Made by a program: the position numbers and the translations under genes. The notes beneath the pieces are model-generated. The model did no database searches and had not been told where the DNA came from. It saw only the letters and a program-made list of their open reading frames with translations. A stretch of DNA of 64,000 nt, taken from the NCBI GenBank assembly GCA_963816145.1, contig CAWFJP010000004.1:288001-352000 (forward strand), written 5' to 3'. This document shows positions 1 to 64,000 of this stretch, piece after piece. Each line of letters begins with the position of its first letter. The stretch's first letter is position 1. This DNA is from an uncultured delta proteobacterium. Lineage in GTDB: Bacteria; Desulfobacterota; Binatia; UBA9968.

Positions 1-1
1 A

Positions 2-271
2 AGCTTGGATATCGGTAAAGCGGTCAGAGAAATCAAGGCGGGTAAGTTGGAATTTCGCGTCGATAAGGCAGGGATCGTTCACGTGCCCGTGGGCCGTGCG
101 TCGTTTTCCGCCGAACAATTGATCGACAATGCCCGGATGGTTTTACTGACCGTGCTGCGGGCAAAACCCGCATCGGCCAAGGGGAACTACGTCAAGGGCG
201 TAACGGTTGCCACCACCATGGGGCCTGGCATCAAAATCGATTTGGCGCAGATCCGGGCGATGGCCGCTTAA
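2..271 (+). CDS. rplA: 50S ribosomal protein L1, 3' part (truncated by window edge)
   Basis: [16 protein letters not shown]...KPASAKGNY...TTMGPG is the L1 C-terminus; lies upstream of rplJ. Confidence 0.96.
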
Positions 272-333
272 AGGCTGAGGATCATTCGCGGGCCCAATCA
301 ACATCAGATCAGAATAGGATCGGGGAGAAGAAA

Positions 334-876
334 ATGTCGGAAGCGCAGGTTGTCCGTGCCGGTTACAGCGAGAAATCCGAAACGGTGAACGCCGTTCACG
401 AGCGGCTCAAGTCCGCGAAAATGGCGATTGTGACGGAGTACCGCGGCCTGACGGTTGCGCAAATGACCAAGTTGCGCCGCGAAGTCCGCCAGGTTTCAGG
501 CGAATATCAAGTGATCAAGAATACCTTGGTGCGGCGCGCACTCAAGGACACCGTTTACGGCGATTTAGCAAAGTTGCTCGAGGGGCCCAACGGTTGGGTG
601 TTCGCTTATGATGACCCGGTTCTACTAACCAAGACTTTGCTCAAGTTTGCCGACGACAACGATAAACTGACCATTAAGGGCGGCGTCTTCGAAGGCCGCT
701 TCATGGATTCGGCCGGCGTAAAAGTTCTCTCGCAAATGCCCAGCAAGCCGGAATTGCAGGCGAAGTTGCTGGCGATGATCAACGCTCCGGCGACTCAGTT
801 GCTGCGCACTATTCAAGAGCCCGGTGCACAGATGGTCCGTTTGCTCGAATCCCTGCGCAAAGCAAAAAGCGAATAA
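334..876 (+). CDS. rplJ: 50S ribosomal protein L10
   Basis: EYRGLTVAQMTKLRR, VIKNTL, LAMINAPA motifs; SD GGGGAG; synteny. Confidence 0.96.
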   Translation: MSEAQVVRAGYSEKSETVNAVHERLKSAKMAIVTEYRGLTVAQMTKLRREVRQVSGEYQVIKNTLVRRALKDTVYGDLAKLLEGPNGWVFAYDDPVLLTKTLLKFADDNDKLTIKGGVFEGRFMDSAGVKVLSQMPSKPELQAKLLAMINAPATQLLRTIQEPGAQMVRLLESLRKAKSE

Positions 877-915
877 CAATCAACTAACTAGCAGATATTT
901 TAAAGGGGGAACGTT

Positions 916-1293
916 ATGGAAGGCGTATCAAGAGAACAAGTTAAAGATTACATCAAGAACATGACCTTGATGGATGCAGCGACGTTGGTGAAGGAACTCG
1001 AAGAAGAGTTAGGCGTGAGCGCAGCGGCGCCCGTCGCGGTGGCGGCGGCAGCCGGCCCAGCGGCCGCGGCGGCCGAGGAGAAGACCGAGTTCAACGTCAT
1101 TCTCGCCGAGGCCGGTGAAAAGAAGATTCAGGTCATCAAAGTCGTTCGCGAATTGACCGGGTTGGGTTTGAAGGAAGCCAAGGATTTGGTCGATGGCGCG
1201 CCCAAGCCTGTCAAAGAGGGCGTCTCCAAGGCCGATGCCGAGAATATCAAGAAGAAGCTCGAAGAACAGGGCGCTAAAGTCGAAGTCAAGTAA
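916..1293 (+). CDS. rplL: 50S ribosomal protein L7/L12
   Basis: [34 protein letters not shown]. Confidence 0.98.
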
Positions 1294-1367
1294 ATCTCTC
1301 GCAGTGGATCGCTCCGTTGAGTTGTTTGAAATGGATCGTTAACCGCTAGTTCGAGAGAGGAGCACGC

Positions 1368-4300
1368 ATGGCCTTTCAGGTTGCCAATAACTTACGATTC
1401 CGCCGTAGCTTCGGGAGAATTCGAAAAATTATCGACCTCCCGTATTTGATCGAAATCCAGAAAAACTCTTACGAGCTGTTCCTGCAGAAAGATGCGGCGC
1501 CGACCGAGCGCCAGAACATGGGTCTGCAGGAGGTTTTTAAGTCGGTCTTTCCGATTAAGGATTTTAACGAAACCGCTTCTTTGGAATTTGTCAGTTATAC
1601 CCTCGGCGAGCCCAAGTATGACGTCGAGGAGTGTCACCAACGCGGCATGACCTACGCTGCGCCTTTAAAGGTGACGGTGCAGTTGGTGCTGTGGGATGTT
1701 GACCAGCAGACCGGTGCCCGCAGCATCAAGAACGTCAAAGAGCAGGAAGTTTATTTCGGTGAAGTCCCGCTCATGACGATCAACGGCACCTTCATGATCA
1801 ACGGTACGGAGCGGGTGATTGTCAGCCAGTTGCACCGTTCGCCCGGCGTATTCTTCGAGCATGACAAAGGCAAGACCCACGCCAGCGGCAAGTTGCTGTA
1901 TTCGGCGCGGGTGATTCCTTATCGTGGGTCGTGGGTCGACCTCGAATTCGATCCACGCGACGTGGTCTATGTGCGGATCGACCGGCGGCGCAAATTTCAC
2001 GCGACGGTATTGTTGCGCGCGCTCGGAATGACCAGCGAAGACTTGCTCAATTACTACTATCGCAGCGACACGATTCACTTCGACGGCCGCAAGGCGACGT
2101 TGGAGTTCAATGCGAACCATCTGCTCGGCGCGAAGGTCAGCGCAGATGTGCGCGACCCAAAGAGCAACGATATCATCGTCAAAGAAGGCAAGAAATTCAC
2201 CCGGCCGGTGTTGCGCCAGATGGAAGCGGCGCGGGTCAAGCAAGTGCCGATCGCGCTGGAAGAAATCCTTGGACGCGTGGCGTCTCATGACGTTGTCGAC
2301 CCCCACGGCAAAGAAGTGCTGGTCGAGTGCAATCACGAGATCACTCAGGAAAAACTCGATCTGATCCGCGATAAAGGGCTCACCCAGGTCGAAGTTTTGT
2401 TTATCGATGAATCGAGCGTCGGTCCGTATCTGCGCAACACGCTACTGCAAGACCGGATTCGTTCCCCCCAAGATGCCATCCTGGAAATTTACCGGCGCTT
2501 ACGGCCCGGCGATCCACCGACGGTGGAGTCGGCGACCAATTTTTTCAACAACTTGTTTTTCAATCCGGATCGCTACGATCTCTCCAAGGTAGGCCGGTTG
2601 AAGCTCAACCATCGGCTCAAGCTCAACATCCCGCTGGAGCAGGGCACGTTGCGTAAAGAGGATATCCTCGAAGTGGTGCGCTACTTGATGGAGCTCAAGA
2701 ATGGCAACGGCTCGGTGGACGACATCGATCACCTGGGTAATCGCCGCGTGCGGGCAGTCGGCGAATTGGTAGAAAACCATTTCCGTGTCGGCTTGGTGCG
2801 CATGGAGCGGGCGATTAAAGAGAAGATGAGCTTGCAGGACATCGAGACATTGATGCCGCAGGAACTCATCAACTACAAACCGGTTTCAGCTGCGCTTAAA
2901 GAGTTCTTTGGCTCCAGCCAGCTATCGCAGTTTATGGATCAAACCAATCCACTGTCGGAAATCACCCATAAGCGGCGGCTTTCGGCTCTTGGACCCGGCG
3001 GTTTGACGCGCGAGCGCGCCGGTTTCGAAGTGCGCGATGTGCATCCGACCCACTATGGTCGGGTCTGTCCGATCGAAACTCCGGAAGGTCCGAATATCGG
3101 CTTGATCGCGTCGCTGACCACCTATGCGCGGGTCAATGACTTTGGTTTTATCGAAACCCCTTATCGCGAAGTCGAAAATGGTCGGGTTACCGACAAGATT
3201 CGCTATCTTTCGGCCCTCGAAGAAGAAGACCACGTGATTGCCCAGGCGAATGCGCCCATCGACGGCCGCGGAAATTTCTCCGCGGATTTGGTTTCGTCGC
3301 GCAAGGGCGGCGAATTCGTCATGGCCCGTCCCGAAGAAGTCAATTTCATGGACGTGTCCCCGAATCAGCTGGTCAGTGTAGCTGCTTCGCTAATTCCTTT
3401 CTTGGAAAACGACGACGCCAACCGCGCGCTGATGGGTTCCAACATGCAGCGCCAGGCAGTGCCGCTGTTGCGCACCGAGGCGCCGTTTGTCGGTACCGGG
3501 ATGGAGCGGACCGTGGCGCGGGATTCCGGTGTCACGATCGTTGCACGCCGCGACGGTTTAGTTGAAAGCGTCGATTCCACGCGCATTGTCGTAAAAGCCG
3601 ACAAGCCGGCCGGCTCGCGGGATACGGGTGTCGATATCTACAACCTAGTTAAATACCAGCGTTCCAATCAAAACACCTGTAACAACCAGCGTCCCATTGT
3701 CGTGGTCGGCGATCAAGTCAAAGCCGGTGACGTCATTGCTGACGGTCCGTCGACTGAGATGGGCGAGCTGGCGCTTGGACGCAACGTCGTCGTCGCACTG
3801 ATGCCGTGGGGCGGTTATAACTTCGAAGATTCCATTTTGATCAACGAACGGGTGGTCAAAGAAGACATTTTCACATCGATTCATATCGAAGAGTTCGAGT
3901 GCGTATCGCGCGACACGAAATTAGGGCCCGAGGAAATCACCAGGGATATCCCGAACGTTGGTGACGAGGCGCTCACCGATCTCGATGAAAGCGGTATCAT
4001 TCGCATCGGCGCCGAAGTCAAGCCGGGTCAGATCCTGGTCGGCAAGATTACGCCGAAGGGCGAAACCCAATTGTCGCCGGAAGAAAAGTTGTTGCGCGCG
4101 ATTTTCGGCGAAAAGGCCGGTGAAGTGCGCGACACCTCGCTGCGCGTACCGCCTGGCGTTGAAGGAACGGTTATCAACGTCCGCATCTTTTCGCGAAAAG
4201 GCTTAGGTAAAGACGATCGCAGCAAATCGATCGAGGACGAAGAGGTAACACGGCTGCGCAAAGATCAGCATGACGAGGTGCGGATTCTCCAAGAAGGCGC

Positions 4301-5471
4301 ACTTCGCCGGCTGAAAAAACTTCTGGTCGGCCGCCGCCTGGCGAGCCGCATCAGCGACGATAGCCGCAAAGTCCTGCTCAACAAGGGGCAGGAGGTGACC
4401 GAGGAAGATCTCGATCAGCTGCCGATGTCCTACTGGAGCGAGATTCAAGTCGATAATGAATCGGTGGAGAATGAGCTCGGCCGGATCATCGAGAGCACGA
4501 CCACTCAGGTTAACCTGATCAAGCATGCGTTCGAAGATAAAATCGAAAAACTTAAAGGCGGCGATGAGCTGCCTCCCGGCGTCATCAAGATGGTCAAGGT
4601 TTTTGTCGCCATCAAACGTAAGCTCCAAGTCGGCGACAAGATGGCCGGCCGGCATGGCAACAAGGGTGTCATTTCCCGGATTCTGCCCGAGGAAGACATG
4701 CCGTATTTAGAGGACGGCACGCCCGTCGACGTGGTGCTGAATCCGTTAGGGGTCCCGTCGCGTATGAACGTGGGGCAGATTCTCGAGGCCCATTTGGGTT
4801 GGGCGGCGCGCAGTCTGGGACACCAAATCGACGATCTCTTGCGTACCCACAATGGAGATGTCGATCAATTGCGGCGCCGCTTGAAAGACTACTTGAATAC
4901 CCGGGACGCCAACGAATTGATCGATGGCGCCAAAGATGTCGAGGTGTTGAAGCTCGCGTCCAAATATCGCGACGGCGTGCGCATCGCATCACCGGTCTTC
5001 GACGGTGCCGCGGAAGAGGAAATTTTCAACCTGTTGCGCAAAGCCGGGTTGCCGGCCACCGGACAGGCGACGTTGTACGATGGCCGTACTGGCGAACCCT
5101 TCGACGGCAAAGTCACCGTCGGCGTCATGTACATCATGAAGCTGCATCACTTGGTCGACGATAAGATCCACGCCCGCTCGACCGGGCCCTATTCACTTGT
5201 CACGCAGCAGCCCCTGGGCGGTAAGGCGCAGTTCGGTGGCCAGCGTTTGGGTGAGATGGAAGTCTGGGCACTGGAAGCTTATGGCGCCGCGTATACGTTG
5301 CAAGAGATGCTCACGGTGAAGTCCGACGACGTGGTTGGACGCACGCGCATGTACGAAGCGATCGTCAAGGGCGATAATCTGCTCGAACCGGGGCTTCCCG
5401 AATCTTTCAACGTCATGGTGAAAGAGCTCCAAAGCCTGGGTTTGGATGTCGATCTCGTCGAAGAAAAGTAG
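1368..5471 (+). CDS. rpoB: RNA polymerase beta subunit
   Basis: 1367 aa; [61 protein letters not shown]. Confidence 0.99.
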
Positions 5472-5517
5472 GTAACCCCAGTAAGGCTGTGCCGCTAAAA
5501 CCGGAGGTGATCCTGAT

Positions 5518-8500
5518 ATGGAAGATCTGTTCAATTTATTCGAAAAACCGAAGAATCCGCTAAGTTTTAACGCGATCAAAGTTTCCGTGGCTTCGCCAGA
5601 AAAGATTCGCTCTTGGTCCCATGGCGAAGTGAAGAAGCCCGAGACGATTAATTACCGGACTTTCAAGCCGGAACGGGATGGCTTGTTTTGCGCCAAGATC
5701 TTCGGTCCAACCAAAGATTACGAATGCAACTGCGGCAAATACAAGCGCATGCGCCACCGTGGTGTGGTCTGCGAAAAGTGCGGCGTCGAAGTTATCCAGT
5801 CCAAAGTGCGCCGCGAGCGCATGGGGCACATCGAATTGGCGACGCCGGTCGTGCATATTTGGTTTTTGAAGAGCCTCCCCAGCCGAATCGGCGCGCTGCT
5901 CGACATGTCGCTTAAAGACATCGAGAAGGTGCTCTACTTCGAGTCCTACATCGTCGTCGATCCGGGCGAGACCCCGCTGCAATACAAAGAGCTTTTAACC
6001 GAAGCGCGTTACCGCAAGGCGGTGGAGGAGTACGGCGGCAAATTTGTCGCCGGGATGGGCGCCGAGGCAGTGCGCAAGCTGCTCAAAGAGATCGATATTC
6101 CCAAGGTTGCCGACGAATTGCGCCAGGAAATGCGCGATGCCAATTCCGAAGTGCGGCGCAAAAAGATGGCCAAGCGGCTCAAAGTTTTGACCGCTTTCCG
6201 GACTTCAGGTAATCGTCCGGAGTGGATGGTTATGGAAGTGATTCCAGTGATTCCGCCAGACTTGCGTCCTCTAGTCCCTCTCGACGGCGGCCGCTTCGCG
6301 ACTTCCGATTTGAACGACCTCTATCGCCGCGTCATCAATCGTAACAACCGGCTCAAACGGCTGATGGAATTGAGCGCGCCGGACATGATCATCCGTAACG
6401 AAAAGCGCATGCTCCAAGAAGCGGTCGATGCCTTGTTCGACAACGGGCGGCGCGGCCGGGCGATTACCGGCCAAAACCGCCGGCCGCTCAAATCTTTGAG
6501 CGAAATGCTCAAAGGCAAAACCGGCCGTTTCCGCCAGAACCTGCTCGGCAAACGTGTCGACTATTCAGGCCGTTCGGTTATCGTCGTCGGTCCAGAACTG
6601 CGCTTGCATCAGTGCGGTTTACCGAAAAAGATGGCCCTCGAGCTCTTCAAGCCGTTTATCTACAATAAGCTCGAAGAACGGGGCCATGTGACGACGATCA
6701 AAAGTGCCAAAAAGATGGTCGAACGCGAGCTCCCGGAAGTTTGGGATATTCTCGACGAAGTCATCCGCGAGCATCCCGTTTTGCTCAACCGGGCGCCGAC
6801 GCTGCATCGTTTGGGCATTCAGGCCTTCGAACCCATCTTGATCGAGGGCAAGGCGATTCAGCTTCATCCGCTGGTTTGCGCTGCTTACAACGCCGATTTC
6901 GACGGCGATCAGATGGCAGTGCATGTGCCGTTATCCGTCGAAGCTCAGGTCGAGGCACGCGCTTTAATGATGTCGACTAACAATATCTTGTCACCAGCTC
7001 ATGGCAAGCCGATCATCGTGCCGACCCAGGATATCGTATTGGGCCTATACTACATGACCCGCGACCGCTTGCATGCCAAAGGGAGTGGCCGGTTATTCAG
7101 TAGCCCGACCGAGGTCCGCGTGGCCTACGATCAGGGCGAGGTCGACCTCCAAGCGCCGATCACGGTGCGTATCAATGGCGAGCGAATCGACACCACCACC
7201 GGTCGTGTGCTGCTTTACGACGTGGTTCCCGAGGTAATTCCTTTCAAGGAAGTCAATCGGGTGATGAAGAAAAAAGAGCTTGCCAACTTGATCGACGTGA
7301 GCTTCCGACTCGCCGGCAACAAGGCGACGGTTATTCTTGCCGATCGCTTGAAAGATGTCGGTTATCGCCATGCCACGAAGGCCGGCATCTCGATCTCGAT
7401 TAAGGACATGCTGATTCCGCCGACGAAAGAGGCGATGCTCAAGCGGGCGCATGACGATGTGCGCGAGATCGAAGAGCAATACAAGAACGGTCTGATTACC
7501 GACGGCGAGCGCTATAATAAAGTCGTCGACATCTGGGCTGAAGTCACCGACCGTATCGCCGATCAGATGCTCGGCGATTTGGGCACGGAGAAGGTCACCG
7601 ACGAGCACGGTCATGAATTTACCGTGCCGAGCTTCAATCCGATTTTCATGATGGCCGACTCCGGCGCGCGCGGCAGCGCGCAGCAAATTCGCCAATTGGC
7701 CGGCATGCGCGGCTTGATGGCGAAGCCTTCCGGTGAAATTATTGAGACCCCGATCACGGCCAATTTCCGCGAAGGATTGACCGTGTTGCAGTATTTCATC
7801 TCGACCCACGGCGCGCGCAAGGGTCTGGCCGATACGGCATTGAAAACCGCCAATTCCGGTTACCTGACGCGCCGTCTCGTCGACGTCGCTCAGGACGCGG
7901 TCATTGGTGAATCGGATTGCGGCACCATGGACGGCATCGAGATCACGCCGTTGATGGAAGGCGGCGAAGTCATCGAACCGCTTGGTGATCGCGTCCTAGG
8001 CCGGGTGGCTCTAGAAGATGTGGTCGATCCCTTTACCGGCGAGGTGATCGTCAAGGCCAACCAAGAAATCAACGAAGAATTGGTACAACGGGTCGAAGAT
8101 GCCGGCCTGGAACGAATCAAGATTCGTTCGGTATTAACCTGCGCGTCCCGTCGCGGTGTATGCATCATGTGTTACGGGCGCGACTTGGGCCGCGGTCATA
8201 TGATCAACATGGGCGAGGCGGTTGGCGTGATCGCCGCCCAGTCGATCGGTGAACCGGGCACGCAGTTGACGATGCGTACCTTCCATATCGGCGGTACGGC
8301 GAGCCGGCGCGCGGAGCAGACCACGCTCGAAGCGCGTAACGATGGTAATCTGAAATTCATCAACGTTAACACCGTAACCAATAAAGAGGGCGATTTCGTC
8401 GTTATGAACCGTAACGGTGAAGTGGCGATTGTCGACTATCCAGAGGGTGAGAAGGGGCGCGTGCGTGAACGCGAACGCTACCCGGTGGTCTATGGCGCAA

Positions 8501-9645
8501 AGCTCAAGAAGAAAGATGGCGCCAAGGTCAAAGCCGGTGAACTGCTGGCTGAATGGGACCCGTACACCATCCCAATTCTCACCGAGGTTAGCGGCCCGGT
8601 GAAGTTCGGTGACGTGATTGAAAACGTCACCATGGAAGAGAAAGTCGATGAGCGGACCGGTCTATCGACCAAGGTTATCATCGACTCGAAAGATATCGAT
8701 AAGCGGCCGCGCATTTCGATTAAGGACACCCAGGGTCAGACCACCCGGCTAACAGCAACGGCGGAAGCTCGATATTTAATTCCGGTCGGCGCCCATATCA
8801 ATGTCCAGGACGGCCAAGAAGTATTTGCCGGCGATATCTTGGCGAAAATCCCAAGGGAAACCACCAAGACCAAAGACATCACCGGTGGCTTGCCGCGTGT
8901 CGCGGAACTCTTCGAAGCGCGCAAGCCGAAAGAATTCGCCGTTATCAGCGAAATCGACGGTGCGGTTTCTTTCGGTAAGGACACCAAGGGGAAACGTAAA
9001 GTCGTGGTCACTCCGGAAATCGGCGAGCCGCGTGAATATTTGATTCCCAAAGGCAAGCACATCAGCGTCCATGACGGTGATCGTATCCGCGCCGGCGAGG
9101 CGTTGATGGACGGCTCGTCCAACCCGCACGATATTCTCAATATTCTCGGCGAAAAGGCTCTGGCGAAGTATCTCGTCGACGAAGTGCAGGAGATCTATCG
9201 GCTCCAGGGTGTGCGCATCAACGACAAGCATATCGAGGTTATCGTGCGCCAAATGCTGCGCCGCGTGCGCATCAAAGATGTCGGCGATGCCGATTTCTTG
9301 GTTGGCGACCAGATCGAGAAGTGGCGTTTCGAAGATGAAAACCAGCGGGTTATCGGCGAGAATGGCAAACCCGCGGTTGCCGAACCGCTTTTGCTAGGTA
9401 TTACCAAGGCGTCGTTGTCGACCGAAAGTTTCATCTCCGCTGCGTCGTTCCAAGAGACCACTAAGGTGCTCACGGAAGCCGCTATCCAAGGCAAAGTCGA
9501 TTTGCTGCGCGGTTTGAAAGAGAACGTCATTATGGGTCGGCTAATCCCGGCCGGTACCGGTGTGACTAATTACGCCAAAGCCGAAATCGAAACTGACGAA
9601 ATTGAAGACGGCGCCGCCCCGATGGATCATGCGGCGGAGGCATAA
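5518..9645 (+). CDS. rpoC: RNA polymerase beta' subunit
   Basis: 1375 aa; catalytic NADFDGD, N-terminal zinc finger, SD GGAGGT. Confidence 0.99.
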
Positions 9646-9648
9646 GCT

Positions 9649-9677
9649 TTGACAATGGCGAAATATTTTGTTAATTA
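9649..9677 (+). promoter_or_regulatory. putative sigma-70 promoter for rpsL
   Basis: TTGACA (9649-9654), 17-nt spacer, imperfect TG-n-TAATTA -10 in an AT-rich gap. Confidence 0.5.
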
Positions 9678-9753
9678 AAGGATTTTCCTAGGGGAGTTGT
9701 GAGGGCTAATTTGCTCCCCAGAATCCTAACGAGATCGACGAGAAACATGAGTT

Positions 9754-10125
9754 ATGCCAACTATTAGTCAACTAGTGCGTGAGAGCCGAGAAAAGCAGCG
9801 CCGCAAGAATACCGCACCGGCGCTGCAAAGCTGTCCGCAGAAGCGCGGCGTGTGCACACGTGTTTACACATCGACGCCGAAAAAACCGAACTCGGCGCTC
9901 CGTAAAGTCGCTCGCGTGCGATTAACCAATGGTGTCGAAGTGACGTCTTACATTCCTGGGGTCGGCCACAATTTGCAGGAGCACTCGGTGGTTTTGATTC
10001 GCGGCGGCCGTGTAAAGGATCTACCCGGAGTTCGTTATCATATCGTCCGCGGCACACTGGATTCTATCGGGGTTCAGGATCGCCGTCAGAGCCGCTCTAA
10101 ATATGGCGCCAAGAAACCGAAGTAA
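9754..10125 (+). CDS. rpsL: 30S ribosomal protein S12
   Basis: [28 protein letters not shown]. Confidence 0.99.
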
Positions 10126-10130
10126 TATTT

Positions 10131-10601
10131 ATGCCGCGTAAAGGTGAAGTAAGAAAACGAGAGATTTTGCCGGACCCAAAATACGGCGATAAGGTCGTGG
10201 CGAAGTTTGTCAATACGATCATGAATCAGGGCAAGAAGAGCGTGGCGGAATCGATCCTCTATCATAGCCTCGATATCATTACAGCCAAGACCAAAGAAGA
10301 TTCTTTGGGAATCTTCAAGCGTGCCATCGAGAACACCCGGCCCACCGTCGAGGTTCGGTCCCGGCGCGTCGGGGGTGCTACCTATCAGGTGCCCGTTGAA
10401 GTGCGGCCGCAGCGGCGTCTGTCCCTCAGTATGCGCTGGTTAATTGACGCGGCCCGGGAGCGCGCCGAAAAGTCTATGGAAGAAAAATTGGCGGCGGAAT
10501 TGATCGATGCCGCCAACAATCGCGGCACAGCGATTAAGAAAAAAGAAGACACGCATCGTATGGCGGAGGCCAACCGGGCCTTTGCTCACTATCGTTGGTA
10601 A
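10131..10601 (+). CDS. rpsG: 30S ribosomal protein S7
   Basis: [30 protein letters not shown]. Confidence 0.99.
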
Positions 10602-10624
10602 GTAACATTTAAATTTGAGTTCGT

Positions 10625-10656
10625 AAAAGGAGGCGGTTTGACCGCCTCCTTTTTTT
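10625..10656 (+). terminator. intrinsic terminator-like hairpin between rpsG and fusA
   Basis: AAAAGGAGGCGGT-TTG-ACCGCCTCCTTTTTTT: perfect stem followed by a T run. Confidence 0.75.
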
Positions 10657-10670
10657 CCGGCGTAAAGAAA

Positions 10671-12767
10671 ATGGCTAGAACCGTCTCATTAGAGAAGACC
10701 CGCAATATCGGCATCATGGCCCACATCGATGCCGGTAAGACCACGACCACGGAGCGGATCCTCTACTACACCGGGATCAACTATAAGATCGGTGAAGTGC
10801 ATGAGGGTACCGCAACCATGGACTGGATGGTCCAGGAGCAAGAGCGCGGGATCACGATCACTTCGGCGGCGACCACCTGTTTCTGGCGCGACCATCGAGT
10901 CAATATCATCGATACTCCGGGCCATGTGGATTTCACCATCGAAGTCGAGCGCTCGCTGCGCGTTCTTGACGGCGCGGTGGCAGTATTCTGCTCGGTCGGC
11001 GGCGTCGAACCGCAGACAGAGACGGTTTGGCGTCAGGCCGATAAATATGGTGTTCCTCGTCTCGCCTTCATCAACAAGATGGATCGTCTCGGCGCCGACT
11101 TCTTCCGGGTCGTCAAAATGATCGAGACCCGCCTGGGCGCCCGTCCGGCGGTCATGCAATTGCCGATCGGCGCCGAAGACAAGTTCACTGGTATCGTTGA
11201 CTTGATCACCATGAAGGCAGTGGTCTGGGAAGATGAGAGCTTGGGCGCCAAGTTTCATGAAGAAGAAATCCCGGCAGATCTAAAAGTTCAAGCCGATGAG
11301 TATCGGGAAAAATTGCTGGAAGCTGCCGCCGACGCTGACGAAGCGTTGATGGAAAAGTATCTCGACGGCAAGCCCATTAGCGAAGCTGAGTTACGGGCCG
11401 CGATTCGCAAGGCCACACTCGCTCTCAAGATTGTTCCAATAGTCTGTGGTACGGCTTTCCGCAACAAGGGTGTTCAGCCGATGCTTGATGCGGTCGTGGA
11501 CTTTCTACCGTCACCTGTCGATATTCCGCCGGTTAAGGGGGTCGTAGCCGGCACCGACAAGCCGGATGAGCGGCCGGCTAGGGACGATGTGCCGTTCTCG
11601 GCGTTAGCTTTCAAGATCATGACCGACCCGTTCGTCGGAACCTTGACGTTTTTCCGGGTCTATTCTGGTTCCATCAGTTCCGGCGCGAGTATTTATAACT
11701 CGACCAAAACTAAACGTGAACGGGTCGGTCGTTTGCTCAAGATGCACGCCAACAAGCGGGAAGAAATCAAAGACGTTTATGCCGGTGATATTGCGGCCGC
11801 CGTGGGTCTAAGAACCGCGACCACCGGCGACACTTTATGCGATGAAGATAAGCCCATTGTTCTTGAGTCTATCGATTTCCCGGAACCCGTCATATCGATC
11901 GCAATCGAACCTAAGAGTAAAGCCGATCAGGAAAAGCTCGGACTATCGTTGCAGAAGTTGGCCACCGAAGATCCTTCCTTTCGTGTGCGTACGGATGAAG
12001 AAACCGGGCAGACGATTATTTCCGGCATGGGCGAGTTGCACCTAGAGATTATCGTCGATCGTTTGCTCCGCGAATTTAGTGTCGGTGCCAGTGTCGGTAA
12101 GCCCCAGGTCGCCTATCGCGAGACGGTGCGAAAAGTTGTCGAGCAGCAGGGCCGTTTTGTGCGGCAGACCGGCGGTCGTGGTCAGTACGGCGATGTTTGG
12201 ATAAAACTCGAACCTCAGGAACCAGGTGGCGGTTTCGAATTTGTCGACGCCATCAAGGGCGGATCGATTCCGCGCGAATATATCCCGGCGGTTGAGAAGG
12301 GCATTCGCGAAGCGCTCGATAATGGGGTGCTAGCCGGCTATCCCGTGGTCGATGTTAAGGTGACTTTGTTCGATGGCAGCTATCACGACGTCGACTCATC
12401 GGAAATCGCCTTCAAAATCGCCGGTTCGATGGCATTCAAACAGGCGGCGCGTAAGGCCAGCCCGGTGTTGCTCGAACCGATTATGTCGGTGGAAGTCGTC
12501 GTGCCGGAAGATTTCATGGGCGATGTGATTGGCGACCTGAGCTCGCGGCGCGGCAAGGTGCTTGGCATGGACACGCGGCCGGCGGCCCAAGCGATCGATG
12601 CTCGGGTGCCATTGGCCCAGATGTTCGGTTACGCTACGGACGTGCGTTCGATGACTCAAGGGCGGGCGACCTATACAATGCAGTTTTCCCATTATGAACC
12701 TGTTCCAGCGGCGGTTGCTGAAGGTATTATCGCCAAATTTGATGGCAAGTCGGATGATGAAGTATGA
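10671..12767 (+). CDS. fusA: elongation factor G
   Basis: [27 protein letters not shown]; start set at ATG 10671 ([14 protein letters not shown]). Confidence 0.98.
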
Positions 12768-13072
12768 ACGAGAAAATTAGGATTCGGCTGAAAGCCTATG
12801 ACCACCGCGTTTTGGATCAGTCGGTGGGCGAGATCGTCGAGACCGTACGGCGCACCGGCGGCCGGGTTGCGGGACCTATTCCGTTGCCCACCCGCATTGA
12901 GCGATTCACGGTCAACCGTTCGCCCCATGTCGACAAAAAGTCGCGCGATCAATATGAAATTCGCACGCATAAGCGTTTGCTCGATATTCTCGAACCGACC
13001 CAGCAGACGATTGACGCTCTGGGCAAGCTCGATATCGCCGCGGGTGTGGATGTGGAGATAAAGCTCCAGTAA
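12764..13072 (+). CDS. rpsJ: 30S ribosomal protein S10
   Basis: [28 protein letters not shown]; ATGA overlap with fusA stop. Confidence 0.99.
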
Positions 13073-13121
13073 CCAAAGGATAAAAGAGTCGGACTAACCA
13101 AGCGCCGATGGGAATGAGATC

Positions 13122-13754
13122 ATGACTGGGCTAATTGGCAGAAAAATTGGAATGACGCAGTGCTACAGCGCTGAAGGCAACGTAGTTCCCGTCACTGTTG
13201 TGGAGACCGGGCCCTGTGTGGTCGTCCAGAAGAAAGAACCGGCGAACGACGGCTACAGCGCGTTGCAAGTTGGCTTCGGCAGCAAGAAGGCCCAACGGGT
13301 CAACAAAGCCGAACAAGGCCATATGGGCAAGGCCGGCAAGGGTGCTTTCGAGGTGCTGCGCGAGTTCCGCCTCGACGACGTCTCTTCCTATGAAGTCGGA
13401 CAGGAAATCAAAGCGACCGATCTGTTCAAGGTCGGTGATTTAATCGACGTTGCGGGTATTTCTAAGGGGCATGGTTTTACCGGTGTCATTAAGCGCTGGT
13501 CCTTTGCGGGTTTTCCAGGTGCCCATGGTACTCACGAATATTTCCGCCATGGCGGTTCCATCGGTAACCGTTCTTATCCGGGCCGTGTGCGGAAAGGCAA
13601 AAAGATGGCTGGCCATTGGGGTAACGAGCGGATCGCCACGCAGAACCTCTTGGTCGTCGAAATCCGCGCCGAGGAAAATCTGATGTTTGTTCGCGGCGCG
13701 GTGCCGGGGGCTAAGCAGGGTGTAGTAATCTTGCGTCCGGCTGCAAAAAGGTAA
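13122..13754 (+). CDS. rplC: 50S ribosomal protein L3
   Basis: GRKIGMTQ, SKGHGFTGVIKRW, KGKKMAGHWG. Confidence 0.98.
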   Translation: MTGLIGRKIGMTQCYSAEGNVVPVTVVETGPCVVVQKKEPANDGYSALQVGFGSKKAQRVNKAEQGHMGKAGKGAFEVLREFRLDDVSSYEVGQEIKATDLFKVGDLIDVAGISKGHGFTGVIKRWSFAGFPGAHGTHEYFRHGGSIGNRSYPGRVRKGKKMAGHWGNERIATQNLLVVEIRAEENLMFVRGAVPGAKQGVVILRPAAKR

Positions 13755-13759
13755 TTGAA

Positions 13760-14356
13760 ATGGAAGTCCACGTGATCCAACCCACGCTCAACGAAGCGAT
13801 TTTCGGCGCCAAGACCCGGCCGCATTTATTGCACCAGACGGTGGTCATGCAATTGGCTAACCGCCGTGCCGGTACGGCGGCAACCAAAACCAAGGGGTTT
13901 GTCAGCGGCGGCGGTAAAAAGCCCTGGCGGCAAAAGGGCACCGGCCGGGCCCGTTCCGGTAGCATTCGTTCGCCTATTTGGGTCGGTGGCGGTACCGCAT
14001 TCGGCCCTACACCACGCGATTATTCTTATCGAATGCCGCGATCGGCGCGGCGCGAAGCGCTGTTGTCGGCGCTCAGTCTCAAGAATCGCGAAGGCAAACT
14101 GATTGTAGTCGATAAATTCGAGCTCGAAGCAGCCAAGACCAAAATCATGGTACAAGCGTTGGCCGAGCTGAAGGTCGCCAGCGCGGTGATCGTCGTCGCT
14201 CACGCAGACGAGAAGATCGAACGCTCCGCGCGCAATTTACCTAAGATCAAAGTGCTGCGGGTCGAGGGTTTGAATGTTTACGATATAATGCGTTATGAGC
14301 ACCTGATTTTGACCGACGGAGCGCTCAAGCTTTTAGAAGAAAGGTTGGCAGCATGA
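13760..14356 (+). CDS. rplD: 50S ribosomal protein L4
   Basis: VSGGGKKPWRQKGTGRARSGSIRSP. Confidence 0.97.
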   Translation: MEVHVIQPTLNEAIFGAKTRPHLLHQTVVMQLANRRAGTAATKTKGFVSGGGKKPWRQKGTGRARSGSIRSPIWVGGGTAFGPTPRDYSYRMPRSARREALLSALSLKNREGKLIVVDKFELEAAKTKIMVQALAELKVASAVIVVAHADEKIERSARNLPKIKVLRVEGLNVYDIMRYEHLILTDGALKLLEERLAA

Positions 14357-14643
14357 AAGCGCCACATGAAGTGATCAAAGCGCCGTTGATCTCCGAAAAG
14401 GGCACGGCACTGACGGAAAGCGCGAATCAGGTATTGTTCAAAGTTCGGCCCAACGCCAACAAGATCGAGGTCAAGCAGGCGGTGGAGCAAATGTTCAAGG
14501 TCAAAGTTGAGCAAGTGCGCATGGCACGTTATCTCGGCAAGGTGCGCCGTATCGGCCGCAGCATGGGACGCCGTCCCGATTGGAAAAAGGCATACGTCAC
14601 GCTCAAGGAAGGCGACAAAATTGATTTTTTTGGCGCCGCCTAA
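14353..14643 (+). CDS. rplW: 50S ribosomal protein L23
   Basis: PLISEK, ANKIEVKQAVE, WKKAYVTL. Confidence 0.97.
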   Translation: MKAPHEVIKAPLISEKGTALTESANQVLFKVRPNANKIEVKQAVEQMFKVKVEQVRMARYLGKVRRIGRSMGRRPDWKKAYVTLKEGDKIDFFGAA

Positions 14644-14675
14644 AGTGACTTCAATAGTGATTCGAGAGTAAGAAA

Positions 14676-15503
14676 ATGGCGATTAGAACTTACCGGCCAA
14701 CTTCCGCGGGCATGCGTTTTCGCACCGGCCACACCTTCGACGAGGTGACCAAGGCACGGCCGGAAAAAACCCTGCTGGAACCCAACAATCATAGCGGTGG
14801 GCGCAACAACACTGGCCGGATAACGGCGTTTCATCGTGGCGGTGGCCATAAGCGGCGTTATCGTTTGATCGATTTCAAACGCAACAAGCTCAGAATTCCA
14901 GCCAGGGTCGAGGCCATCGAATACGATCCCAATCGATCCGCCCGTATTGCCCTATTATGTTACGCGGACGGCGTACGGCGCTATATCCTGGCGCCGGAAA
15001 AGCTCCAATTAGGCGCCACGGTTATTGCTGGCGATGACAATATCGACATTCAGCCGGGTAATTCCATGCCTCTTAAGTTCATTCCGGTGGGTACGATTCT
15101 CCACAATATTGAACTTAAGATCGGCAAAGGCGGCCAGCTCGTGCGAAGCGCCGGCTTGGGCGCGCAGTTGATGGCCAAAGAAGGTACCTATGCGCTACTC
15201 AAGCTGCCTTCCGGAGAGTTGCGCTACGTGTTAGCAGAGTGCCGCGCGACGGTCGGGCAAGTAGGTAATGCCGAACAGGAAAATGTTTCCTGGGGCAAGG
15301 CGGGTCGCATGCGCTGGTTGGGTTTTTTACCCGGGAGCCGCGGGATCGCGAAAAATCCTGTCGATCATCCCCATGGCGGCGGTGAAGGCCGATCCAAGGG
15401 GAATCATCCGATGACGCCTTGGGGCAAGCCGACCAAGGGCTATAAAACGCGAAAAAATCAGTCGACCGATAAATATATTGTGCAACGGAGAAAAGGTAGG
15501 TAG
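14676..15503 (+). CDS. rplB: 50S ribosomal protein L2
   Basis: [26 protein letters not shown]. Confidence 0.99.
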
Positions 15504-15505
15504 CG

Positions 15506-15826
15506 ATGGCCCGTTCGGTTAAAAAAGGACCTTTTATCGACGAGCATTTGCAGAAAAAGGTCACGGCGATGGCGGAGACTCGCGGTCGCCAGGTGATCCG
15601 CACTTGGTCGCGCCGCTCGACGGTGACGCCGGAGATGGTGGGCCTGACCATCGGCGTGCACAACGGCCGGAAATTCATTCCGGTGTTTGTCAGCGAAAAT
15701 ATGGTCGGCCACAAACTCGGCGAGTTCTCCCCGACGCGGACGTTTTACGCGCATTCTGGGGACCGCAAGAGCGAGGCTAAAGAGTCTGGCGGCGGCGCGC
15801 CGCGGCCAGCACCGACAAAGAGCTAA
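15506..15826 (+). CDS. rpsS: 30S ribosomal protein S19
   Basis: [27 protein letters not shown]. Confidence 0.98.
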
Positions 15827-15863
15827 GTCATGCGAAAACCGATTAGGAATGATTGACCAAGTC

Positions 15864-16208
15864 ATGGAAACACGCGCGATCACAAAATTTATCCGGGTCT
15901 CACCGCGAAAAGTGCGTTTGGTGGTGGACCAAATTCGCGGCAAGGGTGTCGAGGAAGCGCTCAATATTCTCAAGTTTATTCCCAAGCGCTCGGCGGGCAT
16001 AGTCGCCAAGACTGTGCGCACGGCAGTGGCTAATGCGGAGAATACCCAGAGCGTTGACGTCGACCGATTATTCGTCAAGCAGGCTAAAGTTGATGAGGCC
16101 GGTATGTGGAAACGTTTTACTTCCCGCGCTCAAGGCCGCGCGACGCGAGTGCGCAAACGGTTGAGCCATGTGACAATCGTCCTCGATGAATCCGAGGAGA
16201 GGAGTTAA
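15864..16208 (+). CDS. rplV: 50S ribosomal protein L22
   Basis: [23 protein letters not shown]; start moved to ATG 15864 (15849 possible). Confidence 0.95.
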
Positions 16209-16215
16209 CTTTAAG

Positions 16216-16878
16216 ATGGGTCAAAAAACGCATCCAAAACTGTTTCGCCTCGGTGTCATCGAGACCTGGGATTCCAAATGGTTTGCGCGCCATGACTACC
16301 CCAAGCTCTTGCACGAAGATTTTCGGATCAAGAAATTTCTTAAGACCCGGCTCTACCATGCGGGTATCTCGCGCATTGAAATTGAACGGGCGGCGAATAA
16401 GGCTAAAATCAACATCCATACGGCGCGACCCGGTATCGTGATCGGCAAGAAGGGCGCGGAGATCGAAAAGCTCAAGGAAGAAATCACCAAGCTCACCCAT
16501 CGTGAAACCTATATCAACATTCACGAAGTGCGGCGGCCGGATTTAGACGCGCAATTGACTTCGGAAAATGTCGCTTTGCAGCTCGAGCGTCGCGTCGCCT
16601 TCCGCCGCGCCATGAAGGAAAGTGTTTCGCGCGCATTACGCATGGGCGCCCAAGGTGTCAGGATTCAATGTGCCGGCCGCCTTGGCGGCTCTGAAATTGC
16701 CCGCACGGAGTGGTACCGAGAAGGTCGTGTGCCGCTGCATACATTACGCGCCGACGTGAATTATGGCACTGCCGAAGCGCATACGACCTACGGCATTATC
16801 GGGGTCAAGGTTTGGATCTTCCGTGGCGAGGTTTTGACCGCAGAAGAAGAACAGCAGAAAGCGATGATGGGCGGTTGA
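16216..16878 (+). CDS. rpsC: 30S ribosomal protein S3
   Basis: [29 protein letters not shown]. Confidence 0.98.
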
Positions 16879-16925
16879 TCGATTGGATCTATACGTAGAA
16901 TATCTTTTTCAATATCACCAAGAAA

Positions 16926-17351
16926 ATGCTTGAACCGAAAAAAGTAAAGTTTCGCAAAGTGCAAAAGGGCCGCCGTCGCGGCACGGCACACCGAGGCTCC
17001 ACGCTCGCCTTCGGCGATTATGGGCTGAAAGCGCTGGGGCGGGGATGGATGAGTGCGCGAGAGATCGAGGCTGCTCGGGTTGCCTTGACTCGGTATTTGA
17101 AACGCGGTGGGAAAGTGTGGATTCGCATTTTCCCAGACAAACCGTTGACCAAAAAGCCCTTGGAAACTCGCATGGGCAAAGGCAAAGGCGCCACCGAGAA
17201 ATGGGTCGCGGTGGTCCAGCCGGGACGGATTTTGTTCGAGATGGAAGGTGTCGAAGCCGTGCTTGCCAAGGAAGCCTTTCGTTTGGCGGCGCATAAACTA
17301 TCGATCCCGACCATGATGGTGGAACGCAGAGGATTAGTTCATGGAAGCTAG
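16926..17351 (+). CDS. rplP: 50S ribosomal protein L16
   Basis: [23 protein letters not shown]. Confidence 0.98.
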
Positions 17352-17544
17352 AGAACTGCGCGGCATGAGCACCGCTGATTTGACCGACAAGCTTGCAACC
17401 CTGCGCGAAGAAATCGGCCACCTGGCGCTGAAGCGAGCGACCAGCCGGTTGGATAATCCCGTGAAGCTGAAAGAGACCAAGCGAGAGCTCGCCCGGGTCG
17501 CAACCATTTTGCGCGAAAAAGCGCTGCAGAGTCAGGAAGGCTGA
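17341..17544 (+). CDS. rpmC: 50S ribosomal protein L29
   Basis: ELRGMS...LDNP...[13 protein letters not shown]; synteny. Confidence 0.94.
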
Positions 17545-17546
17545 GC

Positions 17547-17828
17547 ATGGAAGGCAGAGGATTACAGAAACAGCGTAGCGGCGTGGTCGTGAGCGACAAG
17601 ATGGCCAAAACCGTGGTGGTGTCGATTGAGCGGACGGTGATGCACCCCCGATACAAAAAGATTTTGCGCCGACGCTCGAAGGTGAAGGCGCACGACGAAA
17701 CCAATCAGTGCCGAGTCGGCGACCGCGTATTGCTGGTCGAATGCCGGCCCCTCAGTCGTGACAAGCGATGGCGCGTCAGCAAGGTTTTGGAAAAGACCAA
17801 GTCGGGTGCCGAAGTGACCGTCGGGTAG
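17547..17828 (+). CDS. rpsQ: 30S ribosomal protein S17
   Basis: GVVVSDKMAKTVVV, AHDE, CRPLSRDKRW. Confidence 0.97.
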   Translation: MEGRGLQKQRSGVVVSDKMAKTVVVSIERTVMHPRYKKILRRRSKVKAHDETNQCRVGDRVLLVECRPLSRDKRWRVSKVLEKTKSGAEVTVG

Positions 17829-17862
17829 TCTTCGCGCGAGGAAAGTGAGTCCAGACTGATTT

Positions 17863-18231
17863 ATGATTCAGACCAATTCAAACTTGGATGTCGCGGATAA
17901 TTCGGGCGCACGGCGAGTTCAATGCATCAAAGTTTTGGGCGGTAGCAAGCGCCGGTACGCTTCCGTCGGCGATATTATTGTCGTCGCGGTTAAAGAAGCG
18001 ATTCCCAACGGCAAAGTGAAAAAGGGCGACGTCGTCAAGGCCGTGGTGGTACGGACGGCCAAGGAACTCGGGCGGCCCGATGGAACCTACATCCGCTTTG
18101 ACAATAACTCAGCGGTGTTGATCGACAATCAAAAAGAGCCGGTGGGAACGCGTATCTTCGGACCGGTGGCGCGTGAACTTCGCGCCAAGAAATTCATGAA
18201 GATCATTTCTCTGGCGCCTGAAGTGCTTTAG
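17863..18231 (+). CDS. rplN: 50S ribosomal protein L14
   Basis: [27 protein letters not shown]. Confidence 0.99.
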
Positions 18232-18256
18232 CTGGAGTATTGAGGAGAAATCGCTC

Positions 18257-18568
18257 GTGGAGATTCGTAAAAACGACAGCGTGATGGTGATTGCCGGCAA
18301 GGAACGGGGCAAGACCGGCAAAGTCCTGCGCGTGCTGCCCGAGAAGAACGCGGTCATCATTGAGAGGATCAGCATCGTCAAACGGCACACCAAGCCGCGC
18401 GGGCCGCAGCAGACCGGCGGGATCATCGAAAAAGAAGCCGCCATCAATGCTTCCAATGTCATGATGATGTGCGATAAATGCAACGCGCCGGTTCGTATTG
18501 GCCACAAGGATCTCACCGACGGCAAAAAAATTCGCATCTGCCGCCGTTGCAACGAGGCGCTGGAATAG
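18257..18568 (+). CDS. rplX: 50S ribosomal protein L24
   Basis: KOW motif VIAGKERGKTGKV; C-terminal CxxC...CxxC. Confidence 0.97.
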   Translation: MEIRKNDSVMVIAGKERGKTGKVLRVLPEKNAVIIERISIVKRHTKPRGPQQTGGIIEKEAAINASNVMMMCDKCNAPVRIGHKDLTDGKKIRICRRCNEALE

Positions 18569-18600
18569 TTTGCTAGACCAGTGGGACAATTGAAGTGACC

Positions 18601-19140
18601 ATGGCAAGATTAAAAACCAAATACAAAGATGATGTCGTGCCGGCGATGATCAAGGAGTTCGGTTACAAAAACCCCATGCAGGTACCCAAGCTCAATAAGA
18701 TCACGATCAATGTCGGCTTGGGCGAGGCGACGCAAAATGCCAAGGCGATCGATAGTGCGGTGGTTGATATCACGGCAATCACCGGGCAAAAGCCGGTGGT
18801 AACCAAGTCGAGAAAGGCCATCGCCAACTTCAAGCTGCGCGAAAACATTCCGATCGGCTGCATGGTCACCCTGCGGCGCGATCGCATGTATGAATTTCTC
18901 GACCGCTTGATCCACACCGCGTTGCCCCGGGTGCGCGATTTCAAAGGCGTGTCGGACAAATCCTTCGACGGCCGTGGCAATTATTCTTTGGGCCTGCGTG
19001 AACAGATTATTTTTCCAGAGATTCAAGCCGACAAAGTCGACAAAACCAGGGGTATGACGATCACGATAGCGACCTCGGCGACTACCGATCAGGAAGGCCG
19101 GACTTTGCTTCGGCTCATGGGTATGCCGTTCGCGAGTTAG
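18601..19140 (+). CDS. rplE: 50S ribosomal protein L5
   Basis: [25 protein letters not shown]. Confidence 0.98.
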
Positions 19141-19157
19141 TGTAGGGGGAAATTCCA

Positions 19158-19343
19158 TTGGCCAAGACATGTCTGAGAATTAAGGCCGAACGACCAAACA
19201 AGTTTAAAGTTCGGGAATACAACCGCTGTCCGCTGTGCGGGCGTTCGCGGGCATTTTATCGCCGTTTTCGCATGTGCCGGTTATGTCTGCGCGATAACGC
19301 GCGCAAGGGAAATATCCCCGGACTGATCAAGGCCAGTTGGTAG
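19158..19343 (+). CDS. rpsZ: 30S ribosomal protein S14, zinc-binding (type Z)
   Basis: 61 aa; NRCPLCGR...MCRLCLR, IPGLIKASW; TTG start. Confidence 0.96.
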   Translation: MAKTCLRIKAERPNKFKVREYNRCPLCGRSRAFYRRFRMCRLCLRDNARKGNIPGLIKASW

Positions 19344-19358
19344 AGGCTGGAGTTTATT

Positions 19359-19763
19359 ATGGGAATGACCGATCCGATCGCGGATTTACTAACACGGATT
19401 CGCAACGCGTCACGGGCGCGCCATCAAAAAGTTACCGTGCCCTGGTCGCGTTTAAAAGAAAACATCGTCAAGATTTTGATCGATGAAGGCTATCTCAAGG
19501 ACCAGAAGAAGGTCAAGGCCGCTATCGGCGGCGGTGATGAGATGGTTATTACATTAAAGTTCGACCGCGAAAGCCGGCCGATTATTCTGGGAATGAAGCG
19601 AGTGAGCAAGCCTGGCCGGCGGATCTACGTTGGGTCCCAAGAAGCCGCGCCGATCCGTAAAGGATTGGGCATCCATGTGCTGTCGACGCCCAAGGGGATC
19701 CTGGTCGATCGCGAAGCGCAGCGCGCCAAAGTTGGCGGTGAATTGATCTGTACTGTTTGGTAG
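19359..19763 (+). CDS. rpsH: 30S ribosomal protein S8
   Basis: TDPIADLLTRIRNA, RVSKPGRR, LSTPKG. Confidence 0.98.
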   Translation: MGMTDPIADLLTRIRNASRARHQKVTVPWSRLKENIVKILIDEGYLKDQKKVKAAIGGGDEMVITLKFDRESRPIILGMKRVSKPGRRIYVGSQEAAPIRKGLGIHVLSTPKGILVDREAQRAKVGGELICTVW

Positions 19764-19781
19764 GATGGATAGAGGTGTAAT

Positions 19782-20333
19782 GTGTCACGTATCGGTAAGC
19801 TGCCCATAGCGATCCCCAGTGGCGTGAAGGTCGCAGTTGACGCCAATCGGATTCGTCTCGAAGGGCCGAAGGGCAAGTTGCAAGCCGGGGTTCCTTCCGG
19901 TGTCAGTGTCATAGTTGATGGCAACTTGCTGCGCGTCGAGCGCGCCAACGAAGACCGTAAAGTCCGTGCGCTCCATGGTTTAACGCGCAAGCTGATCGCC
20001 AATATGGCGCAGGGCGTAAGCGTCGGATTTAGCCGTGTGTTAGATATCAACGGCGTCGGTTATCGTGCCGAGGTCAAGGGCCAGGAAATTCACATGACGC
20101 TGGGCTACTCTCATCCCGTGGTGTTTCCGTTGCCTGTGGGCGTAAGCGCGGCGGTCGAGAGGCAAATTATTATCACCCTTTCCAGCGCCGATCGCCAGGT
20201 GTTGGGCGAAACTGCGGCTAAAATCCGCATGCTCAGACCGCCGGAACCCTACAAGGGTAAGGGTATCAAGTATCGTGAAGAGTTTATCAAGCGCAAAGCC
20301 GGCAAAGCCGTCGGTTCGGCGGGTGGAAAGTAA
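19782..20333 (+). CDS. rplF: 50S ribosomal protein L6
   Basis: [25 protein letters not shown]. Confidence 0.98.
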
Positions 20334-20350
20334 TCAACCGAGGAATTGAG

Positions 20351-20716
20351 ATGTCGAGCAAGCGTTTAGACATAGGTCGGCAACGGCGAAAAATTAGAGT
20401 CCGTAAGAAAGTTCGCGGCACGGATATGCGCCCACGAGTTTGCGTATTCCGCAGCAATAAGCATATTTACGCACAGGTCATTTCGGACAGCCAGGGAAGG
20501 ACCTTGGTGACGGTGTCGACACTGTCTGAAGACCTAGCGGAACAGCTTAAAAAATCCAAAGGCATCGATGCCGCCAAGCAGGTGGGTGTGGCTTTGGCCA
20601 AGGTTTGCAAGGATAGGAACATTACCCGCGTCGTTTTCGACCGCAACGGGTTTATCTACCACGGCCGGGTGAAGGCAGTGGCGGATGGCGCTCGCGAAGG
20701 CGGATTAGAATTTTAA
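20351..20716 (+). CDS. rplR: 50S ribosomal protein L18
   Basis: [30 protein letters not shown]. Confidence 0.98.
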
Positions 20717-20739
20717 CCAGCGTTGAACGAGAGGTTGCT

Positions 20740-21237
20740 TTGGAACGGATTGATCCGCAAGGTTTAGAGTTGAAAGAAAAGGTGGTTCACATCAGCCGGG
20801 TGGCCAAGGTCGTTAAAGGGGGCCGGCGCTTTAGCTTCAGCGCCTTAGTGGTCACCGGTGACAGCCACTCGGTAGTTGGCTACGGTATGGGCAAGGCTAA
20901 GGAAGTGCCTGAAGCGATCCGTAAGGGCCTGGAGCAGGCGAAAAAGAATTTAATCCGGGTGCCGATTATGGATGGGACCATTCCCTTCGAAGTGATCGGA
21001 CATTACGGAGCGGGCCATGTCATTCTCAAGCCCGCCTCGGGCGGAACCGGGGTGATCGCCGGTGGCGGTGTGCGCGCAGTGGTTGAAGCCTCCGGCATCC
21101 AGAATGTCTTGACCAAGTGCCTTGGTTCGAATAATCCCCATAATATGGTCAAAGCGACCTTTGAAGCCCTACGCGATTTGCGTCAGCCGGAAGAAATCGC
21201 GGAACGACGTGGTAAAACCTTGGCGGAGATTCGCTAA
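20740..21237 (+). CDS. rpsE: 30S ribosomal protein S5
   Basis: [27 protein letters not shown]; TTG start after GAGG. Confidence 0.98.
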
Positions 21238-21239
21238 CT

Positions 21240-21692
21240 ATGAAACTCGACGATCTGAGGCCAGCCGCTGGCTCGAATAAGAAGCGCAAACGCGTCGGTA
21301 GAGGCGACGGCTCTGGCCATGGCAAGACTTCTTGCCGCGGACACAAAGGGCAAGGTTCGCGCTCCGGCGGTAACACCAAGCCGGGTTTTGAAGGCGGCCA
21401 GATGCCACTACAGCGGCGCCTGCCCAAGCGCGGCTTTCATAACATCTTTCGCAACGCAATGGCCGTAGTTAATTTAGCGCAGCTGGAGGCGCTCGCCGGT
21501 GTCGGCGAAATCGCCCCCGAAACCATGGCGCAACATGGCTTGATCAGCGGTAAGAACCGCCATGTGAAAGTTTTGGGCGAAGGCAATTTGACCAAGGCGC
21601 TGATGATTCGCGCCCATGGGTTTTCCGCGGGCGCCAAAGAGAAAATAGAAGCGGCCGGCGGTAAAGCGGAGTTGATCGAGCTCCATGCTTAG
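21240..21692 (+). CDS. rplO: 50S ribosomal protein L15
   Basis: RVGRGDGSGHGKT, GFEGGQMPLQRRLPKRGF. Confidence 0.98.
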   Translation: MKLDDLRPAAGSNKKRKRVGRGDGSGHGKTSCRGHKGQGSRSGGNTKPGFEGGQMPLQRRLPKRGFHNIFRNAMAVVNLAQLEALAGVGEIAPETMAQHGLISGKNRHVKVLGEGNLTKALMIRAHGFSAGAKEKIEAAGGKAELIELHA

Positions 21693-22995
21693 CGGATTTC
21701 AAAACGCATCGCGGGTGCCGGAGCTGCGCCGCCGGGTGATTTTCGCCATGGCGATGCTGGCCGTCTATCGCCTTGGCGTCCATGTGCCGACGCCGGGCAT
21801 CGACCGCGCCGCCATGGCGGCGTTTTTCGAGCAGCAGAAGAATACCCTATTCGGCTTTCTCAATCTGTTTTCCGGCGGCGCGCTGGAACAATTTTCCGTT
21901 TTTTCCCTGGGCATTATGCCTTACATCAGCGCGTCGATCATTTTGCAATTGCTCACGGTCGTGTTCCCGTATCTGGAAAGGCTTTCGAAGGAAGGTGAAG
22001 TCGGCCGGCGTAAGATTACTCAATACACGCGCTACGGCACCGTGGTCCTATCGATTATCCAAGGGACCATGATTGCCATCGGCTTGGAAGGTACGCAGGG
22101 ACCCGGCGGAACGCCTTTGGTGTTAAACCCGGGATTTGCTTTCCGCTTTATGACGGTGGTTACGCTCACATCCGGCACTGCCTTTATCATGTGGTTGGGC
22201 GAGCAGATCACCGAGCGGGGCATCGGCAATGGCATGTCATTGATCATCTTCGCCGGTATTGTTGCTCGCCTGCCGTCAGCGATTTGGTCGACCTTTGAGT
22301 TCATGCGCAACGGCGAGCTCGGCCCATTGGTAGCTTTGGTGATGTTGATTCTCAGTGTCACGATCATTGGCGCGATTATTTTCGTCGAACGCGGCCAGCG
22401 GCGCATACCGGTACAATACGCCAAGCGGGTAGTCGGCCGGCGCATGTATGGCGGCATGACCTCGCACCTGCCGCTAAAAGTTAACACGGCAAATGTCATT
22501 CCGATTATCTTTGCATCGTCGGTGTTAATCTTTCCGGCGACCATGGCGCAGTTCGCCAAGCATCCGTGGATTCAAACGATTTCGGGAATGCTGGCGCCGG
22601 GCCAATGGCTCTATGAGATCGCGCAGATCTCACTGATCATCTTTTTCGCGTTTTTCTACACCGCAGTGGTGTTTAACCCGAGCGACGTGGCGGAAAATAT
22701 GAAGAAGGCCGGCGGTTACATTCCAGGCATCCGCCCTGGGCAGAAAACCGCCGAATTTATCGAGAAGGTGTTGTCGCGCATTACCTTGAGCGGGGCGGTT
22801 TATTTGTGCCTGATCGCATTGTTGCCGTCGATGTTGGTGCGGCAGTTAAACGTGCCATTTTATTTTGGTGGGACCGCCTTATTAATTGTCGTCGGCGTCG
22901 CATTGGACACTGTCGCGCAGATGGAAACCCATCTCATTAGTCGGAACTATGAAGGGTTCATGAAGCGTGGCAGGTTGCGCGGTAGAAAGGGCTAG
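21685..22995 (+). CDS. secY: preprotein translocase subunit SecY
   Basis: FSLGIMPYISASII, WLGEQITERGIGNG, IPGIRPG; multiple TM segments. Confidence 0.99.
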   Translation: MLSGFQNASRVPELRRRVIFAMAMLAVYRLGVHVPTPGIDRAAMAAFFEQQKNTLFGFLNLFSGGALEQFSVFSLGIMPYISASIILQLLTVVFPYLERLSKEGEVGRRKITQYTRYGTVVLSIIQGTMIAIGLEGTQGPGGTPLVLNPGFAFRFMTVVTLTSGTAFIMWLGEQITERGIGNGMSLIIFAGIVARLPSAIWSTFEFMRNGELGPLVALVMLILSVTIIGAIIFVERGQRRIPVQYAKRVVGRRMYGGMTSHLPLKVNTANVIPIIFASSVLIFPATMAQFAKHPWIQTISGMLAPGQWLYEIAQISLIIFFAFFYTAVVFNPSDVAENMKKAGGYIPGIRPGQKTAEFIEKVLSRITLSGAVYLCLIALLPSMLVRQLNVPFYFGGTALLIVVGVALDTVAQMETHLISRNYEGFMKRGRLRGRKG

Positions 22996-22999
22996 AGAC

Positions 23000-23665
23000 T
23001 TGGCCGCTAGCGCACGTGTGGTTCTGCTCGGCCCTCCGGGAGCCGGAAAGGGCACCCAGGCGAAGTTACTCGAGCAGGAGTTTGGCGCGGTGCAAATCTC
23101 CACAGGAGATATCCTTCGAAAGGCGGTAGCCGATCAAACTCCCCTCGGTAAGCAAGCTGGGGATTTTATCACGCGCGGTGCGTTAGTTCCCGACGATGTG
23201 ATTGTCGAGCTAATCGCCGAAAGATTGCAGCAAAAGGATTGCGCCAGGGGGTTTCTGCTGGATGGTTTCCCGCGGACGATTCCGCAGGCCGAAAGCCTTG
23301 ACGCAATTCTAAAAAATTTGGCGCTGAGCCTAAACGGTGTACTGTCGGTTCAAGTGCCGAGGGAAGTTATTATCGAACGGCTGGCGGGACGGCGCACCTG
23401 TAAGCGGTGCGGTGCCCTTAGCCATGTCGTTTTTGAACCGTCAAAGCAGGCGGGGGTTTGCGACCGCTGCGGTGGTGAGCTGTTTCAGCGCGACGACGAC
23501 CGGGAAGAAACCATCGCCAACCGTCTGACGGTCTATGAAGCGCAAACGGCGCCGCTAGTGGACTATTACCGTCGCCAGGGCATGTTGCGGGAGATCGACG
23601 GTGTCGGCAGCATCAGTGATATCCGCGCCCGGGTGATGACCGCCTTAGAAGGCTTGGTGTCGTGA
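23000..23665 (+). CDS. adk: adenylate kinase (zinc-lid type)
   Basis: GPPGAGKGTQ, DGFPR, CxxC...CxxC lid; probable TTG start at 23000. Confidence 0.96.
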   Translation: MAASARVVLLGPPGAGKGTQAKLLEQEFGAVQISTGDILRKAVADQTPLGKQAGDFITRGALVPDDVIVELIAERLQQKDCARGFLLDGFPRTIPQAESLDAILKNLALSLNGVLSVQVPREVIIERLAGRRTCKRCGALSHVVFEPSKQAGVCDRCGGELFQRDDDREETIANRLTVYEAQTAPLVDYYRRQGMLREIDGVGSISDIRARVMTALEGLVS

Positions 23666-24420
23666 TTTCGCTCAAGTCGGCTCGAGAAATCGAGATCATG
23701 CGAAGCGCGAATGTCATCGTTGCCGAGGTCCTGCAAGAGCTCAAGAAGCGCGTGGCTCCAGGTATTACGACTCTGGACCTGGATGCCATTGCCGAGGAGA
23801 TGACCCTCAGCCGGAAGGCGATTCCGGCGTTCAAGGGATACAACGTCGCAGGGCGGGTTTATCCGCGCTGCTTATGTGCTTCGATCAATGACGAGATCGT
23901 CCATGGCATCCCGTCAAACCGCCCCTTGCGTGAAGGCGACATCGTCGGACTGGACTACGGCGTCATCTACGACGGCTTCTATGGCGACGCCGCAATGACT
24001 GTCGCGGTCGGCAAGGTGAGCGCGGCGGCGCAAAGGTTGATGGACGTGACCGAGAAGTCGCTCTATGCCGGAATCGAGCAGCTCCATGAGGGCAAACGCT
24101 TGGGCGATCTCGGCGCCGCGGTGCAAAAGGTTGCAGAGGATGCGGGTTATTCTGTTGTCCGCGCCTTTGTCGGCCATGGAATCGGCAAAAAGCTCCATGA
24201 AGAGCCGCCGGTGCCGAACTATGGCGAGAAGGACCGCGGCCTGCGATTGAAGGAAGGCATGGTGCTGGCGGTTGAGCCGATGGTAAACGTCGGCAGTTAC
24301 GAAGTCGAAATTAAAGAAGATGGTTGGACCGCAGTGACCAAAGATGGTAGCTTAGCGGCCCATTTCGAGCATTCGATAGCGATTACAAAGAATGGCCCGT
24401 ATATTTTGAGTCAACTTTAG
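23662..24420 (+). CDS. map: methionine aminopeptidase type I
   Basis: SINDEIVHGIP, GHGIG, AVEPM, AHFEH. Confidence 0.97.
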   Translation: MISLKSAREIEIMRSANVIVAEVLQELKKRVAPGITTLDLDAIAEEMTLSRKAIPAFKGYNVAGRVYPRCLCASINDEIVHGIPSNRPLREGDIVGLDYGVIYDGFYGDAAMTVAVGKVSAAAQRLMDVTEKSLYAGIEQLHEGKRLGDLGAAVQKVAEDAGYSVVRAFVGHGIGKKLHEEPPVPNYGEKDRGLRLKEGMVLAVEPMVNVGSYEVEIKEDGWTAVTKDGSLAAHFEHSIAITKNGPYILSQL

Positions 24421-24460
24421 CGCTTAGGAGAGACAACCGTAGAGGAAACCCGATTTAGCT

Positions 24461-24679
24461 ATGGCAAAACAAGACGCCATCGAAGTCACCGGTACAGTGC
24501 TAGAGACTTTACCCAATGCGATGTTTCGGGTGGAGTTGGAAAACGGCCATAAAGTGTTGGCCCATATATCGGGGAAAATGCGCATGCACTACATCAAAAT
24601 TTTGCCGGGAGACAAAGTGAAGATCGAGCTGTCTCCCTACGATTTGGCGCGCGGACGCATCGTTTTCCGCGAGCGCTAG
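24461..24679 (+). CDS. infA: translation initiation factor IF-1
   Basis: [25 protein letters not shown]. Confidence 0.98.
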
Positions 24680-24693
24680 CAAGAGGGGTAATC

Positions 24694-24807
24694 GTGAAGG
24701 TTAGAGCGTCTGTCAAAAAGATTTGCAACAAATGCAAAGTGATTCGCCGTAAGGGCGTGGTGCGGGTGCTGTGCGAAAACACCAAGCACAAACAACGCCA
24801 AGGCTAG
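24694..24807 (+). CDS. rpmJ: 50S ribosomal protein L36 (not in ORF track)
   Basis: Read by hand: GTG start, [40 protein letters not shown]; SD GAGGGG. Confidence 0.97.
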
Positions 24808-24876
24808 TTCGGATTACGCTTTTTGGTCTAATTGTAACCGCGCCAGCGCAAGGTTGAGCGCGCTAGGGAGTGAAAT

Positions 24877-25260
24877 ATGGCACGTATCGCAGGGGTTGAC
24901 TTACCGAGGGCCAAACGGATGGAAATCGCGCTGACTTATGTTTACGGCATTGGCCGCAGCACGTCGCGCGATATTCTGACGGCTGCCGGGGTTTCTTTGG
25001 ATTTGCGCAGCGACGATTTGAGCGACGACGATGTCGCGAAAATTCGTCAGGTGCTCGATCAGAGCTACAAAGTCGAAGGCGATCTGCGCCGCGAGGTGAC
25101 TGGCAATATCAAACGGCACTTGGACATGGGTTCTTACCGCGGTCTACGCCATCGCAAGAATTTACCGGTGCGTGGCCAGCGTACCCATACCAACGCGCGC
25201 ACCCGCAAGGGGCCGCGCAAAACCGTCGCCGGCAAAAAAACCGCGCCGTCCAAGGGTTAA
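24877..25260 (+). CDS. rpsM: 30S ribosomal protein S13
   Basis: [27 protein letters not shown]. Confidence 0.99.
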
Positions 25261-25279
25261 TATAAGTTAGGAGAATGTC

Positions 25280-25723
25280 ATGGCAGATGCTGCGGATGAA
25301 AAGAAGAGCGAAGCGCCGGCGGGCGATGCCAAAGCCGTTGACAAGGCGGCGGCCCGCAAACGGCGCGGCCGCAAGAATATTGCCGAGGGTGTGGTGCATA
25401 TCCATTCCACTTTCAATAACACCATCGTGACGATCTCGGATTATCAGGGCAATGTGATCTCCTGGTCGAGCGCCGGCGCGATGGGTTTCAAAGGCTCGCG
25501 CAAAGGCACCCCGTTCGCGGCCCAGCAGGCCGCCGATAGCGCCGCCAAGAAAGCCATGGATCATGGCTTACGCACGGTACAAATCTATGTCCGCGGCCCC
25601 GGCGCAGGACGCGAGTCGGCGCTGCGCGCGCTGCAGTCGGCGGGTATAAGCATCAGTCTGATCAAAGACGTTACGCCGATCCCGCACAACGGTTGCCGCC
25701 CGCCCAAGCGGCGGCGGGTCTGA
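25280..25723 (+). CDS. rpsK: 30S ribosomal protein S11
   Basis: [40 protein letters not shown]. Confidence 0.99.
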
Positions 25724-25744
25724 TTTTTAGAGGAGGAAGCAGGT

Positions 25745-26371
25745 TTGGCTAGATATATAGAATCCGTGTGCCGCCTTTGCCGGCGCGAGAATCTTAAGCT
25801 CTTTCTAAAGGGCGAGCGTTGTTATACCGACAAGTGCGCCATTGAGCGGCGCACCTACCCGCCAGGGCAACATGGCCAAGGGCGGCCGAAATTTTCGGAG
25901 TACAGCATTCAGCTGCGTGAAAAGCAAAAAGTAAAGCGCATGTACGGCCTATTGGAAAACCAATTTCGCCGCACGTTTGCTGAAGCGGCGCGCACCAAAG
26001 GCATCACCGGCGAGACCCTGCTGGTGCTGCTTGAACGCCGCCTTGACAACGTCGCCTTTCGGATGGGCTTCGCCAGCTCGAGAGCTGAAGCACGCACGCT
26101 GGTGCGCCATGGCCACATCTTGGTGAACGGCAAGAAGGTGAATATCCCATCCTATACGGTTCGCGTCGCCGATGTGATTTCCGTTAAGGAGCCGAGCCGG
26201 CAGATCACCCGGGTGATGTCGGCGTTGGAAGGCTCGCAACGGCGCGGTGTACCCGATTGGGCAGAAGTCGACCGCGAAGCGTTTAGCGGGCGCATCAAGA
26301 TCCTGCCCACGCGCAGCGATATCACCATGCCGATCAACGAAAAACTGATCGTAGAATTGTATTCGAAATAG
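25745..26371 (+). CDS. rpsD: 30S ribosomal protein S4
   Basis: [29 protein letters not shown]. Confidence 0.98.
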
Positions 26372-26393
26372 GTTTCGAATCTTGGGAGACGAT

Positions 26394-27416
26394 ATGTCGA
26401 CAATGTACAAGCATTGGACGGAGCTGATCAAACCCAAACAGTTGGAGGTGGAAGAGCGAACTCTGACCGCGACGTTTGGCCGTTTTACGGCGGAACCGTT
26501 CGAGCGCGGGTTCGGTCAAACCATCGGCAACTCGGTGCGCCGGATTCTTTTATCCTCGCTGATGGGCGCCTCCATTGTTGCGGTCCGCATCAAGGGCGTT
26601 TTGCACGAATTCTCCACGGTGGCCGGGGTCACCGAAGATGTTGCCGAAATTATTCTAAACTTAAAAGAAGTTCGCCTGCGGCTGAACGAGGGCGAACAAG
26701 CAACGCTGAAGATCGATGCCAAAGGCCCGGGTGTCGTGTGCGCCAAGGATATTAGCGGGTCGGCGGCGGTCGATATTCTCAATCCCGAGCACAAGATCGC
26801 GACCCTATCGCGCGACGGCAAACTCGATATGGAATTGTTGGTCAAGCTCGGCCGTGGCTATGTGCCGGCAGAGCGCAACAAAGAAGAGAACGCGCCGGTG
26901 GACACGATCTTTATCGATGCGATCTTTTCGCCGGTGCTGAAGGTCAACTTCACGGTCTCCAACGCGCGGGTCGGTCAGCGCACCGACTACGACCGCTTGG
27001 TGTTCGATGTGCACACCGACGGCAGCGTCAAGCCCGACGATGCCATGGCCTACGCGGCGAAGATTTTGCAGGATCAGGTCAGCATCTTTGTCAACTTCCA
27101 AGACGAACCGCGGCCCGAGAAGCGCGACGACGGTCCGTCGATTCCGCTCAACGAAAATCTGTTTCGCTCCGTCGATGAGCTGGAGTTTTCGGTGCGCTCG
27201 CAAAACTGCTTGCAGAACGCCGACATCAAATACATCGGTGAGCTGGTGCAAAAGAGCGAACAAGAAATGCTCCGGACGAAAAATTTTGGCCATAAATCTT
27301 TGAACGAGATCAAAGAAATCCTGCGCGAGATGGGACTGGAGCTGGGGATGAAAGTGGATCACTTTCCGACACGCGCCGAAATCGAAGCCCGCAAGCGCGA
27401 AATTACCAAGGAGTAG
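26394..27416 (+). CDS. rpoA: RNA polymerase alpha subunit
   Basis: [39 protein letters not shown]; start 26394 or 26403. Confidence 0.98.
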
Positions 27417-27425
27417 CTTGAAGCC

Positions 27426-27875
27426 ATGCGTCATCTAAAATCCGGCCGGCAACTAAGCCGTAATTCCAGCCACCGCTGGGCGTTGATGCGCAATCTGATT
27501 ACCGCGCTGTTGCGCGAGGAAAAGATTCAAACCACCGATCCTAAGGCAAAAGAACTGCGCCGTTGGGTCGATCGGGTCATCACCCTCGGCAAGCGCGGCG
27601 ACTTGCACGCGCGCCGTCAGGCGGCGGCCATCATTTTCGATAAGGCTGTGGTCAAGAAACTTTTCGATACCATCGGACCGCGCTTCAAAGACCGCCCCGG
27701 CGGTTTCACCAGAATCATCAAGTTGGGGATTCGCCATGGGGATGCCGCGCAGATGGCTTTGATTGAGTTGGTTGGCGGCGAAGCGAGCGCCGAGGCTTCT
27801 TCCGGGGGCGCCAAAAAAGGCCGCCGCGCGCGCCGCCGCGAACGCGAGCAACAGCAACAGGTGGCAGCCGCTTAG
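27426..27875 (+). CDS. rplQ: 50S ribosomal protein L17
   Basis: MRH...[24 protein letters not shown]. Confidence 0.98.
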
Positions 27876-27903
27876 TCCGCTTGTCAAAATTGACCGTCGT
27901 GAG

Positions 27904-27943
27904 CAACAGCCCGCTAGAATCCAGTTGATTCAGCGGGCTGTTG
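27904..27943 (+). terminator. hairpin after rplQ (probable operon terminator or REP-like element)
   Basis: CAACAGCCCGCT...AGCGGGCTGTTG 12-bp stem with inner GAATC/GATTC pairing; weak T tail. Confidence 0.5.
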
Positions 27944-28119
27944 TCGTCTCGAGTCTTCCAGCGACCTGTGCAAGTCGGCATGTTTAAATTTTCCCCGGTC
28001 TTTGGTTTTGTCAAAATTTTCCTTCAGTGTAATCTGTGAACGGCTGGAGTTTGTTCGTAACCAATGATCCGAGGCGGTTTACCGCCTGGGCATGAACCAA
28101 CAAATAAAAATCCAGTGGA

Positions 28120-29034
28120 GTGGATGAACGCGTGAACCCGATAGGCGCTTTTTCAAATCTTGAGTCCGAGTCCATCGAGATCTTCCGTGAAGTGGCGGCA
28201 ACGGCGGCTCGTCCGGTGATGCTTTACTCCATTGGCAAGGATTCTTCCGTTATGCTGCGTTTGGCGCAGAAGGCGTTTTACCCTGGGCCGATTCCCTTTC
28301 CATTGCTGCATATAGATACCGGCTGGAAATTTCGCGAGATGATTGCGTTCCGCGACCGTATCTCCAAGGAAATTGGCCTTCGGCTGATTGCTTATACCAA
28401 CCCGCGCGGCGCCGCCGAGGGGATCGGTCCATTCAGCCATGGGTCTGCCTATCATACGGATGTCATGAAGACCGAAGCGCTCAAACAAGCGCTCGACCTG
28501 CACGGCTTTGACGTCGCTTTCGGCGGTGCACGGCGCGACGAGGAGAAATCGCGGGCGAAAGAAAGAGTTTTTTCCTTTCGCGCGCCGGGCCATCGTTGGG
28601 AGCCCAAAGCGCAGCGGCCCGAGCTGTGGAATCTATACAACACGCGGGTCAATCCCGGCGAAACTATCCGTGTCTTCCCCTTGTCCAACTGGACCGAGGC
28701 CGATATCTGGGGCTACATCCAGCAAGAGCAGATTCCCATCGTGCCGCTATATTTCGCCGCTAAACGTCCGGTGGTTAAGCGTTACGGCCAATGGATTATG
28801 GTCGACGACGAACGCCTGCCGCTCGAACCGGGCGAGTCGGCGCAGCTATTGATGGTGCGTTTCCGCACCCTCGGCTGTTATCCGTTGACGGCGGCGGTGG
28901 AAAGCACGGCGATCACTCTCGACGAGATCGTCGCTGAAACTCTCGGCGCGACGACCTCGGAGCGCCAGGGCCGAGTGATCGACCATGACGGCGCCGGCTC
29001 CATGGAGCGAAAAAAGCAGGAGGGCTATTTCTAA
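28120..29034 (+). CDS. cysD: sulfate adenylyltransferase subunit 2
   Basis: [38 protein letters not shown]. Confidence 0.96.
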
Positions 29035-29035
29035 C

Positions 29036-30862
29036 ATGGACCTGCTGCGCTTCATCACCTGCGGTAGCGTCGACGACGGCAAGTCGACGCTCATTGGCCG
29101 CCTGCTCTTTGAGACCAAATTAATCTTTGAAGATCAGCTCGAAGCGCTCAAGGCCGATTCCAAAAAGTACGGCACCCAGGGCGAACGGCTTGACTTCGCG
29201 TTGCTGGTCGACGGCTTGCAGGCGGAACGGGAGCAGGGCATTACCATCGATGTCGCCTACCGGTTTTTCGCCACGCCCAAGCGGCGCTTCATCGTTGCCG
29301 ATACGCCGGGTCACGAACAGTACACCCGCAACATGGCTACCGGCGCATCGACAGCACAGGCAGCCGTACTGCTCATCGACGCGCGTAAAGGCGTGCTGAC
29401 TCAGACCAAGCGGCACAGCCGAATTGTCGCCATGCTCGGCATTCGCCATGTTGTTTTGGCGATCAACAAAATGGACATGGTAGACTGGTCGCAGACGGTC
29501 TGCGGCGAAATCGATCAGGAGTTTCGCGCCTTCGCGCAGGATTTAAACTTCGCGACGATCACGTCGATTCCGCTCTCGGCGCTCGAAGGCACCAACGTCG
29601 TTGAGTCCGGCCAAACTTCGATGCCGTGGTATGCCGGACCTAGCCTTTTACAATGGCTCGAAACCGTAGAGCCCGAGGACGCCGCAGTGACCCGCCCCTT
29701 CGCCATGCCGGTACAGTGGGTCAACCGGCCCCATTTGGATTTCCGCGGTTTCTCCGGCCGCATCGCCAGCGGCAGCGTGCAGCCGGGCGATCCGGTGCGC
29801 ATCAGCCCGTCGGGCGTCCGCAGCCGGATTAAAGCTATTTCGGTCTGGGGTGGAGATCAGCTCAAAGCGGACAGCGGCGAATCAGTTACTCTTGTGCTTG
29901 AAGACGAAGTCGATGCCAGCCGCGGCGATGTCGTCGCCGCGGCGACCCATCCAGTCGAGGCCGCCGACCAATTCGAAGCCGATCTTCTGTGGATGAGCGA
30001 GCATGCGCTTCTGCCCGGCCGCTCCTACGCCGCCTTGATTCACAGCAAAGCCGCGAGCGTGACGATCACCGACATCAAACACCAACTCGACATCAACAGC
30101 GGCGCCCGCCTGGCAGCGAAGAGCTTGGCGCTGAACGAGATCGCCACGGTCAATGTGAGCTTCGACCGCGTAGTTCCCTTCGCGCCCTACCGAGAGAACA
30201 AGCGCTTGGGTTCGTTTATCGTCATAGACAAGCTGACCAACGAGACTGTCGGTGCGGGCATCCTACACTTCGCCCTGCGGCGCTCCGTCAACGTTCACTG
30301 GCAGGCCATTGAAGTGTCCAAAACGGCGCGTGCAGTGATGAAGCAGCAACGCGCCCGCTGTCTGTGGTTCACCGGACTGTCTGGCTCCGGCAAATCGACC
30401 ATCGCCAATTTACTAGAGAAACGGCTGCACGCAGCCGGCAAACACACCTATATCCTCGACGGCGACAACGTGCGCCACGGGCTTAACCGAGATCTTGGAT
30501 TCACTGAAGTTGATCGGGTCGAAAACATTCGGCGCGTCGCCGAAGTCGCCCGGCTCATGGTCGACGCCGGCTTGATCGTCATCGTGGCCTTCATCTCGCC
30601 GTTCCGAACCGATCGCGACACTGCGCGCAACCTGCTTAACCGCGGTGAATTCATTGAAGTTTACGTCGACACCCCGCTCGACGAATGCGAACGGCGCGAC
30701 GTCAAAGGTCTCTATGCTAAAGCCCGGCGCGGTGAACTCAAAAACTTCACCGGCATCGACAGCGCCTACGAGCCGCCGGAGGCGGCGGAGATCCACCTGC
30801 AAACCCTCGGTGCCTCGCCGGAGGTCTGCGTGGATCGGATTGTGGCGTGGCTGCGGTCGTAG
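29036..30862 (+). CDS. cysNC: bifunctional sulfate adenylyltransferase subunit 1 / APS kinase
   Basis: [14 protein letters not shown] GTPase domain plus [20 protein letters not shown] kinase domain; start ATG 29036. Confidence 0.95.
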
Positions 30863-31100
30863 TGTTGCAATGCAGGATCAGAAAGCATCAGATAGCCTGA
30901 GTTTGACGGATACCAACTCTATCTGCTCCGGGCGATGGTCAAGTCCCAATTCTTACGTCCATTGAGCAAAAGCAGATTATCCCAACTCTAACTTTAGGGT
31001 TATTTCTGCTGTAATGCGGCCGCCGCGGTCTTGGGGTTGTCGCTTTCAGAGGCAGCAGTCCCGTCTTTAGTTCATTTGGCAGTCGTGATAGGTAATCGCC

Positions 31101-31481
31101 GTGGCGGAAAATGGCACTGGCGTGTTGCGCCGTTCGCTTAACGATTTCCTGTCGTTTCAGCTCGACGAAGCGGCGCTGGATCGTTTGACCTGGCGCGACT
31201 TCGGCAATGGGCTGGGGATGTCGCGCTTGGCGCGGCAGGGCAAGCGCGAGTTGGTGCTCTACCGTATCGCCGCGGACGCTTCGTCCGACGCGTTTCTCAA
31301 GCACGAGCATTTGGGCGGTGAGTTTTATCTGGTGCTCAAGGGCAAGATCGGCGATGAGACCGGCGAGTACGAAACTGGCGACGTGGTATTTCTCGATCCC
31401 CAGTCGGTGCATACGCCGCGAGCGATCGGCGAGACCGTTGTTCTGGTTTTGTGGCCGGCCGGGGTGCGGTTGGTGGACTGA
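31101..31481 (+). CDS. cupin-domain protein (ChrR-like)
   Basis: HEHLGGEFYLVLKG...GDVVFLDPQSVHTP cupin motifs. Confidence 0.75.
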   Translation: MAENGTGVLRRSLNDFLSFQLDEAALDRLTWRDFGNGLGMSRLARQGKRELVLYRIAADASSDAFLKHEHLGGEFYLVLKGKIGDETGEYETGDVVFLDPQSVHTPRAIGETVVLVLWPAGVRLVD

Positions 31482-31607
31482 GCCGCGACTAACGAATAGA
31501 TACGGAATCGGATGATTAACCGCAAAGCGCGCAAAAAATGAGTTGAAAACTAAAGGCAGCCCATTGTGGTTGTTCTGCTAAATGTATTGTTCTTACAGGG
31601 AGGCAAC

Positions 31608-32487
31608 ATGGCAAATTTAGGATTCATCGGCACCGGCGGCATGGGTAGCGGCATGGCCGCCAACTTGATCAAGGCGGGCCATAAACTGACCGTCACCGAT
31701 CTGCGCCGCGAGCAGAGCAAAGGCTTGGAAAGTCAGGGCGCGGTCTTCAAAGACTCACCCAAGGCGGTGGCGGAATCTTGCGACGTGGTTTGTTCGATGT
31801 TGCCTTACAACCAAGCGGTGCAAGCCGTCGGTTTGGGCAAAGGCGGATTGCACGAAGCGGCCAGCGGCGCCAAGACCTGGATCGATTTCAGCAGCATCGA
31901 CAAGAAGACCATCGTCGGCGTCGATGCCGAGCTCAGCAAAAAGGGCTGGACGATACTCGACGGCTCAGCGGGCGGCGTTGAAGAGGCGGCGGCGGCCGGC
32001 ACTTTGTCGCTCTGGCTGTCGGGCTCGAAAGCGCTGTTCGATCAGCACCAGGAGATCTTCAAGGCGATGGGCAACAAGATCATCTTCGTCGGCGAGCTGG
32101 GCAATGCCAAGCTGGTGAAAAACGCCATGGCGATGTTCGCTGCGGTGGTGCACTTGACCCTGGCTGAGACTTGCGCTTGGCTAAAAAAGGGCGGCCTCAG
32201 CGAAGACACCTTTCGCACGATCTCTGAAAAATTCCCAGCAGGATTCGGTCGCCATCGACCGGATCATGGAAATCATCGTCAGCAAGAAGTACAAGCCGCG
32301 CAAATCCTGGATGCCTAAAGACGTCGGTTTCGGCCTCGACATGGCGCGCGAGATGGAAGTGCCGATGCCGTTCGTCGCCTTGGCCTACCAGATGTTTTCC
32401 ATCGCCCAGGCCACCGGCCAGGACGGCTATGAGGCCACCGGCATCGCCTGCAACGTCTACGACATCATTACCGGGGCAAAAAAATAG
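31608..32487 (+). pseudogene. NAD(P)-dependent beta-hydroxyacid dehydrogenase family, frameshifted near 32223
   Basis: GFIGTGGMG Rossmann motif, KLVKN; removing one base near 32223 joins the two ORFs into ~292 aa ending MPKDVGFGLDMAREMEVPMP... Confidence 0.8.
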
Positions 32488-32497
32488 CGAGGCTCCC

Positions 32498-33034
32498 ATG
32501 GCGCTGGCACCGGAACGCTTGTCGCGCTTTCTGACCTTTCTCTTGCGACACAAGCCCAAGGATTATCCCTTGGCGATCGACAGCGAGGGGTTTGCGCCGT
32601 GGCGCGATGTCGTCGATCTGGTGCAACAGCGCTTTTACGACGTCACCGAGGGGCAGATGCGCGCGCTGATCGCCGGTGCGGAGAAAAAGCGCTTCGAGAT
32701 TCGCGGCGACAAAGTGCGCGCGACCTACGGCCATTCTTTTCCGGTCGATCTCGGCGGCACGGCGGCCGAGCCGCCGGCACAACTCTATTTCGGCGCGGCG
32801 CGGGATCTGGCACAGTCGATGCTGCGCCGCGGTCTCGAGCCGCGCGACCGCCAATACGTGCACCTGAGCGTCACGGCGGAGGAAGCCGAGTCAGTGGCAA
32901 GGCGCCATGATCCGGCGCCGGCGATTCTCGTCATCGACGCCCAGGCGGCCCACGCCGAGGGGGTGCGTTTCTACGAGTCCGGGCCGCTGTTCCTGGCCGA
33001 GAGCGTGCCGGCGAAGTTTCTGTCCCTGCGCTAG
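32498..33034 (+). CDS. kptA: RNA 2'-phosphotransferase (Tpt1/KptA family)
   Basis: SRFLTFLLRHKP, KKRF, VRATYGHS, RQYVHLS. Confidence 0.87.
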   Translation: MALAPERLSRFLTFLLRHKPKDYPLAIDSEGFAPWRDVVDLVQQRFYDVTEGQMRALIAGAEKKRFEIRGDKVRATYGHSFPVDLGGTAAEPPAQLYFGAARDLAQSMLRRGLEPRDRQYVHLSVTAEEAESVARRHDPAPAILVIDAQAAHAEGVRFYESGPLFLAESVPAKFLSLR

Positions 33035-33284
33035 TTGTAAACCCGTTCGGTTGGTTCGCAACCCGCCCGAGCGATCCCATGAGTAATAATTCCTAATCTA
33101 TTTCCAGTCAGCCGCAGGGACGCGGGTAAATACTGTGGGCAATTTACAAAGTAGGGATTAACGATACAGCGGTGTAACTCTGATATTCCGAGGCGTGCCG
33201 CCGCCAGTAGGCTTTCGACTGAACGGAGCCAACGACGATGATTGGCACTTGGGTCCTGGTTGGTTTTGCGGAAATAAGTCGCAT

Positions 33285-33311
33285 AGATTTCTCGCTACGC
33301 TCGAAATGACA
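33285..33311. repeat. half of a REP-like bipartite element
   Basis: AGATTTCTCGCTACGCTCGAAATGACA resembles the widespread AGATTCCTCGCTnCGCTCGGAATGAC intergenic repeat arm (from memory). Confidence 0.5.
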
Positions 33312-33396
33312 GTGGTGGGTAGCGATTATCCCGAACGTAGGGGGAAACGTTGCCGAATTGGACTACCATGGGATCTTTCACGACGAATAATCCGGT

Positions 33397-33425
33397 TTGC
33401 ACGGGCCATTTCATTCAGTTACATT
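33397..33425 (+). promoter_or_regulatory. putative sigma-70 promoter for argS
   Basis: TTGCAC-N17-TACATT about 100 nt before argS. Confidence 0.4.
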
Positions 33426-33526
33426 GACTCCATCATTAGTCGTTCATCCCGAATATTTTTGCTTGAATCCTCCGGACCGGTGGCGAATTTGCCGGCCGGT
33501 GTGGCGGAAAATATTTAAGAAACGTC

Positions 33527-35209
33527 ATGCGAAGTCATCTTAAAACGCTCTTGAGCCAAGCTGTCGAGAAGACGGCAAAGTCGGGAGAACTGAATAATAG
33601 CGAGCTGCCGCCGCTCCACCTGGAGCCGCCGAAGCAGCGCGAGTTCGGCGACTTGTCATCGAACGTCGCTATGCTGTGGGCCAAGAGCGCCAAGAAAAAC
33701 CCGCGGGCGATCGCCGAGGCGATTCTCAAGAATATCGACGATGCCGACGGCATTCTCGCGCGCCAAGAGATCGCCGGGCCCGGGTTTTTGAATTTCGCAT
33801 TCGCGCCGAAGTTTTATTTCGCCCAGTTGCGCGAGGTCGCCGCCGGCAAGCAGGACAAAATCGAAATCGGCCAGGGGCGCAAGGTGCAGGTGGAATTTGC
33901 CAGCGTCAATCCGACCGGACCGCTTCATGTCGGCCATGGCCGGGTGGCGGTGATCGGCGATGTCTTGGCGCGCTTGCACGAAGCCACCGGCTTCAACGTC
34001 GAGCGCGAGTATTACGTCAACGACGCCGGCAACCAGATGGAGAATCTCGGGCTGTCGCTTTACGCCCGTTATCTGGAACAATTGGGCCGTCCAGCCGAGT
34101 TTCCCGAAGCGGGCTACCCCGGCGACTACGTCAAGGAGATCGCAGCTGAGATCGTGGCGCGGGACGGCGACAAGTATCTCCACCAGGACAAGGACGAGGC
34201 GGTAAAGTTCTTTCGCCAGTACGGCGGCGATGCGCTGCTCAACACCATTCGCGGCCAACTGGGCGACTTCGGCATCCGCTTCGATTGTTATTTCAGCGAG
34301 ACGGCGATGCGCGAGCGCAGCGAGGTCGCCCAATCGATGGCGGCGCTGCGCGCGCGCGGCCTGCTCTATTCCCAAGACGGCGCCGAGTGGTACCGTTCGA
34401 CCCAGTTCGGCGACGACAAAGACCGCACGGTGATCAAGAGCGACGGCGAGCTCACTTACTTTGCCGCTGACATCGCCTATCACCGCAACAAGTTCGAGCG
34501 CGGGTTCGACAAACTGATCAATGTCTGGGGCGCCGATCATCATGGCTATGTGCCGCGCTTGAAGGCGGCGATGCAGGGGCTGGGTTACGACGCCAACGCA
34601 TTGCAAGTGGTGCTCGTCCAGATGGTTCAATTGAGTCGTGGCGGCGAGCCGGTGCGCATGGGCAAGCGCACGGGTGAATTCGTCGCTCTCGAAGACGTGC
34701 TCCAAGAAGTGGGGCGCGACGCGGCGCGGTTTTTCTATCTCATGCGCAAGTCGGACAGCCATCTCGACTTCGATCTGGAGCTGGCGAAAAAGCAGTCGAG
34801 CGACAATCCGGTGTTCTACGTCCAGTACGCCCACGCGCGGGTGGCGAGTATTTTCGAGCAAGCGGCAAAAAGTGGCGTCGCCCTCGGCGCCCCCGAGTCG
34901 GTGCCGGTAGAGCGCTTGGAGCTGGCCGAAGAGTTGGAGTTGATCCGCCAGATGATTCAATTCAACGATGTCTTGGAGGAGTCGGTGCGCGAACTCGAAC
35001 CGCACCGTATGGTATTCTATTTACTGGAAATCGCCGGTGAGTTTCATCGTTACTACAACCGCAACCGGGTGGTGTCCGACGATGTCGACTTGAGCCGGGC
35101 GCGTTTGTTATTGTTGGCCAACATTCAAAAGACGATTCGCAAAGGCTTGGAGATCCTCGGTGTCGACGCACCGATGAAAATGGCTGCGAAGGCGGAAACC
35201 GAAGCTTGA
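33527..35209 (+). CDS. argS: arginine--tRNA ligase
   Basis: FGDLSSN, EFASVNPTGPLHVGHGR, GADHHGY, YVQYAHAR. Confidence 0.98.
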   Translation: MRSHLKTLLSQAVEKTAKSGELNNSELPPLHLEPPKQREFGDLSSNVAMLWAKSAKKNPRAIAEAILKNIDDADGILARQEIAGPGFLNFAFAPKFYFAQLREVAAGKQDKIEIGQGRKVQVEFASVNPTGPLHVGHGRVAVIGDVLARLHEATGFNVEREYYVNDAGNQMENLGLSLYARYLEQLGRPAEFPEAGYPGDYVKEIAAEIVARDGDKYLHQDKDEAVKFFRQYGGDALLNTIRGQLGDFGIRFDCYFSETAMRERSEVAQSMAALRARGLLYSQDGAEWYRSTQFGDDKDRTVIKSDGELTYFAADIAYHRNKFERGFDKLINVWGADHHGYVPRLKAAMQGLGYDANALQVVLVQMVQLSRGGEPVRMGKRTGEFVALEDVLQEVGRDAARFFYLMRKSDSHLDFDLELAKKQSSDNPVFYVQYAHARVASIFEQAAKSGVALGAPESVPVERLELAEELELIRQMIQFNDVLEESVRELEPHRMVFYLLEIAGEFHRYYNRNRVVSDDVDLSRARLLLLANIQKTIRKGLEILGVDAPMKMAAKAETEA

Positions 35210-35240
35210 CCAGGCGAGACAAGGCGAGAGGTTAATCGAA

Positions 35241-35939
35241 ATGGCGGAGAATCGTAGAGGCAAAGACAGCCGATATTACCTGAGTCGCGGCCAGATGATT
35301 ATTCTCGGCGGCACTTTCACCTTGGCTTCGGTGGTGATCTTTCTCATCGGCATGATGGTGGGCAAGGTGATCGAGGAGCGGAAGATCCAAAAAAAGGATG
35401 AGCCCCTGGTGAAAATGCCGGTCAAGCCCGCCGGTGCCGCAGGTGGCGCGGCAGCGAAAAACGATGAGATCACCTTCTACGATACCTTGGCGAAGTCCCG
35501 CAGTGCTCAGGCACTGACCGAGCAACCGACCAAGGAGGTCAAACCGGCCGAAAAAACCGTCCGCGCCGAGGACAAAGAAACTAAAGCCGCCGTCAAAGCC
35601 GACACGCAGCTGGCCAAGCCGACGGAAAACAAAGCGGCTAAACCCCAGCCACCGGCTGAGATCACTAAGACGGAGTCCACCGAGTCCACCGATACCGCCG
35701 AAGGAAAAGTTTGGCGCGCCCAAGTGGACGCATTTCCCGACGAGCGGTCGGCGAAACAGTTGGTTGATCGACTGAAAAATAAGGGCTACAACGCCTATGT
35801 TAGTGAGGTGCAATATCGCGGCAAGCCCTGGTATCGGGTCAGCGTCGGCAAATACGGCGCACGCGAGGAAGCCGACAAAGTCGTGAGCGCGCTCAAGGGC
35901 AAAGAAAACTATGCGAAAGCGTTCGCCGCGTCCAAGTGA
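35241..35939 (+). CDS. SPOR-domain membrane protein (FtsN/DedD-like)
   Basis: N-terminal TM, TFYDTL motif, low-complexity linker, C-terminal SPOR (AQVDAF...WYRVSVG); follows argS. Confidence 0.85.
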   Translation: MAENRRGKDSRYYLSRGQMIILGGTFTLASVVIFLIGMMVGKVIEERKIQKKDEPLVKMPVKPAGAAGGAAAKNDEITFYDTLAKSRSAQALTEQPTKEVKPAEKTVRAEDKETKAAVKADTQLAKPTENKAAKPQPPAEITKTESTESTDTAEGKVWRAQVDAFPDERSAKQLVDRLKNKGYNAYVSEVQYRGKPWYRVSVGKYGAREEADKVVSALKGKENYAKAFAASK

Positions 35940-36973
35940 GCAGGGCGACACAGACCATGAACATACGCGAAGCCATCGATAAGTTAGTCAACCGGATCAA
36001 CTTGACTGAAGCGCAGACCGTCGATGTTATGAACCAAATCATGACCGGCGAGGCGACGCCGCTGCAGGTGGCGTCCTTTCTGACCGCGCTGCGCATGAAA
36101 GGCGAAACCGTCGATGAGGTCACCGGAGCGGCGCGGGTTATGCGCGAAAAGGCGCATCGGGTCAATGTCGGCGGCAAGACCGTGCTCGATACCTGCGGCA
36201 CCGGCGGTGATCAAACGGGCACATTCAATATCTCAACGACATGCGCATTCGTGGTCGCTGGCGCCGGCGTCAATGTCGCCAAGCACGGCAACCGTTCAGT
36301 GTCGAGCCAATCGGGCAGCGCTGATGTGTTGGGCGCATTAGGCGTCAAAGTCGATGCGCCAAAAGAGCGCGTCGAGCATTGCATCGCCAAGATCGGCATC
36401 GGTTTCCTGTTCGCCCCGCTGCTCCATGAAGCGATGAAGTACGCGGTGCAGCCGCGCCGCGACATCGGTATTCGCACCATCTTTAATTTACTCGGGCCGC
36501 TGACCAATCCGGCCATGGCGACCCAGCAGCTGATCGGCATCTACAGTGGCGACTTGGTCGGCATGGTTGCCAACGTTCTGAAGAATCTTGGCAGTGCGCG
36601 GGCGATGGTCGTGCATGGACTCGAGGGCTTGGATGAAATCTCTCTGTGCGGGCCGACCCAAGTAGCCGAGCTGCGCGACGGCGCCGTCAAAGAATTCCAA
36701 ATCGAGCCCGAACAGTTCGGTCTCAAACGCTGCGTTTTAGCGGACCTGCATGGCGGCAGCGCCGAGGAGAGCGCGGTGATTGTCCGCGCCGTCCTCGATG
36801 GCAAGAGCGGTGCGCCGCGCGATGTCGTGCTGTTAAACAGCGGCGCGGCGCTTTACGTCAGCGGCAGTGCCGCCAATCTGCCGGATGGCATCAAACTGGC
36901 CGCCAAGTCCATCGACAGCGGCAAGGCGCGCCAAAAACTCCAGCAGCTGGTCGAGCTGACCAACGCCGCATAG
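35936..36973 (+). CDS. trpD: anthranilate phosphoribosyltransferase
   Basis: DTCGTGGD, FNIST, KHGNRSVSSQSGSAD; GTGA overlap start (alternative ATG 35957). Confidence 0.97.
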   Translation: MSRATQTMNIREAIDKLVNRINLTEAQTVDVMNQIMTGEATPLQVASFLTALRMKGETVDEVTGAARVMREKAHRVNVGGKTVLDTCGTGGDQTGTFNISTTCAFVVAGAGVNVAKHGNRSVSSQSGSADVLGALGVKVDAPKERVEHCIAKIGIGFLFAPLLHEAMKYAVQPRRDIGIRTIFNLLGPLTNPAMATQQLIGIYSGDLVGMVANVLKNLGSARAMVVHGLEGLDEISLCGPTQVAELRDGAVKEFQIEPEQFGLKRCVLADLHGGSAEESAVIVRAVLDGKSGAPRDVVLLNSGAALYVSGSAANLPDGIKLAAKSIDSGKARQKLQQLVELTNAA

Positions 36974-36980
36974 TTGATCC

Positions 36981-37760
36981 ATGGCTGAAATCCTGGCCAC
37001 CATCGCGGCGCATGTGCGTGAAGTCGTTGCCGTGCGCCAGCGCGAACTGCCACTGACCGCGCTGCGCGAGCGCTCGCTGTTTGGCGCGCCCACGCGCGGT
37101 TTTGCCAGAGCTCTGTCCGGTACCAAACGCCACATCGTTGCCGAGGTCAAAAAAGCTTCGCCGTCCAAGGGGCTGATCCGCGCCGACTTCGATCCGGTCG
37201 CCATCGCCAAAGACTACGCGGCCCATGGCGCCAGTGCTATATCGGTGTTGACCGAGGAGCGTTTTTTTCAAGGCGACTTGGCTTATCTCGAACAGATTCA
37301 CGCGAGTGTCGAGGTGCCGCTGTTGCGCAAGGATTTCATGCTCGATCCGTATCAGATCGTCGAAGCGAAAAGCTGCGGCGCTGACGCGGTGCTATTCATC
37401 GCGGCGATGCTTGATGGCCAACTCATGGGCGAACTGCGCCACCAGGCCAGTGAATTACAAATGGACTCGCTGGTGGAAGTGCATTGTGAAACAGAGCTAG
37501 CGGCGGCCTTAAGAGCCGGCGCCCAGTTGATCGGCATCAACAACCGCGATCTGAAAACCTTTGCCGTGAGCTTGGCGACCACCGAACGACTGGCGCCGCT
37601 GGTGCCGGCGGGCATGCCGGCGGTCTGTGAAAGCGGTATCGACAGTATCGAGCAGATCCGCCGAGTCGAGACATTTGGCATCCACGCGTTTCTGATCGGC
37701 GAGTCGCTCATGCGCGCACCCGAGCCCGGTGTGAAGCTCAGCGAATTGTTAAACGGCTGA
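36981..37760 (+). CDS. trpC: indole-3-glycerol phosphate synthase
   Basis: AEVKKASPSKG, LRKDF, GINNRDL, ESGI. Confidence 0.97.
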   Translation: MAEILATIAAHVREVVAVRQRELPLTALRERSLFGAPTRGFARALSGTKRHIVAEVKKASPSKGLIRADFDPVAIAKDYAAHGASAISVLTEERFFQGDLAYLEQIHASVEVPLLRKDFMLDPYQIVEAKSCGADAVLFIAAMLDGQLMGELRHQASELQMDSLVEVHCETELAAALRAGAQLIGINNRDLKTFAVSLATTERLAPLVPAGMPAVCESGIDSIEQIRRVETFGIHAFLIGESLMRAPEPGVKLSELLNG

Positions 37761-37773
37761 GGGTTCTGTGCCG

Positions 37774-38403
37774 ATGCCGGTCAAGATCAAGGTTTGCGGC
37801 ATTACCAATCTCGGCGACGCCGAGAAGGCGCTGGAGTTTGGCGCGGATATTTTGGGCTTCAATTTTTATCCGCCGAGCCCGCGCTGTGTTACGCCGGGAA
37901 AGGCCAGGGAAATTATCGAGCGCTTGCCGCGCGATGCCTTCAACGTAGCGCTGTTCGTCAACGAGCCCAAAGCGCGCGTGAGCGAAGTGTTGGCGGCGGG
38001 CCGCTGGCCGGATGGACGGCAAGGCTATCGCGGCGTGCAGTTTCACGGCGAGGAGAACGGCGCGTACTGTCAAGGCTGGGATGTGAAAGTGATCAAAGCG
38101 TTTCGCATCAAAGAGCAGGCTTCGCTCGTCGCCTTGAAAGGTTACCCGGCGGACTACTATCTGCTCGATTCCTTTTCCGCGGGATACGGCGGCTCGGGAA
38201 AGATGTTTCCTTGGGAATGGCTCGATGGCATCGACGCCGGCAAGATCCTGCTCTCGGGCGGGTTGCGGGTCGACAATGTCGCCGAGGCGATCCGCAAGAT
38301 TCAACCGTTTGGAGTCGATGTCTGCAGCGGCGTGGAAGCGCGCCCAGGTATTAAAGATCATGGCAAACTCAAAGAATTTATCGATGCTGCCAAAGGTGCC
38401 TGA
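37774..38403 (+). CDS. trpF: phosphoribosylanthranilate isomerase
   Basis: [29 protein letters not shown]. Confidence 0.95.
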
Positions 38404-39580
38404 CCGGCGCGGCCATTTCGGGCCCTACGGCGGGCGCTATGTGGCGGAAACCCTCATGCCTGCGCTTAGCGAATTGGAGCGTGGCTATGCGCAAGTGCGC
38501 CGGGATGGCGGATTCAAACGCGAACTTGCCTATTATCTCAAAGAGTATGTCGGCCGGGAAACACCGCTTTATTTCGCCGAAAGATTGACCCGCAACCTGG
38601 GTGGCGCCACGGTCTATCTCAAACGCGAGGACCTCTGTCACACCGGCGCGCATAAGATCAACAACACCATGGGCCAGATCCTCCTGGCGCGGCACATGGG
38701 CAAGCGGCGCATCATCGCCGAGACCGGTGCAGGACAACATGGTGTGGCGACCGCCACGGTGGCGGCGCGTTTCGGCATGGAGTGTGAGATCTTTATGGGC
38801 AAGGAAGATGTCCAGCGCCAGTCGCTCAACGTCTTTCGTATGAGGCTCCTGGGCGCCAAAGTGCGCGAGGTCGAATCCGGTAGCCAAACGCTCAAGGATG
38901 CCATGAATGAAGCGCTGCGCGACTGGGTGACCAACGTGCGCACGACCTATTACCTAATCGGCTCGGTGGCCGGGCCGCACCCCTATCCGATGATGGTGCG
39001 GGATTTTCAATCGGTCATCGGCCGCGAGGCGCGTCGGCAGATTCTCAAAAAAGAAGGGCGGCTGCCGGATTATCTGGTCGCCTGTGTCGGCGGCGGCAGC
39101 AACTCAATGGGGCTGTTTTTCCCATTCATCAAAGACCGGCAAGTCAAAATGCTTGGTGTCGAGGCCGCGGGCCATGGACTAGGTTCTGGCAAACACTCGG
39201 CGACTATCCAGCGCGGCGAAGTGGGAGTCTTACATGGCAGCAAGAGCTATCTGCTCCAAGACGACAAAGGCCAAGTTAAGGAAACCCATTCGGTTGCGGC
39301 GGGCTTGGACTATCCCGGTGTCGGCCCTGAACTAAGTTATCTGCGCGACTGTGGCCGGGTGCAGTTCGATTCGGCAACTGACGATGAGGCGATCACCTCG
39401 ATCCGGTTTCTTGCCGAGGTCGAAGGGATCATTCCCGCCCTGGAAAGCGCCCATGCGATCGCCGTGGTGCGGCGCTTGGCGCCTAAACTGAAGAAACGCC
39501 AAATCATCATTGTCAACCTGTCCGGCCGCGGCGATAAGGACATGATCACCGTCGGCGATTATCTCGGAGCGAAGCTATAA
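38384..39580 (+). CDS. trpB: tryptophan synthase beta chain
   Basis: [39 protein letters not shown]; start moved to ATG 38384. Confidence 0.98.
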
Positions 39581-39585
39581 GAATC

Positions 39586-39669
39586 GTTCAAAAGTTCAAC
39601 GTTTCAAACGTTCAAGGTTGGACGGGGATCTGCGCAGCCATTGAAGTTTTGAACCTTGAACGGGCTTGA
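39586..39669. repeat. GTTCAA/TTGAAC short-repeat inverted element between trpB and trpA
   Basis: four (G)TTCAA units followed by three to four TTGA(AC) units; GTTCAAGGTT pairs exactly with AACCTTGAAC. Confidence 0.7.
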
Positions 39670-39679
39670 TAATTTAACT

Positions 39680-40492
39680 ATGAGCCGTATCGAAAAAAAA
39701 TTTATTGAATTAAAGCATCGCGGTGAAGCCGCGCTGATTCCCTTTATCACCGCCGGCGACCCTGACTTGGCCATCACGCTCAAGATCATGCGTGCATTGG
39801 AAGCCGGCGGCGCCGACGCCATTGAGTTGGGCATTCCGTTTTCCGATCCCTCGGCGGATGGTCCGACGATTCAGCGTTCGTCGGAACGGGCTTTGCAGAA
39901 CCCGATCACTTTGCCGGCAATTTTCCGGTTGGTGCGCGAGTTCCGCCGCACTTCCGAACTGCCGATCATTTTGTTCGGTTATTACAATCCATTTTTTCGT
40001 TTCGGTCTCGACAAGTTTGCTAATCAAGCGGCGCAAGCCGGCGCCGATGGCGTGCTCTGCGTCGACTTGCCGCCGGAAGAGAGCGGTGAACTCAAGCATC
40101 GCACCGATCGTTGTGGTCTAGACGTAATTTTTCTCCTATCGCCTACCAGCGGTGCGGATCGGCGCCGCTTGGTCGCGCGCCAAGGCCGCGGCTTTATCTA
40201 TTATGTCTCGGTGACCGGGGTCACTGGCGCGCGGCAATCTTTCGATAGTGATCTGCGCCGCCAAGTCGCTCTGGTGCGCAAGGCGACTGCATTGCCGGTG
40301 GGGGTGGGCTTCGGCATTTCGACACCGAAGCAAGCCGCTTGGATCGCCGAGTTCGCCGATGCCGCGGTCGTCGGCAGTGCTTTGGTGCAACGCATCGAGC
40401 AGGGCAGAAGCAAATCTGACAAGGTGAAACAAGCCGGGAAATTCGTCGCCCAGCTCAAACGGGCGATGAAGCAAGCGCGCAAGAAAACCTAG
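39680..40492 (+). CDS. trpA: tryptophan synthase alpha chain
   Basis: ELGIPFSDPSADGPTIQ, YYNP, GVTG, GFGIS; start ATG 39680. Confidence 0.98.
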   Translation: MSRIEKKFIELKHRGEAALIPFITAGDPDLAITLKIMRALEAGGADAIELGIPFSDPSADGPTIQRSSERALQNPITLPAIFRLVREFRRTSELPIILFGYYNPFFRFGLDKFANQAAQAGADGVLCVDLPPEESGELKHRTDRCGLDVIFLLSPTSGADRRRLVARQGRGFIYYVSVTGVTGARQSFDSDLRRQVALVRKATALPVGVGFGISTPKQAAWIAEFADAAVVGSALVQRIEQGRSKSDKVKQAGKFVAQLKRAMKQARKKT

Positions 40493-40545
40493 CTTTCCCA
40501 AAATGCGCGGAATCCGCCGATAGTGGCCGGGGACTGCCAAGCCGC

Positions 40546-41835
40546 ATGGCCAGTTATTCTGAAACTCTTGATCGGATCTACAACCTGCGCGGTGGCATCA
40601 TCGACCTGCGCCTCGACAGAGTCGCCGGAACGTTAAAGCTATTCGGCTATCCGGAAAGAAAATTCCCCTCCATTCACATCGCCGGCACCAACGGCAAAGG
40701 GTCAACCTCGGCGATTCTCCAGCGGATTCTTTCCCTGGCGGGCTACCGCACGGCTTTGTACACTTCGCCCCATCTGGTGGCGTTTACCGAGCGCATCAAG
40801 ATCGGCGACGATGAAATCACCGAAGCTGAAGTGGTGGCGATCGCCGACGAAATCTGGCAGCGCACCTCGACCGCAGGTATCGGACTCACTTATTTTGAAG
40901 TCGTAACGGTGATGGGGTTTATTTATTTCGCCCGCCACTCAGCCGAGCTGGCGGTTGTCGAAGTGGGCTTGGGCGGCCGCTACGACGCAACCAATGTCAT
41001 CACGCCGCTGGTTTCGCTAATCACGACGATTTCCAAAGATCATGAAGCGTTTCTCGGCACCGACCTTTTGTCGATCGCCGGCGAAAAAGCCGGCATCATC
41101 AAGCCTAGTATACCGGTGGTTTGCGGCGCGGTCGCCGCAGAAATCAAAGAACTGTTTCGCCACACTGCCGAGAAGCGGGGTTCAAATGCGTATTTCTTTG
41201 GTGCAGATTTTGATTTTTCCTTGAAAAATGAAGGGTTTTTCGATTATACAGGATTAAAACAACATTATTATAATCTTCCGCTTCGACTGCATGGCTTGCA
41301 TCAAAGGTATAACGCCTCGGTTGCGCTGGCAGGTTTAGAAGTCGTGCACGATCGATTCCCGGTGACCGAGCACGCGGTCCGCGCCGGCTTGGCAACCGTT
41401 CAATGGCCGGGAAGGTTCGAAGTGATGTTGGAGCGGCCGACGGTGGTCATCGACGGCGCGCATAATGGCGAAGGCATCCTGGCACTGGTCGAAGCGCTCA
41501 AAAGTTATCGCGGGCGCAAGATTAAATTGCTGTTCGCGGCGATGTCGGACAAAGATTGGCGGCTTATGTTGACGCGCTTGATCGGGGTTGTTTCCGAAGC
41601 GGTGTTCACAAGGGTTGCCGTGGAACGGAGCGCTGATCCGGCCGAGTTGGCAAACGGCTTTGCTGGCAGAATTGCTACGCGAGCTCACCCGGACTCAAGA
41701 GCGGCGTTGCGATTATTAATTGACGAATCCGCACCTGACGATGTTATTGTGGTAGCGGGTTCGCTTTATCTTCTCGGCGAAATTCGCCCGATGTTGCAAG
41801 AAATAGCCGCGGCGCAGCCCAAGCTCGCTGGCTGA
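40546..41835 (+). CDS. folC: folylpolyglutamate synthase / dihydrofolate synthase
   Basis: HIAGTNGKGS, TSPHL, EVGLGGRYDATN, WPGRF, DGAHN, GSLYL. Confidence 0.96.
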   Translation: MASYSETLDRIYNLRGGIIDLRLDRVAGTLKLFGYPERKFPSIHIAGTNGKGSTSAILQRILSLAGYRTALYTSPHLVAFTERIKIGDDEITEAEVVAIADEIWQRTSTAGIGLTYFEVVTVMGFIYFARHSAELAVVEVGLGGRYDATNVITPLVSLITTISKDHEAFLGTDLLSIAGEKAGIIKPSIPVVCGAVAAEIKELFRHTAEKRGSNAYFFGADFDFSLKNEGFFDYTGLKQHYYNLPLRLHGLHQRYNASVALAGLEVVHDRFPVTEHAVRAGLATVQWPGRFEVMLERPTVVIDGAHNGEGILALVEALKSYRGRKIKLLFAAMSDKDWRLMLTRLIGVVSEAVFTRVAVERSADPAELANGFAGRIATRAHPDSRAALRLLIDESAPDDVIVVAGSLYLLGEIRPMLQEIAAAQPKLAG

Positions 41836-41860
41836 GGCGCAGTTGCAGGCAAGAACCACA

Positions 41861-44182
41861 ATGATTTTACGACCGATCTCTTTTACGATCACCGCGCTGC
41901 TCGCGCTGGCGCCGTGGACCTCGTCTGTGGGCGCAGCCCAGGCGCCGCAACCGGGTGCTAATGATCCCGCGGCGGTAATTAACTTGCAGGCCGACAAGTT
42001 GTCGTCGAGTGACAGTGGCAATCAGATCGAAGCCACCGGCAATGTTGAGATCAAACGGGAATTAACTACGCTCAAGGCTAACGAACTGCGAATGAACCGG
42101 GCGACCCAGGATGTCGAAGCTGAGGGCCGGGTGACGCTGGACGATCCGGAATGGAAGATCAAGTCCGCCGACTCGATCCGCATGAACATGGAAAAGGAAA
42201 CCGGCGAGCTGCACAACGCCGACCTTTTCCTGGAACAGGGCCATATCAGCATGTCGGGGCGCCGCTTGGAGAAATTTGGCGGCCAGACCTATCACATCGA
42301 CGACGGCTTTTTTACCACCTGTCTGTGCGAATCCGGCGCGCCATCGTGGAAATTTTCCGCTGAGCAGATGGATCTCACCCTTCAGGGCACGGGAACGATC
42401 AAAAACGGTGTGTTCTACATCCTGGATTACCCGGTGCTCTACATTCCCTATGGATATTTCCCGCTACGCAGTGAGCGTCAGACCGGTTTACTATTTCCCA
42501 AAGTCGGCACCTCGAGCCACGACGGTTTTCGCTTTCTGCAACCCTTTTTTTGGGCGATCTCAAAAAACAGCGATGCTACGTTGTCCGCTGACATTGAGAC
42601 GAACTCGCGGTTTGGCGTCATCGGCGAATATCGCACACTTTTCGATCGCAACTCGGACTTCAAACTTGAATCATCGTATTTTAATGAAAATTGGCGAACC
42701 AACTACGACATAGCCGACCCAACCATCGCCGATCCGAATATTCCCAAACACCGCTGGAACCTTTTCGGCTCGCACCGTTATACCACGGCCTCCGATTGGC
42801 TTACCTACAGCGACACTGCGGCATACAGCGATGATTTGTTTACCCGTGAACTGATGGGGCGGCTGGATTTGTCGATTAGCCAGGAGGCGAATATTCTCCG
42901 CAGCCGTTACGGCGAGTCGCGCATGGGTTTGTTCAAAAACTGGGGCGATACCTTCGTCAAAGGGGAGTTCAATTTTTACCAAGACTTCATTCAGCCCGAT
43001 AAGACCACGTATTTGCGCACGCCGGAGGTTGGGTTTTGGGGCCGACGTTTATTCCCGGGATTTCCGTTGGAGCTGCGTTGGTCGGCGGATGGCATAAACT
43101 ATCTTCGGCGCGACCGCGGTGACGGTCTCCGTTTCGATCTCCGGCCGGAATTCGTGCTGCCGTTCAAACTCGCTTCGGTTGTGAACGGGTCATTGAGTGT
43201 CGCGCCACGCGAAACCTTCTATCATTTGTACAGCACGCCGGTGAATTCTACAGCGCATAATGTGTCACGCGAGCTGGTCGAAATTCGCAGTAATTTTAAC
43301 ACTGCGTTGAGCCGGGTCTTCGCGGTCGATAGCCTGGGCCTAAAGCAGATCAAGCATGTTTTGGAACCTGAGATCAGTTATCTATTTGTCCCGGGGGTCA
43401 ATCAAGACAAGATTCCCATTATGGACAACATCGATCGGGTTAACCGCCGCAATGTACTTACCTTTGCTGTCAATAACCGCCTATGGGGAAAATCCCCCAG
43501 TCCTCTCACCGATCAAGACTTAGACCGCAGTACCGAGTATCTTAGCCCGGCAGTGACGGGCGATGTCCAGGAGTTCGCATCGTTTCGGATGGCGTTGTCT
43601 TATGATATCGATAAGGAGCGCAATGGCAGCGATAGCCTGTCCGATCTCGATTTTCGTTTGCGTTTGACACCCCGGGGGTTTCTCGACCTTGATTTGATCG
43701 GCGGCTTGAACCCCGGACCATGGTCCATTACCCAGATGCTCGCCAGTGTGGCGATCACAGACCCGCGGCCTTTATTCCGGCGCTCGCTCGATGCCGATTT
43801 CAACCGGCCTAATACCTTTGGTTTGAGTTTTCACTTCTTGCGCCGCGGGCCAAATAGTTTTCTCGCCGATAATGCCAATGCCGACGTAGATTTGTGCTCA
43901 ACCACTCCGAACAACCCCAATTGCAAAAAAAACACCGTGGGAAATATCATCAACAATCTTTTATACCGTGTCACCGACAACCTGCTGTTCAATTTCAACA
44001 GTACTTACGACGTCCGGGATAGCCGCTTCATCGGTTTTCGGGCGATCAGTAAGTTTCTGTCGTTTTGCGAGTGTTGGACAGTGACCTTTGGTGTTTCGCA
44101 CAGCGTTAACCCGGATAAAACCAGCTTCAGTGTGGACTTCAGTTTACTCGGGCTGGGCAATCCGAAAACTTCATTGAAGTAG
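41861..44182 (+). CDS. lptD: LPS-assembly outer membrane protein LptD
   Basis: signal peptide, OstA-like N-domain, FTTC, RQTGLLFP, KHVLEPEISY, C-terminal CW strand. Confidence 0.88.
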   Translation: MILRPISFTITALLALAPWTSSVGAAQAPQPGANDPAAVINLQADKLSSSDSGNQIEATGNVEIKRELTTLKANELRMNRATQDVEAEGRVTLDDPEWKIKSADSIRMNMEKETGELHNADLFLEQGHISMSGRRLEKFGGQTYHIDDGFFTTCLCESGAPSWKFSAEQMDLTLQGTGTIKNGVFYILDYPVLYIPYGYFPLRSERQTGLLFPKVGTSSHDGFRFLQPFFWAISKNSDATLSADIETNSRFGVIGEYRTLFDRNSDFKLESSYFNENWRTNYDIADPTIADPNIPKHRWNLFGSHRYTTASDWLTYSDTAAYSDDLFTRELMGRLDLSISQEANILRSRYGESRMGLFKNWGDTFVKGEFNFYQDFIQPDKTTYLRTPEVGFWGRRLFPGFPLELRWSADGINYLRRDRGDGLRFDLRPEFVLPFKLASVVNGSLSVAPRETFYHLYSTPVNSTAHNVSRELVEIRSNFNTALSRVFAVDSLGLKQIKHVLEPEISYLFVPGVNQDKIPIMDNIDRVNRRNVLTFAVNNRLWGKSPSPLTDQDLDRSTEYLSPAVTGDVQEFASFRMALSYDIDKERNGSDSLSDLDFRLRLTPRGFLDLDLIGGLNPGPWSITQMLASVAITDPRPLFRRSLDADFNRPNTFGLSFHFLRRGPNSFLADNANADVDLCSTTPNNPNCKKNTVGNIINNLLYRVTDNLLFNFNSTYDVRDSRFIGFRAISKFLSFCECWTVTFGVSHSVNPDKTSFSVDFSLLGLGNPKTSLK

Positions 44183-44210
44183 CGGCAAGATTCGGGTTCG
44201 GTGCATCGCT

Positions 44211-45119
44211 TCAACTCCGGTCAACCTGCGATTGCCTGCGGTTAGCGTCCAGCATGCCGAGGTAGTGATAGATGCGGCCTTTGCTGCGATAGCGCTTACG
44301 CTCTTTCCCTATCAGAGTGTAAAAAACGTACTCGATGGCGACACGGGTGAGACTAAAGAGCATGGATGCTGTGCTACGTTTTCGAATCAGGAATCGGCTG
44401 CCGCCCTGCTGCCAGTGAATCTGTTTGAAATACTCCTCGGTCAAGCGCCGGCGGTCGACCCCATGGTAAACCATCGCCTGCGGCGCATAGCCGATGGCAA
44501 TGCCCGCGCGAGTCAGGCGGCGCGCGAAGTCGACGTCTTCCGAGGTCCCCGACGCGCCAGGCCCGAGGCGTTCGTCGAAGCCTCCGGCCCGGTCAAACGC
44601 GGTGCGAGAGACGAAGAAGTTGGCGCCGTTCAAGGAATGCACGGACCTTACGTCTCGCGGGTGTTCGAGTCTCGGGATCGTGCGATAGCGTTCAACCAAT
44701 TTGACGAGATCCGGATCGTTCTGGGCCGGTGCTTGCAACCGGATGGCCCCCTGTCCCGCCTCGAAGGTGCCGGTTCGAAAAAAATCATCGACGGCGGTGA
44801 GCCAATTCTTATCAACGACCACATCGTCGTCGAGAAAGGCGAAGACATCGCCGTTCGCCGCCTTGACGGCATCGTTAATCGCCGCGGATTTCCCGGGCCG
44901 TACTACGCCCAAGACTCGAAGCGTTATCGGAAAATCTTTGGCGACGTTGGCGGTGAAATCATCGGTGCCGTCATCCGAACCATTGTTGGCTACGATGACT
45001 TCCGGGCGAATCGCTCCGATATTGTCGGCGCCGCGCAGACTCTCTAAAAGCTCGCCGAGGGTCAGCTCGCGATTTTTCGTGGGGATGATGATGGAAAGAC
45101 TGAAAGATCGTGCATTCAT
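44211..45119 (-). CDS. glycosyltransferase family 2
   Basis: SIIIPTKNR, NNGSDDGT, FLDDD, GANF, GGFDERLG, SEDVDF. Confidence 0.9.
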   Translation of the reverse strand: MNARSFSLSIIIPTKNRELTLGELLESLRGADNIGAIRPEVIVANNGSDDGTDDFTANVAKDFPITLRVLGVVRPGKSAAINDAVKAANGDVFAFLDDDVVVDKNWLTAVDDFFRTGTFEAGQGAIRLQAPAQNDPDLVKLVERYRTIPRLEHPRDVRSVHSLNGANFFVSRTAFDRAGGFDERLGPGASGTSEDVDFARRLTRAGIAIGYAPQAMVYHGVDRRRLTEEYFKQIHWQQGGSRFLIRKRSTASMLFSLTRVAIEYVFYTLIGKERKRYRSKGRIYHYLGMLDANRRQSQVDRS

Positions 45120-45294
45120 GGTGCAAATTAACGGCTCTTTTAGTGTTTTTTGGAGGCCCGCGCCAGCATGTTATCAAGATAAACAAATTTGATCACAATA
45201 CAGACAATTTTTAACGTTTAAATAGTTGCTTGCATAAATTAATTAAGATACTAAATCTCTCTATGGTTGCTAGCCTAACGGCGCCAGCTAGGCG

Positions 45295-45521
45295 TATCCT
45301 GCAGTGCGGCCGCCTTGCCCGCTCGGGTCGTCGTAATCATTTTAACTTCGGTCTGTAGGTCGTTTGTTGCGCCTTGCACCATGGCCCGGGAGTCGTTATC
45401 GGCAACAATGATCTCGGGCCGGAGTTCGGTTAAGCCGTTCAGCCTCTTTAGGCTGGGAAAAGTTGCGCCAACGCCGGTGCTCGATCTTTTGTCGGTATTA
45501 TGCTGCTTGGGCGAAGCTCAT
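45295..45521 (-). pseudogene. degraded N-terminal fragment of a GT2 paralogue
   Basis: Minus strand, across frameshifts: SIIPTKDR...LRPEIIVADNDS...RAGKAAALQD aligns to the neighbouring GT2 (IIIPTKNR...IRPEVIVANNGS...RPGKSAAIND). Confidence 0.75.
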
Positions 45522-45646
45522 TCCCTCTGATCTTTCCGAATTGCTCAGCACGGCTTGCTCATGAACCCGGCTTGATCCCATAACCTCTAGGCAATAGGTC
45601 TGAGATGACAAACTCTATTAAATTTGCTAAATGAACGGTACAGTAA

Positions 45647-45674
45647 TTGCCAATTGCTGTGCTTCAACTAGGAT
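45647..45674 (+). promoter_or_regulatory. putative sigma-70 promoter for wzm-wzt
   Basis: TTGCCA-N16-TAGGAT, 36 nt before wzm. Confidence 0.35.
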
Positions 45675-45710
45675 ACCACGCTCAAATCAGCATCGACCCT
45701 CCACCGTCCC

Positions 45711-46478
45711 ATGACATCCCTATATCAGTACCGCGAGCTTATTCGCAATCTCGTTGTGAAGGATCTTAAGCTAAAATATCGGGATTCGACGATCGGTTTT
45801 ATCTGGTCGTTGGTGAATCCGCTGCTATTGATTCTTGTTTATAGCTTCGTTTTTAGCAACATCCTCAAGGGTGGCATACCGAACTTCTCGTATTTCTTAC
45901 TGATCGGTATCTTGCCTTGGAATTTTTTCGCTCAGTCGATCATGATGTCGACCGGTTCAATCCTGGACAATGGCGGACTGATTAGAAAAGTTGCCATGCC
46001 GATGGAGGTTTTTCCGGTCGCCACGGTACTCTTCAACTTGGTTCAACTTGTTCTGGCGTTATTGGTTTTTGCGCCTATGTCTTTCTGGTTCTTTCAAGTG
46101 CCGATGGCCTGGGTTACCCTATGGTTTTTCCCCTTGCTGATCTTGCACATGCTCTTTACCATTGGTCTGAGTTTCTTGATCTCGACAGCGACCATCTTTT
46201 ACCGTGATGTGCGCCATTTTGTCGAGATCGCCTTGACGCTGTTATTCTGGCTTACACCGGTTATTTACGATATTGGCAGCGTTCCGGAATCTTTCCGCTC
46301 GGTCATTTACTGGAATCCGCAGTCCTTCTTTATCCTGAGTTATCAAGACATTCTTTATCGTCAAGCGGCGCCTGAAAATTCTCGAGTCGCGATCTTGATA
46401 TTATTGACGGTGGCGTCACTGACGATCGGCTACCAAGTGCATCGTCATTATAAGGCTCGGTTTGCCGAAGAGGTTTGA
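45711..46478 (+). CDS. wzm: ABC-2 polysaccharide exporter permease (Wzm/RfbA/TagG family)
   Basis: KDLKLKYRDSTIGFIWSLVNPL, YRDVRH, WLTPVIY, WNP; about 6 TM segments. Confidence 0.9.
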   Translation: MTSLYQYRELIRNLVVKDLKLKYRDSTIGFIWSLVNPLLLILVYSFVFSNILKGGIPNFSYFLLIGILPWNFFAQSIMMSTGSILDNGGLIRKVAMPMEVFPVATVLFNLVQLVLALLVFAPMSFWFFQVPMAWVTLWFFPLLILHMLFTIGLSFLISTATIFYRDVRHFVEIALTLLFWLTPVIYDIGSVPESFRSVIYWNPQSFFILSYQDILYRQAAPENSRVAILILLTVASLTIGYQVHRHYKARFAEEV

Positions 46479-46482
46479 GGAG

Positions 46483-47232
46483 ATGGCGGGTCGAATCGAT
46501 ATCGTCAGTGTATCCAAAGCGTTTTCGATTCGCCACAATCGCTCGAATTCGCTCAAATCGTCATTTGTCGGAATCTTTCACCCGCGTTACCAGGAGCGCG
46601 TGGAAGAGTTTTGGGCCCTGCGCGATATCAACTTGGAGATCCAGCCCGGTGAATCTTTCGGCATCATCGGTCGGAATGGCTCCGGCAAGAGCACGCTTTT
46701 GAGAATCATCGCGGGGATTTATTCCCCCTCGTCGGGCGAAATTCGCATGCCGAAAAATATCCGCGTCGGCGCCATGATCGAGCTCGGGGTGGGCTTTCAT
46801 CCGGAGCTAACCGGACGAGAAAATGTCTTTTTGGGTGCTTCGATCCACGGACTCTGTCGTAAGGAAATCGAGGCGCTGTATCCGGCCATCGTCGAGTTCG
46901 CGGAGTTGGAGGAGTTCATGGATACCGCGATGAAAAATTATTCCTCCGGCATGCAGGCGCGCCTCGGCTTCGCGTTGGCGGTTAATCTCAATCCCGATCT
47001 TTTTATCATCGATGAAGTCCTCTCCGTGGGAGACGAAGCCTTTCAGCAGAAATGCGTCAAGCAAATTGAAGCGTTTCAAGCCCTGGGCAAGACTATCATT
47101 TTCGTTTCACATAGCCCGGAGGTCGTCAAAAGCATTTGCAGTCGGGTCTGCGTCTTGGATCACGGCTCATTGGTCTATTTGGGAGAGGCTCAAGAGGCGA
47201 TTGAACATTATCACGCTCGCCTGCCGCATTAG
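46483..47232 (+). CDS. wzt: ABC polysaccharide exporter ATPase (Wzt/RfbB/TagH family), no C-terminal carbohydrate-binding domain
   Basis: FWALRDI, GRNGSGKSTLL, YSSGMQARLGF, DEVLSVGD; 249 aa from ATG 46483. Confidence 0.92.
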   Translation: MAGRIDIVSVSKAFSIRHNRSNSLKSSFVGIFHPRYQERVEEFWALRDINLEIQPGESFGIIGRNGSGKSTLLRIIAGIYSPSSGEIRMPKNIRVGAMIELGVGFHPELTGRENVFLGASIHGLCRKEIEALYPAIVEFAELEEFMDTAMKNYSSGMQARLGFALAVNLNPDLFIIDEVLSVGDEAFQQKCVKQIEAFQALGKTIIFVSHSPEVVKSICSRVCVLDHGSLVYLGEAQEAIEHYHARLPH

Positions 47233-47535
47233 ATATTGACTCGATAGTGTATCAATTCCCGCAATGGTTAGCCGAAAGATTTTCGAATATCACTTTGCGC
47301 TGGTACTCAACAGGCGAGCAACGGACCAAGAAGCAGAATTATAATGGGGGAAGTTCCTGCCATTAATTAAGCTGCCTGTCCGTCTGTCTCTTCCGCCGTT
47401 TTACCGCTACCACAAAACGGCTCTTTGCAGGTTATTTGCTTCGATATTAATCAGCCTCGCAATCCAAGTCGATAGCGTTTGCACCGATTTTGCGGGATCC
47501 CGGGTTACATGGTACTTTCGCCGGAAAGCGATGTC

Positions 47536-48018
47536 ATGAATTATGCCACCGATCCTCAGAGTCGTGCCGTGAGAGGGCAGATCTACTTGCTGCTAGTCGT
47601 GGCATTAGTCGCATACTTGGGAGGTTGTACGATGTCGGACGCTCAACCCACCGAGAAAAAGGCCGGATGGACAACGAAAGTCGCGCCGGAATTAATAAAT
47701 CTGTATGACGAATATTCGCGCTACCTGGCTTCAGGTAAGTCCGGCGAGTTCAAATCGACCCATTCGTTGGTACCGGTCATTGATGATCGTGTGGTGATCG
47801 ACGCGGTGGCGTCTGGTGATGCGACCATTCTCAAAGCGGACCTAGAGTCCCTCGGGATGCAACGCGCGGTTGCCTTCGGTCGCATCGTCTCAGGCCAGCT
47901 GCCAATTTTGGCAATCTCCCGTATGGCGACACTACCTAGCTTGAATTTTGCCAGGGCGGCCTCTGCCGTTTTGCAAGGCGGCGGATCTCCGGTTCGTCCT
48001 GGGCCGCTTCCTCAATAG
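47536..48018 (+). CDS. predicted lipoprotein; stand-alone homologue of the downstream protease propeptide
   Basis: hydrophobic stretch ending in the lipobox LGG-C; 48/93 ungapped identities (hand count) to the protease N-terminal region; start uncertain (47536 or GTG 47569). Confidence 0.8.
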   Translation: MNYATDPQSRAVRGQIYLLLVVALVAYLGGCTMSDAQPTEKKAGWTTKVAPELINLYDEYSRYLASGKSGEFKSTHSLVPVIDDRVVIDAVASGDATILKADLESLGMQRAVAFGRIVSGQLPILAISRMATLPSLNFARAASAVLQGGGSPVRPGPLPQ

Positions 48019-48046
48019 TTGATTGGCAGACAACGAGGGAAATTGC

Positions 48047-50515
48047 ATGAAACGATGGGTTTTGGGTTTGTTTGCCGTCATTCTGCTCCCTTGCCTTGGC
48101 AGCAACATCGCGCAGGCTCAAGCCAATAAGAGTGACCCCATGGCCAAGCTAACGCAAAGCTTGGTAACTCTCCACGATCGCTTTACCACACACTTGGCAC
48201 AACGCAGCGCGGCGTCGTTTAGATCCGCTGATCCTTTAGTCTCGCTGGTGGCCGATCGTGTTGTCGTCGATGCGGTTGCTGCTGGTGATGTTGATTTACT
48301 TAAAGCAGATTTGGTGTCGTTGGGAATGCGCAATGCAGTCTCCTTTGGACGGGTCGTCTCGGGCCAGCTGCCTATCGCCGCGCTTCCCGCCGCCGCGGGA
48401 CTGGCAAACCTGGGGTTCGCACGATCCACCGCTGCCATAACCAGTGCCGGTAGCGTGACGAGCCAGGGCGATCAAGCGATCCGTTCCAATGTGGCGCGGG
48501 CCACTTACGGGGTGGATGGGAGCGGGGTCACAGTGGGAGCCCTGTCAGATAGCTTTAACTGTCTCGGCGGCGCCACGGCAGACATCACTAGCGGGGACCT
48601 ATCGCCAGTAACCGTGGTCCAGGAGATTGGGAGCTGCGGCGCCGGTACCGACGAGGGCCGGGCCATGCTGCAAATCGTCCATGACGTCGCCCCCGGGGCT
48701 AGTTTGGCCTTTGCCACTGCGTTTAATGGCTCGGCTTCTTTTGCGGCGAACATTCAGTCGCTCGCGGCGGCCGGAGCGAAAGTAATCGTCGATGATGTAA
48801 TTTATTTAGCCGAGCCAATGTTTCAGGACGGTATCATCGCCCAGGCGGTCAATAACGTGGTCTCGGGAGGTGCCGCTTATTTCTCGGCGGCCGGCAACCA
48901 AGGTCGCGACGGTTATGAAAGCGCCTTCCGGCCAGGTGATGTCTTCGCGGCCAACGCGTTTCCGGGTGCACCCGCTTTTCTCGGTGGCACAGCCCACAAT
49001 TTCAATGCCAGCGGCGGCAACGATCCTTTCCAAAGCATCACGATCCCGGCAGGTACCACTGTCTCTGTTAGCCTACAATGGGACTCGCCGTTTTTTTCAG
49101 CTTGCCCTCCATCGACAAGCAACTGCCAAAGGACGCAAAACAATCTCGACCTCTATATTTTAGATGCCTCTGCAAGCGTAGTCATAGCCGGAGTTACAAC
49201 CAACAATATCATCAGCGGCGATGCGGTCGAGCTCCTCGGAGTCATGGTCACCGGCTCAACGCCACTTACCGTGAATCTCATGATCGTCAATCGCTCGGGA
49301 CCTAACCCGGGTTTGATTAAGTACGTTTATTTTGTTTCTGGTGCAGCACCGACGATCAACGAGTACGCCACAAACAGCGGCACGCTCTACGGCCATGCCA
49401 ACGCAGTTGGCGCGGAATCGGTGGGTGCGGCTGCCTACTTTAACACTCCAGCATTCGGTGTTTCTCCGCCGGTTTTAAATTCCTATTCTTCATCAGGGTC
49501 GACCCCTATTCTTTTTGACTTGGCAGGTAACCGGCTTACCAATCCCGAACTCCGTGCCAAGCCGGAGATTGTCGCCCCGGATGGCGGCGACACGACATTC
49601 TTTGGCTCCCTATATCCAGATGGAAATGGATTCCCCAACTTCTTTGGCACGTCGGCCTCGGCGCCTCATGCGGCGGGTGTAGCGGCACTAATGTTACAGA
49701 GGAGACCGACGTTAGTGCCGGCCGGATTATACGCAAGTCTGGAAAGCACCGCGATTGATATGGGCGTGCCAGGCTTCGATAGTGACAGCGGATTTGGCCT
49801 TATTCAGGCCGATGCGGCCCTAGTGATAAACGAAGTTTTTGTTCGTCAACAGTATTTGGATTTTTTGGATCGGGAGCCGGATTCTGGGGGCTTTGCGGGC
49901 TGGGTGAATGTATTGGACAACGGCTTACCGAGGGCGAGTTTGATCGAAGCATTCATGGATTCGGGGGAATTTCACTTTAAGGGGGAATTCATCGCCCAGG
50001 TTTATTTGGGGATTTTGACTCGGGATGCTGAATATAGTGGATTTCGGGGTTGGTTAGGGTTATTGCTCGCAGGAGCATCTCCAGAGCAGATTGTACAGGC
50101 GTTTTTAGTCTCGGGTGAATTTCAGTCTAGGTTTGGCAGCAATCTAACCAACGCACAGTTTGTCGAGCGGATGTACAATAATATATTGCTACGGCCGTCA
50201 GATCCTGGGGGATTTAATGGTTGGGTACAGGTATTAAACAGCGGGCAGCTGACTAGGGCACAGGTGGCGTTGAGTTTTTTGGATTCGGGAGAGTTTCAGA
50301 ATCTGGATGTGAGCCAGAATAGGGTGGACCTATCGCTTTTGTATTTCGATATGCTGCGGCGGGATCCTGATGCTGGGAGTTTTTCGGCGTGGGTAGGGGA
50401 TCTCGATGCTGGAGTACCATTCACATCGGTGCTAGAGGGCTTTCTGAACTCTATCGAATATAAAACGCGAATTGCCGCACTGGTGGCATCCTTGCAATTT
50501 TCCTCTAGGCTCTGA
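48047..50515 (+). CDS. secreted subtilase (S8/S53-like) with propeptide and C-terminal DUF4214-like repeats
   Basis: Sec signal MKRWVLGLF...AQA; VGALSDSF, DEGRAM, SAAGN, KPEIVAPDG, FFGTSASAPHAAG; SD GAGGGA. Confidence 0.88.
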   Translation: MKRWVLGLFAVILLPCLGSNIAQAQANKSDPMAKLTQSLVTLHDRFTTHLAQRSAASFRSADPLVSLVADRVVVDAVAAGDVDLLKADLVSLGMRNAVSFGRVVSGQLPIAALPAAAGLANLGFARSTAAITSAGSVTSQGDQAIRSNVARATYGVDGSGVTVGALSDSFNCLGGATADITSGDLSPVTVVQEIGSCGAGTDEGRAMLQIVHDVAPGASLAFATAFNGSASFAANIQSLAAAGAKVIVDDVIYLAEPMFQDGIIAQAVNNVVSGGAAYFSAAGNQGRDGYESAFRPGDVFAANAFPGAPAFLGGTAHNFNASGGNDPFQSITIPAGTTVSVSLQWDSPFFSACPPSTSNCQRTQNNLDLYILDASASVVIAGVTTNNIISGDAVELLGVMVTGSTPLTVNLMIVNRSGPNPGLIKYVYFVSGAAPTINEYATNSGTLYGHANAVGAESVGAAAYFNTPAFGVSPPVLNSYSSSGSTPILFDLAGNRLTNPELRAKPEIVAPDGGDTTFFGSLYPDGNGFPNFFGTSASAPHAAGVAALMLQRRPTLVPAGLYASLESTAIDMGVPGFDSDSGFGLIQADAALVINEVFVRQQYLDFLDREPDSGGFAGWVNVLDNGLPRASLIEAFMDSGEFHFKGEFIAQVYLGILTRDAEYSGFRGWLGLLLAGASPEQIVQAFLVSGEFQSRFGSNLTNAQFVERMYNNILLRPSDPGGFNGWVQVLNSGQLTRAQVALSFLDSGEFQNLDVSQNRVDLSLLYFDMLRRDPDAGSFSAWVGDLDAGVPFTSVLEGFLNSIEYKTRIAALVASLQFSSRL
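49835..50463 (+). repeat. DUF4214-like four-repeat C-terminal module, copy 1
   Basis: 4 x Y-x3-L-x-R-x-(P)D-x2-G-x3-W...F-x2-S-x-E[FY]; core 49941-50418 matches 54799-55276 with 8 mismatches. Confidence 0.9.
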
Positions 50516-51506
50516 AAAGGTTTGGGAAATCGCATAGAGTGAAGTGATAAATTTGTTCAGTCGAGCTAGAAGTGTCCGGCAGGTTTCACAATAAAATCGG
50601 TTGGTTAGTGTTGTCGCACAACAGTTCGTTGGTTGACGCGTAGGTAAGGCGCTGGAACAAAGAATTATTCTCCAACGGTGCAATGCTCAGAATCTGTAAC
50701 TTTTCGTGCAAGGACAAATCTCAATTGAGACGCTAACGAACGCTGGCGACTAATTTGGGAATCTCTGAACAAGTCTTCTGTAAAGTCGTCTAAAATCCAA
50801 AACCGGTAAGAATGTCCAGTTTTTCAATGGGACAAAATCGCGGGAACAAGTGAATCGTTGTTGGTTGAGGTTCGACGGTCGCCAACATGCCGAGCGCAAT
50901 TTTTGCACCCTCCCAGAGAGGCCCTGGACTATCAAACCGGGTATTTTTTGTTACAACAGAAAAACTACACATCGGGTCCGAGACGGATTGCGTAAAAGCG
51001 GTGCGGCTCGCGAGCGTCGCCATTAGGTCAAGACTTGCCGCGATTCGTTCCAATCCACCTTACCCGGACCAAGATCATAACGGGCACCGATAAGCATTCT
51101 CGGCTGAATGGTTCCTCATGCAGCAGGTCAGCGCCCCCAATAGTAACTAAACAAGGCCGAAACAGCTTTGCTACAGTAGCGCGTTAGTGAATCGTTGTTA
51201 GGCACCGGATGAATATAGCTGTTATTACCAAATAGCTTCTATTAATTACAGCAATTACACAATAGTTACTAGGCCTTCATAAGCATAGCTCGGGAAAAAA
51301 TTTTGTCGATGACTCTTACTTCATCGGTGGCGAGGATCGTAGTTGTAGCTAAACGCCTACGCATCACCTGTCTGATTTTCGAGTCACCAACTGACAAAAC
51401 TGTTCCTTCTTCACCATTCGATGGTCAGAACTGAACAAAAAAATATAACCGGTTTCCCCCAGGGAACAGCGGAGCGTCACAGACGGCAAGGGTGTGCGTT
51501 TAGAGT

Positions 51507-51520
51507 TGACACAAGTGTCA
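51507..51520. promoter_or_regulatory. palindromic operator candidate
   Basis: TGACAC-AA-GTGTCA, 13 nt upstream of the sigma-54 -24 element. Confidence 0.4.
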
Positions 51521-51533
51521 TGTCCGAAGGCTG

Positions 51534-51549
51534 TGGCATCAACCCTGCT
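51534..51549 (+). promoter_or_regulatory. putative sigma-54 (-24/-12) promoter
   Basis: TGGCAT-CAACC-CTGCT, exact GG-N10-GC spacing, about 110 nt upstream of the riboswitch. Confidence 0.6.
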
Positions 51550-51658
51550 TAAGACGATCCAAGAAATTTTTAAAATTGTTGCACGGGTTTAATAGAAAAT
51601 GCGGGTTGGTTGCATAAGTGCTCGAAAACTTTCAACCAAAGCACTCGATAAGACTAAC

Positions 51659-51754
51659 GGTCGAAAAAGGCAATCCATCCGCAAGGGTAGGACGCGAAGT
51701 CACTGACCTGAGTTCCCCTACGCCGGAATACGGTAGCGGGGTTGCCATGCGACC
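51659..51754 (+). ncRNA. cyclic di-GMP-I (GEMM-I) riboswitch aptamer
   Basis: P1 GGTCG/CGACC; AAAGGCAATCCATCC-GCAA-GGGTAGGACGCGAAG...ACCTGAG...TACGGTAGCGGGGTTGCC fits the GEMM-I consensus; in the 5' leader of the CDS at 51809. Confidence 0.85.
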
Positions 51755-51808
51755 CCAGTTGACCTTTTCAACGACTGCGGGTCATGCACGCGAAGGAGGT
51801 TCTCTGGG

Positions 51809-52906
51809 ATGAGCCGTCTGTATTTTCTATGTCGAACAATAATTGTCATCGCAACTGTGTTGGCCGCGGGTGTGGCACTAGCAGATCGGGTCGAAGCAGC
51901 GAGCCTTCGTCTTGGCTGGAGCGACAACTCTAGCAACGAAAGTGGATTCAAAATTGAACGTCGCGCAGCCGGTGGAAGTTATGCTCAGCTTACGACTGTC
52001 GGCGCAAATGTTACGTCATACACTGACTCCGGCCTGACCTCTGGCCGGACATATTGCTATATTGTTCGCGCCTTCAATTCCGCCGGCACCTCGGTCCCAA
52101 CCAAGGAAGCTTGCGCGACAACTGCGTCAACATCCACGAGTAGCAGCACATCGTCAAGCACCACCACGACAACCTCGACCGGGACGACGGGTTCTACGTC
52201 AACTTCCGGCGGCAGCTCGGCGCTAACACTATTCTCTGATAATCGTGTGTTCGTCTCTCAGCAGTATTTAGACTTTCTGGATCGAGCGCCGGACTCTGTA
52301 GGATTTGCTGCATGGGTCAATGCACTGAACAGCGGGTTTCCGAAGGCGGGCCTAATCGAGAGCTTCATGGATTCTGGAGAATCCCGCATTAAGGGGAAAT
52401 TCATTGCTCAAACTTACCTGGGGATTTTTAGTCGGGATGCCGGGCATAACGAGTTTCGTGATTGGTTGGGAGCGTTGCTGCAGGGGATGTCACGGGAACA
52501 GATCGTGCAGTTTTTTTTGAACTCCGATGAGTTTAAGTCTCGGTTTGGCAGTGGTCTGACGAACAGACAGTTTGTGGAGAGGATGTACAATAACATACTG
52601 CTGCGTTCGTCTGATTATGCGGGATTAAATGGTTGGGTGTGGGCACTAAACAACGGGCAGGTGACCAGGGCGCAGGTGGCGCTGAGTTTTTTGGATTCGG
52701 ATGAATTTCAGAATCTTAGTGCCAGTCAGAACCGGGTGGACATAGCGCTTTTGTATTTCGACATGTTGCGGCGGGATCCTGATGCTGGGGGTTTTTCGGG
52801 GTGGGTCGAAGCTCTCAATTCGGGCGTACCGCTTACATCGGCAATCGATGCTTTCCTAATGTCCCGTGAATATCAAGCTCAATTCTGTAATTGCGTTCTA
52901 CAATAG
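51809..52906 (+). CDS. secreted FN3-domain protein with Ser/Thr linker and C-terminal DUF4214-like repeats
   Basis: signal peptide; LGWSDNSSNESGFKIER...YTDSGL...YCYIVRAFNSAG FN3 signature; S/T-rich linker; SD AAGGAGG. Confidence 0.88.
   Translation: MSRLYFLCRTIIVIATVLAAGVALADRVEAASLRLGWSDNSSNESGFKIERRAAGGSYAQLTTVGANVTSYTDSGLTSGRTYCYIVRAFNSAGTSVPTKEACATTASTSTSSSTSSSTTTTTSTGTTGSTSTSGGSSALTLFSDNRVFVSQQYLDFLDRAPDSVGFAAWVNALNSGFPKAGLIESFMDSGESRIKGKFIAQTYLGIFSRDAGHNEFRDWLGALLQGMSREQIVQFFLNSDEFKSRFGSGLTNRQFVERMYNNILLRSSDYAGLNGWVWALNNGQVTRAQVALSFLDSDEFQNLSASQNRVDIALLYFDMLRRDPDAGGFSGWVEALNSGVPLTSAIDAFLMSREYQAQFCNCVLQ
52247..52873 (+). repeat. DUF4214-like four-repeat C-terminal module, copy 2 (more diverged)
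   Basis: VFVSQQYLDFLDRAPD...FVERMYNNILLR...LYFDMLRRDPDAGG...FLMSREY, collinear with copies 1 and 3. Confidence 0.88.
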
Positions 52907-53432
52907 ACGTTTAATGCCAGGCCGACTTAGTGCCGTAAACGATCCTATCAAAGTCGTTGGTTATACGACTACATGGAACGAGATTTCGAAGACGCCTCTG
53001 CCCGTTGTGAATGCTTGCCAGCGCCTGGGCTTTGCGATTGCAGGCAGCAAGCTCAACCAATGGCACTTTGACCGCGTACCCGCTCTTCCATTCCCGACAG
53101 ATCGATAAGCCCTCAGCGAAAAACGACCGACCATACGGAATTCTTCCGGCGGAATTTTTCCCAGCCGTGTTCTTCCGTCGGCAATCCGCTCACGCCGCAA
53201 GGCTAGAGCAGCTCGTTTTATGAACATTGCCGGGCTGAGTCTTGACCCTCAAGACCTCCGATCTGAACCAGACGGGTAAGGAACGGATCGTAGGAAGGAT
53301 TTTCCGATGGTGCAGTAAAATCCGAAACGCCCACCAATTGCCGGCCCCAGTACTCACCAGGTTGCTGTCGACCTCGAATGCTTCCGAGTTGACTTGATTG
53401 TTGCGAATAAGGCGTTCTATAAATTTCCATTC

Positions 53433-55334
53433 ATGGTATCTGGATCGTTTAACTTAAGGGGGCGGGGCAAGCTCAGATTATGCGAGATCGCAATTCTCTG
53501 GATCATTAATTTTGTTCTTTTACCCTTCTCAAATGCACAAACGCTAACCGACCCATCGTTGCGAGTGAGCGAGATTGTCGCTGGGTTGAGCCAGCCCACC
53601 GCGATGGCGTTTATCGGACCGGGCGACATTCTTGTGCTGCAAAAGGGAGATGGACAGGTTAAACGGGTCGTTGACGGGGTGCTGCAAGCGGCCCCGGTCC
53701 TAGATGTAACAGTCGACAATCAATCTGAACGTGGACTTTTGGGGATCGCCGTTCATCCGAACTTTCCAGCGACACCGTTTGTTTATCTTTACTACACACA
53801 AAGCAGCACCTCGACGGATACATCCGGAAACCCGTCGTCGCTCGGCAATCGCGTCTATCGTTACGCCTGGACTGGTAACGCTCTGGTCAGTCCCACTTTG
53901 ATATTGGATTTGCCGGTTACACCAGGACCGAATCATAACGGGGGCACTATGACTTTCGGTCCGGACGGCAAGCTCTATGTGGTCATCGGAGACCTGAACC
54001 GTGATGGACAACTGCAGAATTTCTCCAATGGTCCCGGCCCAGACGATACGGGGGTGATCTTCCGCATCAATGATGATGGTCGCGTTCCGATTGATAATCC
54101 ATTCTTTTCTCAAGGGGGCAATTTAGCAAAGTACTATGCGTACGGGATTCGCAACAGCTTCGGCCTGGCCGTCGATCCACTTACCGGCGAACTTTGGGAT
54201 ACCGAGAACGGACCGAACAACTTCGATGAGATTAATCTGGTGCAGCCGGGCTTCAACAGCGGCTGGAAGCGGATCATGGGTCCGGTGAGTCGTGATGCGG
54301 AAGGAACAAGTGATTTGGTTCAGTTTCCCGGCTCGCATTACGCTGACCCGAAGTTTTCCTGGCTAAATACTGTGGGACCAACTGCTATCGCTTTCATGAA
54401 ATCCCCTCTCCTGGGTGCCAAATACCAGAACGATATTTTTGTTGGAGATATCAATAACGGGAACCTCTACCATTTCGGAGTTAGCGCGACCCGAGATGGG
54501 TTTGACTTTACGAGTCTGGGACTCGCGGATCTGGTAGCGGACAGCAGTGCAGAACTCGAAGAAATTATTTTGGGAACAGGGTTCGGCGGAATCACGGATC
54601 TCAAAGTTGGACCAGACGGCTTGTTGTATGTCCTCTCATTCGGGGTGGGTAAGATATTCGTTTTATCCAGCGACTCCACGACCGAAAACGCGATCTTTGT
54701 TCGTCGGCAATATTTGGATTTTTTAGATCGGGAGCCTGGTCCGGGAGAGTTTACTGCTTGGCTAAACGCGTTGGATAGTGGGTTGGCGAGATCTAGTATG
54801 ATCGAAGCATTCATGGATTCGGGGGAATTTGACTTTAAGGGGGAATTCATCGCCCAGGTTTATTTGGGGATTTTGACTCGGGATGCTGACTATGGTGGAT
54901 TTCGGGGTTGGTTAGGGTTATTGCTCGCAGGAGCATCTGCAGAGCAGATTGTGCAGGCGTTTTTAGTCTCGGGTGAATTTCAGTCTAGGTTTGGCAGCAA
55001 TCTAACCAACGCACAGTTTGTCGAGCGGATGTACAATAATATATTGCTACGGCCGTCTGATCCTGGGGGATTTAATGGTTGGGTACAGGTATTAAACGGC
55101 GGGCAGCTGACTAGGGCACAGGTGGCGTTGAGTTTTTTGGATTCGGGAGAGTTTCAGAATCTGGATGTGAGCCAGAATAGGGTGGACCTATCGCTTTTGT
55201 ATTTCGATATGCTGCGGCGGGATCCTGATGCTGGGAGTTTTTCGGCGTGGGTAGGGGAGCTCGATGCTGGAGTACCTCTCACATCGATAATCGATGCATT
55301 TCTAAATTCCGCTGAATATAAGGCCCGGTTATAG
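53433..55334 (+). CDS. secreted PQQ-dependent sugar dehydrogenase (GSDH/YliI-like) with C-terminal DUF4214-like repeats
   Basis: ERGLLGIAVHPNF, HNGG...FGPDGKLY, YGIRNSFG, ENGP...DEIN, GPDGLLY; signal peptide ending SNA; start uncertain. Confidence 0.85.
   Translation: MVSGSFNLRGRGKLRLCEIAILWIINFVLLPFSNAQTLTDPSLRVSEIVAGLSQPTAMAFIGPGDILVLQKGDGQVKRVVDGVLQAAPVLDVTVDNQSERGLLGIAVHPNFPATPFVYLYYTQSSTSTDTSGNPSSLGNRVYRYAWTGNALVSPTLILDLPVTPGPNHNGGTMTFGPDGKLYVVIGDLNRDGQLQNFSNGPGPDDTGVIFRINDDGRVPIDNPFFSQGGNLAKYYAYGIRNSFGLAVDPLTGELWDTENGPNNFDEINLVQPGFNSGWKRIMGPVSRDAEGTSDLVQFPGSHYADPKFSWLNTVGPTAIAFMKSPLLGAKYQNDIFVGDINNGNLYHFGVSATRDGFDFTSLGLADLVADSSAELEEIILGTGFGGITDLKVGPDGLLYVLSFGVGKIFVLSSDSTTENAIFVRRQYLDFLDREPGPGEFTAWLNALDSGLARSSMIEAFMDSGEFDFKGEFIAQVYLGILTRDADYGGFRGWLGLLLAGASAEQIVQAFLVSGEFQSRFGSNLTNAQFVERMYNNILLRPSDPGGFNGWVQVLNGGQLTRAQVALSFLDSGEFQNLDVSQNRVDLSLLYFDMLRRDPDAGSFSAWVGELDAGVPLTSIIDAFLNSAEYKARL
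54693..55320 (+). repeat. DUF4214-like four-repeat C-terminal module, copy 3
   Basis: 478-bp core about 98% identical to copy 1. Confidence 0.9.
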
Positions 55335-55472
55335 CGAACGAGGCTTCTTATTTGTGTTGGTCCTAGAATCTCTTGGGGGACGGGGGAGACAGTCCCGCAA
55401 CTAGACCCTCTATTCAGTTATCTTCCGGTGTCCTATACGTGCTTTCTGGATTGGACCCGGCAGACGTGAAGA

Positions 55473-57536
55473 GTGCGGAGCTTACATACGGTGATGGGAG
55501 AGAGCGAAAAATCTAAATTAAGACGAGACACGGTTGGCTATAGCCTTTTCCCGCACGGGACTAGGCGTGGCGAAGCTCTCGGCTTCATCAGAAACGCGAT
55601 TTACTTTCTTTTTCGTGGTCCTTCGGCAATTATTTACCAACCGCGGCGAATCGTGCGGACGATTCGCTCTGCGTTGTTTGTCCTGCGCAGAGGCGGGCTC
55701 AAGGCTTTGAGGCTTCGCCTTATGTACAGAGTCAGCGGCCAATTGGACTACGATTCTTGGATCAAAATCCACGATACCTTGACCGCTGCCGATCGCTGTG
55801 CGATCCGCCAGCATATCGAGCGGCTCGATTACAAACCTGTCATTTCGGTGATCATGCCCGTCTACAACACCGATCGGAGGTGGTTGCGAGCGGCCATAGA
55901 TTCCGTTGTTGAGCAACTTTACGACAAATGGGAGCTTTGTATCGCAGACGATGCGTCGACCGAATTTCACGTTAAGAGAATCCTCGAGGAATACCGGACT
56001 AAGGACCGGCGGATAAAGGTCATCTTCCGCGAAAAAAACGGTCATATCTCGGTTGCTTCTAACAGCGCGCTTGAACTTGCGACGGGGAAATTCGTGGCGC
56101 TACTTGACCACGATGATGTGCTGCCTGAGCATGCCTTATATACGATAGCGGTCGAGATGAACGACCATCGGGACGCAGATCTAATCTATAGTGATGAGGA
56201 CAAGATTAACGATGAAGGCCGCCGCTACGACCCCTATTTCAAACCAGACTGGAACCCAGATCTTTTTTTGTCTCAGAACTTGGTCAGCCATCTGGGAGTT
56301 TACCGCACCTCTATTATTAGACAGATCGGCGGGTTCAGGCCCGGTTACGAGGGCAGCCAGGATTGGGATCTTGCAATGCGGGTAGTCGAGAGTATCCCAC
56401 TTGTCCATATACGACATGTTCCTCACATCCTATATCACTGGCGCGCAATACGAGGATCGGCTGCTCTTACGGAGGATCAGAAGAACTACGTCCACGCAGC
56501 GCAGTTCAAGACGCTTCAATCTAACTTTGATCGTAGTGGCGACGATGTGGCAATTCTCCCGGCGGTGGGCGGGTACTGGCGCATCCGATATCCCCTGCCA
56601 CAGTCAGCGCCTCATGTCACGTTGCTTATTCCCACTCGAAATGGCCTCAGCCTTTTGCAACGATGCTTGGGCAGTCTTTTTGACAAAACAACTTATCCCA
56701 ACTTTGACGTAATCATACTTGACAATCAGTCGGATGATCCGGATATGTTGGTTTACCTCAGTGAGTTGGAGAGAACGAAGGCCGTCCAAATACTCCGCTA
56801 TGACGCACCGTTCAATTACGCCGCGATCAACAATTACGGGGTTCGACATGCGCGTGGAGAGATCATCGGTCTGCTCAACAATGATGTTGAGGTGATCTCA
56901 CCTGATTGGCTGGAAGAAATGGTAACGCATGCTCTCCGACCCGATATCGGCGCGGTAGGGGCGATGTTGTATTTTCCTGATGACACCATTCAGCATGCTG
57001 GTGTCATCCTTGGCCTCGGTGTGTATGGGGTGGCGGCCCATCCATATCAGCGTAGGCCACGAGGCTTGCAGGGCCAGATGGGGCGTGCGCTACTTGTGCA
57101 AAATCTTACTGCTGTTACTGCTGCCTGTTTAGTTTTGCGACGAGCCGTTTTCGAGGAGGTGGCAGGGATGGATGAACTCAACTTACCGGTAGCATTCAAC
57201 GACGTAGATTTATGTCTGCGCATTCGAGAAGCCGGATATAGGAATCTGTGGACTCCTTACGCGGAACTTTATCATCGCGAGTCGGCTAGTCGTGGATTTG
57301 ACGACATTCCGAATAAAAAAGTCCGTTTTCAAAAGGAGAGGGATTACATGATAAGCCGCTGGGGGGAAGTTTTGGTGAGCGATCCCGCTTATAACCCCAA
57401 TTTGGCACTGGACCAGGACGGCTTTATGCTTGCCTATCCTCCACGAGTTGCAAAACCCTGGCTTGCGGAGGAAGTTCGGCCGGGAGTAAAGGCGACGACC
57501 CAAAGTGCCGCCGCCTTTGAACGAGACTTCTCATAA
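55473..57536 (+). CDS. tandem GT2-GT2 glycosyltransferase (O-antigen/surface-glycan synthesis)
   Basis: SVIMPVYN...ADDAS...LDHDD...YSDEDK...SQDWDL; second domain LIPTRN...LLNNDVE...AVTAAC...FNDVDLC. Confidence 0.9.
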   Translation: MRSLHTVMGESEKSKLRRDTVGYSLFPHGTRRGEALGFIRNAIYFLFRGPSAIIYQPRRIVRTIRSALFVLRRGGLKALRLRLMYRVSGQLDYDSWIKIHDTLTAADRCAIRQHIERLDYKPVISVIMPVYNTDRRWLRAAIDSVVEQLYDKWELCIADDASTEFHVKRILEEYRTKDRRIKVIFREKNGHISVASNSALELATGKFVALLDHDDVLPEHALYTIAVEMNDHRDADLIYSDEDKINDEGRRYDPYFKPDWNPDLFLSQNLVSHLGVYRTSIIRQIGGFRPGYEGSQDWDLAMRVVESIPLVHIRHVPHILYHWRAIRGSAALTEDQKNYVHAAQFKTLQSNFDRSGDDVAILPAVGGYWRIRYPLPQSAPHVTLLIPTRNGLSLLQRCLGSLFDKTTYPNFDVIILDNQSDDPDMLVYLSELERTKAVQILRYDAPFNYAAINNYGVRHARGEIIGLLNNDVEVISPDWLEEMVTHALRPDIGAVGAMLYFPDDTIQHAGVILGLGVYGVAAHPYQRRPRGLQGQMGRALLVQNLTAVTAACLVLRRAVFEEVAGMDELNLPVAFNDVDLCLRIREAGYRNLWTPYAELYHRESASRGFDDIPNKKVRFQKERDYMISRWGEVLVSDPAYNPNLALDQDGFMLAYPPRVAKPWLAEEVRPGVKATTQSAAAFERDFS

Positions 57537-57548
57537 AGTGCCGGTGAC

Positions 57549-59498
57549 ATGAAAGATGTAACGCCCCAGGTTAGTGAACCTGAGAAAAAAGTGAGCGAGT
57601 TGAAAGATAAAGTTGATCTACTGGAACGTTCGCTGCAACAAGCGCTTTACGAAAGGGATGTTTTAGAGTTTGAACTCCAGAAAATCAATAACAGTCTCTC
57701 TTGGCTGACAATAATAAAATATCGAGAATTACGTGACTGGTGTCTTCCGATCGGGACGAGACGTCGCCACGCTTACGACTCTGTACGAGGTAATCTTAGA
57801 GCGCTGATTTTACATACGGGTCCAAGCTCTGACCTTACTCGTCGGCACATTCCGGAGCAGATGGTGAGCACTCCCGAAGTTGGCTCCATCGAGCAGCCCT
57901 TGGCGAATGAGACGGTGCGACGCATGCCCATAGGGGTGTGGGGCTGGGCGGTTCTCGCTGGGCCCCTCGCGCGGGTTGACATCACAGTGGATGGGGAGGT
58001 TCAGGGGGCTGCCCGTCTCGGTGTTTACCGGCCCGAACTAGCAGTGTTGTTTCCAGGTCGACCCGATGCCATCGTTAGCGGGTTCGAGTATCTCCTTGAC
58101 TTGACGGGCCTGCCGGGAGAACGCAGCACTGTTACCTTGGGCGCGGACGCCCGCGGCCTCGACGGTTCATGTTATAAACTCTCCGAGGTCACAATCGGGA
58201 TCGGCCCTCGAGAGACCCCATACGAGGATTTCAACGGACGAACGGCCCGGCTTCGCGCAGAGCCCAGGCGCCAGGTCTCGCGAGAATCCGGGACCGGCGA
58301 GGAATCGATTCGACTACTTGCCTTCACCCATCACCTGGGATACGGAGGCGGGCAGCTGTACCTCTACGAGCTTCTGCGGCAACTCCGTCGCCAGGACGAC
58401 TTTACCAGTACGGTAGTAGCACCTGAAGACGGGCCACTACGCTCTGCAATCGAGGATTTGGGTATCCCTGTTCATGTCACTCATGGGTACCCTTACCAGA
58501 ACCTCGAGATGTTCGAGCGGCAGATCCATGAGCTTATGGCTTGGGCTCGTCCCCAGGGATTCAACGCGGCACTAGTGAACACGGTGGGTACTCTACCTGG
58601 GCCCGAGGTAGCCATTGGCCTGGACATTCCCTTCGTCTGGGCCATTCACGAGAGCTGGACGCCCCGCGTGATCTGGTCCGTGATTCATCCACCTCCCGGC
58701 GCACATCCTCAAGTCCGGCGAAGGGTCATTGATGCGCTAGGCAAAGCCGCGGCGGTCGTATTTGAAGCCGATGCCACTCGGCTCCAGTACCAGCCTTACG
58801 GTGATCCTGAGCGGTTCATCCTTGTGCCCTACGGCATCGATGTGGGTTCAGTTGATCGCTATCGGGCCTCGTTCGACCGCGTCTCGGCCCGTCGGCGCCT
58901 CGGAATTCCCAACACCGCGACCGCCATCCTCTGCATGAGCACCATTGAACCGCGCAAAGCACAAGTGCTCCTGGTCCAAGCGTTCCGGCAGGTGGCGGAG
59001 GCCCATGCCGACGCCTTCCTCATCCTGGTCGGCGATACAGGTTCCCCGTATGGCGAGGCCGTCCGGTCCTTGGTAGCTGCAGCCGGACTGCGGAAGCGTG
59101 TCATAATCTCCCGGGTGGTTCCAGAACCCTATGAGTGGTACGCAGCGGCCGACCTCTTAGTCTGCCCGTCGGATGTGGAATCGCTGCCTAGATGCGTCCT
59201 CGAAGCGATGGCATTTGAGCTCCCGGTGCTTGCGACGGAAGTGTTTGGGCTTCCGGAACTGATCAAGGATGGGGAGAACGGTTATCTCTGTCGGCCATGC
59301 GATCTCGGTGCGCTCGCCACTGCTCTGGATCGTGTGTTAAGCGAAGACAAGGAAAAGCGCCGACAGGTAGCAAGGAACGGCGCCAATTTGGTTCGCACGC
59401 GCCACGATTCGCGTGGATATGCGGACGCGTATCTGCGTCTGATGCGAGGGCTAATCCAGAACCCCGAGGCCAAACCTCGTGACCTTTTGGCCGGGTAG
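57549..59498 (+). CDS. multidomain glycosyltransferase: N-terminal coiled coil, Ig-like segment, GT4 domain
   Basis: heptad-like N-terminus; GWAV...VDG...RPEL...SGFE; HHLGYGGG; ESLPRCVLEAMA (EX7E). Confidence 0.82.
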   Translation: MKDVTPQVSEPEKKVSELKDKVDLLERSLQQALYERDVLEFELQKINNSLSWLTIIKYRELRDWCLPIGTRRRHAYDSVRGNLRALILHTGPSSDLTRRHIPEQMVSTPEVGSIEQPLANETVRRMPIGVWGWAVLAGPLARVDITVDGEVQGAARLGVYRPELAVLFPGRPDAIVSGFEYLLDLTGLPGERSTVTLGADARGLDGSCYKLSEVTIGIGPRETPYEDFNGRTARLRAEPRRQVSRESGTGEESIRLLAFTHHLGYGGGQLYLYELLRQLRRQDDFTSTVVAPEDGPLRSAIEDLGIPVHVTHGYPYQNLEMFERQIHELMAWARPQGFNAALVNTVGTLPGPEVAIGLDIPFVWAIHESWTPRVIWSVIHPPPGAHPQVRRRVIDALGKAAAVVFEADATRLQYQPYGDPERFILVPYGIDVGSVDRYRASFDRVSARRRLGIPNTATAILCMSTIEPRKAQVLLVQAFRQVAEAHADAFLILVGDTGSPYGEAVRSLVAAAGLRKRVIISRVVPEPYEWYAAADLLVCPSDVESLPRCVLEAMAFELPVLATEVFGLPELIKDGENGYLCRPCDLGALATALDRVLSEDKEKRRQVARNGANLVRTRHDSRGYADAYLRLMRGLIQNPEAKPRDLLAG

Positions 59499-59635
59499 TC
59501 GTTGTCGTCGGTTCAAGGCCGTGTTGCGGCTCTGGACGAATTCGCCGCGGGTACTGTAAGGTGTTCAATTCCAGTTGACGGGTTATTATCACACGTGGTC
59601 CTGATTCTGTCACGAAGCCGGAAGGATTGGTAAAC

Positions 59636-60580
59636 ATGGCTATCAGCGGTCAAGAACGTTGGGACAAAGCATTCAGCAGTGATCACGCAAAGCCTGAGCA
59701 AATCCGCGCCATCTACACATTGGCGTCTGAACTATACTGGCATCTTTATGGCAACCGCTGCTTTGGCAATACCGGCAGTGAATACGGGTGGCTCTCGTGG
59801 CTTTATCGGGTGTACGGGCATCCACGGCCGCGCCGTGTACTCGAGCTCGGCAGCGGAAACGGTGATTTGCTGTTGGACCTGCAACGCATGAATTTTGCCG
59901 ACCAATACGTAGGTATTGATGTCTCCGCCGTTGGTGTAGAGGTCTCTCAACAAAAGGCGACCGAGGCGGGCATCTCGAACGTTCGATTTGAGGTGGGCGA
60001 TTTGAATCAGCTCCAATTAGCTCCGCTGTGCTACGATATGATTCTGGCGCAGATGTGCATCCACCACATCGAGAATCTCGAACACCTTTTTGCACAGGTA
60101 GCGCGTGCGCTTACACCCGATGGCCTATTCGCCATCTGTGACTTTGTAGGTCCCAGCCGATGGCAATTTACCCGGATGCAAATTCTGCTCGCAAATGCTC
60201 TGCTTTACTGCGTACCAGATCGATTGAAGGTAAGTCACCCTGAGGGGAACATTAAAGGTCGACTTAAGCGACCTACTATCGGTGAGATGCTGGCGATGGA
60301 TGCGTCCGAGGCGGTTCGTTCCGAGGAGATTTTACAGGTGTTCAAGCAATACTTTCGCGTCGAGTCTGTGATCGACTTCGGTGGCAGCGTTTCGATCCCC
60401 GTTTTAGATAGGATTATTAGCAACTTTCATGCAGGGGACCTAACCAGTGTTAGATGGCTTAAGTTTGTACTTTGGACAGATCATTGGGCGCGCCGTCTAC
60501 GTCTGGTTCCGCGGGTTAATCTGGTACTCGCAGGGCGCCCACGCAATGATGTGCGTAACACGTCTTTATCTACGGGATAG
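59636..60580 (+). CDS. class I SAM-dependent methyltransferase
   Basis: VLELGSGNG, GIDVS, IHHIENL, DFVGPSRWQ, SEAVRS. Confidence 0.85.
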   Translation: MAISGQERWDKAFSSDHAKPEQIRAIYTLASELYWHLYGNRCFGNTGSEYGWLSWLYRVYGHPRPRRVLELGSGNGDLLLDLQRMNFADQYVGIDVSAVGVEVSQQKATEAGISNVRFEVGDLNQLQLAPLCYDMILAQMCIHHIENLEHLFAQVARALTPDGLFAICDFVGPSRWQFTRMQILLANALLYCVPDRLKVSHPEGNIKGRLKRPTIGEMLAMDASEAVRSEEILQVFKQYFRVESVIDFGGSVSIPVLDRIISNFHAGDLTSVRWLKFVLWTDHWARRLRLVPRVNLVLAGRPRNDVRNTSLSTG

Positions 60581-60722
60581 AGAGCACCCAAGCTATCAAG
60601 TCGCGGCATAAGCCGAGGTGCAACATGCGGGGAGACGCAGTTTAAGTCTTGGGTCTAGAAGCCGCGACGGAAAAATGACGACCGGATATCAAGTCAGGAG
60701 TTTTTACCGCAAACTTGTGACT

Positions 60723-60854
60723 CTGGCGAGACCGCTGGTCTTCTCTAGGAAGGTCTATGAAACAGATCCTCTCGCGTGCCTGAAGTGCCCAAGCGATGCT
60801 TATCAATCCAAATTTCGGAACCAGAGAATCGTCGCTCTAATGAGGCACCTGAAG
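60723..60854 (+). mobile_element. IS91-family (Y2) transposase C-terminal remnant
   Basis: RKVYETDPLACLKC...IVALMRHLK resembles the W-x2-L-x2-KVYEVDPLxCPxC...ILRHL tail of IS91-like transposases. Confidence 0.6.
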
Positions 60855-60948
60855 CCAAGGCAAAGCTCTAGTTTGGTCAGCTAGGTAGCCGGGTTTCGCA
60901 GAGCAACGAATCGCGCCATTTTAGTTGTAATCAAAGTGGAGCGTTTAT

Positions 60949-61776
60949 TTGGAATTAAGAAACCTCAAATCACTGGTCACGAATATTCGATTGAAAGTCC
61001 GTTCTGGCGCGGAAAGGCATTACTGCCCTTTATGTAATCAACAGGTTAAAAACTATCTACCATTGCCTGACTTCTATTTAGATAATCTCCGAAAGTATGG
61101 CTGGAAATATAGTTTTGAAGACTCTGAATTCTGCAACGTAAAAAATTATTTATGTCCTTCTTGCGGTGCCAGTGATCGTGACAGATTGTACGCCTTGTAT
61201 CTAAAGCGATATTTCGCCAAAACTCGACGTGAAAATGCCATCAGGATCGTTGATTTTGCGCCCTCACCGCAGTTAACGGCTTTTATCAAGAATTTGGCGA
61301 CCGCATTAAATCAAAACATCACCTATCGGAGTGCCGATTTGTTCATGCAGGAGGCGGATGACAGGGTTGATATAATGGATATGACAATCTACCCGGACAA
61401 GCACTTTGATTTTTTTGTCTGTTCGCACATGCTTGAGCACGTCGTCGATGATCGGAAGGCGCTACGAGAATTATACAGAATCTTAAAGTGGGGCGGACAG
61501 GGCATCTTAGTTGTACCGATTGTGCTGAGCATTGATGAAATTGATGAAGACCCTTCAGTGACCGACGTCGCCGAGCGGTGGCGGCGGTTCGGGCAAGATG
61601 ACCACGTGCGGTTGTATTCCAAGCAAGGGTTCTTAAGAAGAATAGAGGAAGCAGGATTTGTCGTTCATCAGCTTGGTCAGAAATTCTTTGGCAAAAAAGT
61701 GTTCACGCAGAACGGCATTACGCCGCAGAGTGTCTTATACATAGTAGAGAAAACGGAGCACTGCGAACTCCCGTGA
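60949..61776 (+). CDS. SAM-dependent methyltransferase-like protein with N-terminal CxxC/CxxC
   Basis: CPLC, CPSCGASDRDR, DFAP, CSHMLEHVVDD, FGQDDHVR. Confidence 0.78.
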   Translation: MELRNLKSLVTNIRLKVRSGAERHYCPLCNQQVKNYLPLPDFYLDNLRKYGWKYSFEDSEFCNVKNYLCPSCGASDRDRLYALYLKRYFAKTRRENAIRIVDFAPSPQLTAFIKNLATALNQNITYRSADLFMQEADDRVDIMDMTIYPDKHFDFFVCSHMLEHVVDDRKALRELYRILKWGGQGILVVPIVLSIDEIDEDPSVTDVAERWRRFGQDDHVRLYSKQGFLRRIEEAGFVVHQLGQKFFGKKVFTQNGITPQSVLYIVEKTEHCELP

Positions 61777-62681
61777 ACGGCTACCTACATCCGATTTACG
61801 CAAATTCGCTGATAGCGTTTGGCAGCCCACGTGAATTGCCTCGCAGCCGAGGTTGGCTATTAGAACGACAGATTCACGGTCATGCCGAACATGACGCGAT
61901 GGGCGTGTATCCGCTGTTTGCCTGTCAGGATTGGTCGAACTTACACGTAGATTTGGACGAGATAAAGCACGACTTGATCAGTTTAGCTTTAATCACTGAT
62001 CCGTTTGGTGATTACGATGAATCTTATCTGCGTCGATGCTTCAGAGATGTGGTATTCCCTTTCAAAGAACACTTCGTTGTCGATCTGAATCGTCCAATAG
62101 GCACTGTTGTCGGTCACCACCACCGTCGGAATATTAAGAAAGTGCTCGATCAGATTTGCGTAGAGAGATGCGCAAAACCCGCTGGGCACCTCGAGGAGTG
62201 GTGCAGCCTATACACGAATCTAATCCAGCGGTATCAAATCACCGGCATAGCAGCATTTTCGCGCGATGCGTTTGCGAAGCAATTGCACGTTCCTGGTATG
62301 GTAGCGTTCCGGGCAAGTCATAAAGGTGTTACAGTTGGAATGCTCCTATGGTACATCTACGGGAGTGTCGGCTATTATCATCTCGGAGCTTACAGTGAGT
62401 TAGGCTACGAAATGCGGGCTTCATTTGGTTTGTTTTCATTCGCTATTGAGTATTTCGCTGCTCATGGGCTGCGTTGGCTGAACCTTGGCGCTGGTGCCGG
62501 TGTCGAGGGAGATAGTACAGATGGTTTGAGTCGCTTTAAGCGCGGTTGGTCTACCGGCACCCGGACCGTTTACTTCTGTGGCCGCATTTTTAACCAAGCG
62601 CGGTATACGGAAATAGTAAAAGCGAGCGGACTTGGCAGCACTACGTATTTCCCGGCCTATCGGCGAGGTGAGTTCCGTTGA
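61773..62681 (+). CDS. GNAT/FemAB-like acyltransferase
   Basis: YYHLGA, LNLGAGAG, GLSRFKRGW; GTGA overlap with the upstream stop. Confidence 0.7.
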   Translation: MNGYLHPIYANSLIAFGSPRELPRSRGWLLERQIHGHAEHDAMGVYPLFACQDWSNLHVDLDEIKHDLISLALITDPFGDYDESYLRRCFRDVVFPFKEHFVVDLNRPIGTVVGHHHRRNIKKVLDQICVERCAKPAGHLEEWCSLYTNLIQRYQITGIAAFSRDAFAKQLHVPGMVAFRASHKGVTVGMLLWYIYGSVGYYHLGAYSELGYEMRASFGLFSFAIEYFAAHGLRWLNLGAGAGVEGDSTDGLSRFKRGWSTGTRTVYFCGRIFNQARYTEIVKASGLGSTTYFPAYRRGEFR

Positions 62682-63313
62682 GCGTGATTGATAAGAAATA
62701 CCTGAGCATTGTATCCCACTATGAAAACTGCCTGGCACAGTACGGGGATAATCACTTGGGCGTTGACTGGCCGAAGAAAGCGGACGCTGAGACCCGCTAC
62801 CGAATTATGCTTGAAATCATCAAACCATGTGCTGACCGTGACGTTAGCCTCCTTGACTTTGGCTGCGGCGCGTCTCACCTGTATGAGCATATGTTGAAGC
62901 GAAATATGCGTGGTATCATTTATGCCGGGCTGGATTTGTCCGAGAAATTTACGCAGTTATCAAAAAACAAGTTTCCAGGAAATAAGTATTACTGCCTGGA
63001 TATTCTAGGCCAGAGCGGTCAGCTTCCTGGCTTCGATTATGTGGTCATGAATGGGGTTTTCACAGAGAAGCGGGAGCTTTCGTTCGATGACATGCTCGCC
63101 TATTTTAAGCAGATGCTAAAGACGATATTCAACAAAACCGCCATAGGTCTGGCGTTTAATGTTATGTCGAAGCAGGTGGATTGGGAAAGAGAAGATTTAT
63201 TCCATCTGCCTTTAGAGACCTTGGCTGATTTTCTAACCAGACAATTAAGCAGGAATTTCGTCATAAGGAACGACTACGGCCTTCATGAGTATACGACCTA
63301 CGTTTACAAATAA
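62678..63313 (+). CDS. class I SAM-dependent methyltransferase
   Basis: GVDW, LLDFGCG, YAGLD, DYVVMNGVF, AFNVMS. Confidence 0.82.
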   Translation: MSVIDKKYLSIVSHYENCLAQYGDNHLGVDWPKKADAETRYRIMLEIIKPCADRDVSLLDFGCGASHLYEHMLKRNMRGIIYAGLDLSEKFTQLSKNKFPGNKYYCLDILGQSGQLPGFDYVVMNGVFTEKRELSFDDMLAYFKQMLKTIFNKTAIGLAFNVMSKQVDWEREDLFHLPLETLADFLTRQLSRNFVIRNDYGLHEYTTYVYK

Positions 63314-63325
63314 AGGTTCAGGCAG

Positions 63326-63988
63326 ATGGCGAAAGTCATTATTTTTGGCTTACAAGACCTTGCGTCCCTGGCTCACTTCTATTTAAAACATGATAGTGAG
63401 CATGAAGTCGCGGCTTTTACTGTTACTCAAGAATATCTCTCTACAGAAAAGACGTTTGAGGGCTTACCGATTGTTCCATTTGAAGAGATAGAAACCGCTT
63501 ACAGTCCACCAGAATTTAGGTTTTTTGCGCCAATGTCGCACCGGAAAATGAATCGTCTCCGCGAGTCCATTTACCTGCAGGCGAAAGGCAAAGGCTACCA
63601 ACTGATCAGCTATGTTAGTTCGAAGGCGACCATTTTCCCGGGCGCAAAAATTGGTGATAACTGCTTTATTTTGGAAGACAACACTATCCAACCGTATACC
63701 GCTATTGGTAACAATGTGATCTTATGGAGTGGAAATCACATCGGACATCATAGCGTGATTAAAGATCATGTTTTCTTCACCTCCCACGTGGTTCTATCTG
63801 GCCATTGCACCGTCGAGCCGTACTCTTTCTTTGGCGTCAACTCGACTATCCGAGACGGGCTGCATATTGCCGAAGGCTCTTTAATTGCGATGGGCGCGTG
63901 CGTTACCAAAGATACGGAACCTTGGGGGGTTTACGATGGTGTTCCAGCGCAGAGAAGGAAAGTGTCAAGCAAGGATTTGGATTTTTGA
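63326..63988 (+). CDS. hexapeptide-repeat sugar acetyltransferase (NeuD/PglD-like)
   Basis: left-handed beta-helix repeats IGDNCFI, IGNNVIL, HIGHHS; GVYDGVPA. Confidence 0.85.
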   Translation: MAKVIIFGLQDLASLAHFYLKHDSEHEVAAFTVTQEYLSTEKTFEGLPIVPFEEIETAYSPPEFRFFAPMSHRKMNRLRESIYLQAKGKGYQLISYVSSKATIFPGAKIGDNCFILEDNTIQPYTAIGNNVILWSGNHIGHHSVIKDHVFFTSHVVLSGHCTVEPYSFFGVNSTIRDGLHIAEGSLIAMGACVTKDTEPWGVYDGVPAQRRKVSSKDLDF

Positions 63989-64000
63989 GAAACCCTGAAG

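Follow-up and report, generated by a model that had tools for sequence, protein, structure and literature searches.

Tails and anchors described elsewhere

Two ideas that bear on the locus considered here are already in print, as far as the available texts go: a C-terminal tag shared by many secreted proteins (SFB, 2012) and the binding of O-antigen by a DUF4214 protein (the Psh preprint of 2026, by docking only). Psh (PP_1794) of Pseudomonas putida KT2440 is an RTX-DUF4214 protein encoded in an O-antigen (pseudaminic-acid capping) operon, and it was proposed, from docking and gene neighborhood only, to bind its own O-antigen (10.64898/2026.09.02.748959). According to the available text of the preprint, more than 80% of homologs adjoin O-antigen or T1SS genes, DUF4214 homologs carry peptidase, peroxidase, or Ig-like cargo, and a large protein aggregate was observed, with LPS unchanged; the support offered there for binding of glycan by DUF4214 is docking and neighborhood (10.64898/2026.09.02.748959). 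The proteins encoded in the window (the whole 64-kb stretch of DNA that was analyzed) resemble Psh in their DUF4214 helical domain and in their location within a probable O-antigen cluster. However, Psh as described is one shield protein, with RTX repeats and adjoining T1SS export, whereas the window encodes three cargo enzymes or adhesins with candidate Sec signals and neither RTX nor T1SS.

The tag itself was described by Pamp et al. (2012) in SFB, where the 19 predicted secreted proteins of Cluster.1 have dissimilar N-termini and four shared C-terminal PF13946 regions; for Cluster.1 and Cluster.3 the C-terminal fold was described as resembling that of the phycobilisome linker 2KY4, and an FN3 domain occurs in one protein (PMC3371716). 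C-terminal DUF4214 in SFB has been considered a likely surface anchor (PMC3371716, PMC12780176). One tail on many cargos is what the window shows as well, but the SFB host is a monoderm relative of Clostridia, for which the available text reports no link with a Wzm/Wzt glycan locus (PMC3371716), and the host of the window is diderm.

In Caulobacter, the S-layer is anchored on O-antigen by the N-terminal domain of RsaA (von Kügelgen et al. 2020, PMC6978808). That domain is alpha-helical, like the module of the window, and it attaches a surface protein to the O-antigen of LPS without a covalent bond, as is proposed for the module. As described, however, the RsaA domain sits at the N-terminus, depends on calcium, and is exported through T1SS, whereas the modules of the window are C-terminal and give no RsaA_NTD match.

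SLH domains, tandem short helical repeats that bind pyruvylated secondary cell-wall polymer, serve as portable non-covalent anchors for a wide range of unrelated surface proteins. They occur mainly in monoderms, in genomes that also encode the synthesis of the ligand. The likeness of the window's module to SLH would be functional only; the two are separate families, and Pfam SLH matches neither the window proteins nor their modules.

The gene cluster and its three DUF4214 proteins

The initial annotation described an order of wzm, wzt, secreted proteins, GT2/GT2, GT4, and modifying enzymes on one strand, which Pfam matches and coordinates confirm:

41843..44182, + strand: LptD, LPS outer-membrane insertion protein (Pfam LptD, LptD_2, LptD_N)
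44211..45119, - strand: GT2 glycosyltransferase, divergent from the cluster (Pfam Glycos_transf_2, E 6.9e-23)
45711..46478, + strand: Wzm, ABC-2 type glycan-export permease (Pfam ABC2_membrane, E 1.5e-19)
46462..47232, + strand: Wzt ATPase (Pfam ABC_tran, E 1.4e-22)
47479..48018, + strand: small lipoprotein-like ORF, paralog of the S8 N-terminal region
48023..50515, + strand: secreted S8 subtilase with C-terminal 4xDUF4214 (Pfam Peptidase_S8, E 6.3e-13; DUF4214)
49838-50512, + strand: DUF4214 module of the S8 protein, 225 aa
49958..50377, + strand: gene-conversion tract of 420 nt, paired with 54816-55235 (S8 vs GSDH modules)
51660..51750, + strand: candidate cyclic-dinucleotide riboswitch aptamer of the GEMM-I type, with c-di-GMP-I-GGC as best model (Rfam RF03167)
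51809..52906, + strand: secreted FN3 protein with C-terminal 4xDUF4214 (Pfam fn3, E 6.9e-07; DUF4214)
52250-52903, + strand: DUF4214 module of the FN3 protein, 218 aa
53394..55334, + strand: secreted PQQ-type GSDH (PF07995) with C-terminal 4xDUF4214 (Pfam GSDH, E 1.7e-56; DUF4214)
54696-55331, + strand: DUF4214 module of the GSDH protein, 212 aa
55473..57536, + strand: glycosyltransferase with two GT2 domains (Pfam Glycos_transf_2, E 3.6e-46, 2 stretches)
57549..59498, + strand: GT4 glycosyltransferase (Pfam Glycos_transf_1, E 6.5e-34, and Glyco_transf_4)
59627-60580, 60949-61776, and 62678-63313, + strand: glycan-modifying methyltransferases (Pfam)
61773-62681, + strand: Acetyltransf_6 protein (Pfam)
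63326-63988, + strand: NeuD/PglB/VioB-like sugar N-acetyltransferase (Pfam; NCBIfam TIGR03570, 150.6 bits vs cut-off 160.8)

From wzm through the sugar-modifying enzymes, all genes lie on one strand (Pfam and ORF calls), and the reading frames of wzm and wzt overlap by 17 nt. An ABC-2 permease adjoining an ABC ATPase, with GT2-GT2 and GT4 glycosyltransferases on the same strand, identifies a Wzm/Wzt pathway. The top NCBIfam resemblances, each under the curated cut-offs, are Wzm/RfbD and KpsM for the permease and TagH and Wzt/RfbE for the ATPase, in which a Pfam scan found no Wzt_C carbohydrate-binding domain. Because a gene encoding LptD flanks the glycan cluster, the host is taken to be a diderm with LPS. 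The product of the cluster is a surface polysaccharide, most likely the O-antigen of LPS. Neither an initiating polyprenyl-phosphate transferase nor WaaL was found in 44-64 kb or in syntenic loci; the cluster continues past the end of the window.

The FN3 gene has a non-coding gap on either side, one of 1.3 kb (50516-51808) and one of 0.5 kb (52907-53393), so the genes are not contiguous. N-terminal sequences, judged by eye, provide candidate Sec signals for the S8, FN3, and GSDH proteins. A Sec signal delivers proteins to the periplasm only, and no outer-membrane export route for the module proteins is visible in the window; we infer that they reach the cell surface. The locus does not fit a Psh-type RTX-DUF4214/T1SS system, as Pfam finds in it neither HemolysinCabind (RTX) matches nor T1SS genes.

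The small ORF before the S8 gene had been called a lipoprotein. By eye it does carry a lipobox-like LGGC motif, but it is actually paralogous to the N-terminal ~140 aa of the S8 protein (144 aa aligned with S8 residues 3-143 at 41% identity, E 4e-16). Its real start probably lies downstream of 47479. The ORF has no match in Pfam or NCBIfam, and its AF2 model (pLDDT 41.8) is unusable. The same pair of genes recurs in a related locus (L009).

Each of the three proteins closes with four PF13946 (DUF4214) stretches, at E 1.6e-44 (150.2 bits) for S8, 2.3e-47 (159.3 bits) for FN3, and 6.2e-44 (148.4 bits) for GSDH, all above the gathering score of 23.2 bits. The earlier reading of three unrelated cargos with one four-repeat C-terminus thus holds (E <=6.2e-44), with a module of 212-225 aa, slightly longer than the ~205 aa first given. 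The S8 and GSDH modules share 88% aa and 91% nt identity, and the FN3 module is about 70% (aa) and 72% (nt) identical to either, so that all pairwise identities are far above chance. A six-frame HMM scan of the window found exactly these three copies.

AF2 predicts the module of the FN3 protein to be all-helical, with 16 helices (pLDDT 96.6, pTM 0.90). The structural likeness to glycan-binding or S-layer anchors that the initial annotation looked for did not appear: the 48 Foldseek matches listed, of 335 in the PDB, are PBS-linker domains only (best E 8.9e-3, with 0 matches at E<=1e-3), and RsaA, SLH, and carbohydrate-binding folds are absent from these 48. One linker domain corresponds to roughly two DUF4214 repeats (TM 0.45-0.49 on the target, about 110 residues), and PDB sequence searches with the module gave weak linker matches only. 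AF2 and Foldseek, the latter with weak E-values, point to the helical, phycobilisome-linker-like fold of DUF4214. The HMM of the linker family, PF00427, also cross-matches the window proteins weakly, at Pfam scores under its cut-off, and 42 of 70 DUF4214 relatives at E<=0.01. Among the Foldseek matches listed, no solved fold other than PF00427 resembles the module; the members of that family, however, attach to phycobiliprotein rings within cyanobacterial cells, whereas the window proteins have candidate export signals and a non-phototroph context.

In the window itself, the RsaA_NTD HMM (PF19198) gave nothing in the three modules even at E<=10. In the wider family, 4 of 70 DUF4214 relatives cross-match PF19198 at E<=0.01 (the best at 4.8e-7, within the DUF4214 region), and a language-model search put an RsaA_NTD cluster at rank 11 (score 0.84). 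These comparisons suggest a weak link between DUF4214 and the O-antigen-binding N-terminal domain of RsaA; homology is not established.

Distribution, neighbors, and exchange of the module

The view of the module as a portable tag is borne out by the family as a whole, which comprises 31,474 cluster representatives at E<=1e-3. Of the 150 top-scoring representatives, 119 have a DUF4214 region that stops <=20 aa short of the C-terminus. In the same set, 61 carry a four-repeat module that is nearly complete, and in 47 of these it stands at the C-terminus. The cargo in 44 matches examined is very diverse: S8, GSDH, fn3, PKD, FG-GAP, Calx-beta, InlB B-repeat, BNR, GH71/99, reprolysin, trypsin, phosphoesterase, and multicopper oxidase. 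Such diversity of cargo, combined with a C-terminal position, is what one would expect of a domain for targeting or anchoring.

The closest genomes on record are MAGs that carry the label 'delta proteobacterium' or Candidatus Binatia, and nine related module loci (L001-L009) from six MAGs were compared. Module genes stand directly beside ABC2_membrane, ABC_tran, and glycosyltransferase genes in four of the nine (L001, L003, L004, L009). L002 is syntenic and has glycosyltransferases, with no wzm/wzt within 10 kb, and neither Wzm/Wzt nor glycosyltransferases occur in the DNA examined around the remaining four (L005-L008). The lptD neighbor and orthologs of the divergent GT2 gene were found in L001, L002, and L004. 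In L001, which has an ortholog of the GT4 protein (E 3e-295), the cluster runs on into a DegT aminotransferase and further glycosyltransferases. GSDH with a module has orthologs in L001, L002, and L003, its gene position being kept in four genomes. Syntenic loci differ in their cargo sets, and module genes are split or frameshifted in L002, L003, and L006. Glycosyltransferase sets vary as well, with a WbsX-GT4-GT2 giant in L003 and, in L004, a double GT4 together with Wzt_C, and yet module identity across loci stays at 67-78%, a pattern for which a conserved ligand would account no worse than a locus-specific one. No gene for a conserved partner protein stands beside the module genes across the nine loci.

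On plasmids, windows within 10 kb of a DUF4214 match were compared with 12 antipodal control windows on the same plasmids. Glycosyltransferases were present in 8 of 12 match windows and 7 of 12 control windows, that is, with no enrichment. Pfam-verified ABC-2 permeases lie within 10 kb on the plasmids of 4 of 13 genera (H5, H11, H15, H29), against 0 of the 12 controls shown, by a criterion picked after the data had been seen; the H29 plasmid encodes a Wzt with Wzt_C. The plasmids on which DUF4214 genes adjoin ABC-2 exporters are alphaproteobacterial (Rhodobacterales, Rhizobiaceae) and from Pseudomonas. Of the neighborhood enrichment that the initial annotation proposed to look for, the plasmids show a higher frequency of exporters, by this post hoc criterion, and none of glycosyltransferases.

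Modules within a locus resemble one another: identity is 88% for S8 and GSDH in the window, 95% for the pair in L001, 82-90% in L002, and 83-87% in L003. GSDH proteins of different genomes, by comparison, are 67-78% identical in their modules vs 75-91% in their cargo halves. The modules therefore group with others of their locus, whatever the cargo, an indication of gene conversion. In the window, the 420-nt tract is 97-100% identical at the nucleotide level, against 72-78% just upstream (60-nt windows), and its repeats were also detected as D1-D3. Two observations run against within-locus matching: the FN3 module is just 70% identical to the S8 and GSDH modules between which it physically lies, and the modules of L005-L008 group by orthology across genomes and not with the locus modules of their own genome. 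Homogenization within loci and divergence between genomes speak for the initial interpretation, and the four loci without glycan genes speak against it. Homogenization of adjoining repeats can be neutral gene conversion.

Possible functions of the module

The shared helical tail probably keeps the three secreted proteins on the cell envelope, and anchoring through a glycan by the DUF4214 module is plausible. The cluster is one for ABC-transporter-dependent (Wzm/Wzt) export of a surface polysaccharide, adjoining lptD, in an uncultured diderm host, and its cassette between wzt and the glycosyltransferases encodes proteins with candidate Sec signals. The module would then be the common non-covalent envelope-retention domain of the S8, FN3, and GSDH proteins; its ligand would be a surface glycan, in the most plausible case the product of the neighboring Wzm/Wzt exporter, and the binding would hold the enzymes and the adhesin-like protein on or near the cell. 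Retention by a surface glycan, most plausibly the polysaccharide of the same cluster, is the best explanation overall, with a probability of perhaps 0.45. A broader proposal is possible but on balance doubtful: that the module is a widespread, glycan-specific, non-covalent anchor, the diderm counterpart of SLH/SCWP and a remote relative of RsaA_NTD, matched by gene conversion to the O-polysaccharide of its own cluster, with at least one displayed protein gated by a riboswitch. If that were true, it would settle what a domain of more than 30,000 protein clusters does, and the gene neighborhood of each such protein would allow its glycan ligand to be predicted.

Perhaps the module instead docks to protein or self-assembles, tying the cargo together or to an S-layer-like lattice or an outer-membrane protein, so that its position in a glycan cluster reflects a shared envelope island and nothing else. 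This is unlikely, though several observations speak for it: structural neighbors that are seated inside phycobiliprotein rings, the PF00427 matches in 42 of 70 relatives, four of nine related loci with no nearby glycan genes, a module conserved though glycosyltransferase sets differ, and, as the available text of the preprint has it, the large aggregate and unchanged LPS of the Psh study. However, no partner gene is conserved beside the modules in the nine loci, and ABC-2 exporters again stand next to DUF4214 genes in lineages far apart. Glycan could also be attached to the proteins and not bound by them. The slg clusters are Wzm/Wzt-dependent S-layer glycan clusters of Gram-positive bacteria, and a similar protein-glycosylation system would make the module proteins acceptors. 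The module genes do lie between exporter and glycosyltransferases, a Ser/Thr-rich linker of ~35 aa joins the FN3 domain to its module, and L009 has a PMT_2 (GT-C) gene upstream. But only one of the three module proteins has such a linker, the adjacent lptD points to LPS, and no oligosaccharyltransferase of the Wzy_C/O-antigen-ligase type was found in 44-64 kb (the window ends at 64000, with the cluster incomplete), in L001-L004, or in L009, so that glycosylation of the proteins seems very improbable.

Retention by a glycan must finally be set against the absence of any functional link. Variable O-antigen regions gather surface-protein genes, and the shared tail could stem from duplication followed by neutral gene conversion, as the near-identical 420-nt tract, the differing cargo sets of syntenic loci, the broken module genes, and the plasmid glycosyltransferases (as common in controls) would all allow. 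Such an account is rather improbable, given that the GSDH-module gene has held its position in four genomes, that in Binatia-like MAGs, Rhodobacterales, Rhizobiaceae, and Pseudomonas DUF4214 genes stand within ABC-2 glycan clusters, and that the available text of the Psh preprint gives a neighborhood count above 80%.

The candidate riboswitch aptamer lies 58 nt before the start of the FN3 gene. It aligns with RF03167, a member of Rfam clan CL00126, over the full length of the model (positions 1-80), with 56.2 bits, under the gathering score of 59, and E 7.1e-12.

The glycan-export cluster and its cassette of tailed proteins

The gene order read in the initial annotation, wzm and wzt followed by cargo genes and then by glycosyltransferases, all on one strand, is borne out by the ORF listing and Pfam:

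41843-44182, LptD, immediately upstream of the cluster (Pfam)
Next to LptD and likewise immediately upstream of the cluster, a divergent GT2 (Pfam)
45711-46478, + strand, wzm (Pfam ABC2_membrane)
46462-47232, + strand, wzt (Pfam ABC_tran, without a Wzt_C domain)
47479-48018, + strand, small lipoprotein-like ORF, 179 aa, with a lipobox-like LGGC motif seen by eye (ORF listing)
48023-50515, + strand, S8 subtilase, 830 aa, DUF4214 tail (ORF listing, Pfam)
51809-52906, + strand, FN3 protein, 365 aa, DUF4214 tail (ORF listing, Pfam)
53394-55334, + strand, GSDH-family PQQ dehydrogenase, 646 aa, DUF4214 tail (ORF listing, Pfam)
55473-57536, + strand, double-GT2 protein (Pfam)
57549-59498, + strand, GT4 protein (Pfam)
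Up to 63988, + strand, three methyltransferases, an Acetyltransf_6 protein and a NeuD/PglB/VioB-like sugar N-acetyltransferase (Pfam, NCBIfam)

With rpoBC and a ribosomal-protein region filling its first 27 kb, the window represents the chromosome of a diderm. The S8, FN3 and GSDH proteins do end, as had been noticed, in the same four-repeat tail: each has four PF13946 stretches (E values from 1.6e-44 to 2.3e-47), in modules of 225, 218 and 212 amino acids, respectively. A six-frame HMM scan of the 64-kb window found no fourth copy. The N-termini of the three proteins are signal-like, as judged by eye from the sequence. The reading we favor, with a probability of about 45%, is that this cluster would make an LPS-type polysaccharide and carry with it a cassette of predicted Sec-exported proteins, whose common DUF4214 tail would bind a surface glycan and thereby keep them at the envelope; the likeliest ligand would be the product of the same cluster.

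The small ORF, which stands alone, is paralogous to the N-terminal part of the S8 protein (41% identity to its first ~140 residues), and the same pair of small ORF and protease is found in L009, a related locus from another genome (small ORF at 7771-8196). The small ORF goes with the protease and not with the glycan. Its role might be that of a tethered, pro-domain-like inhibitor or chaperone; its AlphaFold2 model, from a 4-sequence alignment, is unusable (pLDDT 41.8). Also, cysD and a cysN/APS-kinase fusion (sulfate activation) lie 15 kb upstream, at 28120-30862 of the window, and cysDN genes lie less than 10 kb from DUF4214 genes on Thioclava and Alloyangia plasmids (L014, 3025-5913; L028, 5946-8817), with a sulfotransferase adjoining the Thioclava DUF4214 gene. 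The proximity of sulfate-activation genes may hint at sulfated glycans.

The DUF4214 tail: family, fold and precedent

A profile of the three modules retrieves 31,474 cluster representatives of the DUF4214 family at E<=1e-3 and 1,171 at E<=1e-30. Among the 150 best, the DUF4214 region ends within 20 amino acids of the C-terminus in 119, and a near-complete four-repeat module is present in 61, being C-terminal in 47 of these. The cargo of 44 matches, picked for one stretch covering most of the profile, includes S8, GSDH, fn3, InlB B-repeat, PKD, Calx-beta, FG-GAP, BNR, GH71/99, phosphoesterase, Phi_1, multicopper oxidase, reprolysin and trypsin domains. Given the mostly C-terminal position and the diversity of the cargo, the initial annotation was right to regard the tail as a portable unit of extracellular proteins.

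The AlphaFold2 model of the module, built on a 38-sequence alignment, is all-helical (16 helices, pLDDT 96.6, pTM 0.90). A Foldseek search of the PDB gave no match at E<=1e-3. Phycobilisome-linker domains, the best at E 8.9e-3, are the only matches among the 48 listed of 335, and no RsaA, SLH or carbohydrate-binding fold is found among those 48, so the structural likeness to a glycan-binding or S-layer anchor that had been looked for is not borne out by them. Foldseek aligns module and linker over ~110 residues, two repeats per linker domain, with a TM-score of 0.45-0.49 on the target. In the HMM comparison, PF13946 matches all three modules and RsaA_NTD none of them even at E<=10, and searches of PDB sequences with the module profile, the 38-sequence profile and P0035 (one DUF4214 relative from the family search) returned no RsaA or other anchor. 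There are weak hints that DUF4214 might be linked to RsaA_NTD: PF19198 matches 4 of 70 DUF4214 relatives at E<=0.01, the best match falling inside the DUF4214 region of P0035, and in a language-model search with the PF13946 clusters excluded, an RsaA_NTD cluster ranks 11th (score 0.84, no more than a lead) and the phycobilisome-linker cluster lower (0.77). That the DUF4214 module is a general glycan-matched anchor related to RsaA is doubtful.

Neither the common C-terminal tag nor the idea of O-antigen binding is new to the literature. Nineteen secreted proteins of SFB share four conserved C-terminal regions that match PF13946 and that were likened to the phycobilisome-linker fold (Pamp et al. 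2012, PMC3371716), and a 2025 SFB paper (PMC12780176) presents DUF4214 as a likely surface-anchoring domain. According to a preprint of September 2026 (10.64898/2026.09.02.748959), Psh (PP_1794 of P. putida KT2440) is a T1SS-secreted RTX-DUF4214 protein of an O-antigen capping operon, proposed to mask phage receptors via O-antigen binding, and more than 80% of its homologues adjoin O-antigen or T1SS genes; in section 7 of the preprint, the LPS pattern is unchanged, a protein aggregate is observed, and the claim of O-antigen binding is one of docking. Binding to O-antigen is established for the N-terminal domain of RsaA (PMC6978808). The part of the published DUF4214 literature covered here yielded no biochemical DUF4214-glycan binding and no demonstrated DUF4214 ligand. 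What is new is the Sec-dependent, multi-cargo version between wzt and glycosyltransferases in a Binatia-like lineage, together with the homogenization of modules within loci and the probable riboswitch described below.

Neighborhoods of module genes in related genomes and on plasmids

A profile search of genome contigs with a narrower alignment found nine loci (L001-L009) in six MAGs, all of one lineage; four of the MAGs are labeled 'uncultured delta proteobacterium', and the other two Spirochaetota and Candidatus Binatia. The loci were annotated by phmmer and Pfam. The expectation that module genes of related genomes lie in glycan loci holds for L001, L003, L004 and L009, where they directly adjoin ABC2_membrane and ABC_tran genes and glycosyltransferases, with LptD and the divergent GT2 also common to L001 and L004. 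It fails for L005-L008, where module genes sit amid two-component systems, PLP enzymes, transposases and similar, and where the flanks (cut on one side in L005 and L007) contain no glycan-export or glycosyltransferase gene. L002 is syntenic, with LptD, GT2, three module genes and then glycosyltransferases, DegT and a PglD-like gene, and has no wzm or wzt within 10 kb. Cargo varies among the syntenic loci (GSDH in four genomes; otherwise InlB-repeat, FG-GAP, S8 and unknown proteins), and so do the glycosyltransferases, L003 having a 1353-aa WbsX-GT4-GT2 protein and L004 a double GT4 and a Wzt that bears Wzt_C.

Wzt_C is present on Wzt beside DUF4214 genes in L004 (7338-8588) and on a Pseudorhizobium plasmid (L022, 17470-18723), and is absent from the Wzt of the window, L001, L003 and L009. 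L005 and L006 have a common upstream neighborhood (1-7200) of a PALP enzyme, a Cys/Met PLP enzyme, a sigma-54 response regulator and a histidine kinase, which is a second, conserved, non-glycan home of module proteins in two MAGs. Three module genes, encoding GSDH, InlB-repeat and beta-helix proteins, are split in two ORFs, in L003 (10825-11466 / 11474-12718), L002 (6921-7583 / 7622-8143) and L006 (13176-14723 / 14683-15252), and are either pseudogenes or assembly errors.

Beyond this lineage, tblastn of the module against plasmids matched 32 records from 13 genera, and the first-listed record of each genus was examined (13 of 32). Annotated glycosyltransferases lie within 10 kb of the DUF4214 match in nine of the 13 windows; those of Skermanella, Roseomonas and Antarctobacter have none within that distance, and that of Jannaschia has sugar-nucleotide genes only. 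Antipodal 20-kb windows of the same plasmids served as controls (n = 12, a 32-kb record being too small; one, on a linear record, was shifted). Glycosyltransferases occur in eight of 12 match windows and in seven of 12 control windows of the same records, so the enrichment that had been predicted near DUF4214 genes is not seen on plasmids, and this neighborhood was dropped as evidence. Two of the control windows (H12c and H14c) hold further DUF4214 genes, because small Roseobacter plasmids are almost wholly islands of glycan, T1SS and DUF4214 genes. On several plasmids, three or four DUF4214 genes are interspersed with gmd and rfb, genes of methyltransferases and large glycosyltransferases, and T1SS genes. 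Two small Roseobacter-group plasmids of 57-60 kb, Roseovarius pTHAF27_b (L011, L024) and a Sulfitobacter S190 plasmid (L017, L029), consist of little else than several DUF4214 genes, gmd/rfb/manC, large glycosyltransferases, methyltransferases, ABC genes and T1SS.

ABC-2 permeases, a criterion picked after the data were seen, set match windows apart from control windows better than glycosyltransferases do. Pfam-verified ABC-2 permeases are present in four of the 13 match windows (H5, H11, H15 and H29, the last with an ATPase that has Wzt_C), H2 and H14 holding cut candidate ABC genes outside this count. No such permease showed up in the 12 control windows, in which the Pfam test covered two ABC genes, both ABC_membrane exporters; one cut permease and a set for iron uptake fall outside it.

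Retention through a glycan has to be weighed against other roles for the tail. The module could be a protein-protein docking or lattice domain, a role that agrees with its phycobilisome-linker fold and that we regard as unlikely. S-layer glycosylation can depend on Wzm/Wzt, and perhaps the module proteins are, in the same manner, acceptors of the glycan; the Ser/Thr-rich linker of the FN3 protein speaks for this, but no oligosaccharyltransferase was seen, and we give the idea little credence. It is improbable, too, that module genes and glycan cluster are co-located with no functional coupling. If DUF4214 is not a glycan anchor, its repeated co-location with ABC-2 exporters is still to be accounted for. 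If retention through a glycan is right, diderms would possess a modular surface display comparable to SLH domains, and there would be a handle for enzyme display on LPS. DUF4214 is among the larger uncharacterized extracellular domains, and the window locus, its relatives and the plasmid loci form a compact, testable set of exporter, glycosyltransferases and several tagged proteins; an arrangement of the window type could decide the question of glycan anchoring.

Homogenization of modules and the separate FN3 gene

In a tree of 17 modules, which omits a 35-aa fragment of L006 and the truncated module of L009, the grouping is by locus, not by cargo. The window S8 and GSDH modules are 88% identical in amino acid sequence (support 100/99), and identity within loci is 95% for the L001 pair, 82-90% for the three of L002 and 83-87% for the three of L003. 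Between genomes, the cargo halves of GSDH are 75-91% identical, as against 67-78% for the modules, a range that holds across loci with different glycosyltransferases. Over 420 nt, the S8 and GSDH modules (49958-50377 and 54816-55235) are 97-100% identical, while the preceding 120 nt are only 72-78% identical; the tract is the product of a recent gene conversion. Near-identical module repeats could also yield mis-joins in metagenome assembly.

There are two exceptions. The FN3 module shares only 70% identity with either of the S8 and GSDH modules that flank it, and the modules of L005-L008 group with orthologues in other genomes, not with the locus modules of their own genome. Since modules group by locus and the dispersed ones stand apart, homogenization follows adjacency. 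In these five loci of one lineage, it is explained equally well by selection for a shared locus-specific ligand and by neutral conversion between neighbors.

The FN3 gene lies between an AT-richer spacer of 1.15 kb (50516-51659), with no ORF of at least 100 aa, Rfam match or module remnant by ORF listing, Rfam and HMM scan, and a second, downstream gap of 0.5 kb (52907-53393), so it looks like a separately controlled insert between two converted genes, S8 and GSDH. Following the ORF-less spacer, 58 nt upstream of the FN3 gene, is the probable aptamer of a GEMM-I type cyclic-dinucleotide riboswitch (51660-51750, + strand). Its best Rfam model, c-di-GMP-I-GGC (RF03167), is matched at full length with 56.2 bits against a gathering score of 59 (E 7e-12), and the stretch from the aptamer to the ATG of the gene contains a GAAGGAGG ribosome-binding site. 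This placement suggests second-messenger control of a single surface protein, the FN3 protein. An Rfam search found a riboswitch in none of the nine related loci, so control of this kind is not conserved among module genes. In the FN3 protein, a Ser/Thr-rich low-complexity linker at about residues 103-140 (window 52110-52250) joins the FN3 domain to the module and is a possible site of O-glycosylation.
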